In this document: positions 1 through 64,000 of the stretch, piece after piece
Position numbering within the stretch: position 1 is the first letter of the stretch
Layout of the letters: every line of letters starts with the position of its first letter
Notes under the pieces: model-generated
Told to the model about the DNA's origin: nothing
Databases searched by the model: none
The model's input: only the letters and a program-made list of their open reading frames with translations
Position numbers and translations under genes: made by a program
Source: Yuukianura sp. NJ FZ-2021
Taxonomy: Eukaryota
DNA: 64,000 bases
NCBI GenBank assembly: GCA_046563655.1
Contig: CM102283.1
Coordinates: 5,890,001-5,954,000, forward strand
Reading direction: 5' to 3'

Positions 1-331
1 TCGAAAAAGATACGTGAAGAGCTTGAGATACGTAAACGTATCTACTTACGTTAACGTAAAAATCAAAAAGATACGTGAGAGATACGGGAGACGTAAACGT
101 ATCTTAAATTCCAAATCACACTCGGTTCAAAGTGTGAATCCCTTTAGAAGTATGTTTTGTATCTGTAACAGGTGCAAGTTGAAAATCACTTTTTTTCGTC
201 TTTTTTTGTAAACAAAACGGACTTGCGCTAGACGTTACGGTTTTTGGTTTTGGGGCTTGCAGAAAACTGGTGAAAAAGATACGGGAAACGTATCACGTAT
301 CTCAAAAAAGATACGTTACGTTACAACGTAC
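1..331. repeat. Degenerate GATACGT/ACGTA motif-rich repeat, probably the arm of an older element that resumes at ~1442-1500 after the hAT insertion
   Basis: Many copies of gatacgt/tacgtt in 1-110 and 270-335; the same motif resumes right after the second TSD (gatacgtgg at 1441). Confidence 0.4.
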
Positions 332-339
332 GTTTCAAG

Positions 340-1433
340 CAGGCAGGCCCACCACACCTCCGTCTTACAGCCGGAACATCATACATCGGCACTTTTTTTT
401 ATTTTTTTTATTCTGTAATCCCAAATCAACCATTCAGATGCTACATACTTACCACTATATTAAAACTCATTAAATTTCAACATTTAATTAAAGTTAGTGG
501 TATAATTTCACTATCGTGGGCAAGCACCGATTTTTTTCAATTTTTTTTTGTAAACACCCTGTGGACCACTGATCGCAAAAATATATTTTTTTTTGAGGGA
601 TCTCAAAAAAAAATATTTTTTCGAAATTTTGAAAAAAAAAATTCGAAATTTTTTATTGCGCCCGATTTTGCTCAAAATGAGTTTATAGACTAATTCATGT
701 ATGGCAAACACGAATATGAAGGAATTGTTGTCCTAGGATGTAAGACAAAAAAGTTATGCGCTGCTGATATGATTTGACTCCATAAAATCTACTGTGTTTC
801 CCGCGCCGAAGGCGCGGTGTTAGGTTTTAATAGTTCGCAATGCTTATTTCGTCTCGAGGTTAGGTTTTCTAAAGTTTGCTTAACTGATTCCGTCGTGAGG
901 TAGGTTAGGTTTCTTAAAGTTAGGTTATATTTGCTTCACATTCCATTCACTTTTTCTTCCACTAACTTGTTGGTCTACATCCTACAGTAATAATTTTTTC
1001 ATATTCGTGTTTAGCACCCTTGAGTTAGTTTAAAAACTCATTTTGAGCGAAATCGGACACAAGAAAAAATTTCGAATTTTTTTTTTCAAAATTTCGAAAA
1101 AAAAAATGTTTTTTTGAGACCCCTCAAAAAAAATTGTATCTTCGTGATCAGGGGTCCATACAGTGTTTACAGAAAAAATTTGAAAAAATCGGTGCTTGCC
1201 CACGATAGTGAAATTTTTCCATATTTTTCGGTAGTGTAAAAGAAATTGATGTAATTGCAAGTTTTATAATTTTGCTGAAAACTTGTAACTTGCAATGTTT
1301 CATACCGTGTTCTAAAATTGTGTGAGCTCTGAGAAACAACCACAATCATTTGTTTGAATTATTTTTTAAATAACCAAAAAGTGCCGATGTATGATGTTCC
1401 GGCTGTAAGACGGAGGTGTGGTGGGCCTGCCTG
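340..1433. mobile_element. Non-autonomous hAT-like DNA transposon (MITE)
   Basis: ~53-bp perfect TIR starting CAGGCAGGCCCACCACACC (340..; reverse complement 1381-1433); 8-bp TSD GTTTCAAG at 332-339 and 1434-1441; no transposase ORF. Confidence 0.9.
509..1210. repeat. Long imperfect inverted repeat (~250-bp arms) nested in the hAT element, possibly a second foldback MITE
   Basis: CACTATCGTGGGCAAGCACCGATTTT.. at 509 mirrors ..AAAATCGGTGCTTGCCCACGATAGTG ending 1210; arms run to ~757 and ~960; the centre has a GC hairpin (801-817) and TTAGG repeats. Confidence 0.75.
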
Positions 1434-2465
1434 GTTTCAAGATACGTGGTCTGCAGATAACTGCCTAATATATGTAACGTCAATCGTACATTTAACGATA
1501 CGACCATCGTCGCTATATCGTTTTTTTTTATTTCTCACGCTTCTTGTTTCATCATCGCTCAGGGATGAATCATTCAGGATGTAGTACCGCAGTAACCAAA
1601 CCCTACATTAAAACTAACACCGACTTGGAATATTCAATAAAAGAATTTTAATATCATTATGTAAATGTAATGTAACCGAAACTAGGTGGGATTTGAAGAA
1701 ATGGATCTGACTTATGAAAACTAATTTACTTTAACAATAGAATTGCCTATTTGACAGACGCCTAGGGTTAGGAATGATCAAACAGAGATATGCGAAAGCT
1801 ATGAAAGAAACCGAAAAGAGATTCCATCCACAATGTGGTTGTGCTATGTGAGTCACCTCAGACCACACATAACGTACTGTTTTTAGAATATTTGGCGGAA
1901 CTCAACTAAAAAAGCTATACATCTATTTGAACAAATAGCATAGCATGCCGTGCTTGTAAACTACGGAGTGGTTACAACTTGTTGATTACAAAATTCAAAA
2001 ATTATCTACCTGCAGACGTTTAATTTTAAACTGCTTATTATAGTTACTGTAATCTCATTTTTGTATAATAACGGTGGTGGTGTTTACATTGTATGGTTAC
2101 AATGGATACAGCTAGGGACGTTCCCAACCAGAACAAAATTAACTTTATGTATCTGATTTGACTCATATGAACATGAATAATTGTAATACATAATAAATAA
2201 ATTATAATAAAGAAAAAATTATTGTCATCTGAAATATAATTCCAGTTTTCAGTAAAAAGAAGTTTACACTGGAAAGGAGTGAATGTACTGTTAGATATGG
2301 GCAACGTGGAAGTGGGAAATCGCTGTAGTAGTCGCTGTCTTGAGTTTACAGCTGATCCGGCTGATTAGTGTAAACAGAAAAACAGATCGTTCATTAATTT
2401 TATTGTTTCTGGTTTCTTTCTTGACCTGCATTAATTAGAATAACAATTTATTCAAGACATTAATA

Positions 2466-3018
2466 ATGACTTTTTTGTTACGTGGATTAAAGGTGAGTGT
2501 AAACTTAATGTTTAATTCTAAAAACAAGAATTTTGTTTGATGATGTGATGTGATTGTGAATTTTCCAGAACTCATTGAAAACGGCGCCATTTGACATGGA
2601 CGGCTCCATCTCCATTTTCTCCGTACAGCAAGTGCGTAGACTCAATTGGCCCGATTGGAAAATGCTAAGAGATTACAATAAGCGCATGTGCGTAAAACAG
2701 TATGGAGCTGACAGGGATAGAATCAATACCATACGCAAATGTGACATTCTTCCACGAGAGATTAGGGTATGAGTTTTATAGTTCTTAGGTCAAATCGTTT
2801 TCATGTCCATAACATGATCGTTTCATTTGCAGGACATTGCTGACAAAGAAATCGTTGAGAAGCTTCCTCGTAACTCCGCTTACGGTCGATTATGGACAAG
2901 ATGTGTAATTAGTTCAAGACCTCGAGGTGTAGTACCGCGGTGGAGACTGGGTCGCTTTGTCTATCGTAATCTAGCAGACTACAACAAACTATCCGGAGTC
3001 CAGCGTGCAGTTTGGTGA
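2466..3018 (+). CDS. mRpS14: Mitochondrial ribosomal protein S14 (exons 2466-2492, 2569-2766, 2833-3018)
   Basis: Canonical GT-AG joins give an open frame containing [44 protein letters not shown], typical of metazoan MRPS14. Confidence 0.93.
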
Positions 3019-4568
3019 TACCGGTACTCCCAAAATCGTTTATCTTTATCCAACTGCTATTTAGTAACATTACGTAGTCTTTACTTCAGTAACTACCGAA
3101 TTACTTAAATAAGCTCACCCTACTTTGTGTAAAATCATTACGTAGAAATTAAAACAGCGTCCTACACAAAACAGAAGTCAGACGCAATCTTGTCAAACTG
3201 ACATAAATGCTTTGGTTTTCAAAGTTTTCACATTTCTGCTGCTATCTTCATAGTGCTTTTTTGAAAAAAATTCAAAAGTACGACTTTAGAATTTCACAAA
3301 AGCTTCACTGTCAGTACGCCTTTTGAGTAATGCCGAAATCAGTTCCACTGAGCAGTGTCACAAGCTATGTCAGAATTTCAGCTCCTGCTGGGAAATTACT
3401 TGAGGAAAAAGTGCAGAAATGATGCAAAAATGAGCAATAGAGTGAATTTTTTTTGTATTACATTACAAACTAAGTGGTTAGCGGCAAAAAGTTGCTTTAA
3501 AGAAGCCCATTTTAATTGACTGTGTCTTCTTTTGTGCCTGCAGCGATTACAAACTTGTTTTTTGAGCATTTAGCCTTGAATTTAGATCGGGATGGGAAGA
3601 ACTGGGAAGTTCATGTCATTCCTCCTTGTTCCTTTCATCTCTTCCTTACTTCCTTTGGTATAATTTCACTGTAAGTAAAAAACATAACACGAATTAGCTT
3701 GGAGATATTCCAAGTAAGTGTCCAAGTGTCGGTACCAAAGCAACACACAAGTGTTTGTACAAGATCACATCAACTTACAAAAACAAAACATCCCCAACAG
3801 TTCAAGGTACAAACAAGAGTAACTTTAGTTTCTCAAAGTTTAGCTTTACTCATCTTTCATTTCTTTCTCCTAATTTGGTTCGTGTTGAAGCAATTAACAT
3901 TTTAATTTACTGTTACACTTGATTTCGACAGATCATTCATTCATTTATCTACTGCACTTGAAATGTGTCCTCCAAGACGGTCAATTCTGGAGAGCATTGG
4001 GTCAGGGGTCACGACCCTCCGTGAACTCGGTTGGGAAACGGCTGGAATTGAGCAACAACTCTTCACTACTTTTTCAAACTTCGGTAAGCTTTCTTATTCT
4101 TTGCCTCTTATAATTGTCACTTTCGCCACAAAAGTTTTGCGCACCTACTATTTAGTATACCTCACTGTTGTATCGGGACTTCCGACTCGGAAGTATACTT
4201 GGTACTGCGCATGTCACCATTTTGAACGATTTTTAATCGTTTCTATTTAATGGTAACTGAATGTGAATTTATTAAATAGTAATGGCGATAACTACAACCT
4301 AATATAACATGTGAAGCGAGTTCCTACTAATAACAAGTATCACACAACGAATCAATAACAAAAGAGGAAATATGGTACACATTACGAGTGGTTGTGCCAT
4401 TGGATGAGATACGATCTCGGTAAATATAAATAAGTCATGGATTGGAGCTGCTCTGGATCTTTGTTCATACTGCCGTGATGATGGCTTTAGCTGTGGTTGA
4501 GTAGTGTGTGTGCTTGTGACGATGACGACGTTGGTAGTATTTTGGTTGTGGTCGTTGTCATTTGATTA

Positions 4569-6836
4569 CTAGTCGACTTCACGCAGTTCATCTCCGTGAT
4601 CTTTTACCCCTCGCACGAGTTCGGCAACAAATCGTTCCATTAGATGAATAGGACGTCGAAAGGGGGAATAGCCTTCCAGAAATCCAAGATGTCCTCCACG
4701 TTCTGTTACGATCATTACCAGGTTGGAACGTTGACTTTGCGCTTGCTTCACCGGCAAGTCTGTTGATGCAAAACAATTGGAGGTTTAAGTTCTTGCATTC
4801 TAGAATGTCCAAGTATTATCAGGGTGTGTTGGTTTTTGGGTTTTTTTGAAAAAAATCAAAAACCAATGGTTTTTGGTTTAAATCATGGTTTTTTTGGTTT
4901 AAACCAAAATCGAGAAATGATGCGGAAGCTATGTACGACTTTAGACTAACAACAAAAAAGCGAAGTATTAGACCTAAAGATAATCGAAGATAATTTTTAG
5001 AGCATCAAAATCACCACGTAATAGATCAAAACACGATGGGAAAACGCATTGTCAATGATAATCTTTTGTGAGAATCCGAAATTCCTTCAACTGTATGTTG
5101 CACTAAAGCGTTTCCCCCGGACATTTTGTCAAACTGACTCGTTTTCCGCCAAAATTTCGTTAATCTGGGTAGTTTTCTACTGAAATTTCTTCAATAATAG
5201 TCGTTTTCCGCCATTTTATGCTATGTGAATTTAAACCGGGTTTTTATTCAAAAAAACCGTTTGGTTTAAATCGTGTTTTAAACCATGGTTTAAATTATTT
5301 GATTTAAACCAAACACACCCTGAGTATTATGTTTTGACGGATGAGTTACTTACCTTCTTCTGGAGAAAACGGATCATCCACTGCGTTGAGCGCAAAGATA
5401 GGAACGGACGCCTTGTGAATGTTGGTGGCACTCTGGGCACACTCTTGGTAGTATTCCATTGCGCTTGAGTATCTGGAAGTTCAGGTTGGCGGTAATGTAT
5501 TAATCAAACTTGACGAAAAGTTTTTGTTTGGAAGCAAGTGGGCCATTGTAAGCTTAAGAATATGATTAGCGATATCTTGTAATTGAAAATGCTGATTACC
5601 CAAAATGGGGCGCAGTAAAATGAGAATCGAAGTCCCGTAGACTCCAGCATTGCATTATCTTGTTGAAATTGTGATGCGGTTCCAAAACCTCGCGATGTTT
5701 ACTGGTTAGGAGCTGCAGGTTAGACACTACGCCGTAGTTGATAACTTTCGAAAACAAAAACACAACGAAAGTTATTAATTTTCAATTGAACATGAGTACG
5801 AGCAGTTTGGTATCAATATTTTGATTAAAATTCACCTTGATTAAGAAATGGTTTTTCCAAGTTTTCAACAGCTGTAACTGCGTTCCAGCATGTCGAGATC
5901 ACTAAAACGGCTTCGAATTCTTTTGTGTCTTGCTTGTTAGCTTCGGTGATATACTTGCAAAACAGCATCCCTCCAAGCGATGTCCCAAGTCCCATTAGTC
6001 TCTCGTTGGGATATTTCTTCTTGACGTATTCGATGACTTCCTTCAAATCGTTGACAGTTTGCGTTGCACAAAAAAGCCGTGGTGTCTGAAATTTTGCAAA
6101 AATCATGAAACTGTCCTCCGATTCATTTAAGTTGGGTTTATCTGTAATTTACCTTTATCGGTAGACCACCTAATCCTCGGTTGTTCATGACAATTACTTT
6201 CGCCCCAGCGGAGGTGATGGACATCACTAGGGTTTTGACGTAAGAGGTCTGGGATGAAGATGTTATCCCCGGACAAAACAGGACAAGCAGACTCGGTTTC
6301 TTACTGAAAATGTCAAAGTTATGGTATTAGATTTGGAAGATCAGAAAAAAATTCAGAAAGATTTCTGATGATTTTTGATTTATGGCAGACCTGTCTCCCG
6401 ATGTCATGGTAGGCTCGAGATAATCCAGAGCAATTTCACCGCCATCGCTGAGTTGGAAGATCTCTCGTGCATATTGTATTTTTTGGGAACTTGGGAGTCG
6501 TTGCGTCAAACCCAAAATGGATTGTAGACGACCTTCCCAGAAGAACAAGTTCGGAAAGTATTTGTCATTTAGGCAGGGCACATGATTCGACAGGAAGTTT
6601 GATAAAGTGGTGGACGAAGTGTAGATCTTTGGAACCTGAGACATGACACAAAGTAAAAGAAACATCCATTAGGTACTTTTCCACAAAAATATGGATAAGA
6701 GTTTTCTAATGACTGGAAATCGATATCTTACCTGTGCTACGTTGAAGATGTAGTAATACGCTAGTAATGCCAAGCTTGAGGCTGCACTGGCTGCCACGAA
6801 GTAGTTTGCATCGGCTTCTGAAAGTAATCCGTCCAT
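4569..6836 (-). CDS. Alpha/beta-hydrolase of the ABHD1/2/3 (YheT-like) family, multi-exon, N-terminal membrane anchor
   Basis: REIFQLSDGGEIALD, NNRGLGG, nucleophile elbow GTSLGG, NAVDDPF, C-terminal GGHLGFLEG; hydrophobic first exon from ATG 6836. Confidence 0.88.
4820..5322. mobile_element. hAT-like MITE in the last intron of the ABHD gene
   Basis: TIR CAGGGTGTGTT(T)GGTTT; 8-bp TSD AGTATTAT at 4812-4819 and 5323-5330; subterminal GGTTT/AAACC motifs. Confidence 0.88.
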
Positions 6837-8471
6837 ATTTTCAATCTGTCGTCGTCAGTGTTGATGTTGGGATGGCAATCAATCAGTGAGTGAAAAGAGT
6901 ATCCACTTCCGGAACTGGTTTAGGAATGCTAAATGGTACGAGATATAACTTCTGTAGTACTTCTAGGATTATTCCATGACACAACCCATTCCCCTCCCAC
7001 TATGAGTCATCCACTACGACCGAATTCTCTGGAAAAAAAAATTAAGAACTATAAAACAACAGTTAACCTTATTTTGTCGTTCCGCGTTAATTCCGAAATC
7101 GGACCATTTCCTGTCGAGGGCTCGATGTTAATGAAAATGATAATTTACATTTTGCAGTGAATTGTACTTAAAAATCACCGTAAACTACGTTGTTATCGAA
7201 ATTATTCTTTTGCTTACGTAATCAGTAAAGTAATCCCGGATGAATCCCACCCAAGAGCCCCACCTTGTTCGTTCAGCGATCAGACTGCAAAAGAGTGATG
7301 TGATGAAAGTCAGTGACCAAGAGCAAGGTTAGAATGGTGGACTGTGGAGTGTGGACACGCATTCACATTCACAATGTCAAGTTGATTGAATAGAGGTTGT
7401 TAGTCACTTCCAGCCGGTTTAGATTTAGAAGATAAAAACTCTTCAGAGAATGAAAGTTGAATGTATGTCAGTGATCTATTGTTGATGTAGCCGTGGTTCT
7501 GGAGGACCACGTTGGAATCTGTTAATTGACGCTTACGGTAAATTAGGACCAGATCAGTTGTCTACTCCTCCTTAGCAAAAGACCAAATGAGATTTGCTAT
7601 GGAGTGACGACTGACGATGAGATGAGGATGAGAGGAGTTATAGGGACAAGACAAGAGATATGGCAGAAAGAATTTGGCTTTGGGGTGTTTTAAAAAGCTG
7701 TACAAGTTTAGAGAAAAGTTGAAGGGAGTTTCCAGAAAGAGCATTCCATTGAATGTCGTCGTACGATGGGCATTAATGGGATTATTGAGTCTTGATTAAT
7801 CGCGAAACAAGATAAGTCGAGATGACCTGAGCAGAGGTCAGTCACCTCTACATACAAATCTTTGGATTCATTCTAATACACTTGCAATTTGCACTACGTA
7901 AACTCGTCTCTTGAAGCACTTTCGTTTTTATGATAATGCTCGGACTTAGTGTTTTTGCTGAATGTCCACCACAATTTGTGGTCCACAGAGCAAAGTGTCA
8001 AGATTGGCGACACACGGATATAAAAATGTTAAACCACTAAACACTATTCATAAAGCTGTGTATCCGTCATGCGGTTTAGTACAGAAGCGTGGACTTTAAT
8101 TTTTAAGCTCGTGTCAAGGACTTTGGTTTTTGTTAGCGTAAATCTCACGTTTGTACCGCATGTTTTGACATGACTCATTTTAGCAACTTTTGTTAAATTG
8201 GATTGGATCTATCTGGGACGATGTTAACATGTCAAATTGGAGAATTGACTTAAATTAAGTAAACAATGGTGGGATAAAAGTAACAAGAAAATTCCCACGA
8301 GAATTTTACGAGGAAAATGTTATAATAATTGGAAATAAGAAGTTGGTGCGTGAACTTCCTACTTTCTCATTAATTTAGTCTGTTATGGTCAATACTTCGT
8401 TAGCTACAAGGAAATTTGCACTATATGATTTCAAAGGTCGTGTTTTCAAAGTAATGTTTTTTGATTTTCAG

Positions 8472-9027
8472 GGTCAAGGGTCAGCAATTTTGTCGGACCA
8501 GCGTCAAGTCCAATCAAGGAATTCGCCAAAGAGCGTCCAATTGCAGCATTTCTTCTGGGATGCTTCATTGCAACTTGTGCTCTCCCAATTTTCGCATTTT
8601 TGTCATTTGCGTTGGTGACGCTGTCCATTGGACTCGTTGGATTTCTTTGTATTGAAGGTAAAAGCACATTTTTTCGTCATTTAGCTAATAAATTTTGTTA
8701 ATTTGCTAATTAACTGATTAATTTTTTAAAGGTACAATCCTGTCATTTGCTCTCCTGATTTTGGGTTCGTGCCTTCTGACCATTAGCTTCATTGGGCTGT
8801 CCATTGGTGCTGGATTGCTGGTGGTGTACTTGGTTTTCAAAAAAGCCCGCCAATTCATTGACTCCATTTTGGCCAAGTTTGGACCAGCCAAGACTAGTTG
8901 TGAAGAAAAAAACGGAAACGTTGCCAATGGAAAGGCTCATTCTGATGATGAGCTGAGCAGCACTGAATCTGACATGAACGTCGAAGCGACGTCGCCCCGT
9001 CCAAACGAAAATTTGGCGCCAAAATAA
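8472..9027 (+). CDS. Promethin/LDAF1 (TMEM159)-like membrane protein; last two exons only (8472-8658, 8732-9027), 5' exon not resolved
   Basis: Spliced frame ..ERPIAAFLLGCFIATCALPIFAFLSFALVTLSIGLVGFLCIEGTILSFALLILGSCLL.. resembles the promethin hydrophobic hairpin (P..F...LEG). Confidence 0.6.
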
Positions 9028-9225
9028 CTTCATAAATAATCAAACCATTCTCTCAATACTAGAGTTAAACAACTTTTGTTACTCTAAATATGTTACTTTC
9101 ATATTGCGTAGTTTGAACGTTTGATAAAACAGGTTGTGGTTACTCAATAAATAATTGTAAAAGCTGAACAATTTATTTAATGAATTGTAAGAATTATAAT
9201 TCAAAGTAGTGTTTTTATAGTAAAT

Positions 9226-12200
9226 TTAAACATTTGTCTCTGGAATGATAACAATTTGAGTAGAATTTTGATTTCTAGTTACAAAATGAGTAGTGCAATT
9301 TGTAGTGTTAACCTTGGAACCTGGAAACTGTGCAAGCGCAGGAGTACTTTGATTGGTTTCACTTTCATTTGAGTCTGAACCAATCCGAATGCTCGTTCTG
9401 GATCCAAAATTTTCTGGAGTGGTCATGGATACAGTAGATCCTCTGCTTTTTCTTGGTTGACGGTAAATGTCCGGGATTTCCTTACGCGTTCGCCGTTGCC
9501 TCCGCTGACTTCGTTTCTTGACACTCCGAACAGTCTGTCGCGATCTTCCTAAGTTTTTTGACCAATCACCGTCGTCGTCGGAGTCTTCCAAATCTGTCAT
9601 GGCGGATCGTTTTGATGTCGGTTTTTCTCGAAGTGATCCTGGTGCACTGGAACTTCTTGATCGCTTGTAGTACACGACATACACACCGTCATCATCATTT
9701 TGGTCAGAATTTGTCGCTGGAGGATATTCGTTTGATCGGTCATCTGCTAGCTCTTGTAACAGTTTGGCTACTGAATGATGCTGATTGGACAGGGAACGGG
9801 GAGCGGAGGAATGTAAATTTTTCGGATGATTTTGACCTGCTTCGTTGGAATATCGTATAAAGTCGCCAGTCGTTGAGCCGTTGGCTGAAACATGTCGTTG
9901 CAGTGGCTTTTTTCGATACATCAAAGGATTTTCATGATTCGTTTTTAAATTTTCCCCGCTCCGACAGTATAAAAATAGCGCGAAAGAGAGCATCCAGAGT
10001 ACCGTAGTCAAAAATGTAGCGATGGCGACTGATATCACAACTTTGTTGCTGCAGGCGAATTGGCTGTTATATTGAACCTCCGGCCCACTGATGGACGAAT
10101 CGCTGAAGTCATCTTGTTCATCCAATCCAATCACGCGTAATGCCATTTGAGAGCTCCAGTTCATGGAGGTAAAATTTGAATTTTTGTCTGAATTCTCCAA
10201 CGATCTTTTATAACGTCCATCGTCACTGCTTTGTGTTGCGGAACAATCGATCTACAAGACACAAACATTTTTTTAAACTAAAAACATAATGTTTGCACCT
10301 AATTTTTTTGAATGAATAGTTCTAAGTTTCTTACAAAGTCACAATCGTCTCGCTCTTGACACGCTTGAACTTTGGCAGTAACAATGAGCGGCTCGTTTGA
10401 CCTTTGACCTCGAAACAGAAACGCCTTGAAAGTAAAGTGATGAACGAGGTCGTTCCGGGGATCTCGAAGTGGATCCGAATCGGCTATGACACGAAACTCT
10501 TCGTTCCGACACCCACGGTCGTCCACTAACGTAATGGCTTCAGAAGCGTCTGCAGGGTTAAGTGTTCTCCCAGCAGCAACCAATGGACCATAAGAGTCAC
10601 GCATGCGCCAAACTTTGACCTCAGTCAATTTAGAAAATGTCCAACCATCTCCTCCTCGGACGACACTACGCAGTTGCAAAGGTTCGCCCAGTTGAACGAC
10701 ACCGCCAGAATTAACACGTTTTACAAAAAGACCGTTGGATGCTCCAGCATTTTGACGAAAGACGCCAACTTCCGCTGCAAAATCTTGACCGCCTCCTTCA
10801 ACTGTTGAACCAGAGCGTCGATTTTCACTAAATAGAACTTATTTATATTAATTTAATAACAATAATTGATTAATATAATATATTGACTAATACATTATAA
10901 ATTAAGCTACAATTCTTACGTGGTGTCTCCTATGAAACTAATTGTTTTCATTTCGGCCATAGAACTTTTTTGTGGCAAACATTTGATTGTGGTCACTTCG
11001 TCATCTGCCAAAGCCAGAGTGGGCATGCGTGGGAAAACCATTGTAATGCACATGGACTTTAAAAAAATGAATGCACATAGTATATATAAATTAATACATT
11101 TTTTAAAATATGAAATTAGTTATAAATAAATTGTAACTCAATTAAGAAAAAAGTTACCTCGCCGCATTGCTCCACTCCACATGCGCGGAGATCGTTCATT
11201 TTCATATGGAAAGTGTTAGAGTCTCGAGTAGGTTCAAGTTGACATTCTGACGAGGTCAAGGGGTCATTCGGTCTAGCTCGAATGTACGGCACATGGAATC
11301 CACTTTTCAAATGAATTTTGGCGCCAAAATACTCTTTCTGTTTCGTTCGGTAGCATTTGATGTCCGAAAACATGAAATCTTAGACAAAATTTTAGAAAAT
11401 GATATTTAGACAAGCAACGTAATTTCGTATAAATAATTGCTTCGTAATTACATGAATTTAAAGTAATTTAGTTAATTACTGACCTGTAATAACATTTGAT
11501 TGGTCATCTGCCGACGTTCTTATGCTTCCTCCAATAGGCGAGTAGCTTGAACTTTTGAAAACAGAATCTCGACCTGTGAGCGGCCTGTTTCGTCCCAGTA
11601 CACTGGCTCTGCCAGAACTAAACAAACTTCTGGTTGGTGGGGCCGGCATTTGGACGCTTGTGATTGGTGGAGACGGCCCCACACCCAGAATTGGAACCTG
11701 CGTGGCAGTGGGCACAGTGGGTGGAGGAAGCGGGGGTCTTGTTGCCACGGGAACCATCACGGTTGCTCCAGATCCAGACGAAGGCGTAGCAGAACCGAGA
11801 GTGGCCGAATAACTATTCGGACGAACTCGTCCGGAAAAAAGCGGCCGAGTATAAACCGTTGGTGATGCAACTCCGAAAACCCCGCCGTAAATTGTTTCCT
11901 GACCTTCCAATTCTTTAGTCTTTTCGCGTTCTGTGACAGTGTCAACTTCATTTGACTCTTCAAGGTCACCTTCTGTCCCCTCGGGGTCATCTTCCACAGA
12001 GGGGTTTGTTGGTGATACATGATCATCGTAGCTCCCTAAGGGTTCAGTGTCATCTAACAAACTTTTTGGAGACGTTGACCTCTGAAGTATTGAGAAAGAA
12101 ATTGTGGTGGGAGGCGTCGTTCCAGCGGTTACGCTTGAAGTCGTTCCAGCGCTGAATATCCTCACACTAGATTTTGAATTTCCGTCTTCTGATGGAGTGA

Positions 12201-12432
12201 CGTCTTTGATTGGTGGAAGTGAGGTGGGGCTGGAAGAGAAGCGATTGGTAGAACTTAGCCGGTCGTCAATTTTCTTCCTAAGGGCCCCCTGGTCACTGAG
12301 CCCTTTGAAATGCACTGGAGAACGCGGTCGAAACAGGGCTCTAGGAGGCCCTTCTGGAGCAGCTTGAGCTTGTAGGATACAAATTACCAAAACCGCGAAG
12401 TACACAAAATGTTCAAAATTATGGCGGGACAT
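9226..12432 (-). CDS. ZP (zona pellucida)-domain transmembrane protein, ~5 exons
   Basis: Signal peptide, long S/T/P-rich region, Cys-patterned ZP-like exons (..LVDDRGC..F.FKAF.F......V.AKVQAC....C), furin site RYKR before a TM helix, low-complexity tail. Confidence 0.75.
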
Positions 12433-13940
12433 TTCAAATATTCAAATACTTGGTGGGTTCAAGCACACTGTTGGTGGGAATGTGTAACCATCCTGAGATT
12501 TTGAGAATACCGTCCACCTTGTTTGGATCTTTGGAGAAGACTGATTCGAAATCCGGTTTGGATTTTGAAATTATCTTGAAGGGATCCGCTATGGGTGACC
12601 TACAAATGATTAGAGCAGGACAAGTGACAAGTACGAATGCAAAGTGACACAGGGGTGGGCCCTTCAAGGGTCCAGGGGTTGAGTCTGTGGTTTCAGCCAC
12701 AAAAACCAAGGCCAACCCTTTGTTGTACACATGAAATTTGAAAATATCAATCCTTTCACTTTCTTTTTTCAAAAACTGGAGCAAAATGGATAAGAAGTGG
12801 TTTAAGTCCCCAGGGGAGATCATAAATCAAAACTGCCGCGTCAGTTCCAATGTCACCTTTTGTTATGGGTCAGTTCAGGTCGTCAAAATTTTAGTCAAAA
12901 GAAACCATTTTGACAACTTTACGTTATGAAAGTTTAGCTTTTGGCAGTGAAAAGATGAGCTGTGACGTGCGCTTGCGTTGGAAAAGAAATTTTTCTTAAG
13001 GAAGTGAAATTTCGAAATTCAGGAAGAATTTATCCCCCAAGTTAGAAATTTTGAGAAATTTTGACTTCTGACAAAAATTGACCCAATTTTGTCAATCAAT
13101 TCCAGAATAATATTTTAGAACCAACAAAATCCCAATTTCCCAAGAGATGCACTTCAATAATTAAAAATTTCTCTTTTAAGTTACGAAAGTAAAGTGCAGA
13201 TTTCACATTTTTATAAATTACAAAATACTTTTTAATTTACTCTTTTCAAACTTTTACCACATTTTAAGCAGTATGTGCAATTAGTGTCCATTAGGAAAGT
13301 GGAATTACCGTTTGAAACTGATTACATGAGTATGCGCAGATGAAGAAGGTGACAGAAAGGCAATCAACACTTTTGCAAACATCAAATGCAAAAGTGGGGT
13401 AAGATGATAAAGGTCACTCAACAAATCGACAATAAATCTTCTCAAAATGACTCATTTCGCTTTGTTTTTCTTTTTGCTGAATTATAAATTCAAAAAAAAA
13501 TTCCAAAAAAAAGTTGTTGTTGAACTCCCCATAGTCAAACTTTACAAAATTCAAACACCTATTTAAAGAATTTTACAACATAAACAAAGGGAAAATGCAG
13601 AAACAACCAAGACCAAAGAAGAAAAATAGAAAAAATTTCTTTTTCAGTTGCGTTTTTTTATTTCAGTGCTAGCGAAGAACTAAACCCTAATTCTAGAATT
13701 ATAAATAAAATACTTGTTTGCTGTAGTAAGATTGCTGCCTTAAATTTGGTTACATTGAAATGGTAAGACTAAAATGATGAAAAGTAATTAGTACCGTAAA
13801 ATTAGTATTTCAGATCACATTATCTGTTTACAGCTAAATAGAGTTTGTATAACTTCTATTCATGTGCTTCTATATGTTACATAAAATTTTAAAATTACTA
13901 CGGTACTATTGGTTTTGAAATTCAAATTACTAGTAGTTTC

Positions 13941-16019
13941 TTACTCGCTTTCGGAATACATGGAGTCCATGGTAATGATAGTGATTTGAAGTTGGCGCAA
14001 AACTGGTTCAAGGCACAAGTCCTCCGTGATAAACGGAATTTCCTTCTTCAGCATCTTCACAAAGTCGGACATGTCGGAGCTAAAGGTCACGGGAAGGTCA
14101 GGGCTAGCTTGTTCCCGGAGAGACGAAGCTTGACGAAGAGCCACCATGAGACCAGCAGCTACTTGTTCCGTCAATTCCACAACTCGAATGCAATCACGAG
14201 CTGCAATTGTTCCCATACTGACCTTGTCTTGATTATGACTCTCCGTTGAACGAGAAAAGACGCTTGCAGGCATCGTCAACTTCAGAGCTTCAGCAGTCCA
14301 GGCAGACATTCCAATTTGGAGTGCCTTGAGACCATGGTTGATGGCTGACCTTTGACCTGCTTCTCCCGAGAGGTTGGCTGGCAGTCCATTGTTGTAGTTG
14401 GGGTCAACCAGAAGAGCCATTTGACGATCCATGAGGTCAGCCAAGTTGGCCACGAGGTTCTTGAGACTGTCCATGACAAAGGCGACGTGACCCCCGTAGA
14501 ACATGCCTCCGTGAAAAACTCGTTCCGACTCGGTATCGATGATAGGATTGTCGTTGGCACTGTTCAGTTCGCTTTCCAGGACTTTCTGGAAGAACGGCAG
14601 AGCATCTTCCAGGACTCCGATGATATGAGGAGCACAGCGGAGCGAGTAACGGTCTTGGATGCGTAGAGCCTTGCTGTATTCCTGTGGAGCATCGGGGATT
14701 TGAAGGTCTCTGCGCATGCGTTTGGCGACTAGTTGCTGTCCAGAGTGGTCCTTGACGGAGAACAGGGTTGCGTCGTAGTGGAAATGGTTTCCCTTAAGGG
14801 CCATGACTGCAAGGGACGTCAGGCGGGTTGTCAGTTGAGCCAGCATTTTTGCACGGTGGAATGCAAGGCAAGCGACGCCAGTCATCACTGAAGTTCCGTT
14901 CATCAGAGCAAGGCCTTCTTTGGGCATCAGGACAAGTGGTTTGATGCCAAACTGAAAAAAAAATCAAAATTCAAAATTAGTTAAAACAAAAAAAAAAATT
15001 CTTTCTGTCTTGTGAAATTATGCAATGTGCTACTTTGAAAACTTTTTAATGCAAATTTCGCGTGGGACGACAACTGGTTCGTGCAACTTGTGAAAGATTT
15101 TGAAATTGTTTTATGCAATTTGTGGTGGTCAGTTTTTTTTTTGTACAGTTTATGAATTTGAAAAAAAAATGGGAAGGTCTATGAAGAAGAAATTTACATG
15201 AAATGTTAGAAAAAGTTGAAAATTACGTAAGTTAATTACTGTCTTGCATAAAAATATGTTTCCAAAAGCAGAAAATTGGAATGGCATAAAGTTTTTGCAA
15301 CGCAATGTAAACGACAGAAGAAATGACAAGGTCATTGAACTTACTTCTTCAAAGACTTCTTTAGTCGGCCGAACTTGACCTGCGCACATGACCTTCCTGT
15401 CTCCACAAAGTACAGCAGCCACGTATGACAACGGCGTCAAATCTCCAGAAGCTCCGACCGATCCCTCCTCCGGTACGAGCGGCAAAATATCATTTTGAAG
15501 CAGCAGAACCAATTGGTTGAGCAGTTCCAGTCTGACAGCCGAGAATCCCTTGACGAGCGACACAAGTCGAGCCGTTAGCAGAGCCCGCGTTGCCGGTTCG
15601 TCGAAATGTCGTCCCAGTCCGGTACAGTGGAATCGAACCAAGTGACTTGGGAGCTCGGCAACCAAGTCCTTGGAGATATTGACAGTACAACTGTTGCCAT
15701 AGCCCGTGTTGACTCCATAGATGATGTGCTCGTCGTCCAGAAGTTTCTGCAAGGTCAAAGGTCCTTTCCGAATTTTGTCCTCGAATGCTGGATCTTGGCT
15801 AAGCGTGACTGGAACTTGGCGGCGGGCGATTCGAACGACGTCGTCGATTGTGATTGGTCGAGAGCCAAAAACGATGGATTCGTCTGGAGACGGCTTCAGC
15901 AGCTTGGCCTTTGCCTTCAACGCTACGATGCTTTGGATTCCGTTGCATCCGTTGCCATTCTGCTGCTCAACGCCATTGGTTTCCTTCGGGTCGATGTGAT
16001 GAACTGCCGGTGCTGGCAT
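13941..16019 (-). CDS. MIO-dependent aromatic amino-acid ammonia-lyase (HAL/PAL/TAL family), bacterial-type; exons 16019-15345 and 14951-13941, ~561 aa
   Basis: IYGVNTGYG, GSVGASGDL (MIO Ala-Ser-Gly), KEGLALMNGT, QDRYSLRC, NSANDNP, HGGMFYG, ESHNQDKVSMG; one phase-0 GT-AG intron (14952-15344) restores a continuous frame. Confidence 0.93.
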
Positions 16020-16877
16020 TTCGGTTTGACCTTGAAAAAAAAGCATGCGTTAAATGTGGCTGACCTTGAAATCAAAAACTTGAACTGGGTAAAATGTATA
16101 GCAAAACTTGTGAAGCTTGGAAAGCGATGGTATACCTGTTGTGTTGACGTTAAAAACTGCTCAACAAATTTCCGAAAAAGAGTTTGTTCTAATTGTAAGA
16201 GACTTTTTGGTTGTTCAATTGTTTGAACAGCAATTGGAGGCAGTCGGAAGGCTGATTTTTGTACCAAGGGTAAGTATGTGGACTGGCACAGGATGGGTGA
16301 CTTGCTGGCCTTTTTATAGCCGATCTTGTCAACCTCCCCCATAATGTTGTCCACCTCAACGATCAAACACACCAGGAAACAAACCTTGATTCAACTGAAA
16401 AACTAACTAATCGTAAGGCGATTCGAAACTTATCCATAATGTTAATACAAAAAGTTCTCTGAGACATACAGTCGTTATGAACATCGTTAACTTTATCAAT
16501 ACGAAATTTCCAATTCCCAAGAAAAATCAATTAACGATACATGAGAAGCATTGCAGTATGTATTAACTTTGTAATTCATAGTTAACATTCACATCGGGGC
16601 TTTAGTTTTATCCAGTTGGAGGCACGAAACAAAAACATTTGAGCCAACAATTGAGTGAATTATAACGTCGTTAATAATGTAAAGCCTATAATTAAACCAG
16701 ACGCAAAGTTTGCATGCGTTAAAGCACCCGGATTTAGTCTAATCCTTTGTTCTATTTTAAGTCAATCAGCATTTGCCTCATTCGTGATACATTCGAAATC
16801 AATGGAACATTGCGCAATGTTTTTTAACATGTAAAAACGTAATGCTAATTTTTGAAAAAGAAAACATAATGAGTTTT

Positions 16878-17731
16878 TTACATATGAAACCGCGGAGGAG
16901 CATTGCTTCCGTTATTGGCTATGTAAACTGCTGCGGCGGCACAGGCGGCAGCAGCCGACGGCCAGCAGTAGGACGAGTGATGATGGGGGTAAGGGCCCTG
17001 TGGCCCTGCAGAGTGACCTTGACCTCCCCCGCCTCCTCCAATCATAGGGCTGAAGCAACTGTATTTGGAATTGTGGAGTTTGACATCATGAGGAGTAGTG
17101 GAGGTGGAGTGGTGGATTTGGAGGGTAGAGTAGGGGGTGGAAATGGAGTGGTTGACTATATTCGAAGACTGTTGAAGAAGACTGTGGAAATCGAACTTGT
17201 ACGTGTATCTTTTTCCGTGAACTTTTGACATGATACTTTTATCATAGTAGTAGCGTAGAGCACGACTCAGTTTGTCGTAGTTCATGTTCGGCTTGGACTT
17301 GCGTTCACCCCACCGTCTAGCTACTTCGTCGGGGTCAACCAACTTGAACTCTCCGTCTCTCCCCTCCCACCCAATGCATGAAACAGAAGTGTCCGCTAGA
17401 AGTTCCAGAAGAAACTGCCAGAGTTGAATTTGCCCCGGGGGGTGAAGGGGTGGGTGGGGGTTGGTGGGGGAGGGGGTGGTTCTGAGTTGTCCGTTCGGAG
17501 GGGGTGGATTCTGGGATGACCTCATGGAAACTCTCATTGACGCCATCAGTTGACTATATGCATCTGTTTTCATAAAAAAATGAAAAATTGAAAAATTCTA
17601 GTGAAAAAGAATTATTCAAAAAGTTGATTACCTTGAAAGTTGACTACGTTTGTACAGCAGGGGGTGAGGCATGGGCTACATGTCGGTACAGTTGACCCGT
17701 ACTGTGACGCCCAGTAACCAGTTCGCTTCAT
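16878..17731 (-). CDS. ETS-domain transcription factor, ERG/FLI1/FEV (Ets65A-like) subfamily; exons 17731-17632 and 17563-16878
   Basis: [59 protein letters not shown]; Ala-rich C-terminus as in FEV. Confidence 0.92.
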
Positions 17732-19800
17732 TTTCGGATCAAGTAATGATGTTTTGAGGAATTGAAAATTTAAAATTCCAGGTTTTGTTTACATTTTCAC
17801 ATTTTTTGTTTCTTACAATAATTTCTGAAAAGAGGCGTTTTTGTTTTTACTTTAGTAAGTTAAACTGCGGAAGAAAAGGAATGTTATTCCTTCCTGCTCT
17901 CTATTGCCTTTATGGTGAAAGTTTGCGAGGAAGTGGAAGTGACTTTTGGCTTTCCTGGAAGATTTCCGCAACGGAAGTCAAGTGGCAGGGTTAGCAAACT
18001 CTGCCGGCATTGAAGGTAATGGTGCCAAGCACTTTGGGTTTGGTCCATCTAACCCCCGGAGGGAAATGAAATGAATACCGACGTACTCTGGTAGAGCGGT
18101 GACAGTTTGAGCGTAGAAGTGCTTCCGATTGGGCCTTGCGTTGACTTTCTCCTGAGAAATGGACCAATGAGAGCCACCCACCCCCTGCTGCCAGGATTTC
18201 CTCCAACTTTCACTTAATTCACCCTCTAAGCCCCCCAAATGAAAAAGAAAGTCAAAGAACATTTCCATAATCACTTTCATTTCCATTCTCGCATTCTCAC
18301 ACTCTTATCTCCACAAAAATGCTACTTAAGAAAGCAGGATCGCTGCTTATTTTCACCGAAAAATGTTCAGGTCACAAGGTCAACTTACAAGAACTGAGCA
18401 TTATTGTAAAAATTTTACATTGAAGCAATTTTAGTTCACCAAACCAAGCCAAAGACCTTTTCAAAGTCTAAAAAATGTTTTGAACTGGTTTGTCGTTTTT
18501 CAACTAAACGCTTAAAGGAAAGAGGTCGCAGGTCAAAGGTCAAGTTTAGAGATGAGTTCGGAATGAAGCAAATCCGAATGTTCGGTTTCAAATCCCAGGA
18601 AAACCTTTATCATTGGAGCTCTTATGAAAGTATCCGTTGACACGTTGGAGAGGAAGATCCATCCAGGAAAGAGCGGGAAAGCAGCGGGAGATGCGGAAAT
18701 GATTGGAGTTTCCTTGACAGAGAGAAAATACCACCAAATCCCAAGGTGCTCAAGGGATCACACAACTTTCACCTCGTCCTGCACCTTATAAAGCCAAAAG
18801 TTACTCCCGCCAAAAGTCAAGTGCCTAAGTGTTCAACTGGAGCATCCAGCATACCACAGTAGTCTTTACTTTTGTTTCAATTTAGTCTATAACAGTTTTA
18901 GTTTAGTTTCATAAATCAGAGTGTCCACTCTGTGGAAGTTGTGGACAGGAAGAGGAATTGTCGATTGTAATCTTCGTAATTGAAAAGGAAAAGCTTGACC
19001 CCATGGTTTCTACTGAACGAGAGGCATTTGGGGTGAATTGGAAATCAGTTTCAAAAAGTTCATTAAATCCATAGATACTAAAATGTGTAGTTACTCCCTC
19101 CAGAATCCGGAGTCTGGAAGATAGCGTAGCTCCCGTACGAGCATTTATTCCAATTCGATTTATTTATAATCTGTTCCAGTGAGGTCAACGCCAATTCGAG
19201 CGAGGTCAACATTTCAATTTACTTTTCTCAACGCGTGTCTTTTGAAAAATGAAAAATAGAGACGTGTATGTCACAAATGTGTAAATTAAGAATTTTTTTT
19301 CTCAGCGTTTCCTTTTTAGTCGGAATTTGCACAGTTTAGATGCAAATGTGTGTCTGAGTTATAGACATGTGCTGGAGGCAGGTTTTGTAATTAGAATTCG
19401 CAAACGTGAGTTGCACTGCACTGTACTAAAAGCTGTTGGAAGTTTCCAAAGTTTGTAAGCTGAAAATGGTAATCAACAATGATTTATTTTTGCCAATAGT
19501 TTTAAAAACAGTAAAAACTTCTTTTTTGAAAAACGAGTTTTTTTTTTGCTGCAGAGGATTGTTTTTTCGAGATACCTCAACATCACATCACAAATTTTAC
19601 AAGTTGAAGTACAGTCGTGGTTCACATAGGTTAATGTCTGTTGTAATTAGTACATAACATAATCAGAAGTTAATTAAGTTTGTAAATTGGTATTGCCATT
19701 GAAACTCCAACCTTCCACTTGCTCTTCCTACATATCCAAGGTTCATTTTCCCAGGTTACAACCTAACCTAAGGAAAATTAAATCAAGTAGCCTTGGCCAA

Positions 19801-21989
19801 ATGCAGTTGGATCTAACTCAAATGTTATACTTAATTTTTCCAATCGTTGTCGTCGGAATCATCTTCGTCATCCTTCGGAAACCGAAAAACTATCCTCCAG
19901 GTAAAACGAAGTGAAAACTTAAGTCTCTACCAATTGCATGTTTCATATTTATCATAAGTTAATTAAGATTGTACATGGGCTCCGGGCCCGCAGGGAGAGT
20001 ATTATATAAATAAAAAAAAAAAAAAATTAAGATTGTAATTATTTGTGTTATTATTATATAATTGAAACTGTGTACCCTTGAAGGACCTTTCGCCCTTCCA
20101 TTGGTGGGTCACATTCCCTACTTTGCTGAATATGCAACGAAAGGCGGAATTCAGCGTCTTTTCATGGACTGGAAGCTCAAATTTGGACCAATCGTTGCAG
20201 TTGACTTTGGATCTTTCAAGTATTTTCTAGAATTTTTAAATTTTGAATTCTACATTAAATAGTCTTCTTCAGCACTCGTGCGTCTCCAGAAGACTAAAAA
20301 AGAACATTTTTTTTAAATCTTGAATTGTAGAGCAATCGTCCTTGGTGATGTAAGTGTTGTGAAGCTGGCATGGAGCCTTCCACAACTGACCGGGAGAATC
20401 CAGATTCCCAAGGTCATTTTGAGAAGCAGCGATGGCGTTGGAGGTCCTACCAGAGGTATATTTAAATTCACTAAGGTTAACTAACATGTAAAATCATTGA
20501 CCTTAAGCTAAAAATGGAAATTGTCGAATTTTGAAATTGGTAGGCGTTTTGTTCACGCATGGTCGAACTTGGAGTGAACAGCGCCTTTTTATGATGAAGC
20601 ACCTGAAGAAATACACTTCCGACAAACTGGATGGAATTGTGCTTCCGGAAGCAGAGGAAGTTTTGGCTCAAATAGGGCGTGTGGCGGGAACTCCCGTTTC
20701 CACTGTACATCTCTTCAATCCAGCGATTATCAACGTTGTGAGACAAATTGTGGCTGGTGACAGATTTGCCCATGATGACCCCAACTTAACCAAGGTCATG
20801 GACGCCATCACAGAGTAAGTCAAGCAAAGTTTAGTAACTAAGACTTTATTTAAGTGCAAGTCAACGGAATAAATGACAAACTCTATTTTTCAATGTTTTC
20901 AAATTTTTTCTTATATTTCTGGAAATTTTAAACTTTTTTTTAGAATGATGCACGATAAAGGAGTTAGCGGATTCGTGGCGTATCTTCCGCAGTGGCTCGT
21001 GGACACCTTCCCAAACATCACTGGATGGACCAAGTATCGTCAGAATGTCACGGTGCCAAAACGTTACTTTCTAGATTTGGTAGAAGAGCGGATTAGAGCT
21101 TATCGAGAAGGCAGCAGAGACGATTTCATTGACGCCTTCATAGCTACGTCCAAGGCCACGGAGGACACAGACAGCAGCTTCTACGGAAACGCTGGAAGTA
21201 AGTTTTTATCTCGTGATTTTGATTTTTGACATATTTGAACTTTGACCTTGACCTTAACTTTTGTTCTGCAGAGGAAAATTTGGTTCACATGGTCCTGGAC
21301 TTCTTTGACGCAGGCGTAGAAACCACAAGCACCGTTATGAGTTGGCTCCTGCTGTTTCTTGCTCTTCATCCAACAGTTCAAGAAAAGCTGCAAACTGAAA
21401 TTGACAAAGTAATTGGAAAACGACAGCCAACAGTCAGCGACAGAGCAGAGTAATTAGTTAAATTATTTAAATATTTAGTTTATAGTAATATTTATGAAAT
21501 TTATTATTGATTAATGACTGCTACAATCTTTTGAGCAGAATGCCATACGCAGACGCTGTGATTCTAGAAACCCTAAGGAAATCATCGGCTACTCCGCTGG
21601 CTCTTTTTCACAGATCACTGGAACAGGTCAACTTGTGCTCAACTACAATTCCGAAGAACACAATTGTCATTTCCAACCTGTACGGTATACACCATGATCC
21701 AACTGTCTGGGGTTCATCTGCAGACATCTTTGACCCGGATCGGTTTTTAGACTCTGAAGGATCGAATCCAGCCTCCAAGAACATGTTGGCCTTTGGAACA
21801 GGAAAAAGACTTTGTCCTGGAGACAACTTGGCCAAATCTGAACTCTTTTTGCTAACTGTAGCCACGCTTCAGAAATTCAACGTTAGGACGGATCCGAATT
21901 CTGAAATGCCTACAATGGACCAAGAAGTTGGAGGCATCATTGCCCCACCCAAGCCACACAAAATAATATTCACGGCACGTGAACCTTAA
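19801..21989 (+). CDS. Cytochrome P450, CYP2 clan, multi-exon
   Basis: TM anchor plus PPGP, WSEQR, AGVETTS (I-helix), ETLR, FDPDRF, heme motif FGTGKRLCPG. Confidence 0.92.
19974..20024 (+). mobile_element. Very short poly(A)-tailed retroposed insertion (5'-truncated LINE/SINE end) in P450 intron 1
   Basis: 51 nt ending ATAAATAAAAAAAAAAAAA, flanked by the 13-bp direct repeat AATTAAGATTGTA (19961-19973, 20025-20037). Confidence 0.65.
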
Positions 21990-22743
21990 AAAATTAGTTT
22001 AACTTGGTTTAATGTTCTTAAAGGTTGGTTAACGTGTAATAAGTCTACGCTGGCATCTTGTGTGTCTTATTTATCTTCCATAAATTTTTTTGTGGCTAAA
22101 CAAGACCAAAATTTTTACAAACAAGTGAAGTTTTTTTTCCTCAAAATTAACAGCTTTCAGGTTGAATTCGTTCTGCGGTGTTGAAGTTGCGTTTTTTTCT
22201 GAAAATGGATGTGAAATCATTTGGTGTGAATTCTTAAAATGCAGAATAAGAAAAATTGTATTTTGAAGAATAATATTTTGGACTTTTGAGTTTCGGAATT
22301 TTCGGTTCTACTTTCTCGAATCCCGATCCGTTTGTTTTTCACTGTCAATTTTACAGCAGGCAGAAGGGTTTAAGTACAATGGCATGCCTAGCTTAACGCA
22401 CATTTTCAATGGCAATGGAATAGACAAGATAAAATACGTATTGAGCAAAATCACTAGAAAAACAGATAAATACATTTAAAATACATAGAATATAGCAAAA
22501 TTATCAAATGTGTCGCCCAGGAAACGCTTTATGTTACAATAATGTTTCAAAGTGTGACATTTGTTTAATTCCCTCAAGAAAATTTCGAGTAATCTTGATA
22601 TTCTCGAAAGTTGAAAATTGAACATGCATGGCTTCAAAAATTGCTGGAATCTTTTCCAAAGTGCATAAATTTATGAAAAACTCATAAATAATTAAAGTTT
22701 TTACTTTTCGCTTTTGCACTTTTTTAGATTTGGACGTTTCAAA

Positions 22744-24416
22744 ATGAACACTGAGACCCTGAACCAAGCGAATTTCCACAACCTACCACCAGAAGTAATT
22801 CAAAAGTTTCTAGTTAAACTACAATCAACAAAGTTAACTTTAACTCTAAATGATTACATTTTCAGGTACTGAACATGATCTTTGCGCAGTCAGATGCTAC
22901 TGCCCTTGCCAAAAACCGAAACGTTTGCGCCTACTGGCGCAACATCATCGAATCTCTGTTTACCACCCAATTGGAAATGACCAATCAAAACTGGGAAGCA
23001 TTCGTCAAGTTGTCCACAGCATCCCGCATTCATCTCAAACTCACTGCCCTCCAGTTCCCAATATACAGTGCTCCAGAATTCAACGACTTCATTTCCCGAG
23101 TCAACATTTTGGAAATGACTGGATACATTCCAGAGTACAATGTCATCAACATTCTCAAAGCATGTCGCAAACTGCAGTCACTCACTATTCATCGTGTGTC
23201 AATTGACGCCCATCAAGGTCTTCGAAATATCGTCACTAAAGACGTTAATAATGAAAATGACTTTGTATTTGACCTGACGCAATTGAGCGTTGGAGAGGCA
23301 GCTAATGGAGATCAACTACTTCACGTGACTTACTATGCCGCGTATCTTCTCAAACTCAACTGCTTGAAGGAGTTGAACCTCAATGTTCCATTGTTCCACG
23401 TGGAAAACGTTTTGAAATTGATTTTCGAGGGAATCTTTAAACCGCAACCAGCCGGAAATAGCGTCTTCAGCATGATTTGGGACTATCAAAGTAAATCCCT
23501 TGAACTCATAACTTTTGATTTTCAACATGACAATGTTCTGCGCCAGAAGCCTAAAATGTGTATCAAATTCCATCCGTACGAAGATGCACCAGAATCTTCT
23601 ACCACAACAGATTCGGCCAATCAAAACCCTAACATCCTGGAATCATGCTTATTCTATTTTGAACCCTGTGAATGGAACCGTCAATATACAGAAATGGTGT
23701 TGCAAATTTTTCAAACACAGTCGAAGATGAAGAATTTGGTAATTTGCTACAGGAATGAAGTAGATTTGGAGAGAATTCAAGATATCATCGAAACCAATTG
23801 TGCAACATTGGAGGAAATCACGATCCAATCACTAGAACCAATGGCGCAGGGACAACCTCTTCGTGTTTTGAGCTGCTCATGGTTTCGAACATGTTTGACC
23901 TTAAAAGAATTAACACTTTGTTCAGCAATTGAAAATCGGAAGGTCAGTTTGCTTGACCTCTTGCTTCTTCCGACTACTCTTGAGAAGTTGTCGCTTACTG
24001 GATTTATTCCAACTGGATCGTCGGAACTGTTCGGCGGAGTCGACGAATTGCCGCAGTATTCGAAATTGACTCAAGTCAAATTGCACGTCTTCCCTTGGTT
24101 CATTGTCGATGGGATTCCTCAAACAATTTTTGCAAACTTTCACTTCCGTTGGCTCCTGAACTTGTTTCCAAAAATTGAAAAGCTGACTCTCACTGGAGTT
24201 CCACTTGACAGAATCATCTCTTTTTGGGACTCACGTACCTTATTTGGTGTGCCGAATATTCTGGAATCAGTTTCTCCTGAATTTGTGACGTGGTGTCGCC
24301 AGGGTGGGGGACACAATGCCAGAATCGATTCAATTCAAATTTCCGTCCACGATGTCGTCAATCCACGCATATTTCATCGCATCACTGTGCACGAGATTTT
24401 GATCCGGAAAGATTAA
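22744..24416 (+). CDS. F-box protein with leucine-rich C-terminal region, copy 1 (exons 22744-22794, 22866-24416)
   Basis: Spliced N-terminus NLPPEVLNMIF..NRNVCAYWRNII matches the F-box pattern; LxxLxL repeats downstream. Confidence 0.8.
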
Positions 24417-24829
24417 ACGTCCATTTGCTCAACCCATCAAATTTATTTCAACTTTTCTCAACCTGTCAAAAATTTAAAAAATCTTTGGATTTTATATTGT
24501 TTTCCAAATACGATTGACAGAAAATAAAAACAAAACAAAATGACATTAAAAAATCGAACTATGCTTTAAAACGAAACCTACCTAGGTGTGTATATCATAT
24601 CAAAAACAACACAAAAATAGTAGATAACTGCAAATAATTGAATTAACTTAACACAATTCACTGAAAGTTATTGAGAAACAACAAAAGTGTCAAATTAAAT
24701 ACAAAGGCGAATTTTAACAACAAAATTGGTAAAACGAGTATACTTTGTCTGTGTAGGTTCTTGAAGAAAGCAGGTCAAAGTTTTGCAACTGGATTTTAAA
24801 TATTACAGCACAGGCCTACCAGCTTTTCA

Positions 24830-24890
24830 TTTCATTTCAAAATTTTGAAAACTTGAAGACTTGCGCAGCATGAACAGCAACTCCTTATCT
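24830..24890 (-). pseudogene. Highly decayed remnant of the NRPS 3' end
   Basis: ACTTGAAGACTTGCGCAGCATGAACAGCAACTCC resembles 46929-46962 of the intact NRPS; adjacent 3'UTR-like sequence also matches. Confidence 0.55.
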
Positions 24891-25008
24891 TAGAATTTAC
24901 TCCATACTTTTAAAATCAAATCAAGCTAACTGCATGCAATGATTTTTAACTTTTACAAAGATTTACGCCGAGAATCTTTCCGTTCATTGCATAAGATCGA
25001 ATGATGAT

Positions 25009-26671
25009 TCAAAATGTAAGAATAAGAGAAATCGTGTTTTGAAGAATGATGTCTCCGAAAAGATGTAGAACGTAGTGTTTCGTTTGGAGTGCAAAGTGTG
25101 GTCCAACTTTTATGAAAAGTGGCCGTCTTGACTTCCAGAATTTCCCATTGTACTTTCCCCACTCCTGATCCGTTTGTTTTTCACTGCCAATTTTGCAACA
25201 TGCTGAAGAGTTTGCATACAGTGACACAGATAGTTCAATACACATTTTCAATAGAAATATTGTAGCAATTGCTGTGCACAAAACGACAGAAAGCACCGGA
25301 AAAACAGATTTGAATGGATATTTAATTAGTTTTAAATATCCGTATAGGTGAATAGTGAGCACAACGGAACTTGAATAAAGGCAGAATTCTACAATTCCTG
25401 AAAATGTATCGTTGACCCAAGCACAGTACACTTGCTCAACATTGTATCTACGTTGGATTTGATTTACTGACTCCCAAGAAGTGGCTGTCTTCACCATTTT
25501 ACTGCAAATTCAAAAGCATACATTCCTAATTTTATTTAGTCATAGCGGAATTAGTTTGGAAGTTTTTAAAAGTGGGCCGTGAAAAAATATGTTAGGTAAA
25601 GAAAATATGTTTTTTAATTAAGTAAGTGATAATGTTCAAAATTTATAACTGTACCTTAGTTGAAGCATCCCAAGTCGACTGGAGTTTACGTACAGTATAG
25701 AACTTAGTGTAACTACAAAGGCAGAAAATGCGGCTCCTAATATCGAAAAGCACCCCGCAATCGCATAGGTTAGGTGGCCTCCATGGTAAACAATGTACAC
25801 AAAAATATGAGTTCCTTCAAATTTTGGTGCATTTCCTGCAATTCTTGCGTATCCATGGAAAGGAAGTTGTGACAGCTCATTGTTTGTAAAGTAAAAGAAA
25901 AGCAGCGTTGCGGGGGTTAATGTATAGCGATAGATGGTGAACAACCAATTTACCAGTTTCACCCCGCTACCACATTTGTCAACTTCAGGCATACCTTTTG
26001 CTGCTGTAAAAAAGGAAATCTTATTTCAATTTCCGCAAAAAAAGAAGAGAAATCTGTCATAAATACTAGCAAGAAATCGGAATGTTTTAATGTAATGTTT
26101 TGGTATTGGTGTTCGTTGGTAAAAACTCATTCCATCTCCAAATTTCATGACTATAGATGAATTGGGCAGTAAAAGATGTATTGATTGAATTCAACGGAAA
26201 TGCCGAATTTAAAGAAAAATCTAATTCGTAGATTGTTATTCTGTGAACAATGTTTGAAAAATGTTCATCGCAAATAAATGTTTTATTTGTTTCCGATTTA
26301 CCTGTATTTATATAAATTCTGAGGTAAGAGTCCACGAGATAGGGAAAGTCATTGATATTTCTTAGGTACCAAATTTGATTTCCAATTAACAGAGTTTGGA
26401 TTGCAATCATTCCAATGTACACCATGATTAACACTGGTTTCTCTTCATATGGGATTCCAAACACTACACAGAAGAATATCATACTCAGGTTCACACTTAT
26501 GCTCATCAAAGCTGTAGCCCAGACAATGGCATGTTTAATCTTAGGGCGTTTCGATTCTACAATGCGGTAGCAAGATTTGTAATTTTTTTGAATATAAAAG
26601 GTACAACAGTTCCAAAAGAATGCAGCATGTAGTGTATGCAGTGAAGGTTCCAAATATCTAGAATTGGTCAT
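25009..26671 (-). CDS. Divergent 7TM gustatory/odorant-receptor-like protein, copy 1 (exons 26671-26302, 26003-25655, 25501-25009; ~403 aa)
   Basis: Splice phases consistent; multiple hydrophobic helices; C-terminal FWKS.RPL.IKVG..F......L......I.QNTI.L.L resembles the OR/GR-superfamily TM7 region. Confidence 0.7.
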
Positions 26672-27473
26672 TGTTGTGATAAATCTACGATTAAGACTGA
26701 CTTTTTGCATTAACGGTATGTTGGTCTACTTAACACGACGAAATTTTTTAAGTTTCTGATCGATTGAACTTAGTTTTTGTAGAGTTGCTTTGCCTGTTTG
26801 GCTACTCGTCCTTGAATTTCTATTAGCATTTGAATGACCAATTAATAATGGAACTGTTTTAAGTTCACTTAAAACAGTTTTCTGCTTAAAAATTTAAAAT
26901 CCCAAGCAAAAAATGTTGGTATACTAGAATTGGCTTTTTAGAATAATACGACAAAGGAAAAATTCTGAGACGATAAAATGTTAATCCTTCGATTGTATTT
27001 TTTTTTCAAAATTCTGGAAATGGGTAGTGTAAACCGACGTAAATCGAATTCCATTTATGGTGTTTATTGATTTTCACAGAAAGTAAATAATTAACAAGTT
27101 TTTATCAATAGCCTATCAATCTAACACAAAATACCCCCGAAATTTTGGAAATTGTGATGAGAATGGTTATAAATTTAGGAAAATCTTAACATGCCTGGTA
27201 TTTTTCGTGCCACAATGCTGTGAGCTGAAGGTAGAAGAATATTTCCGAGCGTATGGCATGAGGGGCAGCACAGACGACTTTACTTATGCCATCGTGGCTA
27301 CGTCCACCGTAACCGACGCTTCCGGGTTAGGCGTTTTTTTTTCGATTAAATGAGGGTTTTCTAAAATGGCATTCTGAATTCATTGAAAATTTTGAAAAAT
27401 CTGTGTGAAACACTAGTGGTTATTATTTATGAATACTCAAATGTGAGGAATAAATTCAAAGTGTGAGAAATAT

Positions 27474-29322
27474 TTAAAATGTAATAATAAGAAAAATTGT
27501 ATTTTGAAGAATAATATCCCCGAAGAGGTGGAGAACGTAGTGTTTCGTTTGCAGCGCAAAGTGTGGTCCAACTTTTATAAAAAGAGGTCGTTTTGAATTC
27601 CAGAATTTTTGATTGTACTCTCCCCATTCCTGATTCGTTTGTTTTTTACTGCCAATTTTACAACAAGCCGAAGAGTTTGTGTACAATGACACAGATAGTT
27701 CAACACACGTTTTCAAAGCAAATACGATAGTAAGTGCTGCGCACAAATCGATAAGAACGACTAGGAAAACAGATCTGAATGGATATTTAATTAGTTTGAA
27801 CTGTCCGTATAAAAGCACAGTGAGGACAGTGGAACCTGTGTACATCGCGAATTCTACAATTCCTGAAAATACTTCATTGGTCCAAGCACAATAAACTTGC
27901 TCAATGTTGTATTGACGTTGAATTTGATTCACTGAACTCCAAGTAGTCGCTGCGTCTAGAACTTTACTGTAAAATCCAAAAAATAAAAATATATGTTTAA
28001 TGTTTTTTTTGTAATTTCATTTACAGTTTTTAAAAATTCATAACATTGCTATACCCTAGTTGATGCATGCCATGTCGACTGGAGTTTAGATACAGCAGAG
28101 CGCATTCTGTAAATAGATATACGGAGAACGCGGCAGCTAAAAACGAAAAGCACCCAACAACTGTATATGTTACGATGCCTGCGTGGTAAATAATGTACTG
28201 AAAAATATGAGTGCCTTCAAATTTTGGCTCAGCTCCCATAACTCTTGCATATACTTGGAACGGAAGTTGTGACAGGTCATTGTTTGTAAAGTAAAAGAAA
28301 ACCAGCGTTCCAGGGGTAACCAAGTAGCGATAGAGGGTGAACAACCAATTCATCAGTTTCAATCCGTCCTCAAGTTTGGCAACTTCTGAGTCATCCTTTG
28401 ATTCTGTAAATTAGGAAATGTTATGAACAAATTTCGTAGAGGTTGATTGAAAAAGATACCGCTCGTTTTATGGTAAAAAAAACTTTAAAGAACCACTGCA
28501 GTTCAATTTTGACACGTTCGAAAAATTAAGGTTAACGTTGTTAGGTTTTGAACCTCTTTTACGGGACAATTTGTTGCTTAAAAATTTTATCAACCATAAT
28601 TTCTTCTATTAAGAATTGAAAGCTAATTTATGCATTGACCTTTTCTGTCTGCCTGCCTGTCTGTCTGGCCGGACGTCTAGGTCAATTACCTATATATAAT
28701 CTATAGACAAACAACTTGTGACCCTAAGTGACCTCCTTCCCGGGCAAAGGTTTACTTTTTTCTTTTCTCTTTCACCTATGCCACAATGACTTACAATGGT
28801 GGCCCATCATGAGCAGCTATTCGCGATTGCGACGTCCTTTTTCGCTACTTTCATACACTCCGGGTTACAACGGCATATATTGATATTTAGAAATAATACC
28901 AAAGTTATGCATTTGTGAAAACGTTATATTATATATAATTATGGGTGTCTACCTGAACGTATATAAATTTTAAGGTATGCGGCCACGACACCAGGAATAT
29001 CATCAATGAAGCTCAAGTACCAAATTTGAGTTCCAATGAGCAGAACTTCAACTGCGATCATTGCTATGAATGTCATCATTAACTCTTGTTTCTCTTCATA
29101 TGGAATTCCAAATACAGCGCAAAGGAATATGATACTTAAGTTCACACTTATGCTCATCAAAACTGTAGCCCAAACAGTAAAACGTTTAATCTTAGGCCGC
29201 TTAGATTTTACAACGTCGTAACAAGATTTGGAATCTTTTCGGATATAAAAAGTATAACACTGCCAAAAGAATCCAGCGTTAAGTACACCGAGTGTATGGT
29301 CCAAATACCTGGAATTCGTCAT
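27474..29322 (-). CDS. 7TM chemoreceptor-like protein, copy 2 (3 exons)
   Basis: Clear paralog of copy 1 with the same exon structure. Confidence 0.7.
28585..28915. mobile_element. Possible DINE-1/Helentron-like insertion in intron 1 of receptor copy 2
   Basis: (CTGT/CTGC)n microsatellite at ~28645-28666 after a small hairpin; the intron is longer than in the paralogs; ends not defined. Confidence 0.3.
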
Positions 29323-29622
29323 TGTCCTGACAAATTGACAAATAATTCCCTACAGTTAAGAGATGTTTCTGTTTCTTTACAGTGCGGATATCTTCGTGCA
29401 CTTAACACGACTACAATTTTTTTGTGTTTCTAGCGACACGAAAGTCATAACATACTTTTTTAAGGTACTTAAATTTCCTTGCCTCTTCATTTAATTAGCT
29501 CTTCGCCGTCCGATTCCTTCTGAAATTTGTATGACAACTTAACAAAAGAAAACTTTAAAGCGAAGTTTTCTCCTTAGATATTAATGTACAGAAATCGCAA
29601 ACATAAAGAAGGTTGGGAATTT

Positions 29623-30315
29623 GATTCCCGGATCCTTATGGACGGACACGTATGGACCTATACACTTTATGGACGGACTCTTATGGACGTACCCTTATGG
29701 ACGTACCCTTATGGACGGACACTTATGGACATACCCTTATGGACGGACACTTATGGACACAGCCACTTATGGACACGTACCTTTATGGACACGTACCTTT
29801 ATGGACACGTACTCTTATGGACGGATACTAATGGCCCACAGAAAGTGGTCACCAAATTACAATTTTTGAAGGCTATAAAAACATTATTTCGAAAAAAAAA
29901 CCCATACCTAACCTAAAAAGAAAACCTCGACACTTAATCCCTATTGCGTACTTAAAAAATAACCTAACCTAACTTAATATAAACCCTCGAGACGTAATCA
30001 GCATTGCGAACGTTTAAAACCTAACACCGCGCCTTCGGCGCGGGAAACTATAAACACACTATAAACTATACGTTGTCCATAAGGCTACGTGTCCATAAGA
30101 GTACGTGTCCATAAAGGTACGTGTCCATAAGTGTCCGTGTCCATAAGTGGCTGTGTCCATAAGTGTCCGTCCATAAGAGTCCGTCCGTAAGGATACGTCC
30201 ATAAGTGTCCGTCCATAAAGGTACGTCCATAAGTGTCCGTCCATAAGGATACGTCCATAAGTGTCCGTCCATAAGGATACGTCCATAAGTTGCCGTCCAT
30301 AAGGATCCGGTCACG
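29623..30315. mobile_element. Non-autonomous foldback-type DNA transposon whose arms are inverted arrays of a 14-bp repeat
   Basis: CCGGATCCTTATGGAC.. / ..GTCCATAAGGATCCGG ends; (TTATGGACGGACAC)n left arm and its reverse complement as the right arm; 8-bp TSD GGGAATTT at 29615-29622 and 30316-30323. Confidence 0.85.
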
Positions 30316-31550
30316 GGGAATTTACTTCTTACTTATGTTAGCAGCATGGGACGTGTATGGTAAAATACAGACATGAAATGTTAAAGTTCCTCGGAAGCTA
30401 TTTTGCTTGGGCGGAATGTTTGACTTTTCTTTTTCCAAAATAGTAGTGTGTTACAACTTAACGTGGCTGTAATTGCATTTCTAATGTTTATTGATTTTTA
30501 CGAAACACAAATAATCAAGAACATCAAGAACTTCAGCAAGAACTTAACTAGCATCGAATTAACCTGGACTTAAGCAAACCTTAGTCTTCTTCTTTGCGAT
30601 GACTTTGATGAGGATTAAGGGTGTACGCGGAAGGAATGCTTTTCCATGCAGTAAAAATTAATTTTGTTCCATTACCGCCAATAGACAGACATAATGCACA
30701 CATACAAAGTTGATTTAAAAAGTTGCTCTCAGTACTTAAGAACCCCGTTTCTAATCCGGGCTGACGTAAGTTCAATTTGCGTTTTGTGATGTCTACTGAT
30801 TTTAAGGCAAATAAATAATTAGCAACATGTCTTTAATATAATTCTATCCTAATACCGTACTGATCTACTTTGCAGAAATGCGAAAATCTGGCCAAATTTT
30901 CTAGAAAACCGTAATATAGCCTAACCAAAACCAACTCAAATGCATGCGAACTTAAAGTATTTTTCCATTCATGCAAACGATGATGTCAGAATTTTTCCAG
31001 TGCGTGTTTTTTTGTGTTATTTTTGGTTTACGTTATCTATCGTTCCACAGCCTTATACTAACATAACTGCCAAAACTCTCCACTTTAATTTTATGCAAAA
31101 CATTTATAAACGGATCATTTGGAGACACTTAATAAAAATTTCAGTTTAATTTAACAAAAAACTGTTTCTGTTTACATTAACATTGCATAAACATACAGTA
31201 AAATTTACTATGTATACATATACATACTATTTGAGACTTGAGTTATTCCCTAACCTACCCCAGCTTGGAGTATTTTCTAACGTACTCATCCTAATCTTTA
31301 CTACACCGCAAAACTAATATCTGTTAATCCCCTCCACAGTTTTAGTAATTGCCGCGTCGTCTGGTTGTTGATTAGTTTCATTAAGTGCGTCATTGCTCAC
31401 AAATGTGGTTGCAAAAGAAGCGTTAAGATTTCAGTTCACAGCCAAAATAACATCAAACTCTTACGTAAGACAATAAAATTCTTTAGGTTCATAAATTAAA
31501 TTTTTATGAAAATTTTATTTTAGTTTGATTTTTTTTAAAGTAGAATTACA

Positions 31551-32018
31551 ATGACCATGCGTCCTCAAATTGTGATTCGGAGTCCGATAAGTGCCAAGGA
31601 GTGGAACGATTATTTCTCACTTCGCTACGAAGTGTTGAGGCGCCCTCTAGGTCTTCCTGAAGGCAGTGAAAGACGTGATGACGAGCACAAGGCATTCCAC
31701 TTTGCAGCGTTTAGGGAAGAAGTCAATGAGATCATTGGAGTTGTACGGGTGAGTTTTATGGAAGAAGCGGAAAATCCGAATGAGACAATGCGCCTGCGCA
31801 TGGTGGCTGTCAAGCCTTGCGTCCAAGGAAATGGAGTTGGGAGGAAGTTGCTTCAGTTTGTGGAACAATTTGCAAGAAACCATGGAGTTACCAAAATGTA
31901 CGTCGATTCTCGTGACACTGCCGTAACATTTTATGAAGCCAATGGCTACACACTGCTCAGAAAGGTTTACGTCCTTTATGGCAAACTACAATACTACGCA
32001 ATGGAAAAGTTACTGTAA
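31551..32018 (+). CDS. GNAT-family N-acetyltransferase, bacterial YiiD/ElaA-like, intronless CDS
   Basis: YFSLRYEVLRRPLG..D....H, LRMVAV...QGNGVGRKLL (acetyl-CoA motif A), AVTFYEANGY. Confidence 0.88.
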   Translation: MTMRPQIVIRSPISAKEWNDYFSLRYEVLRRPLGLPEGSERRDDEHKAFHFAAFREEVNEIIGVVRVSFMEEAENPNETMRLRMVAVKPCVQGNGVGRKLLQFVEQFARNHGVTKMYVDSRDTAVTFYEANGYTLLRKVYVLYGKLQYYAMEKLL

Positions 32019-32463
32019 CTACTACTTCAAGTCAGCTTTAGCCAACATACTTTACTTCTTATTATTTTTAGTCATAATCAACTTTTGTTTCTACAACTTT
32101 ATTGGTTAAAGTAAATATAACATTTAAATATGTTGTTGTTCACTTTTTTGTTTTTTAGATTAGATTTCTTTTAGAATTATTATAGCCACAATTATCAAAT
32201 CTGTCACCCAGGAAACGCTTAATGTTACAATTATGTTTCAAAGTGTGACGTTTATTTACTTAATTCCATTTAAGAAATTACTAACCAATGAAAGTTGAAA
32301 GTTGAACATGCTTTGGATGTGAATTCAAACTTGGCTCAAAAAATGGCTTCAAAAATTGCTGGAATCTTTCCGAAAATGTAACCGATTTAATAAAAACTCA
32401 TAAACCATTAAATACAAATTTTACTTTTCGTTTTTTCACTCTGTTAGATTTGGACGTTTCAAA

Positions 32464-34118
32464 ATGGACACTGATACCATTCACCAAGCGAATATCCACA
32501 ATCTACCTCCAGAAGTAACTCAAAAATTTATAGTTAAACTACAATCAACACGGCTAACTTTAACTGTAAATTATTACATTTCCAGCTTCTGAACATGATC
32601 TTTGAGCACTCAGATGCTACTGCCCTTGCCAAAAACAGAAATGTTTGTGCCTACTGGCGCAATATCATCGAATCTCTGTTTACCACACAATTGGAAATGA
32701 CAAATCAAAACTGGGAAGCATTCGTGAAGTTGTCCACAGCATCCTGCATTCATCTCAAACTGACTGCCGTCCAGTTCCCAATATACACTGCTCCAGAATT
32801 CGCCGACTTCCTGTCTCGCGTCAACATTCTGGAATTGTCTGGATACATTCCAGAGTACAACGTCATCAACATTCTCAAAGCATGTCGCAAAATCCAGTCA
32901 CTCACTGTTCATCGTGTGTCAATCGACAGCAATCAAGATCTTCAAAATATCTTCATTGAAGACGATGATGACTATGTATTTGATTTGACGAAATTAAACG
33001 TCGGACTGCCAGTCAATGAGAATGATGACATGCTTGACGTGATTTACTATGCCGCGTATCTCCTCAAATTCAACTGCTTGAAGGAATTGAACCTCAGTGC
33101 GATGTTCCAATTGGAAAATGTTTTGCAACTGATTTTCGCGGGAATTTTTGAACCACTACCAGAAGAAAGCACAAATGACGTCTTCAAAATGATTTGGGAC
33201 TACCAAAATCAATCCCTCGGGCTCATTAACTTTGATTTTCAAAATGCCAATGTTCTGCGCAGGAAGCGACAAATGTTCATCAAATTCCACCCGTACGAAG
33301 ACGCACCAGAATCTCCGACGAGAGATTCGACCAATCAGAGCCCTCAAATCCTGGAATCATGTTTATTCCAACTTGAAGACTATGAAAGGAACCGTCAATG
33401 TACAGAAATGATGTTGCAAATTTTCGAAACGCAGAAGAAGATGAAGAATATGGTAATATGCTACAGGAATGACGAAGATTTGGAGCGAATTGAAAATATC
33501 ATCGAAACCAATTGTGCAACATTAGAGGAAATTGTGATCGAATCCCTTGAGCCAACGGAACAACATTTTCGTCTTTTGAGCTGCTCATGTTTTCGAACCT
33601 GTTTGACCTTAAAAGAACTAACACTTTGTTCACCAAATGAAAATCGGAAGGTCAAATTGCTTGACTTCTTGCTTCTTCCGACTTCTTTGGAAAAGTTGTC
33701 TCTCACTGGATTTATTCCAACTGGATCGTGGGAACTATTCGGCGGAGTCACCGAACTGCCGCAGTATCAGAACATGACTGAAGTGGAATTGGACGCCTTC
33801 CCTTGGTTCATTGTCGATGGAATTCCTCAAACAATTTTTGCAAACTTTCACTTCCGTTGGCTCATGAACTTGTTTCCAAAAATTGAAAAGCTGACTCTCA
33901 CTGGAATTCCAGTTGACATGCGGCCTTGGGCCACACGTCTTGGTGTGCCGAATATCCCGGAATCTGTTTCTCCTGAATTTGTGACGTGGTGTCGCCAGGG
34001 TGGAGGACACAACGTCAGAATCGATTCAATTCAAGTTTCTCGCCACGACTTCGTCCATCCACACGTACGTAACCGCGTCACGGTGCACGAAATTTTGATT
34101 CGGAAAAATCAAAGTTAA
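32464..34118 (+). CDS. F-box/LRR-like protein, copy 2 (exons 32464-32514, 32586-34118)
   Basis: Paralog of 22744-24416 with the same intron; NLPPELLNMIF..VCAYWR. Confidence 0.8.
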
Positions 34119-34470
34119 ATGTCCATTTGCTCAAGGCGTCAAAACTTTTCTCCAATCGTGAAACCTCAAAAGAAATTCTCGAATTCTTTATTTATTTTCC
34201 AAATACTATTGATAAAAAAAATTGTAATAAAAAAAACACAACCCGGAAACCAACGCCAGTAGTTTAATAAACAGAATTTAGTAAATTAGATTAGAATTGA
34301 GAAAAAAACAAAATTGATAAAAGAAATTTAAATTTAAAAAACAACAAAGTTACTAGTTAGTAGAACGAGTGCTTGTTTGTAGGTTATTGTTGAAGAAAGC
34401 AAATCAAAATTTTCCAACTGGATTTTAAAGATTACAGCACAATATTAGCAGTATTTCATTTCTCTGAGTT

Positions 34471-34750
34471 TTAAACTGACAAGTTTTCCCTAAATTCAGT
34501 AATCGTAGAAAACTTGAAAACATGCGCAGCATCAACAGCCATTCCAATCTCAGCATTTACTCGTTTCACCAATCGCATAGCCAACAAACTATTCCCGCCA
34601 GTATCAAAAAAAGTCAGCGTCCATTTCATACTCTGCAGTTCAAATTCAAAATGGGGTCAATTGATTCCCTATCGGGGTCATCTGTGGATGACTTTGACGT
34701 GACCTTGAGTAGTGCTTGGTGGAGTCCATTTCGGTCAATTTTTTCATTCA
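34471..34750 (-). pseudogene. Truncated NRPS thiolation-domain remnant with internal deletion
   Basis: Close match to 46888-47210 (..TGGNSLLAMRLV..FRENLSV*), lacking the IWKEILNLE segment. Confidence 0.85.
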
Positions 34751-35782
34751 AATAAACGCCCGGGCGTTTATATTAGAAGTTTTACGGTATGTATTATAGT
34801 TTACCTTGGGTGGTGCTTTCTTTAAAAAACTTTCTGCCGTTTATTCGTTAGTGCATAAAAAGTTTTAAATTAAATTCTATTTTCCTAACGTTTCAATTTT
34901 TTAAAAAATGCTGTAAAGTCATAAAACAAAAAAGTCCACTAGTAACTAGTTTTGGTAGAATTGTGAAATAGCTTTCATAAAACTGTGTAAAGAAACTTAT
35001 AGGTTTTCAGTTCGCGTTTTCTAAAAGTATGGTAAACAAAAAATATTAAATAGAAAAACTTTAATGGAACTTTTTTTAATTAGCAAAACCTCCAGATTTT
35101 ATCCTGCAAATCCACCAACTAAAAGTTAATAAAATTAACAATTTGCGAAATTGGAACCTTAGTCAAAACGTAAGAATGAGAAATATGGTATTTTGAAAAA
35201 TAATGTCTCCGTAGAGATGGAGGACGTAGTGTTTCATCTTCAGCGTAAAGTGAGGTCCAACTTTTCGGTAGTTTTGAGTTCCAGAATTTTCGATTGTACT
35301 TTCCCCAGTCCTGATCCGTTTGTTTTTTACTGCCAATTTCACAGCAAGCCGAAGAGTTTGAGTACAATGACACAGATAGTTCAACACACATTTTCAACGC
35401 AAATGAAATCGACAAGGTAAAGCATGTGTTGAACAAAATCACTAGACAACGGATTCAAAGGGATATTTAATTAGTTTGAACAGTGCGTATTGAAGCATAG
35501 TAAGCACAACGGAACTTGAATAAAGGCAGAATTCTACTATTCCGGAAAATATATCATTGGCCCAAGCACAGTACACTTGCTCAATGTTGTATCTACGCTG
35601 GATTGATTCACTGACTTCCAAGTAGTCGCTTTGTCCAGCATTATACTGCGCCATAAAGATGGATTTTGGAAGTTTCGGCAATTTAAATTTTAAGTTCACG
35701 TAAATATTCAAAATTTGGAATATTTCTAGTTACCTTAGTTGACGCATCCCAATTCGACTGGAGTTTACATACAGTAGAGAAC

Positions 35783-36018
35783 TGTTGTGTCTTAGATAAC
35801 TTTTATTTAAGACTAAACTGGTGGATCGTCTGTGTCCCATCTCAGTGGGCCACAGGTATTTATACCAACTCGAAGTGGGACAAGATGAGTCGAGTTGGCA
35901 TGAGAAACCAGGGCGGCTAAGGCTTGCCAATTCTAAGAATACTTATTCTAGAACAAATCCTAGAACAAGGTTATCTGGGTCAATTCCTAATATGGTGATT
36001 GTAATTAGATACATTACA
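35783..36018 (-). repeat. 3' LTR (236 bp)
   Basis: Identical to 40293-40528 except one base (35871 C vs 40381 A). Confidence 0.97.
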
Positions 36019-36073
36019 CTACTTTCCCCTTTTGGGCTGAAAATACTACAACTTTAAAGTGAACATGAAAATG

Positions 36074-39000
36074 TTAAACTTTATAAGTTCCTGGGGGTGG
36101 GCGAATCCTCTTGGGATATCTTGGTTCCACTGGATCTGGTGGCGTAGCCTCGTCCTCAGCATCCAGTATTTCCACCGGGTCATCTCTCGTCTGTGCGTCT
36201 GCTACTGGGTCATCGGCGGTTTGAAGTGGTGTTGTGGGTGCATCTAGAATCTGGTCAAGGTGTCGCTTCATCTGTTCTCCATCAACATCCAGGATGAAGG
36301 TTACTGGTCCAACTTGTTTTGAAACAGTTCCAGAAGACCACTTCGGAGCATTTTTCGAAAATGTTTTGACCCACACCTTTTGTCCAACTTTGATTTCTCG
36401 AGTTCTCGTTCTCTTGTCATAATTTTCCTTTTGCTGGAATTGTGACTTTCCAACATGAGTTCGGACATCAGGGCGTACAAGGTCAAGAAGTGTCCTGAAT
36501 TTCCTTCCTTGTAAAAGTTCGGCTGGAGACAGTCCAGTAGTGGCATGAGGAGTGACTCGGTATGTAAAGAGAAAGCGTTGGAGAGCGAGAGTTTTGTCTC
36601 CTCCGGAAGCTTTCATTGCCTTTTTGAAAGTTTGAATAAACCTTTCAGCTTCTCCATTTGACCTCGGATGGTAAACAGAGCTTGTTGAGTGACGGATTCC
36701 GTTTGAATCGCAAAACGACTTGAATTCTTGTGATGTAAACTGTGAGCCATTGTCGCTAACAATTTGTTCCACAAGACCAAAACGGCAAATTGTTTCTCGA
36801 ATTTTTGAAATTACAATTGAACTAGTCGAATTGTTGTTTAAATCAAAAACTTCTGGCCATTTAGAATGAGCATCCGTTATGATTAGCCACATTCTATTTA
36901 AAAACGGACCAGCCAGGTCAATGTGAATCCGTTGCCATGGACGTTCCGGAAACTCCCATGGGTGCAGCGGGGCGCTTGGCGGGCTGTTTCGATTTTGAAC
37001 ACATTGTTCACAGCTTCTTGAAATTCCTTCAATTTCAGCATCTATTCCTGGCCACCACACGTATTGACGTGCAAGGGATTTCATTCTCACCATTCCAGTG
37101 TGAGTATAATGTAATTCATCCAAAATTTTCTTTTGAAATGAGGATGGGATGACAACTCGTATTCCCCACATTATTAGTCCATGAACTAATGTCAGTTCTT
37201 CCCTTCTGAGAAAGTAGGGGTAGAGTGGATCCGTCTTTCCCATAGTCGTTGGCCAACCGCCAATGATGTGACGGTAGACTGCTGAGAGAGTAGCGTCTCG
37301 ACTACTGACCCTCTCAATTGCTTTGGCAGTGACTGGCAGTACCTCCAGTGTTGAGCAGGCAACAAGGTTAACTTCAAAATCTATTTCTGGTGTCACTCCC
37401 TTGTCATCATTTGGCATAGGATGGCGGGAGAGAGCATCTGCATTTCCATGATCTGATGTTCTTCTGTACTGAATAGTGTAGTTGAATTGACTGAGATATA
37501 AACTCCATTTTTGAAGTCGGGTTGCAGCATAGGATGGCACTTGCGCAGTACGGCCTAATATTGACAGCAGCGGCTGATGATCAGTGATGACTGTGAACTC
37601 CCGTCCACAAAGATACTGAAAAAATTTCTTTACTCCAAAAATAATTCCAAGAGCTTCTTTTTCAATTTGTGAATACTTTCGTTCTGCTGGTGAAAGAACC
37701 TTGGAGGCGAAAGCGATTGGTCTTTCAGTGTTGTCTGGAAACCGATGAAATAAAACTACTCCAAGTCCATTTTGAGATGCGTCGCAGCTAATCCCAATTG
37801 GAGAAAGTGGAGAGTAGTGACACAGAACAGGGGCTGAAGAAAGTGCTTTCTTGATTTCCTCAAAGGAAAGTTGGCATTTGTTTGTCCATTTAAATTCTGC
37901 ATCTTTTCTTGTAAGTGCATAGAGATCAACACACTTATCAGCCAACTTGGGGATGAACTTCCCATAAAAATTCACAAGTCCAAGAAATGACTTAACTTCC
38001 GTAACAGTTTGAGGTTGCTGAATTGCTTTAACTGCTTTTACTTTCAGCGGCGATGTCATGATTCCATTCTTTGTAATAATGAACCCTAAATAGTCCAGTG
38101 ACTTTTGTAGAAATAAGCATTTCGTTTTTGAAAGTCGATAATTGAATTCACGCATGCGCTGAAATATTTTCTGTAAAGTAGAAAGATGATCCTGGTCAGT
38201 GACTCCAGTGCAGATGGAATCATCCATGAACGATCCGGACATCGGAATATTCTTCAGGAGTTTATCCATAAATTCCTGGAAAATAGCAGGAGACGATGCG
38301 ATTCCTTGCGGGAGAACTCTGTACCTATAGAGTCCACGATGAGTATTTATTACCATAAATGACTTACTCATGTCATCTAGCTCAATTTGGTGAAAGGCGT
38401 CTGGCCCATCCAGCCGAGAAAAAGTATTTCCTCCTGAAATCATTGACATCAGTTCGTCCACTCTCTGTAGTGGGTACTGAGTAATGTTGAGCTGAGAGTT
38501 GACAGTATGTTTGAAATCTCCTGTTATTCTTACTCTTCCATTTGCTTTTGGAACAACCACGAGGGGTGAAGCCCATTCAGAATGCTCGATTCGTTGAATG
38601 ACTCCGTTTTGTTCCATAACATCAAGTTCAGCGTCGACCTTGGCACGGAGAGCAAATGGTATTGGACGAGCCTTCAAAAATTTTGGCACAGCGTCGTCTT
38701 TTAAAATAACTTTGGCTTTGAATCCTTTGATCCAACCTTGAGGCGGAGAGAACACATCTTTGTACTGCTCTAGGAGCGTTTCTAAATTTAGCTTCTGTGG
38801 AGCAGCAAGCTGATAGCATTTAGAGTCCAGTGACAGCTTCAGTCCGAACAGATTAACTAAATCTCGGCCAAATAACGATTTGTTTCCTTTTGTAACTGAA
38901 AAGGAATATTGCTTGGATTGACCTTTGTACGTAAGGGTCACATCCACCTTTCCCAAGGGGCGAAAGGGTTGATCGGTGAAAGTTCTAAAAACATCAGAAC

Positions 39001-40060
39001 TGGTGTGGAGAGCAGGAGCTCCTAAATCCTTTCTCCAGAATTCTTCAGAGAGAAGACTCCTCTCACATCCACTGTCAAATTCCAAAGAGTGAGTAATTCC
39101 GTTAATTAACAATTGGATTTTGTATTCGGCCAATTTCCCAGCTCCAGTATAAATAGAATTGACATTAGCAGAAATCGAATCATCTTCTTCGACTGCTACG
39201 GTATGTGTGGATTTCTTTGTACTTCTGCAGCATTTTTTAAAATGACCTTTTTTTCCACACGCAAAACAAAGGACCTCTTTGTGTGGACAGTCCTTGGCTG
39301 TTTTGTGTGACGTAGAACCACAATTTGGGCAGGACGATCCTGATTGGTTGCGGGGCTGCTGACTCCTCCCTTGATTCTTTTGGCCCCTCCCACTTTGCGA
39401 GTTAACGTTAGTTTTAGGTGCGGGACCTGACTTACGGTTGAACTGCGTGAAGGGTCGTTGAAAAGTACGAGAGGTAGAAGCGTAGTTCACTCCAGAGCTA
39501 CTAGAACCGTTTGTCCTGAGGGTAGCGGTTCCAGCTTCAGCGACTTCTTGAGAGACTGCAATTTTTAAAGCATCTTCCAGGGATAGAGTATCTTCCAGAA
39601 TGAAGATTCTACGCTGGGCAGCTTCATTGGATAAACCAAAAATAAATTGATCTCGAAGTCGTTCGGATAAAGCGTTTTCAAATTTGCAAAACATGGCTAG
39701 TTTTCGTAATTCAGCCAAAAAATTTGCGCAGCTTTCTCCGGGCTGTTGTTTCCGGGCAGAAAATTTGAATCTCTCGGAAATAGCTTTGGGTGGTGGTTTG
39801 AAGTGAGCCTTTAGCACCTTGATTAGATCTTCTAATTTTTTCTCTAATGGCGGAGTTGGTGAAACCAAATTACTTAAGAGTGTGTACGTACCGATTCCAA
39901 TTTGAGACAGAAATGTGCCGACGCAGCGTTTCTGGTCCAATATAACTTGACTTTGGGCATCCAGTCCATTCGCTAGTAAATAGGATTTAAAGACGTTTAC
40001 CCAGTCGTCGAAGTCGTCTTTTGAAGAGTCGAAGGCAGGAAGCGTTCCGATTGTAGTCAT
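36074..40060 (-). CDS. Single-ORF Gag-Pol polyprotein (Gag with two CCHC knuckles, protease, RT, RNase H, integrase)
   Basis: CPNCGSTSH..C and CFACGKKGH....C; FDSG protease; LPQG..FMDD RT; CDAS..YSQIEKEAL..TDHQPL RNase H; HHCC plus IHIDLAGP..SDNGSQF..NGEAER integrase; first ATG at 40060. Confidence 0.95.
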   Translation of the reverse strand: MTTIGTLPAFDSSKDDFDDWVNVFKSYLLANGLDAQSQVILDQKRCVGTFLSQIGIGTYTLLSNLVSPTPPLEKKLEDLIKVLKAHFKPPPKAISERFKFSARKQQPGESCANFLAELRKLAMFCKFENALSERLRDQFIFGLSNEAAQRRIFILEDTLSLEDALKIAVSQEVAEAGTATLRTNGSSSSGVNYASTSRTFQRPFTQFNRKSGPAPKTNVNSQSGRGQKNQGRSQQPRNQSGSSCPNCGSTSHKTAKDCPHKEVLCFACGKKGHFKKCCRSTKKSTHTVAVEEDDSISANVNSIYTGAGKLAEYKIQLLINGITHSLEFDSGCERSLLSEEFWRKDLGAPALHTSSDVFRTFTDQPFRPLGKVDVTLTYKGQSKQYSFSVTKGNKSLFGRDLVNLFGLKLSLDSKCYQLAAPQKLNLETLLEQYKDVFSPPQGWIKGFKAKVILKDDAVPKFLKARPIPFALRAKVDAELDVMEQNGVIQRIEHSEWASPLVVVPKANGRVRITGDFKHTVNSQLNITQYPLQRVDELMSMISGGNTFSRLDGPDAFHQIELDDMSKSFMVINTHRGLYRYRVLPQGIASSPAIFQEFMDKLLKNIPMSGSFMDDSICTGVTDQDHLSTLQKIFQRMREFNYRLSKTKCLFLQKSLDYLGFIITKNGIMTSPLKVKAVKAIQQPQTVTEVKSFLGLVNFYGKFIPKLADKCVDLYALTRKDAEFKWTNKCQLSFEEIKKALSSAPVLCHYSPLSPIGISCDASQNGLGVVLFHRFPDNTERPIAFASKVLSPAERKYSQIEKEALGIIFGVKKFFQYLCGREFTVITDHQPLLSILGRTAQVPSYAATRLQKWSLYLSQFNYTIQYRRTSDHGNADALSRHPMPNDDKGVTPEIDFEVNLVACSTLEVLPVTAKAIERVSSRDATLSAVYRHIIGGWPTTMGKTDPLYPYFLRREELTLVHGLIMWGIRVVIPSSFQKKILDELHYTHTGMVRMKSLARQYVWWPGIDAEIEGISRSCEQCVQNRNSPPSAPLHPWEFPERPWQRIHIDLAGPFLNRMWLIITDAHSKWPEVFDLNNNSTSSIVISKIRETICRFGLVEQIVSDNGSQFTSQEFKSFCDSNGIRHSTSSVYHPRSNGEAERFIQTFKKAMKASGGDKTLALQRFLFTYRVTPHATTGLSPAELLQGRKFRTLLDLVRPDVRTHVGKSQFQQKENYDKRTRTREIKVGQKVWVKTFSKNAPKWSSGTVSKQVGPVTFILDVDGEQMKRHLDQILDAPTTPLQTADDPVADAQTRDDPVEILDAEDEATPPDPVEPRYPKRIRPPPGTYKV

Positions 40061-40292
40061 CTTGTTTCCGGGTTGACCAATAGGCTGAAGTTGCGGAAAT
40101 GGACTGCTACCAGTTGCCAGGATGAAATCGTTGATGAAATCGTTTAGAATTGGGTCACTGATGAAATCGGTGAGCAATTTTGTCCGTCGTGTGAGCTCCT
40201 CAAAGTATTCGGCTTCGTCAAATTCTGAATCAGAGTCAAACTGATCCAGCGTTGCAATTGGGAATCGTAGCTTTCACTCTCGTCGCCAGAAA

Positions 40293-40528
40293 TGTTGTGT
40301 CTTAGATAACTTTTATTTAAGACTAAACTGGTGGATCGTCTGTGTCCCATCTCAGTGGGCCACAGGTATTTATACCAACTAGAAGTGGGACAAGATGAGT
40401 CGAGTTGGCATGAGAAACCAGGGCGGCTAAGGCTTGCCAATTCTAAGAATACTTATTCTAGAACAAATCCTAGAACAAGGTTATCTGGGTCAATTCCTAA
40501 TATGGTGATTGTAATTAGATACATTACA
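40293..40528 (-). repeat. 5' LTR (236 bp)
   Basis: Pairs with 35783-36018. Confidence 0.97.
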
Positions 40529-40732
40529 AGAACAGAGTGAAAACGTATGGATACAGAATACGCCTCCTAAAAACGAAAAACATCCCACAACTGTCCCGCT
40601 TACGAACCCTCCGTGGTATATGATGCACTGAAAAATTTGAAGCACAAATTTTGAAATACTTTCCAAATTTTGATAAGGGAATTCAAAATGTGGTCAATTG
40701 ATTTCTGCTTAGAATCGGTTAGGTTAGGCGAG

Positions 40733-41500
40733 CGACCTTGACATGACCTTGATGGTGATGGCGTTGGAGGTCAATTTCGGACAATTTTTCCAATGAAATT
40801 TAGCGGCATTTCTTCCAGTTGTACCAATCTTGAGAGAATCATATATCCTGGCAGAACAGTTCGACTGTGATTCAAAACATCTTCTTCACAGTCCTGTTCC
40901 ATGATTGGTCCATTTTTAATAACAAAGTAGCAAATCAGCATGGTTTGTTCGGATTGTTCTAAGTGTGTAGCCACAACGACACTTTGAGTGACTCCTGGGA
41001 ATGACCGAATGACACTTCCGATTTCTTCTAGCTCAACTCAGTATCCTCGGATTTTGATTTGATGGTCTTGTCTTCCTGTGGATTCCATTCGAGAACTGGA
41101 CAGGCATTTGAACAAGTCGCCCGTTTTGAACAAAACGGCATGCGACCCTTCACGTTTGTCTTCTGGCGTTTGAAACGGATTTGAAATAAACTGCTCCCGC
41201 GTTAGACTATCGTTGTTCAAATATCCACGAGCCAATCCGAGCCGGAAACCGACAATCCTCCAATCTCCTCGATTCCTGCAAGCTGGTTTGGCGTCGTAGT
41301 GCTGACCATGTAGCATCGTTTGTTGTGCGCAGGCGTTCTGAAACGACGTATAGCCTTTTCAAAGTAAACTTTTTGATGCTGGACACAAAGGGATACCTCA
41401 AAATTTCCAAAAATTTTGAAAACTGCTGCCTGGGGAGCCATGGCCTTGAACTGTGGAAAAGTCTCCACTGTTAATGATTCTCCACCAATGCCAATTCGTT
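40733..41500 (-). pseudogene. NRPS adenylation-domain C-terminal fragment, pseudogene
   Basis: Matches 47143-47912 of the intact gene; in-frame TGA in GY*VELEE and frameshifts. Confidence 0.9.
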
Positions 41501-41866
41501 AATAAAATAAATAAATAAAGTAAAAGGTTCAGAATCTCAAAAGAAAAGAAAGATTTACTTTATTCTTTTATTAGATAGAATAAAAGTCACAATTATCAAA
41601 TCTGTCGCCCAGGAAACGCTTTATGTTACAGTTCTGTTTCAAAGTGTGACGTTTATTTAATTTCCCGATTAACCAATTTTGATATTCTCCAAAGTTGAAA
41701 GCTGAGTCTGCTTTTTGGATGTGACTTTAAACTTGGCTCAAGTAAATGGCTTCAAGAATTGCTCGAATCTTTTCCAATATGTAATCAATTCTATAAAAAC
41801 TCATAAACCATTAAATACAACTTTTAATTTTCGTTTTTGCGCTTATTTAGATTTGGACGTTTCAGA

Positions 41867-43514
41867 ATGAACACTGAAGATGAGACCACTCACAAATCAA
41901 ACATACACAACCTGCCACCAGAAGTACTTCAAAAATTTCTAGTTCAACTTCAATCAACAAGATATACTTTAACTTTCATTTATTACATTTCAGATACTGA
42001 GCATGATCTTTGAGCACTCAGATGATACTGCCATTGCGCAAAACCGCACTGTGTGTGCCTACTGGCGCAACATCATCGAATCTCAGTACACGATCCAATT
42101 GGAAATGACCAATGAAAACTGGGAAGCATTCGTCAAGTTGACCAAAGCATCCTACATTCATCTCAAGCTGACAGACGTCCAGTTCCCAATATACAGTGCT
42201 CCAGAATTCAACAACTTTCTGTCACGCGTCAACATTTTGGAAATAACTGGGTTCATTCCAGTGTACAATGTCGTCAACATCCTCACAGCTTGTCGCAAAA
42301 TGCAGTCACTCACTGTTCATCATGTGTCAATCGGCCAGAACCATCAAGGGCTTCGAAACACAAGTGAAAACAAGGATGACCTTGTGTTTGATTTGACGAA
42401 ATTGAACGTTGGACTGCCAGACGATGAAGATGACCTGCTTGACGTTATTTACTATGCCGCGTATCTACTCAAATTCGACTGCTTGGATGAATTGAACCTC
42501 TGTTCATTGTTCCAAGTGGGAAACGTTTTGCAATTGATTTTCGCGGGAATTTTTGAACCGCTACCAGACGAAGACCTGACAAATGACGTCATCGAAATGA
42601 TTCGTGACAACCAACCGTCCCTGGAACTCATCAGTTTTAATTTTGAACACGACGATGACGAGAAACCTCAAATGTTCATCAAATTCCATCCGCACGCAGA
42701 CGAACCTGAATCTCCTTCCACCAATCAACACCGTCAAATCCTGGAATCATGTTTGTTCAATTTTGAAGACTATGAGCAGAGTCACCAATGCGCTGAAATG
42801 ATTTTGCAAATTTTTGAAACGCAGTCGAAGATGAAGAATTTGGTAATTTGCTACAGGAATGACGTAGATTTGGTGAGAATTGAAACTATCATCGAAAACA
42901 ACTGTGAAACATTGGAGGGAATTACAATCGAATCACTTGAGCCAGTAGACCAAACTTTTCGTCTTTTGAGCTGCTCTTGTTTTCGAACCTGTTTGACCTT
43001 AAAAGAACTAACACTTTGTTCACCCAATGAAAATCGGAAGATCAAATTGCTTGACTTCTTGCTTCTTCCTACTTCTTTGAACAAGTTGTCTCTGACGGGA
43101 TTTACTGTAACTGGATCGTGGGAATCGCTTGGCGGAGTCACTGAACCGTCGCAGTATTTGAACATTACTGAAGTGGAATTGGACGCCTGCCCTTGGTTCA
43201 TTTTCGATGGGAGTAATGAAACAATTTTTTCGAACATGCACTTCCGTTGGCTCCTGAACTTGTTTCCAAAAATTCGAAAGCTGACTCTCACTGGAATTCG
43301 ACTTGACAGAGTCATGTCGTCTTGGGATGCACGTAACCTTGGTATGCCGAACATTCCGGACTCCATTTCTCCGGAATTTGTGACGTGGTGCGGCCAGGGT
43401 GGAGGACACAATGCCAGAATCGATTCAGTTGAAACTTCCCACTACGATTCCGTCTTTCCACACTTACTTCAGCGCACGGTGCACGAAATTGTGATTCGGA
43501 AAGATCAAAATTAA
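41867..43514 (+). CDS. F-box/LRR-like protein, copy 3 (exons 41867-41923, 41994-43514)
   Basis: Paralog with the same intron; NLPPEILSMIF..VCAYWR. Confidence 0.8.
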
Positions 43515-43887
43515 ATAAGCCATCAAAACTACAACTTTTCTCAAACCGTCTTTCAAAACAAAATTCTCGAATTTTTATTTATCTCCCAAATACGATTGAA
43601 AAAAAATTTGAAATGAAAACAAAACCTGCTTTTAAAGCTTAGCTACAAAATAAAAAACAAAACAAAAACAGGAGACAAACGGCAATAGTTGAATTAACGT
43701 ACAAAATTTAATAAAATTTATTCAGAAACAACAAAATTGATAAACTAAATTCACATCTAAATCACAACAAAGTAATAATTAGAAAAAGTGCTTGTTTGTA
43801 GGTTATCGAAAGAACATCAAAATTTTACAACTTGATTTGGGAAGATTATAGCAAAGTCCCCGCAGTTTTTCATTTTATTTCAAAATT

Positions 43888-44170
43888 TTAAACTGACAGA
43901 TTTTCTCTGAATTCAGTAATCGTAGAAAACCTGAAAACGTGTGCAGCATCAACTGAGACTCCCATCTCAGCATTTGCTCGTTCCACCAACCCCATAGCCA
44001 GCAAACTGTTCCCGCCAGTTTCGAAAAAGTCAGCGTCCATTTCATACTCTTCAGTGGCCTCCAAGTTCAAGATTTCTTTCCAAATTTTGACGAGAGAATT
44101 CAAAATGGGGTGAATTGATTTCCCGTTAGGGTCATGGTTGGAGTCCATTTCGATCAATTTTTTTATTCAA
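43888..44170 (-). pseudogene. NRPS thiolation (PCP) domain remnant; retains an 86-aa ATG-started ORF (44148-43888)
   Basis: IWKEILNL..DFFETGGNSLLAMGLV..FRENLSV*; same 5' breakpoint sequence as the 34750 remnant. Confidence 0.8.
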
Positions 44171-44591
44171 ATAAACGCCCGATATTAGAAGTTATACGCT
44201 ATGTATTATATTTTACCTCGGGTAGTGCTTTCTTTAGCTAACCTTCCATGGTTGTATTATTCCTTAGTGCATAAAAAGTTTCAAATTAAATTCTATTTTT
44301 CTAACGTTTCAATTTTTAAAAAAATGCTAAAAAGTCATAAAACAAAAAAGTCTACTTGGAGTACTAGTCTGGATATAGTTGCGAAATAGTCTTCATAAAA
44401 CTATATGAAGAAACTTATAAGTTTTCAATTCGCGTTTTCAAAAATATGGTAAACAAAAAATATTAAATAGAAAAACCTTAAAGGAACTTTTTTTAATTAG
44501 CCAAACCACCAGATTTTTTCCTGCAAGTCCACAAATTAGAAGTTATGAAGAAACATTAATAAAATTAACAATTTGCGAAATTGGAACCTAT

Positions 44592-46288
44592 TCAAAATGT
44601 AAGAATAAGAAAAATTGTATTTTGAAAAATGATGTCTCCGAAGAGATGCAGAACGTAGTGTTTCGTCTTCAGCGTAAAGTGAGGTCCAACTTTTATGAAA
44701 AGCGGTAGTTTTGAGTTCCAGAATTTTCGATTGTACTTTCCCCAGTCCTGATCCGTTTGTTTTTTACTGCCAATTTTACAGCAAGCCGTAGAATTTGAGT
44801 ACAATGACACAGATAGTTCAACACACATTTTCAACGCAAATGAAATCGACAAGGTAAAGCATGTGTTGAACAAAATCACTAGAAAAACGGATTGAAAGGG
44901 ATATTTAATTAGTTTGAACAGTGCGTATAGAAGCATAGTGAGCACAACGGAACTTGAATAAAGGCAGAATTCTACTATTCCGGAAAATGTATCGTTGGCC
45001 CAAGCACAGTACACTTGCTCAATGTTGTATCTACGTTGGACTTGATTCACTGACTTCCAAGTAGTCGCTACGTCCAGAATTATACTGCGACATTAACAAA
45101 GAAGGATTTTGGAAATTTTGGGATTTTACTTTTTAAGTTCAGGTTAATATTCAAAATTTGGAATATTTCTAGTTACCTTAGTTGACGCATCCCAAGTCGA
45201 CTGGAGTTTACATACAGTAGAGAACAGAGTGAAAACGTATGGATAGAGAATACGCCTCCTAAAAACGAAAAGCATCCCAGAACTGTCAAGCTTACGAATC
45301 CTCCGTGGTACATGATGTACTGAAAAATTTGTGTTCCTTCTGGTTCATTTCCTACGAGTCTTGCGTATACTTGAAACGGAAGTTGTGTCAGTTCATTGCT
45401 TGTAAAGTAAAAGAAAGTCAACGTTCCAGGGGTAAGTAAGTAGCGATACATAGTGAACAAAAAATTTATTAGTTGCAACCCGCTCGCAAATTTGATAACT
45501 TCCGAGTCACCCGTTGTTTCTGTAAATAAGTAAATCTGATTTCAATTTTACGGGAAAATACTAGAACGTAAAAATTTGTTATAATTTACAACAGATAAAT
45601 TATATTATATTTATAACTAATAATAATAAATAAATTATACTTATAACTTATAAATACTAAAAAAAAAGTTTGTTCGACTACATCTAATGAAATGTTTCGA
45701 TGTCCTGAAAAAAAAATTCGGAGAAAGCAGTTTCACAGCTATTTTGAACCTAACTACTATTCCCAACGGTATTCCATAAAAAATACATGACGAAGACGAT
45801 TGCATGAACCTGGGGCTAAGCCCCAACGCGAACATGAAGTATTCTGGTCCTCGAAAACAAAGTGTTGCATGTGTTGCATAGTTTGAATATATAAATATTT
45901 GTAATAATTTCAAATTACCTGCAAGTATATAAATTTTGAGGTATGTGGCCACAATACCGACAATGTCGTTCATATGACTCAAGTACCAAATTTGATTTCC
46001 AATTAACAGAGTTTGGACTGCAATCATTGCAATGAACGTCATCATTAACGTTGGTTTCTCTACATATGGGATTCCAAATACCGCACATACGAATATGACA
46101 CTCAGGTTCACACTTATGCTCAGCAAAATTGTAGCCCCAACGATGTTACGTTTAATCTTCGGGCGTTTGGATTCGACAATGCGGTAGCAAGATTTGGTAT
46201 CTTTTTCAATATAAAAAGTACAACAATGCCAAAAGAATGCAGCGTGAAATGTGTGCAATACATGTTCCAAATACCTTGAATTGGTCAT
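44592..46288 (-). CDS. 7TM chemoreceptor-like protein, copy 4 (3 exons)
   Basis: Intact paralog of copies 1 and 2 with the same exon structure. Confidence 0.7.
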
Positions 46289-46887
46289 TGTTGTAATTTT
46301 GTTATAATAACTTTACTACAGTAACTCTTACTTTTACACTGATACCTCGTTATGAATATGATTGTATACAGAGTCAGGACTTCAGTTTCTGTTTTTTTAT
46401 GGAACAGAATAGATATTTTTTAAACCTCTCCGTGTCATTTTTGAAATGGTTAATTTGTAGGAGCAATTAACAATAAAAAATACTTTATAGCGAAACCTAA
46501 AATTTGACATGTGAAAGTCATTAAAGAACTTTGTTGTTAAAAGTCTACAAAATTTTGGCAATTAAAAAAACTCAATTTTTTGTTATTTTTATGGGCTGTA
46601 ATAAACAGTCATGTCAAATTGTCAAATTTCAACCATATCCAGATTTTTTTTTAGAATATATTTATTTTATTAAATTTTAATTTAATTAAGTTGAACATTT
46701 TGCTTATTGAGAAACAACAAAGTTGGTAAATTAACAACAAAGGTTAGTTTTAATCAACAAAATACTTGTAGAAAGAGTGCTTTTTTGTAGGTGCTTGAAT
46801 AAAGTACGTCAAAACTTTACAACTGGATTTTAAATATTATAGAAAGGACCTAACGACTTTTTAGATTCAGTTGAAAAATTCTGAATT

Positions 46888-48783
46888 TCAAACTGACAGG
46901 TTCTCCCTAAATTCAGTAATCGTAGAAAACTTGAAAACATGCGCAGCATCAACAGCAACTCCAATCTCAGCATTTACTCGTTCCACCAATCGCATAGCCA
47001 ACAAACTGTTCCCGCCAGTTTCAAAAAAGTCAGCGTCCATTTCATACTCTTCAGTTGCCTCCAAGTTCAAGATTTCTTTCCAAATTTTGATCAGAGAATT
47101 CAAAATGGGGTCAACTGATTCCCTCTTGGGGTCATCTGTGGATGACCTTGACATGACCTTGAGTGGTGGTGGCGGTGGAAGTCCATTTCGATCAATTTTT
47201 CCATTGAAATTTAGCGGCATTTCTTCCAGTTGAACTAATCTAGAGGGAATCATATATTCTGGCAGAACAGTTCGGAGGTGATTCAAAACAACTTCTTCAG
47301 AGTCCTGTTCCATCATTGGTCCATTTTTAATAACAAAGTAGCCAATCAGCATGGTTTGTTCGGATTGTTCCAAGTTTGTAGCCACAACGACACTTTGAGT
47401 GACTCCTGGGAATGACCGAATGACACTTCCGATTTCTTCTAGCTCAACTCGGTATCCTCGGATTTTGATTTGATGGTCTTGTCTTCCTGTGGACTCCATT
47501 CGAGAACTGGACAGGCATTTGAACAAGTCGCCCGTTTTGAACAAAACGGCATGAGACCCTTCACTTTTGTCTTCTGGCGTTTGAAATGGATTTGAAATAA
47601 ACCGCTCCCGCGTTAGACTTTCGTTGTTCAAATATCCACGAGCCAATCCTCGTCCAGAAACGGCCAATTCTCCTATTTCTCCAATTCCTGCAAGCTGGTT
47701 TGGTGTTGTAGTGCTGAGCAAGTAGCATCGTTTGTTGTGCGCAGGCGTTCCGAAACGGCGTATGTCCTTTTCGGAGTCAACTTTTTGATGCTGGACACAA
47801 ATTGAGCCTTCAGAATTTCCAAAAATGTTGAAAACTGCTGCTTGGGGAGCCATGGCCTTGAACTGTCGAAAAGTTTCTACTGTTAGTGCTTCTCCACCAA
47901 TGGCAATTCGTTTCAGTGAAGGAATTCGGGTCAAGTCAAGTCGAGCGACAAGTGACGGCGTACCGTCAATGTGTGTCACTCCATGACGGTACATGTAGTC
48001 ATAAAAATTTTCATTCTCAAATATCATTGACGGCCGGACGATAAGCAGTGGAAATCCATTTGACAGAGCCGTTAAAAACGGAACCGTGGCGGCATTGAAG
48101 ACGTAGTTGAGAAAGTGAACCACAACTTCCGAATCACCCGGTTTGATACCGTACCGGGATCGGTAGTCGATACATTCTGTGATCAGTGCCTCTCGTGTGA
48201 CAAGTACGCCTTTCGGTTTTCCGGTTGTACCCGAAGTGTAGAGGATGTGAGACAAGTGTATGTCGGTTGTTCCAACGGATTCGGGTGGGGTCACGGTCAC
48301 ATTTGGCGGGAGTTGAATTCCACTTAAATTCAAAATCTCACGTTCCCCCATGTATGTCTTGCTGAAATTGAAGTTGGTGTCGTCAGTGAGCATGAGCACT
48401 GCGGCGGTATCTTCCAGAATAAACTGGACTCTTTGGGCAGGGTACTTGGGGTCAATGGCCACATAGGCTACGCCGGCCTTAAGCAACGCAAGAAGTGCTA
48501 CGACCATGACCTCACTTCGTTCCAAACAAAGCGCCACAACAATATCTGGTTTTCGCTTGTCTCCCAATTGGTCAGCAATCAAACGCGCAACGTGATTGGC
48601 TGAGCGCTCAAGGTCACGGTAGGTCAGCGATTTTTCTTCAAAAATTACAGCAATATTTTCTGGAAATTGGGCAGCCTGAAGGTCAAATACAATCGGCACT
48701 GTTGAATTCGGAGCGTAGTGGCGTACTGGCCCTGTGACGATGCAGCCTTCATCGTCAATCTTTTCTAAATATTGGCCGACCAT
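46888..48783 (-). CDS. Stand-alone NRPS-like adenylation-thiolation (A-T) didomain protein, 631 aa, intronless CDS
   Basis: A1 LTYRDL, A2 LKAGVAYVAID, A3 ILYTSGTTGKPKG, A6 GELAVSGRGLARGYL, A7 FKTGDL, A8 GRQDHQIKIRGYRVELEEI, A9 LPEYMIP, A10 NGKIDR; PCP DFFETGGNSL; no C, TE or R domain. Confidence 0.93.
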   Translation of the reverse strand: MVGQYLEKIDDEGCIVTGPVRHYAPNSTVPIVFDLQAAQFPENIAVIFEEKSLTYRDLERSANHVARLIADQLGDKRKPDIVVALCLERSEVMVVALLALLKAGVAYVAIDPKYPAQRVQFILEDTAAVLMLTDDTNFNFSKTYMGEREILNLSGIQLPPNVTVTPPESVGTTDIHLSHILYTSGTTGKPKGVLVTREALITECIDYRSRYGIKPGDSEVVVHFLNYVFNAATVPFLTALSNGFPLLIVRPSMIFENENFYDYMYRHGVTHIDGTPSLVARLDLTRIPSLKRIAIGGEALTVETFRQFKAMAPQAAVFNIFGNSEGSICVQHQKVDSEKDIRRFGTPAHNKRCYLLSTTTPNQLAGIGEIGELAVSGRGLARGYLNNESLTRERFISNPFQTPEDKSEGSHAVLFKTGDLFKCLSSSRMESTGRQDHQIKIRGYRVELEEIGSVIRSFPGVTQSVVVATNLEQSEQTMLIGYFVIKNGPMMEQDSEEVVLNHLRTVLPEYMIPSRLVQLEEMPLNFNGKIDRNGLPPPPPLKVMSRSSTDDPKRESVDPILNSLIKIWKEILNLEATEEYEMDADFFETGGNSLLAMRLVERVNAEIGVAVDAAHVFKFSTITEFRENLSV

Positions 48784-51593
48784 TCTGGAAATACATAAGT
48801 TTTACTTTTAACGTAAACAAACTTTTAATTACTTCATAATAAATGGTGAATTCATAAATATTTTATAAATTAAATACTTCAAATTTTAGTTTTAAAAAAC
48901 TCACTTGTTCCCCTACGTGTTTATAGCTGCAACTTAGAAGTTTCACTGGAAATGTTACAGTAATTAGCTCTCGTAATCGGAGTCGTTATGTGTATTTCTG
49001 TATTCCGCGGAGTAGTAAATACGTGGACGTCATACAGTAGCCAAACTGGTTAGGATGCAAGTTTTCAGTTTTTCAGTAATGTTGTAGCTGTCGACTGGTA
49101 AATGTGACGAAAGAATTCCGTCGACAGAGAATTGACCAAAAGTTGTAATGAACAAGATTTTTAATATAATCTACACTACTCTGCTCAATACAAAATATTG
49201 AATGTCTCTTCTAAGCTTGCTGAAACAAACTGAAACAAAAGCGTCCAACTTTTCTAAATAAAAACTTCACATACAAGGTGATGAAACAGGTAAAGTTTTC
49301 TAGGATTCCCAAGAAAAGAAAAAAGAATGGACAGAACAAATCCTTTTAAGAAAAGTAAAACAATATGCTAGTATTCGTAAGCCTAAAATCCCAAAGGCTA
49401 GACTCAAATTTTGTTATCCAAATAACAAAAGGTAAGGAATTTAAAAATAGGGGAATTTTGAAACTTTTGTTCGCGTTTGGAAATGGTCACATTTTTTGTG
49501 GTTGGAAATGCCAAAAAAAATTGTAATTTCATAATTTTAAACTAAAAGTCCAATCTAGCGTAGGACCCTATCTAAGGTTTTGTCCAATTAGGTATAACTA
49601 TATTCCTACGTTCTGCCTAATGTTTAAATTCGTTTCGACAAAATGGTGTCGCTCTAATTCACTGTAAGTCTGGAGTCATTGAATAATAGAGTAAGACTAA
49701 TTACTTTTCAAACGAGAAAATGATGACCGGATTGATAATTTTTAATGGGAATGATGATGCACTCCTGTTTTATGTGTAAATTTTCACTTTGAGAGCAATT
49801 CATTTTTTTTCTTTTGAATTCCACATTACGACGGGTTTTAAAGAGAAAAAAAACTTCTAAAAGTTGGAATCAACTGGAATAGATTTGCAAATTTTTAAGC
49901 GAGTTGAATTGGAATTTGCAAATTACGTCATAAACCACACCTTACACGTGTTGATTGCAGTTAGGTAGCAGTGATGCTTTATATTTTTTATGCTTCATCC
50001 AGCACAGGCAGTTAGTATCCAACGCCTCGTGTCTTTCATTTCAGAAAAAAATGGCCAGAGTTATATAAAACAGCATTTTTATGTTGCGCAGGGGCATGTT
50101 TCATAATAAAGTTTGTTTTTGAATCACAAAAATTAATGGAAGAGCAAGATAATTTTGAAAATTTTCTTGTTCTTCTGTTTTACATTTTTTTTTGTGAATG
50201 AAGATCACCACGGGTTTGGTAATTTTGAAAAAGGCGCCGAAGCGTGTAGAAGTTCCATTGGCCCACGCTCTCTTATTCTTTATATTCGTCACAGTCTCTT
50301 TCCACGAACATGGCGAACAGTCTCTGTCATTTTCTGTTTTAAAATTTTCTTTTTAGTACAAAATTTGAAATTTAAAATTTAGAACACAAGGAACAAGTAG
50401 TTCATGAATGGAGTTTTCTTTGTGAATGGAATAAGAGAAAAGTGGTGTAATTTTGAAGAACCACGCGTAAAGTACGTTTTGATTGTTTTCTGGAGATTTA
50501 TGACAGTGACGTGACGGATTTCTGAAACAGATGAGGCAGGAAGAAGCTTCAACCAAATTGGTGTTCGTGCTTCAGGGAAGCGTAGGTGGTAAAACTTGCT
50601 TCTTCCAAAATTTTAAAAAAGGAGTAAAAAAAAAAACTTCAGTTTCAAAACCATTAAAAATTGGTACACGGCCAGTCCGTCGTCAGTCGTCTCACCAATT
50701 TTCGGTGTAACCGTGTCCACGATTTCAATTTTTTGTTAAAATTTTTTTTTTGGAAAAGTCAAACAAAAAAACTTTTGGTTTCCCAAAAGTACTTTTCGTG
50801 TTTTGCAACTTCTCGCACTTCATATCTGCACGACCTAAGAAAATCACTTTCATTCATTTCTGAAAAAACGGGTTTTTCGAAATTCTAAAAATAATTTCTA
50901 CAATTTCTCCGTTTAAGTTTTGATTTTTCGAAGTGTGGGGTGTCGACGCGGAAAAAAAACTAAAAGCGGTGCTTTTGAAAAGAAGTGACATGGACATTGA
51001 TCCGGATAAATGACACCCCCTTGTTGCTTTCTCTGGATCATATAGTTTCATCGACACTTTGTAAGAACGAGAGGGGCCCTTCAAAGGTGTCAAAGGGCCC
51101 CATACGAAAAGAAGTACTTTTGGAGAATAAAAGCACTTTTCAAGAAAAATTTCATAAAGTGGACTTGAATTTTTGAAAGTTTCAAAGGGACTCACTCTTC
51201 ATCAACCCTACTCAATTACGAGTGAGTTTATGCGGAAACTTAACAATCAAAAGGGACATCGAAGGGAGTAGTGAACCGCTAAGTTCAAAGTTCGTTTGTA
51301 AATCACACGTTGAGATACAAATCACTAAAAGCCTGTACCTGACAGAGGTGTTAATCTGTTTTAAAATCTACCACAGATCCCTGTAATGCCGAGTTGCCCT
51401 CAATCCAACTTCAAAGCTCAGAGTCTTTTTTTCAAAAAGAAAGAAATCTTCAAATTTCATAAATTTATTAAAAAATAAAGTTTTTCAAAGATGAAACAAT
51501 GTTGAGCTATGATTCTCTACGACCGCCGACCGGTGAGGTCTAAATAGTTTGAGATTGTCATTTTATTTACAAACTCAGCGTTGAAAAATAGTA

Positions 51594-51601
51594 TATCACA
51601 G
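51594..51601 (-). promoter_or_regulatory. K-box (cTGTGATa) miRNA target motif in the HES 3'UTR
   Basis: Minus-strand CTGTGATA about 26 nt upstream of AATAAA (51562-51567). Confidence 0.5.
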
Positions 51602-51815
51602 AAGCTGAAACGAATAAGTTGTGACTACCGTATTAGCTATAAGTAAGTAGTAATTGTAATTACAGCAACTATGGTGAAAATTATTTGCTGAAGGAACTTT
51701 GAAAGCAACGAGTTCAAGTTAGAAAGCGCACGGTATTTCAGGACGTTTTGTTAACTACCTTTGGTTTTACAAAAAAAAAATAATATTTTGGAAATTTTTT
51801 TTGTCCATTTTCATT

Positions 51816-52561
51816 TCACCAAGGTCGCCAATAGAATTCGGAGTCTTCGTCTGAAATGAGACTGTGATCTGTTGATTCTGATTGTGAGTTTTGATTGTGA
51901 TTGAACTGAGATTCTGATTTGATAATGACTGATGATTTTTTGACAATAAATACAAGATTTGCTGGGTCATGGTCATCCATTGCGATTGCATTGAAGGAAC
52001 TTGAGCTACATGACTCCAACTGCGCATCAGTTCTGCGCAAATTGTGCAGAGCTTGGAGATGCTTTACGGTCAGTTCCAAAATGTCGGCTTTCTCCAGTTT
52101 GGCTGGTCGGACGGCTGAACTACTGCTTTTGGTATATTTCTGTAAGAAGGATAAACAAGGCTTTCTTTACTCATCCATTCTTAAAAAGCGCTGTTTTTTT
52201 TTTAAATTTTTGGGAAAATTTTAGTTATGTTTTGGTGTGGTAGTAAAAATTTTACCTGTTGCTTCCCCTCAGTTCCTGTTGAATTGATTGTTGGACTCGA
52301 TTCCAGTAGAATCCGTTTCAGTTCGTTCAAACTGTCGTTGATTCTTGCTCTACGCTTTTTCTCCATCAACGGTTTCCGAATCTACCAAAGAAAAGCAAAG
52401 TTGAATTTCTAAATCATGAAAGTAATTTTTTTTTCTTCCTATTTTGATATTTCCTTCAATTCTGTTTCTTTTAAATCTAATTTTACTAAACTTGGTTTCT
52501 AGCAATTTAAGAATTCCTAAATCCTAACCTTTCTACTTTCTGAATTTTTCGTTTGCTTCAT
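51816..52561 (-). CDS. Hairy/E(spl) (HES) family bHLH repressor, ~160 aa; exons 52561-52529, 52381-52256, 52139-51816
   Basis: Spliced MKQTKNSESRK|IRKPLMEKKRRARINDSLNELK..AKLEKADILELTVKHL; ends in WRPW. Confidence 0.9.
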
Positions 52562-53946
52562 GCTTTCTCTTTAGTAGTAAATTGGCGGACGTTTGAAGCT
52601 GCGCGTGTGACAGGATTTTGGTGACTGATCCTGATCTCGTCGTAGTTTCATTCATAAATTGTGGACAGAAGCTTCCTCCAACACCTCCTCGGTAATTGGA
52701 GGCTACCCGATGCCCAAAGTGACTTTGGCTGGACATGGAAGATGCTGTCGAAGGACCCAAGTACACCTCCCTAGGATATTGTTCCCTCGTCCCTAGGTTA
52801 GGATGGATCGTGAATGGCCACTTTTTGTAGGGACGGAAGAAGATGATTTGGTCTGGACCCATTCCGTCCATGCTCCACTGATCTTCACACATAATTGACT
52901 ACCTCACATTTCCAATTCGAAACGCCTCACCGACACTCAGCTTAGACCAAACGATTGTTTTTCTCAAGTTTTTCTGAAGTAGCTTCTGCACGCATGCAGA
53001 GAGGCAGAAGACGACATAATTGGAGTCGTCTGTCATTTTCTCAGACCATAAAAAACAATTTCATAATTTTAGATTCTGGGGTTATTCCAAAACCAAAAAC
53101 TCAAAATTTTCAATTTTCTTTTTCAAAATTGTTCCATGATTTTGAAGTGTTCTTTTTGTATGGAGCTCTCACTTGAAATTGTGTAGGTGAGGTTGACCTA
53201 TACCTACGAGTTAGGTTAACAAAGGAGACTCAATTGCCTTATTTAGGCCGATGATTGATAAAAGGTCACCTTCTAAGTCCCTTTGACATTCCCTTGGATA
53301 TTGGAGGACTTCAGAGGAGAATAGCGGGGGACTTGGCAGCTGTCCCAGGCTGTACTGGAAGTTCCAAGGGTCTATTATTAAAATTAGTCAATAATTTAGG
53401 CATTGTGACTCCCTTAAAAAGGCAGTCAACTAAACGGCCAAGGGTTCATGAAATAGGAGCCCTTCAAGGGCCGACAATGACTCCAAGGCAGCCCAGTCAC
53501 TTTTCAGAAATCAATTTTTCAACAATAGACTTTGAAAATGGACAGATGAAGCGTGGGCTTTTGCAGAAGGAAAGTCTTTTAAAAACCTTTTTCAATTGGT
53601 TTTCAAATTTTCAAAACGTTTAGGAACTGAGAGCTAGTGATTTATTAGTCTTTAATTTCGGGAGTCTCAAAACACATGAAGGAATTTGCGCATGCGCTGG
53701 AAACATGTCCTCGAAATGAGGCTGAGCAGGGGAATTAGCATCTTTGAAAATACTTTTATGCTATCATGGTTTGGCATTTGTTGTTTCAGAGGTGGCATTA
53801 GGAGAATCAGTGCTAGTGGAAGGAACTACGGTAGATGTGCTGACAAACCGGACTGGTGGGACATTGGTGGGGCAGATGGAGCTAACTTTGGTGGGGCATC
53901 GATAGCCCAAAATAGCTGGAGAGCACCGATGATACTTTGATACAAC

Positions 53947-56718
53947 CTAACAAATACCATTGATGAGGAGGCAAGAATAAGGTTGTCTGGCTTCGGAACG
54001 AATTCCGCGTTTACGCATGCGTTCGTTATGACGGAGAAGTCTTGCGTAGACTAACGATATTTTTGTTTGCTTTGGAGTCGGATTAGTCCAAAGTCTTTCC
54101 GCCAGAGCAGCACTTCTTGGCCACAATTTGGCATCCATGGTATCTTCATTTACCTAAGAGGTCAAATTATAAACTTCGTTAAAAATTATTTTGTGTGTTT
54201 CAGAAAACAAGATTTTTTTTAAATGAAAACTTGAAATTTTTAGGAGATACTTTTTCACTCCACAGCGTAGCTTCAGCTCCCAGAACTTGAGGAATTTCAC
54301 CTAGTTTGGTATTGAAAACACGCTTGGTCAAATTGTAGCCATTGAAGGCAAAGTCGAATTCATAAAGCATCTTCAAGAAATTATAGAAGCAAATTAGTTA
54401 AAATAGTAAAGGTTAAATTAAAAGTGTTAAAATTGTAATTAAAACTGTGAAAACTAATTATCACCTGCCAATTGATATATTGTGTGTTGGCGGTTCTCCC
54501 AAGCCAAGAACCAGCACCCAAGTCCAGGTACATAAACTGACTATTTGACACGATCACTGGAAAATTCATGTCCAGAAGATTCTTCATCACTGGACTTTGA
54601 GAAGGCACTGAGAGCAACAAATTGACATCTTTATATAATGATTTATATAAAGTTATTATATCTTTATATTTTTTATATTATATTTTTATACCGTCTTGCC
54701 AAAACTGGATAATGTACTCTGTGGCATTGATTCCACTGTTAGTGAGATTTGGCAGAGCACTTGTTAGATCTGACGTCCACATTATGGGAATCGGTGATGT
54801 GGTAGATTTTGCAGCAGTACTTGCGGATTTCAAGGTTTCCAGAGCTAAAATAATACACAACAAAAGTAATCAATCAAAAATTACACCAAATTTTTTAAAG
54901 TGACATGTGACCTATTTTGACCTTTGACGTTTGAAACAATAGCGTAAACTACCTTTTGCTTGAAAGAAAGTCCGCAGCATAACATTGGTTGTCAAGTTGT
55001 GTTGACGCATGAACGCTGCAGTTTCGCTAGTTTTCCAGCATCTGTAGTCCACTTCATCCCCACCCATGTGGAACAGGTCAGGGTCAAACATTGCAAAAAT
55101 GTCTTTGTACAAGCCACGAAGCACTTCAAACACCTTCGGATTGGCTGGATTCAACTGTCCACACGGTGGCTAAAGAAAATAAATCAAAAGGTCAATTTCA
55201 AAGCTTCTGATTATTTTCAATTCGATGTCGCGTTATACTTGGCCACATTTTGCACTGAAAGGTTCTTCGTTGACACAGAGAGCGAGTTGACCGAATCCAT
55301 TGTCCTCGTCACCCCACTGCCACCCATTCCCCGCATGTGCAGGAGCGTCTAATTCCGGAATGACCTTGACCCCCCTCACTCGAGCGTAGTTGACAAAGTC
55401 CTTGACCTGTTGTGGAAGATATACTGCGTCCTTGGAGTATGCTCCGTAGTTGGTCATTTGGGGGAATGAGGGGCAGAAGAGCGGGAAGGAGTTGGAGTCG
55501 GTGACATGCCAGTGAAGGACGTTCAGTTTGTTAAAACTCATTCCGTCCACCATACGCTCCAGCGAACCAATCGGAATGAAGTTCCGGGCAGTGTCGATCA
55601 TCAGCCCACGGTACGGAAACGCTGGACCGTCAGTTAGTTTTACTTCTTTCAAAATCTAGTCCAGCGAAGTTAAACTCTCAATCCTTTGCTCAATTCTCGA
55701 AATTTTTGAGAAATTCTGAACCTTGAGTGAATTTCCAATTTCATCGAAAACTATAAGTTGACTGAGCGTCTCCAGTCCATGACGGACTCCAAAAAATGTT
55801 TCTCCGGAAATTGAAACTGAGACTGTACCGGGTGAGTATTCCTAAAGTTAATTTTTTTAAAAATTTTTAAGTTCAATTTAAAAATTTTCTTGATTTGAAA
55901 AATATTGTTTGAATTGAAATTTTGATGAAAAATTTTTACCCTGATGTAAATACTATAATTTTCATCAGTGAGTAACGAAAGAGTTTCTTGAGCATCTCTG
56001 ATGTTAAGGGACACAGTAACAATTCCTGTTATTGTACGATTTTTTAAAAAATTCGGCGGGAGTAACTATTTTTGCAGAAAACAAAACAATGAGTGCAAAA
56101 CCTTACATCGAAAGATTTCTTTCCGATTTTTTGGACCACCTTTTTGAGATTTTCTTTGAAAATCTTAAATGCTTCCTCAGCAATTTGTCGAACTTTGTCA
56201 TGTTTCGTCGTGATCCGAAGCAGACTAATATTTTCTTCCAGAAAATCCAGTGTTTCGTGACCAAAAACAGTTTGACCTGCAGTTGGCCTTGGTTTTGGCC
56301 AAAGTGTACGGTATGTTCCACATGTCAACCAACAAGTTTCCAGAGACTGCGTCGGCGCATCAGTCTGCGTTCTCAGCTTTCGATGACATTTTCCGTCATT
56401 TCCACAAGTCCAACTCCATGGAGATCTAAGCAGAAATTTCAGCAGGTCAATGACCTTTGACTTTCGACCGGTGACCTTTAACTTCACTCACGTGTAATTG
56501 ACAGGATACTCCCGTCTATGTCCGCTTTTTGGTCTAAAGAGGCTCAAAATGCCTTCAGTACTTTCCAAATATGGAAATGGCCTTTCCACATCTTGGAGAA
56601 GCGGAGCAATGAGACCAAAGTAGACACAGCAAAGAATAAATAAAATCAGACCAATTAAAACTTTTGTAACAAATTCTGCTTTGAGAAATCGAACGTAAAT
56701 TGTGCGAATTACGTTCAT
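53947..56718 (-). CDS. GH20 beta-N-acetylhexosaminidase, type II membrane-anchored (fused-lobes/Hexo-like), ~10 exons
   Basis: N-terminal TM; LTCG....LWPKP; YRGLMIDTARNF, LHWHVTDSNSFP, IPELDAPAH, catalytic FHMGGDEV, LWPRSAALAERLW. Confidence 0.92.
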
Positions 56719-59700
56719 GTTTTTTCAAACCACTATGCTCTACTGTACTAATAGTTTAGTTCACGTTCAACTAAAGACCACAAAATGAAGATACGCAACC
56801 AAAATTTCAAACTAAATATCGAACTAATTTAAAACATACCAGGAGATATAAGTTTCAAAAATTTGTCTTGCTCTTAATTTTGAAGCATAAGTTTATGCTG
56901 AAACGCTTCCAAAGTAAATACTGCTAGAAGAGCCCCACTCTTTTATTAGGGGTACGTCAATTGTTTATTCAACTGCAAAATTTAAATCAAATACAATTTT
57001 ACAGTTTGGCATCCGTAAAATTTAACAAACAGCGCACTCACGTAGTGGTAGAAATTCTTTTTTTGTCGATTGTCGTTGGCAATAGATGGCGCTGATGTAC
57101 TAGCTTCCAAGCTGAACACTTTTGGCCCTTAAGGGATACTTTGTCTTTAAGGCGTAAAATAGAAAGTAGATGTTATTAAAAGTCCTTTTTTACAGCCCTT
57201 TTTGTCAAATTAAATGTCAATTGTGATACATCACGTTTTTTTTTGCCGGATATTGGATTTACAGAATTTTCGAAACTTTCCATTTTGGTGTCACAAAAGT
57301 TCTTAGAGTTGCAAAAAAAAGGAAAACATGAGATTGGTTACAGTTTGAGGCTTAAAGAAACTGGAAAAACGGTTGCAGTAATTTGTACTTAAAAAAGCGT
57401 CACGAATTTTGAGACTTTTTTTTAACAAAAGGAAGTGGAAATGGGGATGAGGGAATCCCTCGAGTCAACAACAGAAAAGGAATTTTTATGCAACTTTTTC
57501 CCATCCGTTCCTTTTATAACAAAATAAATAAATTTTATATTACGATATATTTTACATTTGATCCCTCCCCTACCATTATTCTTCCAAAATCAAAACGGGA
57601 ATGCAAGGTAATGTATCTTTTTAATGGATAAAAAACTGGACAGCCACTGATCATACTATGTGAGATCACAATGTCCCTCTGTCCGTCCATTTTGAAAACA
57701 TCCTCAACTTTGCTTTGCACATACTCCACAAGGTGAAAAAAATTCTTATGTAAATAATTTAAATTTTTGTAGATTTTTCGGAAAGATTTTTTTGGAAGAC
57801 TCTAGAAAATTTTGAGTAATGCCTGAAATATTATTATGGCTTAAAAATAGGATGTTTTTGTTCTTGTGCTGTCGCTACTTTTGTGACGCGGATTTTCATA
57901 TTTTTTCTGAGAAGAGAAAAATCATCCCTGTTTTCTATTTCTTTCACGTTTTGGCCTGTTTGAAAGCAGGGGTCCTTGAGTCACCTGTTGATGAGAGAGC
58001 CCTTGGGCATGGAAGGGATCCATGGAAGATCTCTTTGAAATCAAAAGTGAGCCCTTAAGGGCTCTGGTGATCTTGAAAGCCTGTTCCAAGGGAGATTCCA
58101 GGGGATAAGTTCCCTCTCTTTTTCTAAATGGGGATCCAAATGAGCATTTTGAATTGATCAATTGAAGCTGAAGGGTAGAAATGGTTGAGTGAAGAGAGGG
58201 TAGTTAGACAACCGCATCTTTACTGATGAGGGAGAGAGATGCGAATGTGATTGTGAATATTTGGGGAGGGAGTGCCAATTGTGGTGAATGAATGAATGTG
58301 GATTGAGGGCAAGTGGACGAGGGGGTCAGTCCAAGGGATCTGTTAAAACTTAAGTAAGGGATGAAGCCGGAGGATCGAATCCCACTCCCCGCATGAAGGT
58401 TCAACGTGTAAGTGTTAGATTCCACATTCCAATGGGGACAGTTTCCAAAAGTCAACTTTGGCTGGGAATCAGTCAAAGTCCAATCTTTAGTTGACCTCCT
58501 TCTCTAACGGCCGTGCAGTATATGTAGGAATTTTTTTTTAAATGCACTAAAAGAAATACATTTAAAATTTTAAACTCCAGTTCTAAGTTCACATGGAACA
58601 AGTCTGAATAATTTTTTTCGGCATACACATCTCAAACATCGACATTGCAAAATGTCTCGTTACAAACAACAATTTTTTCTCTCTTCAATTTGTTTTCGTG
58701 TAGATGTTCAATGTTAGCAACTAGACCCTTATTATTCACATGATTTTTTCAGAATATTTCAAGCATCAAAAACACGGAAACATATGAATATGATTTTCAT
58801 TTCAATTACAAACGTGCTGATTTGAAACATTTTCTGATGTTTTGTCTAAAACTTCGAAAACTGCAACAGTATGATGCTTACAATTTTATTATTTCAAGTT
58901 CCTCTCTACGAGCTCGTGGGGTGAACCCACATTACAGTAAACTTCTACCTACTGCTTATATATGTTTGTTTTATAAGCTTGTATTGCTAAAGTGGTATTA
59001 ATCGATGAAAAACTAAGTGATGAGAAGTAAGTTTAGTGAGAATACGAGAGTGTATTGTTGTGTTTTGTGTAGTGTGAGGTGCGTAGAAGATGAATTCCAC
59101 CTGCAGATGAACCTCATCTTCAGAGATGGATTGTTGGGGGAACAGGTTGAGCCGAAGGTGGTTCTAAACCCACTTTCCCAAGCCATCCACTCCGCCAGAT
59201 ACGCTCCACCAAATCACACTAACAACTTTAACAACTGTTCCAACCTATTGCAGAAGCTACAACACTAAATCAACAGTTTCAACAAGGTAAGCCAAAAAAA
59301 AATTAGTACTTGACGTACGTTTCCAAATTCCAAAACGAAAACTAACGCCATAACTAAAATTTTCTTTATCTAAAAAAATTCTTGGTTAGTAGAATCTCAA
59401 AATAATCAAGTTTAATTTGCCCATTTTTTAATTTTGGTAGGAACTTTTTTCAAATTTAAAATTTTCGTTAAAAACAGCTCTGGGACGAAAAACTAATAAA
59501 AAAAAATTACAGATTGATGGGAACGGGGAGGGTGCAAAAACTGACAAAAATTGGGGAAAGAAAAATTGAGGAAACAATTGCCGATTGTCAATTTTTCCCC
59601 TCAAATGCAACTTGTTCCGGTGATTCAACTTGGGAAGTTGACGACACTTGAACTATGTATTTAGTATCCAATTGACCGCCGAAGTGTATCTCCTGTGTCC

Positions 59701-60409
59701 TCTTCTGGAATTTCGCCACTTGTGGAGTGTCGAGGACACTTCCGTTCCTCAATCCCCGCCAACTTCCGTTTCCAGATTAAATTTCCGTTCCCCTCCCCTG
59801 CCCACTTCCTAATTTTTATGACTTGTATAGCGTCGTTCCGTCAAGTGGTTTTTGAAAAAGAGGGGAGCAGGTCAAAACCATTTTCATTTTTTTGAAATTT
59901 TCAAACCCCAATTCATAAAATGTTAAGCAAGCTCCAATTAGTCAATCAAACCCAGCACAGAGAGGGAGACATGCAGAGGCATAAATTTTTCACAGACAAT
60001 AGATATTGCTAAAAACACAAAGGGAGTTGAGTTACTAAAAATGTAGACTAAACTTTAAGTAGACAAACAGAGGAGTGTCAAGTGTCTTGAGGAAGAAAGT
60101 GGGTATGTCTATTTTTGTATACTTGGATGAAATTCATAAAGTTAGACACCAGCTTAATTGGCAAAGTGTTGAAGAAGCATAATTGGAATTGGAAATTGAC
60201 TTGAGAGTGACCGAAAGGAATACAAACAGTTTCCAATTTCAATTTGACTTGAACAGTTGGAGGTATAAGTGCTATGCCTTGGAGCTATTTAGAATTCAAA
60301 ATCAATTGTTCACTTTGAATTGTTTTTTAGGAAGGCCGTAGGGGAGCTGACGAATTGTGATGACTTGACCCCACCCGTGTGGAGTAATAGCACGTAAAGG
60401 TCAAAGGAA

Positions 60410-63400
60410 ATGGAGAGCTGCTATGGTGGTGGATCCATTGCGGCGGCAGTCATCGGCACTTTCTGCTCCACCCTCGTCGCGGTGGCACTCGCTCACTTTG
60501 TCTGGAAACGCAGAAAGGAAAAACGTAAGTCATTTTTCAAAATTTTGAAAAAGTCGGTCGAGCAATTATTTGAAATTATTTTAGGGTTGGGCAAAGAGGC
60601 TTTGAAGCAGAAATTTTTGTAACGTTGCGCATCACTTACTGCGCAGACGTCAGATTTACACATTCCCGAGGTGTAAATTTTCGAGTCAACTTGGATTTTT
60701 TTTTGAGTTTGAGCAAATTTGGGTTGTAAATTGTTTTTGGGTAACCTTGGTCAAATGTACAGTATGACTCAGAAGTACTAATATCAAGCAGAGACTTACA
60801 GCGTACTATTTTGCACCTTAAAAGTAATTGTTTTCTTACACGCATGATCATCTACCATCTGCATGTAAATGTTCAATGTTCCGCTTTTCAGCTAGTGAAG
60901 GGTAGCCGACTTGTGATTTCAAAACTACATTTGTTAAAGTTACTGAAGAATGAAGTTTTTTAAAGTACTAAATGACTTTCGCTTTTTCAAATTTCCTGTA
61001 TAAAATCGTTCTTTTTGTACTTTTTGAGGGCCATACGTAATTTGAGTCTCAGGTTTAACATAAATTAAGTCTAAGTGACTTTGAACAAAATTTTCAATGG
61101 AACCATTAAAGTAACTTTATGTGCGCATTTCTGTGAATTATAAGGTGTTATGTGGAGGTGTCATATCCATGAAATACGTTAAAAACTTGGAGTGCAAACA
61201 GACAAAAAAGTTATTTACTTCCATTTTTGTTGAACAAAAAATGTGGAAAGCATTCCAACAAAAATTGGGTTGGGTTCACACCAATTTTCAAAAAAAAAAT
61301 GCAAAAAAGAAACGAAATTAAGCCAACGAAAGAAAAAAGAATTCAAAAACTGTAGTAGCCGGCGTGGAACCAAAAATCGAGAGTTCATGCTACATGGCGT
61401 GGTGACCATGTCAAGAGCGATGATCAGTGGAGATTGCAAAAATCTCGTCCATTTCTCATTGTTTACGCAAATAGTGCGCAGTTAATAATAAACGATCATC
61501 GCATGCGCATTAGGAAAGTAGGAGTATAATATATATTTCACTTCACATGTCAACATAACCCCAAGGTTGTTCTTTCCAATTGTTTCTTTTTTGACAAATG
61601 CATGTCTCGGTCAACATCGATAATTGAATTTCAACTTACAGAAAAAAGCAAGCCAAAATAAAACATGAAATTCCAACAGTAAAAAAAACAGACAAAAAAG
61701 CAAAGTTAAAACATGAACCTCCAAAAGCAAAAAAGTAAAAAACACAAAAGGACCGCTAATGTTTGTCCTTAGGTCAAGTAATGAAAAAAATTGTTGAATT
61801 TCTGGTTCTATTTCAAAAATTGCTCAAGGCGTCCAAAAATACCTACCGTAAAACTTCTAATAAACTCCGGTCTTTAAAATGCCGGCGGGTAAAAACCGAA
61901 ATTTAAAACGCGCGGGGTGTTATCAAACTTTTCGAAGTACAAAAAACCTAATGTTTATGCTAACTATGTTATTTTTTTTGTTGATAGAAAATCCACTTCG
62001 GGATTTGGTTTTAGTTGAGAATGGAGATGACAAGATGAAGGGCTTTGAGAACCGTGGATTCAAAGATGACTTTCAAGATGAGGCTTGTCAAAATACTAAC
62101 AGTGAGTATCCAGATAAGATGCTAATAAAATTTTATGAAAAAAATAGAAACTTTTATGACGAGATTGTAACAGTTGTTGTAAGCCATTAAGTTCCAATCT
62201 TAAGTACTCCCATTTGGATACATTGTAGGGCAAGGTCTCAAGGCCACCACAGACAAAACGAGATTCGAAACCACCACTCCACGTAAAGGACCTGATCAAG
62301 TGGTAAGAAACTGTTTGAAAAACTTTCCAATTTTCACATTTCTGCATTCCTTCAACTTGTTTTTCGAAAGTAAAAGTTTTAACTGAACAAACAAAATCAG
62401 AAAAGGAACTGTGAATTCAAAATTTGAGGTGAACAAACAAATCAAAACGGTTTCTCACCCTCAATTTTTAATTCTTTGAACTTCTGAACTTTGGATTCAA
62501 AAAATGGAATAAATTCAATTTGAAAAAATGGAATAAATCCAATTTAAAAAAAATGGGATGAATTTAATTTTGGCATTTGGAGCTTTTCTGAATTTTTATT
62601 TGTTTATTTTTCTAGAATGGAGAAAATGGCGAAGGAAGTCGAAAATCTTCTTGGGCTAATTTGGGCTTCCTGTTTAACCATGGAAAAGGCGGAACTGGAT
62701 CATCCGAGAGCCCTCAAGGGCTCAACTACTCAGTGAATCTCAAAGGTCACGATTTTACTGGACTTGGATTTACACTGACTGGAGGGGTCAAACCAGGAGT
62801 GTTCATTAAAGAAGTCATGCAGCGTGGTCCAGCAGCCGAGACCAATCAGATGAGTCCGGGTGATCGAATCCGCTCGATGGCAGTTTCCTTCGATGACATC
62901 GTACTGCCCGATGCAATGGCAATTATGGGACATGCTTCTCCATATTCCATCAAACTTGACTTAACTAGACATGGAGGTCAGGCGGTCAAAAGCACGGGGT
63001 CAGTGACCTCTCCGGAGGTTACAAACAGCAGAGAGCAAGAAATCATAGAAACTCCAGCTGTTGTTTCCGAAGCGTCTCCGGTCGACAGAGCTGCGGCAAT
63101 GCACATTGAAATGGAATCGGTTCAGATGAAGTCTCCGGATATTCTGGACATGCGTCCTTCAGCATTCCCGCGAAATAAGGACAAGAAGCAAATGCAATCT
63201 GCGCAGAAGCTTGACGCTGAACAGCCAACTACTGCCCGTTCTCCGACGCCGAAACTAATTGCATGCGTAGACGTACCGGATTCAGTGTTACATCACATGG
63301 AAGGCCTGACACCAAAAGAAAACACGAAGGTGATCGATGCTGAACCGATGCTTTCTGTGCCAAAAGCGGTTGAGAACGAGCAAAAAATGGCGCCAGAAGT

Positions 63401-64000
63401 TGAAAGTCAAATTTCTTCAGAGTTACCCCTGGTGAGGGGAGTGAGCTCGATGTTATTAACTTCTGAACAAAAGCAACCAATGACGACCAAGGAGAGTCCA
63501 ATTCCAATGTCCAGAAGCAAATCCAAGGAAGAAAAGGACAGGCCGAAGTCGATGCAGGATGACCTTGTTTCCGGTACAAGTTCAGATACAACTTCCAAGA
63601 ATTTGGACAAGGATCGGCCAGCATCGGCAGATTCCGCTTCCTCCAAAGCCAAATTTCACATTCGCTTATTTCACAAAAGCAAGCAATACAGTCTAGATCA
63701 TGAGCCTTCACCACCAAAGTCACCAGGAATGCCAGAAGATGAGTTACTTCCCACAGTACGTAAAATGGAAACGGAAGAATTGGAGGCAAATTTGAATTCT
63801 CAACCTCCCACTCCCGCCAAAACTGAAGATCGGCATCACGAAGACAACTTTGTCACAAAAGGACTCAAAAGTATACGAGACTTAACTGGAAAAATATCTC
63901 AGCGACTGTCAATTCATGACTCACATAGCAGCGATTCCGAGTCAGGCGATTCTCCACATGCTAAAGGACGCAAGAAAAAATCATCGGAGAATAAAACAAG
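60410..64000 (+). CDS. Single-pass membrane protein with a PDZ domain and long low-complexity tail; 3'-partial
   Basis: Exon 60410-~60524 TM + KRRK; exon ~61988-62102; large exon from 62616 with GHDFTGLGFTLTGG..GVFIKEV..GPAA....GDRI....VSFDDIV..DA..IM..ASPY. Confidence 0.75.

What the first reader, a model, noticed from the sequence alone, without database searches (positions are those of the whole stretch)
13941..16019. Intron-bearing bacterial-type ammonia-lyase with a non-HAL specificity signature
Seen: selectivity loop LVRFH and C-terminal ESHNQDKVSMG, a phase-0 GT-AG intron, and an N-terminal low-complexity extension. Established: canonical HALs, including the animal enzyme, have SH and NQED/ATED-type motifs; PALs have FL and NQD; TALs have HL. 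From memory, FH with HNQDKVSMG marks a proteobacterial PAL/broad-specificity group often found in aryl-polyene clusters. Inference: a domesticated HGT that may give an animal PAL-like activity; the intron and flanking metazoan genes argue against contamination.
Basis: partly seen in the sequence, partly recalled or inferred. Interest (0 to 1): 0.7.

Follow-up and report, generated by a model that had tools for sequence, protein, structure and literature searches.

The report
Bacterial tyrosine-lyase-type gene in springtails
An animal genome, likely a springtail's, carries an intact, intron-bearing gene whose closest non-springtail relatives are bacterial pigment-cluster enzymes rather than the animal histidine-degrading enzyme, and its active site predicts that it turns tyrosine (perhaps also phenylalanine) into plant-type phenolic acids, which would be an unusual ability for an animal.

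Summary
The minus-strand CDS (16019-15345 + 14951-13941) encodes a 561-aa MIO ammonia-lyase with F130-H131, A190-S191-G192 and N465-Q466. Contig ends in one public run match the predicted splice exactly, and a second intron lies in the 5' UTR. It is not histidase: the genome has a separate canonical HAL, and a joint clade with animal HALs is rejected (AU p=3e-5). It groups at 100/100 with a second copy in this genome, three Folsomia candida proteins and five unnamed sequences. This clade nests among proteobacterial F/H-Y/H lyases; 74 of the 80 closest bacterial loci are aryl-polyene clusters. The second copy shares the intron position and a Folsomia copy fits it, so one old transfer is likely. 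The 'PAL-like' call is weak: in print, F/H plus N/Q is a tyrosine ammonia-lyase signature, whereas PALs have F/L. Best reading: a TAL-type enzyme with possible Phe side activity; untested. Novelty is tempered. A probable orthologue is already listed as a 'histidine ammonia-lyase' HGT candidate in the Holacanthella genome supplement, and this scan reported the paralogue earlier (e1-7496851). My 10 paper searches found no report of springtail TAL/PAL activity.

The parts
16136..16222 (-). 5' UTR exon (upstream limit not fixed; X4 cover reaches the bin ending at 16327)
   Evidence: tables 2, 5, 8 (record 23); in-frame stop and no ATG in the leader
16031..16135 (-). 5' UTR intron, 105 bp, GT..AG
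   Evidence: joint in run X4 with 89 letters on the short side; ends checked
15345..16019 (-). first coding exon (residues 1-225): Asn/Gly-rich extension, catalytic-loop Tyr101, selectivity pair, MIO tripeptide
15717..15719 (-). Tyr101, catalytic base of the inner lid loop (aligns with AvPAL Tyr78)
15627..15632 (-). Phe130-His131 substrate-selectivity pair (89/90 in R. sphaeroides TAL numbering)
   Evidence: meaning from PMC9321829
15444..15452 (-). Ala190-Ser191-Gly192, MIO-forming tripeptide
14952..15344 (-). phase-0 GT..AG intron, 393 bp, 29% GC; same codon position in the C5 paralogue, compatible position in Folsomia
13941..14951 (-). second coding exon (residues 226-561 + stop): Asn243, QDRYS loop, NDNP, Lys434/Ile438, Glu462, Asn465-Gln466
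14211..14243 (-). ESHNQDKVSMG motif (N/Q of TAL/PAL type, not T/E or Q/E of HAL)
13688..13940 (-). likely 3' UTR
   Evidence: X4 contigs cover down to a loose end at 13688; exact end not shown

Best explanation
This is an intact, intron-bearing nuclear gene, likely of a springtail and likely acquired long ago from a proteobacterium, whose MIO-type lyase is predicted to deaminate tyrosine to p-coumaric acid, likely with some side activity on phenylalanine. Shown: gene structure, the full set of catalytic residues, nesting among bacterial F/H-Y/H lyases, and a separate canonical histidase in the same genome. Inferred from family chemistry: Ala190-Ser191-Gly192 cyclises to MIO in a homotetramer, the substrate amine adds to MIO, Tyr101 removes the beta-proton, Arg330 and Asn465/Gln466 hold the carboxylate side, and His131 stays free to bind a para-hydroxyl. 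Inferred history: one transfer of the lyase alone out of an aryl-polyene cluster, intron gain before the copies diverged, then duplication, with Tyr-to-Phe changes at position 130 in this copy and in Folsomia. Least certain: the product likely enters host phenolic chemistry (hydroxybenzoate-type deterrents, antioxidants or conjugates).
For: Signature F/H + N/Q is listed for TALs in PMC9321829. That paper places the reported TAL of Idiomarina loihiensis and the Aeromonas molluscorum enzyme (active on Tyr, slightly on Phe) on the proteobacterial F/H-Y/H branch 1. Strict TAL BagA has YH and HNQDKVS, and exon 2 scores best against the BagA model of 8 NCBIfam models (258 bits). His131 is kept in 299 of 299 rows of the enclosing bacterial or unnamed clade while position 130 is Y in 154 and F in 145, so F/Y looks tolerated. 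The nearest orthologue P0244 (79% identical) and the C5 paralogue have YH. Tree: 10 springtail-type rows at 100/100, inside a 31-row clade at 100/99 with 21 bacterial or unnamed rows; union with animal HAL rejected, p-AU 3.45e-5. 74 of 80 bacterial loci carry 4 or more of 12 aryl-polyene marker types. Canonical HAL (S-H, TEDHV, many introns) is on C4 and urocanase on C1. GC3 0.56 matches the neighbouring ETS gene (0.56). Splice-matching contig ends in run X4.
Against: No enzyme assay exists for this protein, and the selectivity rule is imperfect: in PMC9321829, 2 of 10 putative TALs tested were active only on Phe and 2 were inactive. Weise et al. call FH only 'possibly intermediary'. I could not see which residue pair the Aeromonas and Idiomarina enzymes carry (figure not held). 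The springtail copies differ from the bacterial consensus near the pocket (Met375 where 298 of 299 have His; Asn109 where 287 of 299 have Asp), so specificity may have drifted. Over the whole length P0244 scores slightly higher against HAL models (400, 395 bits) than against BagA (382), all far below cut-off. No pathway cluster surrounds the gene; no phenolic-acid decarboxylase or chalcone-synthase-type gene was found in the genome. The aromatic deterrents in print come from Poduromorpha, not from this host's apparent lineage. Splice support rests on one run of unrecorded library type from what may be the assembly's own sample.
Confidence: 0.6

Rival explanations
1. The Tyr-to-Phe change at position 130 has shifted this copy to a Phe-preferring lyase (PAL-like, making cinnamate), so the genome holds a PAL (this copy, FH) and a TAL (C5 copy, YH).
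For: The donor-side sister group is YH in 141 of 149 rows, yet FH occurs here and in all 3 Folsomia proteins, on separate branches. Losing a polar residue at position 89 switches R. sphaeroides TAL to PAL (PMC9002059). Aeromonas clade member has slight Phe activity.
Against: Characterised PALs in the Weise alignment have F/L, and His at the second position was used to discard candidates as TAL-like. By my reading of that alignment the protein departs from AvPAL at three or more pocket positions (Tyr107, Asn109, His131). F/Y alternates across bacteria that share the same cluster (49 FH, 29 YH of 78 loci read).
Confidence: 0.2
2. A broad aromatic lyase (Tyr, Phe and His, perhaps DOPA or dietary aryl-alanines) used for catabolism or detoxification rather than for making a specific metabolite.
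For: His131 is also the HAL-type residue at that position. A PAL/TAL from Pseudomonas fluorescens is cited in PMC7595223; that it also accepts His and belongs to this clade is recalled or inferred, not checked. No biosynthetic cluster nearby.
Against: The His-specific Glu is absent (Gln466) and Lys434/Ile438 are of PAL/TAL type. A dedicated HAL and urocanase already exist.
Confidence: 0.12
3. An aminomutase making beta-tyrosine or beta-phenylalanine, for example for the host's NRPS-like enzymes.
For: Tyr at the AvPAL-Phe84 position (Tyr107) is shared with SgTAM. PMC9321829 notes that TAMs cannot be told from TALs at 89/90 and 435/436. NRPS-like genes occur in the window and genome.
Against: Mutase models score lower than BagA and HAL models. 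Tyr107 is the clade norm (286 of 299) and the tested clade members were reported as lyases.
Confidence: 0.04
4. A second histidase (His only), as database labels for the Folsomia copies say.
For: Automatic names 'histidine ammonia-lyase'; whole-length HAL model scores are marginally the highest for P0244.
Against: No S-H, no T/E or Q/E; 33-34% identity to springtail HALs against 57-63% to bacteria. Below the hutH cut-off (395 vs 539 for P0244; Folsomia HAL 722). AU test rejects grouping with animal HAL.
Confidence: 0.03
5. Bacterial contamination or mis-assembly.
For: 60-63% identity to bacterial proteins.
Against: Two spliceosomal introns; ETS and P450 neighbours on a multi-megabase contig; a paralogue with the same intron; Folsomia orthologues; a run from a second study covers intron and flank.
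Confidence: 0.01

Closest known systems
Proteobacterial F/H-Y/H aromatic ammonia-lyases of aryl-polyene clusters (branches 1-4 of Brack et al. 2022, PMC9321829; includes the reported TALs of Idiomarina loihiensis and Aeromonas molluscorum)
   Same: 57-63% identity; F/H or Y/H pair, ASG, HNQDKVSMG; nested in this group in both trees.
   Different: Eukaryotic nuclear gene with two introns and an N-terminal extension; no aryl-polyene genes beside it; Met375, Asn109 and Ser463 where the bacteria nearly always have His, Asp and Cys.
BagA, tyrosine ammonia-lyase of Streptomyces bagremycin biosynthesis
   Same: His at the second selectivity position and the HNQDKVS motif; best NCBIfam model for exon 2.
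   Different: BagA has Y-H, this protein F-H; score far below the BagA family cut-off (382 of 1000 for P0244).
Folsomia candida 'histidine ammonia-lyase' XP_021952943.1, XP_021959042.1, XP_021965031.1; Holacanthella duospinosa HGT candidate maker-scaffold460size128090-augustus-gene-0.0 (PMC5644144, Additional file 3)
   Same: Folsomia: same clade (100/100), 60-63% identity, F-H, compatible intron position. Holacanthella: 533 aa, best hit a Stenotrophomonas lyase, gene span 3168 bp; orthology inferred, sequence not seen.
   Different: All are labelled histidases and I found no functional reading of them; the Folsomia copies lack the extension and differ in the lid loop.
Dictyostelium discoideum PAL (Weise et al. 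2017, PMC5651878)
   Same: A bacterial MIO lyase transferred to a non-plant, non-fungal eukaryote and mislabelled HAL.
   Different: StlA-related, F-L, tested as a strict PAL; a separate transfer, into an amoeba rather than an animal.
Metazoan histidase (HAL)
   Same: Same fold family and catalytic core.
   Different: S-H and T-E residues, 33-34% identity, separate many-intron gene on C4 of this genome whose nearest intron lies four codons away from this gene's.

Membership tests
MIO-dependent aromatic amino acid lyase family (PF00221) | Profile match over the curated cut-off | tested here: met
   180.8 and 313.2 bits for the two exons, cut-off 27.3
MIO-dependent aromatic amino acid lyase family (PF00221) | Ala-Ser-Gly tripeptide plus catalytic Tyr, Asn, Gln, Tyr and Arg residues | tested here: met
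   A190-S191-G192, Y101, N243, Q324, Y327, R330, NDNP 358-361
MIO-dependent aromatic amino acid lyase family (PF00221) | MIO actually forms; homotetramer; ammonia elimination | not testable with these tools
   needs protein; no structural model was obtained
Proteobacterial F/H-Y/H TAL-type group (aryl-polyene cluster lyases) | F/H or Y/H at 89/90 and N/Q at 435/436 | tested here: met
   F130-H131, N465-Q466; rule from PMC9321829
Proteobacterial F/H-Y/H TAL-type group (aryl-polyene cluster lyases) | Phylogenetic nesting inside the group | tested here: met
   440 rows; 69 rows, 100/99
Proteobacterial F/H-Y/H TAL-type group (aryl-polyene cluster lyases) | Gene lies in an aryl-polyene cluster | tested here: not met
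   true for 74 of 80 bacterial loci, not for this gene, whose neighbours include ETS and P450 genes; it descends from the group but is not part of such a system
Proteobacterial F/H-Y/H TAL-type group (aryl-polyene cluster lyases) | Tyr preferred as substrate | not testable with these tools
   assay needed
Canonical PAL | F/L selectivity pair | tested here: not met
   F-H against F-L in AvPAL, StlA, PcPAL
Canonical PAL | At least 18 of 19 zymophore residues (Weise et al. 2017) | tested here: inconclusive
   three or more differences by my reading of the variation counts in Fig. S3; the highlighted columns are not visible in the text
Canonical HAL (hutH and metazoan histidase) | S/H pair and Q/E or T/E | tested here: not met
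   rule
Canonical HAL (hutH and metazoan histidase) | TIGR01225 cut-off 539 bits; groups with animal HAL | tested here: not met
   exons 158 and 219 bits; P0244 395, Folsomia HAL 722; p-AU 3.45e-5
BagA/FevW equivalog NF041222 | Cut-off 1000 bits | tested here: not met
   258 + 104 bits by exon; 382 for P0244

The most novel reading that the evidence does not exclude
Springtails acquired a bacterial entry step into phenylpropanoid chemistry before the Poduromorpha and Entomobryomorpha split. They have since duplicated it and repeatedly flipped the Tyr/Phe selectivity residue, so that this genome holds a coumarate-making (YH) and a cinnamate- or dual-making (FH) enzyme that supply the animals' own aromatic defence compounds. 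That would be an animal counterpart of the transfer proposed to have founded plant phenylpropanoid metabolism.
Probability: 0.25. Interest if true: 0.82.

Novelty: new variant of a known kind. Interest (0 to 1): 0.57.

Why it matters
Tyrosine and phenylalanine ammonia-lyases are the gateway to phenylpropanoids in plants, fungi and bacteria; from my own knowledge no animal-encoded one has been characterised, and my 10 searches found none for springtails. Springtails carry aromatic deterrents (syringic acid, dimethoxybenzoic acids, hetero-substituted benzenes, benzyl benzoate; PMC11376146, PMC6383892) for which the passages I read give no enzymes. This gene family makes the question 'do they make these themselves?' directly testable in the laboratory species Folsomia candida, whose copies are mislabelled as histidases. 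The natural YH/FH pairs (79% identical orthologues, two paralogues in one genome) also test the unresolved meaning of the FH motif. Against that, gene transfer is common in springtails (809 candidates in F. candida, PMC5490193) and the enzyme class is well known.

Tried and rejected
No RNA holder was listed as such for the stretch; this is no evidence either way. A retrocopy as the source of X4's exon-joined contigs is unlikely: the family search found only three loci in the genome, all with introns. No structural model could be obtained, so pocket geometry is argued from alignments only. Local gene cluster: rejected for now. Neighbours are an ETS factor, a P450, a GNAT, a retroelement and repeated genes without a Pfam match; the stand-alone adenylation-carrier gene is 31 kb away with nothing tying it in. 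Downstream genes in the genome: no match for phenolic-acid decarboxylase PF05870 or chalcone-synthase-like PF00195 (absence not proven); 4-coumarate-CoA ligase model TIGR02372 gave 11 weak matches, none over cut-off; one single-ORF O-methyltransferase 0.6 Mb away is only a lead. Selection: pN 0.28 and pS 0.79 between the two paralogues over 510 codons (pS near saturation, so no ratio is claimed); 6 of 8 coding differences among the 40 rows shown of 322 are silent, a small and filtered sample. Donor genus: unresolved, the forks next to the springtail clade are open. Literature: searches returned no paper on a springtail or animal TAL/PAL. Supplements of the F. candida genome paper (3 files) and the O. 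cincta paper (2 files searched, 1 not searchable) gave no lyase terms, though lists keyed by gene id alone could still hold the gene. Four papers that bear on specificity or springtail chemistry (Csuka 2018, Jendresen 2015, a 2024 Loktanella lyase paper, a Collembola natural-products review) were not held. The rotifer hit (PMC12220480) is a metazoan-type HAL. Orchesella and Allacma did not appear among the 120 + 120 best hits listed, but those lists are crowded by bacteria, so absence is not shown.

Full report
1. Observation. The minus-strand frame from ATG 16019 to 15345, a 393-bp GT..AG intron, and 14951 to the stop at 13941 give a 561-aa protein without a break. CDS GC is 52% and intron GC 29%. 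Both exons match PF00221 far over its cut-off and align along their length with solved HAL, PAL, TAL and aminomutase chains.

2. Splicing. Five public runs hold the stretch; none is on record as RNA. Of four laid, X1, X2 and X5 cover the introns. X4 has no cover inside the coding intron, formally joins across a GT..AG intron at 16031-16135, and has loose contig ends at 14951 and 15345 whose 13 and 17 extra letters match the other exon (checked by eye). I read X4 as an RNA run; that is an inference, the coding junction is under the tool's 31-letter bridging bar, and X4 comes from the same sample as X1 and X2, which may be the assembly's source. The upstream exon is non-coding. A retrocopy is unlikely because the genome shows only three family loci, all with introns.

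3. Host and contamination. The window lies on contig C1 of a 98.7-Mb, 22-contig genome. An exon of its canonical HAL is 94% identical to Folsomia candida, 91% to Orchesella and 86% to Allacma, so the host is likely a springtail. The gene sits between an ETS-domain gene and other animal-type genes. Its GC3 (0.56) matches the ETS gene (0.56) and differs from two of three bacterial relatives checked (0.84, 0.83; Vibrio 0.43). X5, from a second study, covers exon-intron and exon-flank stretches. Contamination is not tenable.

4. Relatives. Among the 120 best hits listed for exon 2, the only named animal proteins are three from F. candida; the other named ones are bacterial. The spliced protein is 79% identical to unnamed P0244, 60-63% to the Folsomia proteins and the best bacterial hits, and 33-34% to springtail HALs. 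The own genome holds a paralogue on C5 (548 aa, Y-H) with an intron at the same codon, and a canonical HAL on C4 whose nearest intron is four codons off. A read-through fragment of a Folsomia gene leaves the spliced protein at the same place, to within one codon (P0239 against P0238). Of 80 bacterial loci kept from GTDB (the best 80 of 597 confirmed), 74 carry 4 or more of 12 aryl-polyene marker types, 4 carry 1-3 and 2 none. The markers came from two of these loci and were identified as KS, ApeI/ApeP dehydratase, LolA-like, MMPL-like, acyltransferase and thioesterase genes.

5. Trees. FastTree on 440 rows (full-length hits, ten animal HALs and four springtail-type fragments; other fragments and fusions left out) puts ten springtail-type rows in one clade (1.0), sister to 149 mostly Y-H rows. 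Five of the ten are unnamed and are assigned only by the tree. IQ-TREE (LG+G4) on a hand-picked 69-row subset gives 100/100 for that clade, inside a 31-row clade at 100/99 with mainly Oxalobacteraceae, Chitinibacteraceae, Lysobacteraceae and unnamed rows; the nearest donor is unresolved. Forcing six springtail-type rows together with four animal HALs costs 269 log-units, p-AU 3.45e-5 (27 rows). One transfer followed by intron gain and duplication is the simplest history; the trees allow it but do not prove a single origin.

6. Specificity. Catalytic residues are complete: Y101, ASG, N243, Q324, Y327, R330, NDNP, K434, I438, E462, N465, Q466. Animal HALs have S-H, M/C at 434/438 and T-E. Brack et al. 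2022 (PMC9321829; parts 1-2 of 4 and Table S1 rows read, figures not held) state that TALs carry H/L, Y/H, F/H or S/H, PALs F/L, HALs S/H, and that N/Q marks TAL/PAL against Q/E or T/E in HAL. They place the Idiomarina loihiensis TAL and the Aeromonas molluscorum and Herbaspirillum robiniae candidates on the proteobacterial F/H-Y/H branch 1; the Aeromonas enzyme took Tyr and slightly Phe. Their rule failed for 4 of 10 putative TALs (2 Phe-only, 2 inactive). Weise et al. 2017 (PMC5651878; abstract, parts 1-2 of 5, supplement part 2 of 3) treat YH and FH as TAL-like, FH as 'possibly intermediary'; their alignment shows BagA with Y-H and HNQDKVS, and PALs with F-L. In my data His131 is invariant in 299 of 299 clade rows while position 130 splits 154 Y to 145 F, and both states occur in the same cluster type. 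This favours Tyr binding through His131 with F/Y tolerated. Against it, F appears on two separate springtail branches from a mostly Y background, and Met375 and Asn109 depart from the bacterial consensus, which keeps a shifted specificity open.

7. Mechanism. Shown: gene, residues, ancestry, a separate HAL and urocanase. Inferred from family knowledge: MIO formation, tetramer, amine adduct, Tyr101 as base, release of a trans-arylacrylate and ammonia. Predicted: Tyr to p-coumarate, with Phe as a minor substrate (0.6); Phe-shifted (0.2); broad lyase (0.12); mutase, HAL or artefact (0.08 together). The biological use is open. Springtails carry syringic acid, dimethoxybenzoic acids, hetero-substituted benzenes and benzyl benzoate (PMC11376146, PMC6383892; passages read), but these reports concern Poduromorpha, and the passages on Isotomidae cuticle (PMC11321324) named no cinnamates. 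No cluster surrounds the gene, and no decarboxylase or type III PKS was found. An O-methyltransferase 0.6 Mb away and an adenylation-carrier didomain 31 kb away are leads only. An earlier AI note (e1-7496850, not tested by me) reports UGT and glucosidase genes beside the C5 copy.

8. What is known. The Holacanthella duospinosa genome paper (PMC5644144) lists, in Additional file 3 only, a 533-aa HGT candidate named after a Stenotrophomonas 'histidine ammonia-lyase', spanning 3168 bp; the same model is flagged 'Bacteria' on a contamination sheet, and the main text does not mention it. It is probably the same family, which would extend it to Poduromorpha; I did not see its sequence. The F. candida and O. 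cincta supplements I could search gave no lyase terms (one file not searchable). PMC9002059 and PMC7595223 (passages) mention no arthropod TAL/PAL in the places searched. Ten full-text searches found no such report; most subscription papers are outside the library. Dictyostelium PAL is the precedent for a transfer of this enzyme class to a non-plant, non-fungal eukaryote.

9. Verdict. A real, spliced, horizontally acquired MIO lyase gene of a small springtail family, mislabelled as histidase in databases. It works most likely like a tyrosine ammonia-lyase; it fails the membership tests for canonical HAL and PAL, and descends from, but is no longer part of, the aryl-polyene system. New variant of a known kind; interest 0.57, and 0.82 if assays and labelling show that springtails make their own phenylpropanoid-type compounds with it.

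Noticed in passing
G000:C5:8942082-8944209 (-), L006:3083-5210: Paralogue, 548 aa, 62% identical over 510 codons, Y-H pair, intron 1 at the same codon plus a second phase-1 intron. Loose ends in X4 match it too.
   Followed up: yes
G000:C4 about 4.028-4.032 Mb (-), L007: Canonical many-intron metazoan HAL; one exon is 94% identical to Folsomia candida HAL, 91% to Orchesella, 86% to Allacma. Urocanase is at C1:3.838 Mb.
   Followed up: partly
window 46888-48801 (-): Single-frame NRPS-like adenylation + carrier-protein didomain. Asn stands where amino-acid-activating domains keep the amine-binding Asp (alignment; the residue's role is recalled), which would suit a non-amino-acid substrate.
   Followed up: partly
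G000:C1:5.285 Mb, L098:1150-2184 (+): Single-ORF 344-aa SAM-dependent O-methyltransferase whose best solved relatives are bacterial natural-product methyltransferases; possible second transferred gene for phenolic tailoring.
   Followed up: partly
G000:C7 about 5.55-5.57 Mb and C3 about 6.09 Mb (L088, L092, L094): Very long open frames (12,659 and 5,877 aa) with adenylation-type matches; probably giant NRPS or PKS genes.
   Followed up: no
window 16878-17597 (-): ETS-domain transcription factor exon, the nearest upstream neighbour.
   Followed up: partly
window about 19800-21989 (+): Multi-exon cytochrome P450 about 4 kb from the lyase start; no link shown.
   Followed up: partly
window 36074-40273 (-): Unbroken 1399-aa LTR-retroelement frame (RT, RNase H, integrase).
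   Followed up: partly
window 22854-29349, 32538-34118, 41973-46312: Three copies of a 510-530 aa single-frame gene and three of a multi-exon membrane-protein gene (F-box-like and gustatory-receptor-like by eye; the copies scanned had no Pfam match): a locally duplicated block.
   Followed up: no
window 31539-32018 (+); 51816-52381 (-); 53947-55655 (-): Single-frame GNAT acetyltransferase; Hairy/HES-like bHLH exons (by eye); GH20 hexosaminidase exons.
   Followed up: no
L008 (Massilia aurea), L084 (Ca. Methylobacter favarea): 2 of 80 bacterial loci carry the lyase with no aryl-polyene marker within about 10 kb, so the gene also leaves its cluster in bacteria.
   Followed up: no

Follow-up and report, generated by a model that had tools for sequence, protein, structure and literature searches.

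An intact stand-alone adenylation-thiolation gene with a double asparagine substitution in its predicted substrate pocket, embedded in springtail DNA

Springtail DNA carries an intact, single-module gene of bacterial nonribosomal peptide synthetase (NRPS) type in which asparagine occupies both the position equivalent to Asp235 of GrsA and the site of the conserved A5 proline. The gene lies at 46888..48783 on the minus strand of the window, the 64-kb stretch analysed here, as an intron-free coding sequence (CDS) for a protein (P0001) that joins an adenylation (A) domain to a thiolation, or carrier (T), domain, as established by its open reading frame and translation, three Pfam domains and a score above cutoff for TIGR01733. 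The favoured explanation, to which about an even chance is given, is a working gene, namely a domesticated, horizontally acquired bacterial-type A-T protein that would load an acid other than an alpha-amino acid and would need a partner acting in trans.

P0001 comprises 631 amino acids plus a stop, running from the ATG at 48783 to the TGA at 46888-46890 within a stop-to-stop frame at 46888..48801 (minus strand), and the chance of 631 stop-free codons, computed from the base composition of the CDS, is about 4e-16. On the same strand, Pfam delimits an adenylation core (AMP-binding, 3e-62; residues 39-391, 47611..48669), in which motifs A1-A6 were read and compared with the column consensus, a C-terminal subdomain also recovered by alignment (AMP-binding_C; residues 456-535, 47179..47418), and a carrier domain (PP-binding; residues 570-631, 46891..47076; PF00550 match 2e-11). 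The A10 lysine, Lys529, lies within AMP-binding_C (codon at 47197-47199, minus strand, placed by motif mapping and the columns of 457 aligned domains), and the phosphopantetheine serine, Ser593, lies in the GGNS of FFETGGNSLLA (codon at 47005-47007, minus strand, from Pfam and translation). With 326 bits, P0001 clears the 317.4 cutoff of TIGR01733, the amino-acid adenylation domain model. Core motifs A1-A10 are all present (LTYRDL, LKAGVAYVAIDP, YTSGTTGKPKG, GELAVSGRGLARGYL, FKTGDL, GRQDHQIKIRGYRVE, LPEYMIP and NGKIDR), and A3, A6, A7, A8, A9, A10 and the carrier serine agree with the column consensus of the 457 domains. All strings quoted in the original prediction recur in the translation (HFLNYVFNAATV, FNIFGNSEGS, YTSGTTGKPKG, FKTGDL, GRQDHQIKIRGYRVELEEI, NFNGKIDR and FFETGGNSLLA), as do its readings of A4 as NYVFNAATV and A5 as NIFGNSE alongside an intact A3, A7, A8, A10 lysine and carrier serine.

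Sequence reading further places a predicted 120-nt intron in the 5'UTR (48785..48904, CAA/GTGAGT ... TTTCCAG/A-ATG), a TATAAA upstream of it at 48920-48925 and a possible polyadenylation signal, ATTAAA, about 135 nt past the stop at 46748..46753, all on the minus strand. By Pfam, P0001 ends 0-5 residues beyond the carrier domain, with no C-terminal catalytic domain after it, and the minus strand at 46313-46887 contains no ORF of at least 60 aa. A tblastn search of the 64 kb with 240 NRPS homologues matched only A-T copies and returned no condensation (C), E, thioesterase (Te) or reductase sequence, in keeping with the earlier description of a stand-alone A-T protein lacking a release domain. 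A hidden coding exon upstream or downstream was also considered and rejected, because the N-terminus fits bacterial A-T proteins (A1 at residue 52, against about 58 in P0010) and no NRPS-like DNA lies nearby.

The substrate pocket is where P0001 departs from its relatives. HMMER alignment and motif mapping identify Asn230 (codon AAT, 48094..48096, minus strand) as the equivalent of GrsA Asp235, giving FN instead of FD in A4 and aligning with the aspartate of 'FSFDGS' and 'YIFDIS' in linear gramicidin synthase, and motif mapping together with the 457-domain columns places Asn323 (codon AAT, 47815..47817, minus strand) at the conserved A5 proline (NIFGNSE versus NxYGPTE). The previously proposed code, NAVDAGIICK, was reproduced by motif-anchored mapping, and this mapping is considered sound because the same columns, read across 457 related domains, return DFWNIGMVHK and DLYNLSLIWK, the known Thr and Cys codes (PMC12283262). 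The Asp235 column holds Asp in 441 of the 457 aligned domains and the A5 column holds Pro in 375; Asn occurs in each only in P0001 and its close relative P0002, and the Asn-plus-Asn combination is peculiar to this pair, being absent from the 455 other related domains.

According to PMC11253843, Asp235 contacts the alpha-amino group of the substrate, and for alpha-amino acids the residue is said to be all but invariant (PMC12283262, PMC8788816). The first of these sources also reports Ala or Gly at 235 in hydroxy-acid domains, and, for the keto-acid domain StsA, Ile at 235 and Met where the A5 proline would be; restoring the proline in StsA (M415P) abolished activity, replacing the corresponding proline in LgrA (P483M/A) raised keto-acid activation, and the joint loss of Asp235 and the A5 proline is given as a signature of keto-acid loading (PMC11253843). 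The same coupling is seen in the alignment, where the A5 proline is missing from 13 of 13 domains without Asp235 (query pair excluded) and from 67 of 441 with Asp235 (Fisher 6.7e-11), a value that ignores shared ancestry, seven of the 13 having closely similar codes (VDW.., VDF.., GDW..) and three sharing one identical code. The published signature and this association lend plausibility to the earlier proposal that the A4 and A5 changes mark a substrate without an alpha-amino group. Because both alpha-amino contacts (Asp235 and the proline after Gly324 in A5) have become Asn, the acid loaded is most likely no ordinary alpha-amino acid; judged from the pocket residues as aligned, the likelier candidates are alpha-keto and alpha-hydroxy acids and acids whose polar or basic group sits elsewhere. 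Asp273, an acidic residue at code position 278 deep in the predicted pocket (codon at 47965..47967, minus strand, by motif mapping) and retained in P0002, would suit a polar or basic group further down. Asp278 belongs to the Arg-domain code cluster in PMC12283262, with which the P0001 code agrees at 5 of 10 positions, too weak a match for a substrate to be named from it.

Like keto- and hydroxy-acid A domains, P0001 has lost both the carboxylate of Asp235 and the A5 proline, next to which a backbone carbonyl contacts the substrate (PMC11253843), but in those domains position 235 is Ile, Ala or Gly and the proline site is Met, whereas P0001 has Asn at both, polar rather than aliphatic. Keto-acid modules also have an embedded KR, a domain that Pfam does not find in P0001, and the likeness described here is one of pocket residues. 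Asn at 235 is unlike the residues of characterised keto- and hydroxy-acid domains (Ile, Val, Ala, Gly) and could still hydrogen-bond an amino group. The aryl-acid domains of DhbE and EntE do have Asn at the 235 equivalent, which in DhbE hydrogen-bonds a hydroxyl of the substrate, but their A5 is strictly conserved and unlike NxYGPTE (PMC11253843), whereas the A5 of P0001 is NxYGPTE-like. Moreover, P0001 differs from DhbE and EntE in its fused carrier, in passing TIGR01733 and in having best matches that are all amino-acid-type modules.

The alternative that survives best, although unlikely, is that the substrate is still an alpha-amino acid, ordinary or N-substituted, with the amine held by a weaker hydrogen bond to Asn230 and with an A5 change that is incidental. 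Its amino-acid-type relatives and the TIGR01733 score are consistent with this, as is McyG, which activates Phe despite Val at the 235 position (PMC11253843), and the 67 Asp235 domains without the A5 proline indicate that this residue can be missing beside a normal aspartate. This alternative is harder to reconcile with the near-invariance of Asp235 for alpha-amino acids, with the proline being kept in 0 of the 13 other non-Asp domains, and with an Asn-plus-Asn pocket found in this pair only.

The genomic setting is that of an animal. The window contains ETS, P450, GH20 and PDZ genes and a Ty3/gypsy ORF at 36074-40273, and the A-T gene is bordered by intron-bearing animal genes and this Ty3/gypsy element. 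Flanking DNA has 26-32% GC, and the GC3 of the A-T gene is 0.44, within the 0.37-0.57 of host genes. The presumed springtail host is supported by a neighbouring gene, for which three Folsomia candida proteins are the best named relatives among eukaryotes. Contamination was rejected in view of the retrotransposon, the pseudogene copies, the animal genes on the flanks and a composition like that of the host. The A-T gene has clearly spent some time in animal DNA, with duplication, pseudogenisation and a retrotransposon hit behind it and a composition that matches the host.

Three partial copies lie nearby on the minus strand. A pseudogene fragment at 40645..41498 (residues 292-574, 90% DNA identity) has one frameshift and two in-frame stops, and its 3' end is joined to a piece of a 7TM-like gene and adjoins the retrotransposon; a carrier-domain-only copy at 43888..44166 (residues 542-631, 80% amino acid identity) has an open frame and retains GGNS; and a decayed carrier-domain fragment with frameshifts, recognised by sequence comparison, lies at 34474..34751 (residues 526-631). 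The 631-codon frame has remained intact, against three disabling lesions within 283 codons of the 90%-identical pseudogene copy, and about 4.3% of random substitutions in the A-T CDS would yield a stop. Pairwise, synonymous and nonsynonymous differences between the A-T gene and the pseudogene copy number 35:46, a count that shows moderate constraint only. Read runs add to this comparison, as sets of unitigs with many paralogous pieces: in run X5, which comes from a second organism, contig pieces span about 1.2 kb of the CDS, each of them gap-free and with 4-14 differences, and among the 40 of 362 differences listed for X1 and X5, five fall in the CDS, four of them synonymous and one V557I, four of the five being seen in X5. 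In organism A, a minority of the unitig depth at 47653 and at 47823 of the A-T CDS carries a 1-nt deletion.

These observations bear on the rather improbable alternative that the gene is a remnant of a transferred NRPS, decaying or already inactive, with a frame that is open by chance and with D235N and P325N as loss-of-function changes. Three decayed copies in the same window, the lack of partner domains in 64 kb and the two minority deletions would fit such a relic, but the frame has stayed open where a 90%-identical copy gathered three lesions, all catalytic motifs are kept, only one of the five listed CDS differences changes an amino acid, and the same odd pocket recurs in P0002 at 58% identity.

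The affinities of the protein are bacterial. It comes closest to NRPS modules of bacteria, with identities of 33-37%, and among the best 120 near-length matches all named entries are bacterial or fungal and none is metazoan, which upholds the original assignment to a non-animal type. The sole close relative, P0002, is partial, 55% identical (58% in alignment A1), keeps nine of the ten code residues and GNSE, and may be a paralogue and not an orthologue. In a 55-row tree, this pair is sister to bacterial split-module A-T proteins (Streptomyces/ENA) with moderate support (91/92), a placement in which two long branches are put together and P0010 and P0012 deviate in composition. Bacteria commonly have A-T proteins of about 600 aa, and the representatives recovered in a further search were all megasynthases (5,100-7,900 aa, 30-36% identity), none of them a near relative. 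Bacterial stand-alone A-T proteins (P0012 from Streptomyces sp., P0010 and the Nonomuraea orthologue) resemble P0001 in architecture, in length (639-642 aa) and in an NPFQT...-type insertion before A7, but they keep Asp235 and GPTE, have the code DGVNVGEISK and are only about 35% identical. Furthermore, the Nonomuraea gene directly follows a 3317-aa NRPS (4 C, 3 A, 3 T) as the last module of an assembly line, whereas nothing comparable lies beside the springtail gene. Metagenome scans of limited sensitivity with P0001, alignment A1 and the pattern HFLNYVFN gave 40 and 538 pattern matches, none of them a relative, and revealed no bacterial donor with Asn235. In the literature searched, the signature strings matched no paper, and, judged from listings, neither the A-T gene nor the lyase considered below has been described.

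Derivation from an ACV synthetase (ACVS) gene, as originally suggested, was not borne out. The 55-row tree unites the three ACVS-like modules of P0185 (Modicella) in a clade of their own (98/94) and leaves the pair outside it; forcing the two together costs 9.3 lnL (AU p 0.095), so that a joint clade is disfavoured but not rejected, with one ACVS-like protein included. The motifs described as 'ACVS-like' are carried as well by P0003, P0005 and P0010, which are ordinary bacterial modules and the closest of that kind. ACVS sampling consisted of this single protein, P0185, homologue searches having reached 3,155 aa and springtail ACVS measuring about 3,700 aa. P0185 was classed as ACVS-like from its architecture and its code signatures. 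That the A-T gene is a module cut from the springtail's own horizontally acquired ACVS, of module-2 type, and then repurposed is doubtful. ACVS has been reported in springtails, where it is, as is proposed for P0001, a horizontally acquired NRPS gene of an animal host (PMC10531068); in addition, FastTree set the Cys-type module of P0185 beside the pair (0.979), and the 55-row tree gathers the pair, the bacterial A-T proteins and the ACVS-like modules into one 13-row group (90/70), the same broad A-domain subgroup. Nevertheless, the pair joins the bacterial A-T proteins within that group; identities to the P0185 modules are 34, 32 and 30%, below the 37% to plain bacterial modules; the code has only I330 and K517 in common with P0185 module 2; and the NYVF, GTPS and NPFQT motifs that the two do share are those carried by ordinary modules. 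ACVS is also trimodular, C*AT-CAT-CATETe (PMC8788816), whereas P0001 is a single A-T with a different code.

A second bacterial-type gene, an MIO aromatic lyase, lies at 13.9-16.0 kb, 31 kb from the A-T gene. It is 64-67% identical to betaproteobacterial HAL/PAL/TAL enzymes, and among solved structures it is most closely related to PAL, TAL and AdmH, an aminomutase, and not to the Pseudomonas-type histidase. With two such genes in one 64-kb window, P0001 might be the partner of this ammonia-lyase, loading its aryl-acrylic acid (coumarate or cinnamate), a product without an alpha-amino group as the loss of Asp235 would allow, or a beta-aryl amino acid if the enzyme is a mutase; but about ten unrelated genes, including the ETS factor, separate the two, clusters of cooperating genes are not expected in animals, and no close F. 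candida A-T orthologue appears among the best 120 matches despite three lyase copies in that species, which makes the partnership very unlikely. Similarly unlikely is a springtail-built pathway from separately acquired bacterial genes, in which the aryl acid of the lyase, lacking an alpha-amino group, would pass to the A-T protein, its pocket remodelled for this through Asn235, the Asn at the A5 proline site and Asp278, and on to an animal partner, yielding a phenolic or depsi-type defence compound.

For the favoured reading of a domesticated, working A-T gene, the history would begin with the horizontal transfer of an NRPS gene of bacterial ancestry into a springtail-lineage genome, followed by domestication. 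By analogy with other A-T proteins, the A domain would adenylate a carboxylic acid with ATP and transfer it to the phosphopantetheine arm of the protein's own carrier domain, an arm that a host PPTase would attach. Since neither the protein nor the 64 kb contains a condensation, thioesterase or reductase domain, another enzyme or a free nucleophile would have to take over or release the thioester. The A-T core and the need for a host PPTase recall animal Ebony and AASDH and fungal Lys2, the first two being likewise A-T proteins of animal genomes. Ebony, however, has an amine-selecting C-terminal domain, AASDH has PQQ repeats, and Lys2 ends in a reductase, whereas P0001 ends at its carrier domain and scores 198 bits with the Lys2 model TIGR03443 against a cutoff of 1030. 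Neither Ebony nor AASDH is among the best 120 near-length matches.

NRPS genes are rare in animals, and those recorded from springtails are mainly ACVS and beta-lactam clusters, with further uncharacterised NRPS regions reported in Folsomia and Holacanthella (PMC10531068). To these can be added a minimal A-T gene in springtail DNA with a double pocket substitution. If inactive, it would stand as a record of how a transferred NRPS module decays; if active, it would provide a compact, easily expressed test case for the control of alpha-amino versus non-amino selectivity by Asp235 and the A5 proline, and would point to springtail chemistry not yet known.

The A-T (adenylation plus carrier) protein P0001 is encoded at 46888..48783 on the minus strand by a single unbroken ORF of 631 codons, a stop-free run with a chance probability of about 4e-16 given the base composition of the stretch. 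Pfam recognised just three domains: the adenylating core (AMP-binding; residues 39-391, 3e-62), its C-terminal subdomain (residues 456-535) and, at residues 570-631, a carrier domain that binds phosphopantetheine. The NCBIfam amino-acid adenylation domain model TIGR01733 was passed at 326 bits (cutoff 317). All motif strings quoted in the original prediction were found in the translation. We are highly confident that P0001 represents a real, intact and animal-resident gene of bacterial NRPS type.

At the level of the binding pocket, HMMER alignment places Asn230 of P0001 opposite the A4 Asp (position 235 in GrsA numbering) in both linear gramicidin synthase modules, and a mapping that took A4, A5, A10 and the GGE stretch as its anchors reproduced the code NAVDAGIICK that had previously been read by manual alignment. 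Because the same columns across 457 related domains yield DFWNIGMVHK and DLYNLSLIWK, given as Thr and Cys codes in passages of one source (PMC12283262), both the column mapping and this code can be regarded as sound. Within the alignment of these 457 A domains from 237 proteins, position 235 is Asp in 441, Val in six, Gly in three, Ser in three, Ala in one and Asn in two, namely P0001 and its only close relative, the partial P0002. The A5 proline is kept in 375 domains, and Asn takes its place exclusively in this query pair. With the pair left out, the A5 proline is missing from all 13 domains that have a residue other than Asp at 235, as opposed to 67 of the 441 with Asp235 (Fisher 6.7e-11, a value that ignores relatedness; seven of the 13 have closely similar codes of the types VDW.., VDF.. 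and GDW.., and three share one identical code). Combined loss of Asp235 and the A5 proline may be a general rule for non-alpha-amino substrates. As a side observation, A5 in the VDW../VDF../GDW.. domains reads GSSE in six and GLSE in one.

These replacements also bear on the substrate. According to PMC11253843, the alpha-amino group is held by Asp235 and the carboxylate by Lys517, position 235 is Ala or Gly in hydroxy-acid domains, and Asn235 of DhbE hydrogen-bonds a substrate hydroxyl. The same source presents StsA as the only solved keto-acid domain, with Ile at 235 and Met replacing the A5 proline; restoring this proline (M415P) abolished StsA activity, and substituting the corresponding proline of LgrA (P483M/A) raised keto-acid activation (PMC11253843). 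In P0001 both Asp235 and the A5 proline are replaced, each by Asn, a polar rather than aliphatic residue. The A4 and A5 changes, originally flagged as separate features, thus together make up a signature already known for substrates that lack a standard alpha-amino group. The query pair also conserves Asp at code position 278, which PMC12283262 otherwise associates with pockets for Arg. Together, the polar Asn pair and Asp278 suggest an acid that either can form a hydrogen bond at C-alpha (a keto or hydroxy acid) or carries a basic or polar group farther down the pocket; that P0001 loads a non-alpha-amino acid is an evenly balanced proposition. Since its adenylation and thiolation motifs are all intact, P0001 would by default be a working loader, the A domain adenylating the acid, which would then be thioesterified to the carrier arm. 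A search of the entire 64 kb revealed neither C or E nor TE or R sequence, so off-loading would have to take place in trans.

The origin of the protein was addressed by searches of 5.8 billion proteins, comprising a near-length set and a set of 1,106-3,155 aa, with full ACVS (~3.7 kaa) outside both. P0002 aside, the best near-length matches are bacterial C-A-T or A-T proteins (33-37% identity), a few matches are from Mortierellomycota, and metazoan proteins are absent from the best 120; the longer proteins reach at most 36% identity. Derivation from ACVS had been proposed from the motifs NYVF, GTPS and NPFQT...TGDL. The likeness holds for module 2 of P0185, a partial 2871-aa protein of Modicella reniformis, but is not peculiar to it, as the motifs also occur in the ordinary bacterial modules P0003, P0005 and P0010. 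P0185, from a Mortierellomycota fungus, has the layout A-T-C-A-T-C-A, and its pocket residues fit the three ACVS signatures, so it is probably ACVS-like; its modules 2, 3 and 1 share 34, 32 and 30% identity with P0001. It also matches a Crinkler effector N-terminal domain at residues 4-104, which points either to an unusual fusion or to an error in the gene model.

FastTree placed P0185 module 2 next to the query clade (0.979; 457 domains). In an IQ-TREE analysis of 55 rows and 508 columns (LG+C20+F+G4 PMSF; 38 top-scoring domains, 14 chosen randomly among the others, P0002 and the two other P0185 modules), P0001 and P0002 paired at 100/100 and joined, at 91/92, the bacterial A-T proteins P0010 and P0012 (Streptomyces sp.). 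A separate clade (98/94) held the three P0185 modules, and all of these fell inside one 13-row group (90/70). A constraint uniting the query pair with the ACVS-like modules cost 9.3 log-likelihood units and was not rejected (AU p 0.095), and the sister relation to P0010/P0012 is moderate evidence only, because both pairs have long branches and P0010/P0012 deviate in composition. In Nonomuraea, the gene orthologous to P0012 (locus L002, 71% identity) stands immediately behind one for a 3317-aa NRPS with 4 C, 3 A and 3 T domains and ahead of a class IV aminotransferase; the bacterial A-T relatives are thus split-off last assembly-line modules. P0001 would accordingly be classed, by sequence, as a bacterial-type A-T protein whose broad subgroup also takes in the ACVS modules; descent from ACVS itself is improbable.

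The A-T gene is resident in the animal genome and has been so for some time. It is flanked by regions with ordinary animal regulators, namely an ETS-domain exon (16878-17597, minus strand) and a bHLH-like exon (KLEKADILELTVKHLQ; 51816-52166, minus strand), which is presumably of the Hairy/E(spl) type and had no Pfam match at the threshold used; a P450, a GH20 hexosaminidase exon and a PDZ protein gene also lie in the window. Its flanks have 26-32% GC, and its GC3 of 0.44 falls inside the span of 0.37-0.57 seen in neighbouring genes. The sequence upstream of the ATG (CAA|GTGAGT ... TTTCCAG|A-ATG, with TATAAA 16 nt further up) and an ATTAAA about 135 nt past the stop codon resemble a short intron in the 5'UTR and signals of eukaryotic type. 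The host itself is springtail-like, the best named eukaryotic relatives of exon 13941-14963 being three Folsomia candida proteins (65-67% identity). This exon and 15150-16049 (both minus strand) encode an aromatic amino-acid lyase of the MIO type (Pfam Lyase_aromatic) and of bacterial character; identity is 64-67% both to betaproteobacterial HAL/PAL/TAL enzymes and to those F. candida proteins, whose annotation is histidine ammonia-lyase. Among solved proteins the lyase comes closest to Nostoc PAL, a Rhodobacter-type TAL and the aminomutase AdmH, not to Pseudomonas histidase, and F-H (LVRFHCTG) occupies its selectivity-switch positions. The gene looks to have been acquired horizontally as well, at an earlier time, and to be shared among springtails.

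Tblastn of P0001 against the window revealed three additional copies: a pseudogene fragment at 40645-41498 (residues 292-574, 90% DNA identity) with one frameshift and two in-frame stops, fused with part of a 7TM-like gene; a carrier-domain-only copy matched at 43891-44160 within a 92-codon open frame (43888-44166, minus strand), which keeps GGNS, has 86% DNA identity with the A-T 3' end without gaps, differs from it by 18 synonymous and 20 non-synonymous changes, and may be either a carrier gene in its own right or a fragment of recent origin; and a frameshifted carrier fragment at 34474-34751. Two lineage-specific, multi-exon families without Pfam matches, a ~515-aa protein and a three-exon hydrophobic (7TM-like) protein, occur as tandem copies at 22854-24416, 32538-34118 and 41973-43514 (plus strand) and at 25009-26725, 27474-29349 and 44592-46312 (minus strand). 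Copies of both alternate with A-T remnants, and the whole block has therefore been segmentally duplicated. A Ty3/gypsy-like retrotransposon with an intact 1399-aa gag-pol ORF (36074-40273, minus strand) is inserted in the array, its neighbours being the pseudogene fragment and a 7TM-like gene that is truncated, and an intron-free GNAT acetyltransferase ORF of 159 aa (31539-32018, plus strand) shows weak, below-cutoff NCBIfam similarity to bacterial ArsN2 and RimI models. In the sequencing run from organism A, unitigs with 1-nt deletions align to the A-T CDS as a minority of local depth, and depth at the carrier-domain end, several-fold above the rest of the gene, suggests more copies elsewhere in that genome.

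The A-T gene is intact, versus three disabling lesions in 283 codons of the 90%-identical fragment; about 4.3% of random substitutions in its CDS would create a stop. The two differ by 35 synonymous and 46 non-synonymous changes, as would be expected for one constrained and one free branch. Contig pieces from run X5, a second organism, cover 47024-47251, 47228-47552, 48151-48447 and 48625-48957 with 4-14 differences each and zero gaps inside the CDS; among the differences listed for X1 and X5, five are in the CDS (four in X5), four synonymous and one V557I. P0002 (402 aa, Logan contig, 58% identity in alignment A1) keeps the GNSE motif and nine of ten code residues (NAVDAGILCK). Taken together, these informal comparisons are consistent with purifying selection on the A-T gene.

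PMC10531068 reports ACVS and further uncharacterised NRPS regions in two springtails, with three regions in Folsomia candida and ten rows for Holacanthella duospinosa, one judged fungal contamination. Judging from listings and passages, no description was found of an A-T gene with a P0001-type pocket. P0001 would thus be a horizontally acquired NRPS-type gene in a springtail whose pocket appears to be unreported. The anatomy of the protein is clear and testable, and the Asp235/A5-proline rule could improve substrate predictors.
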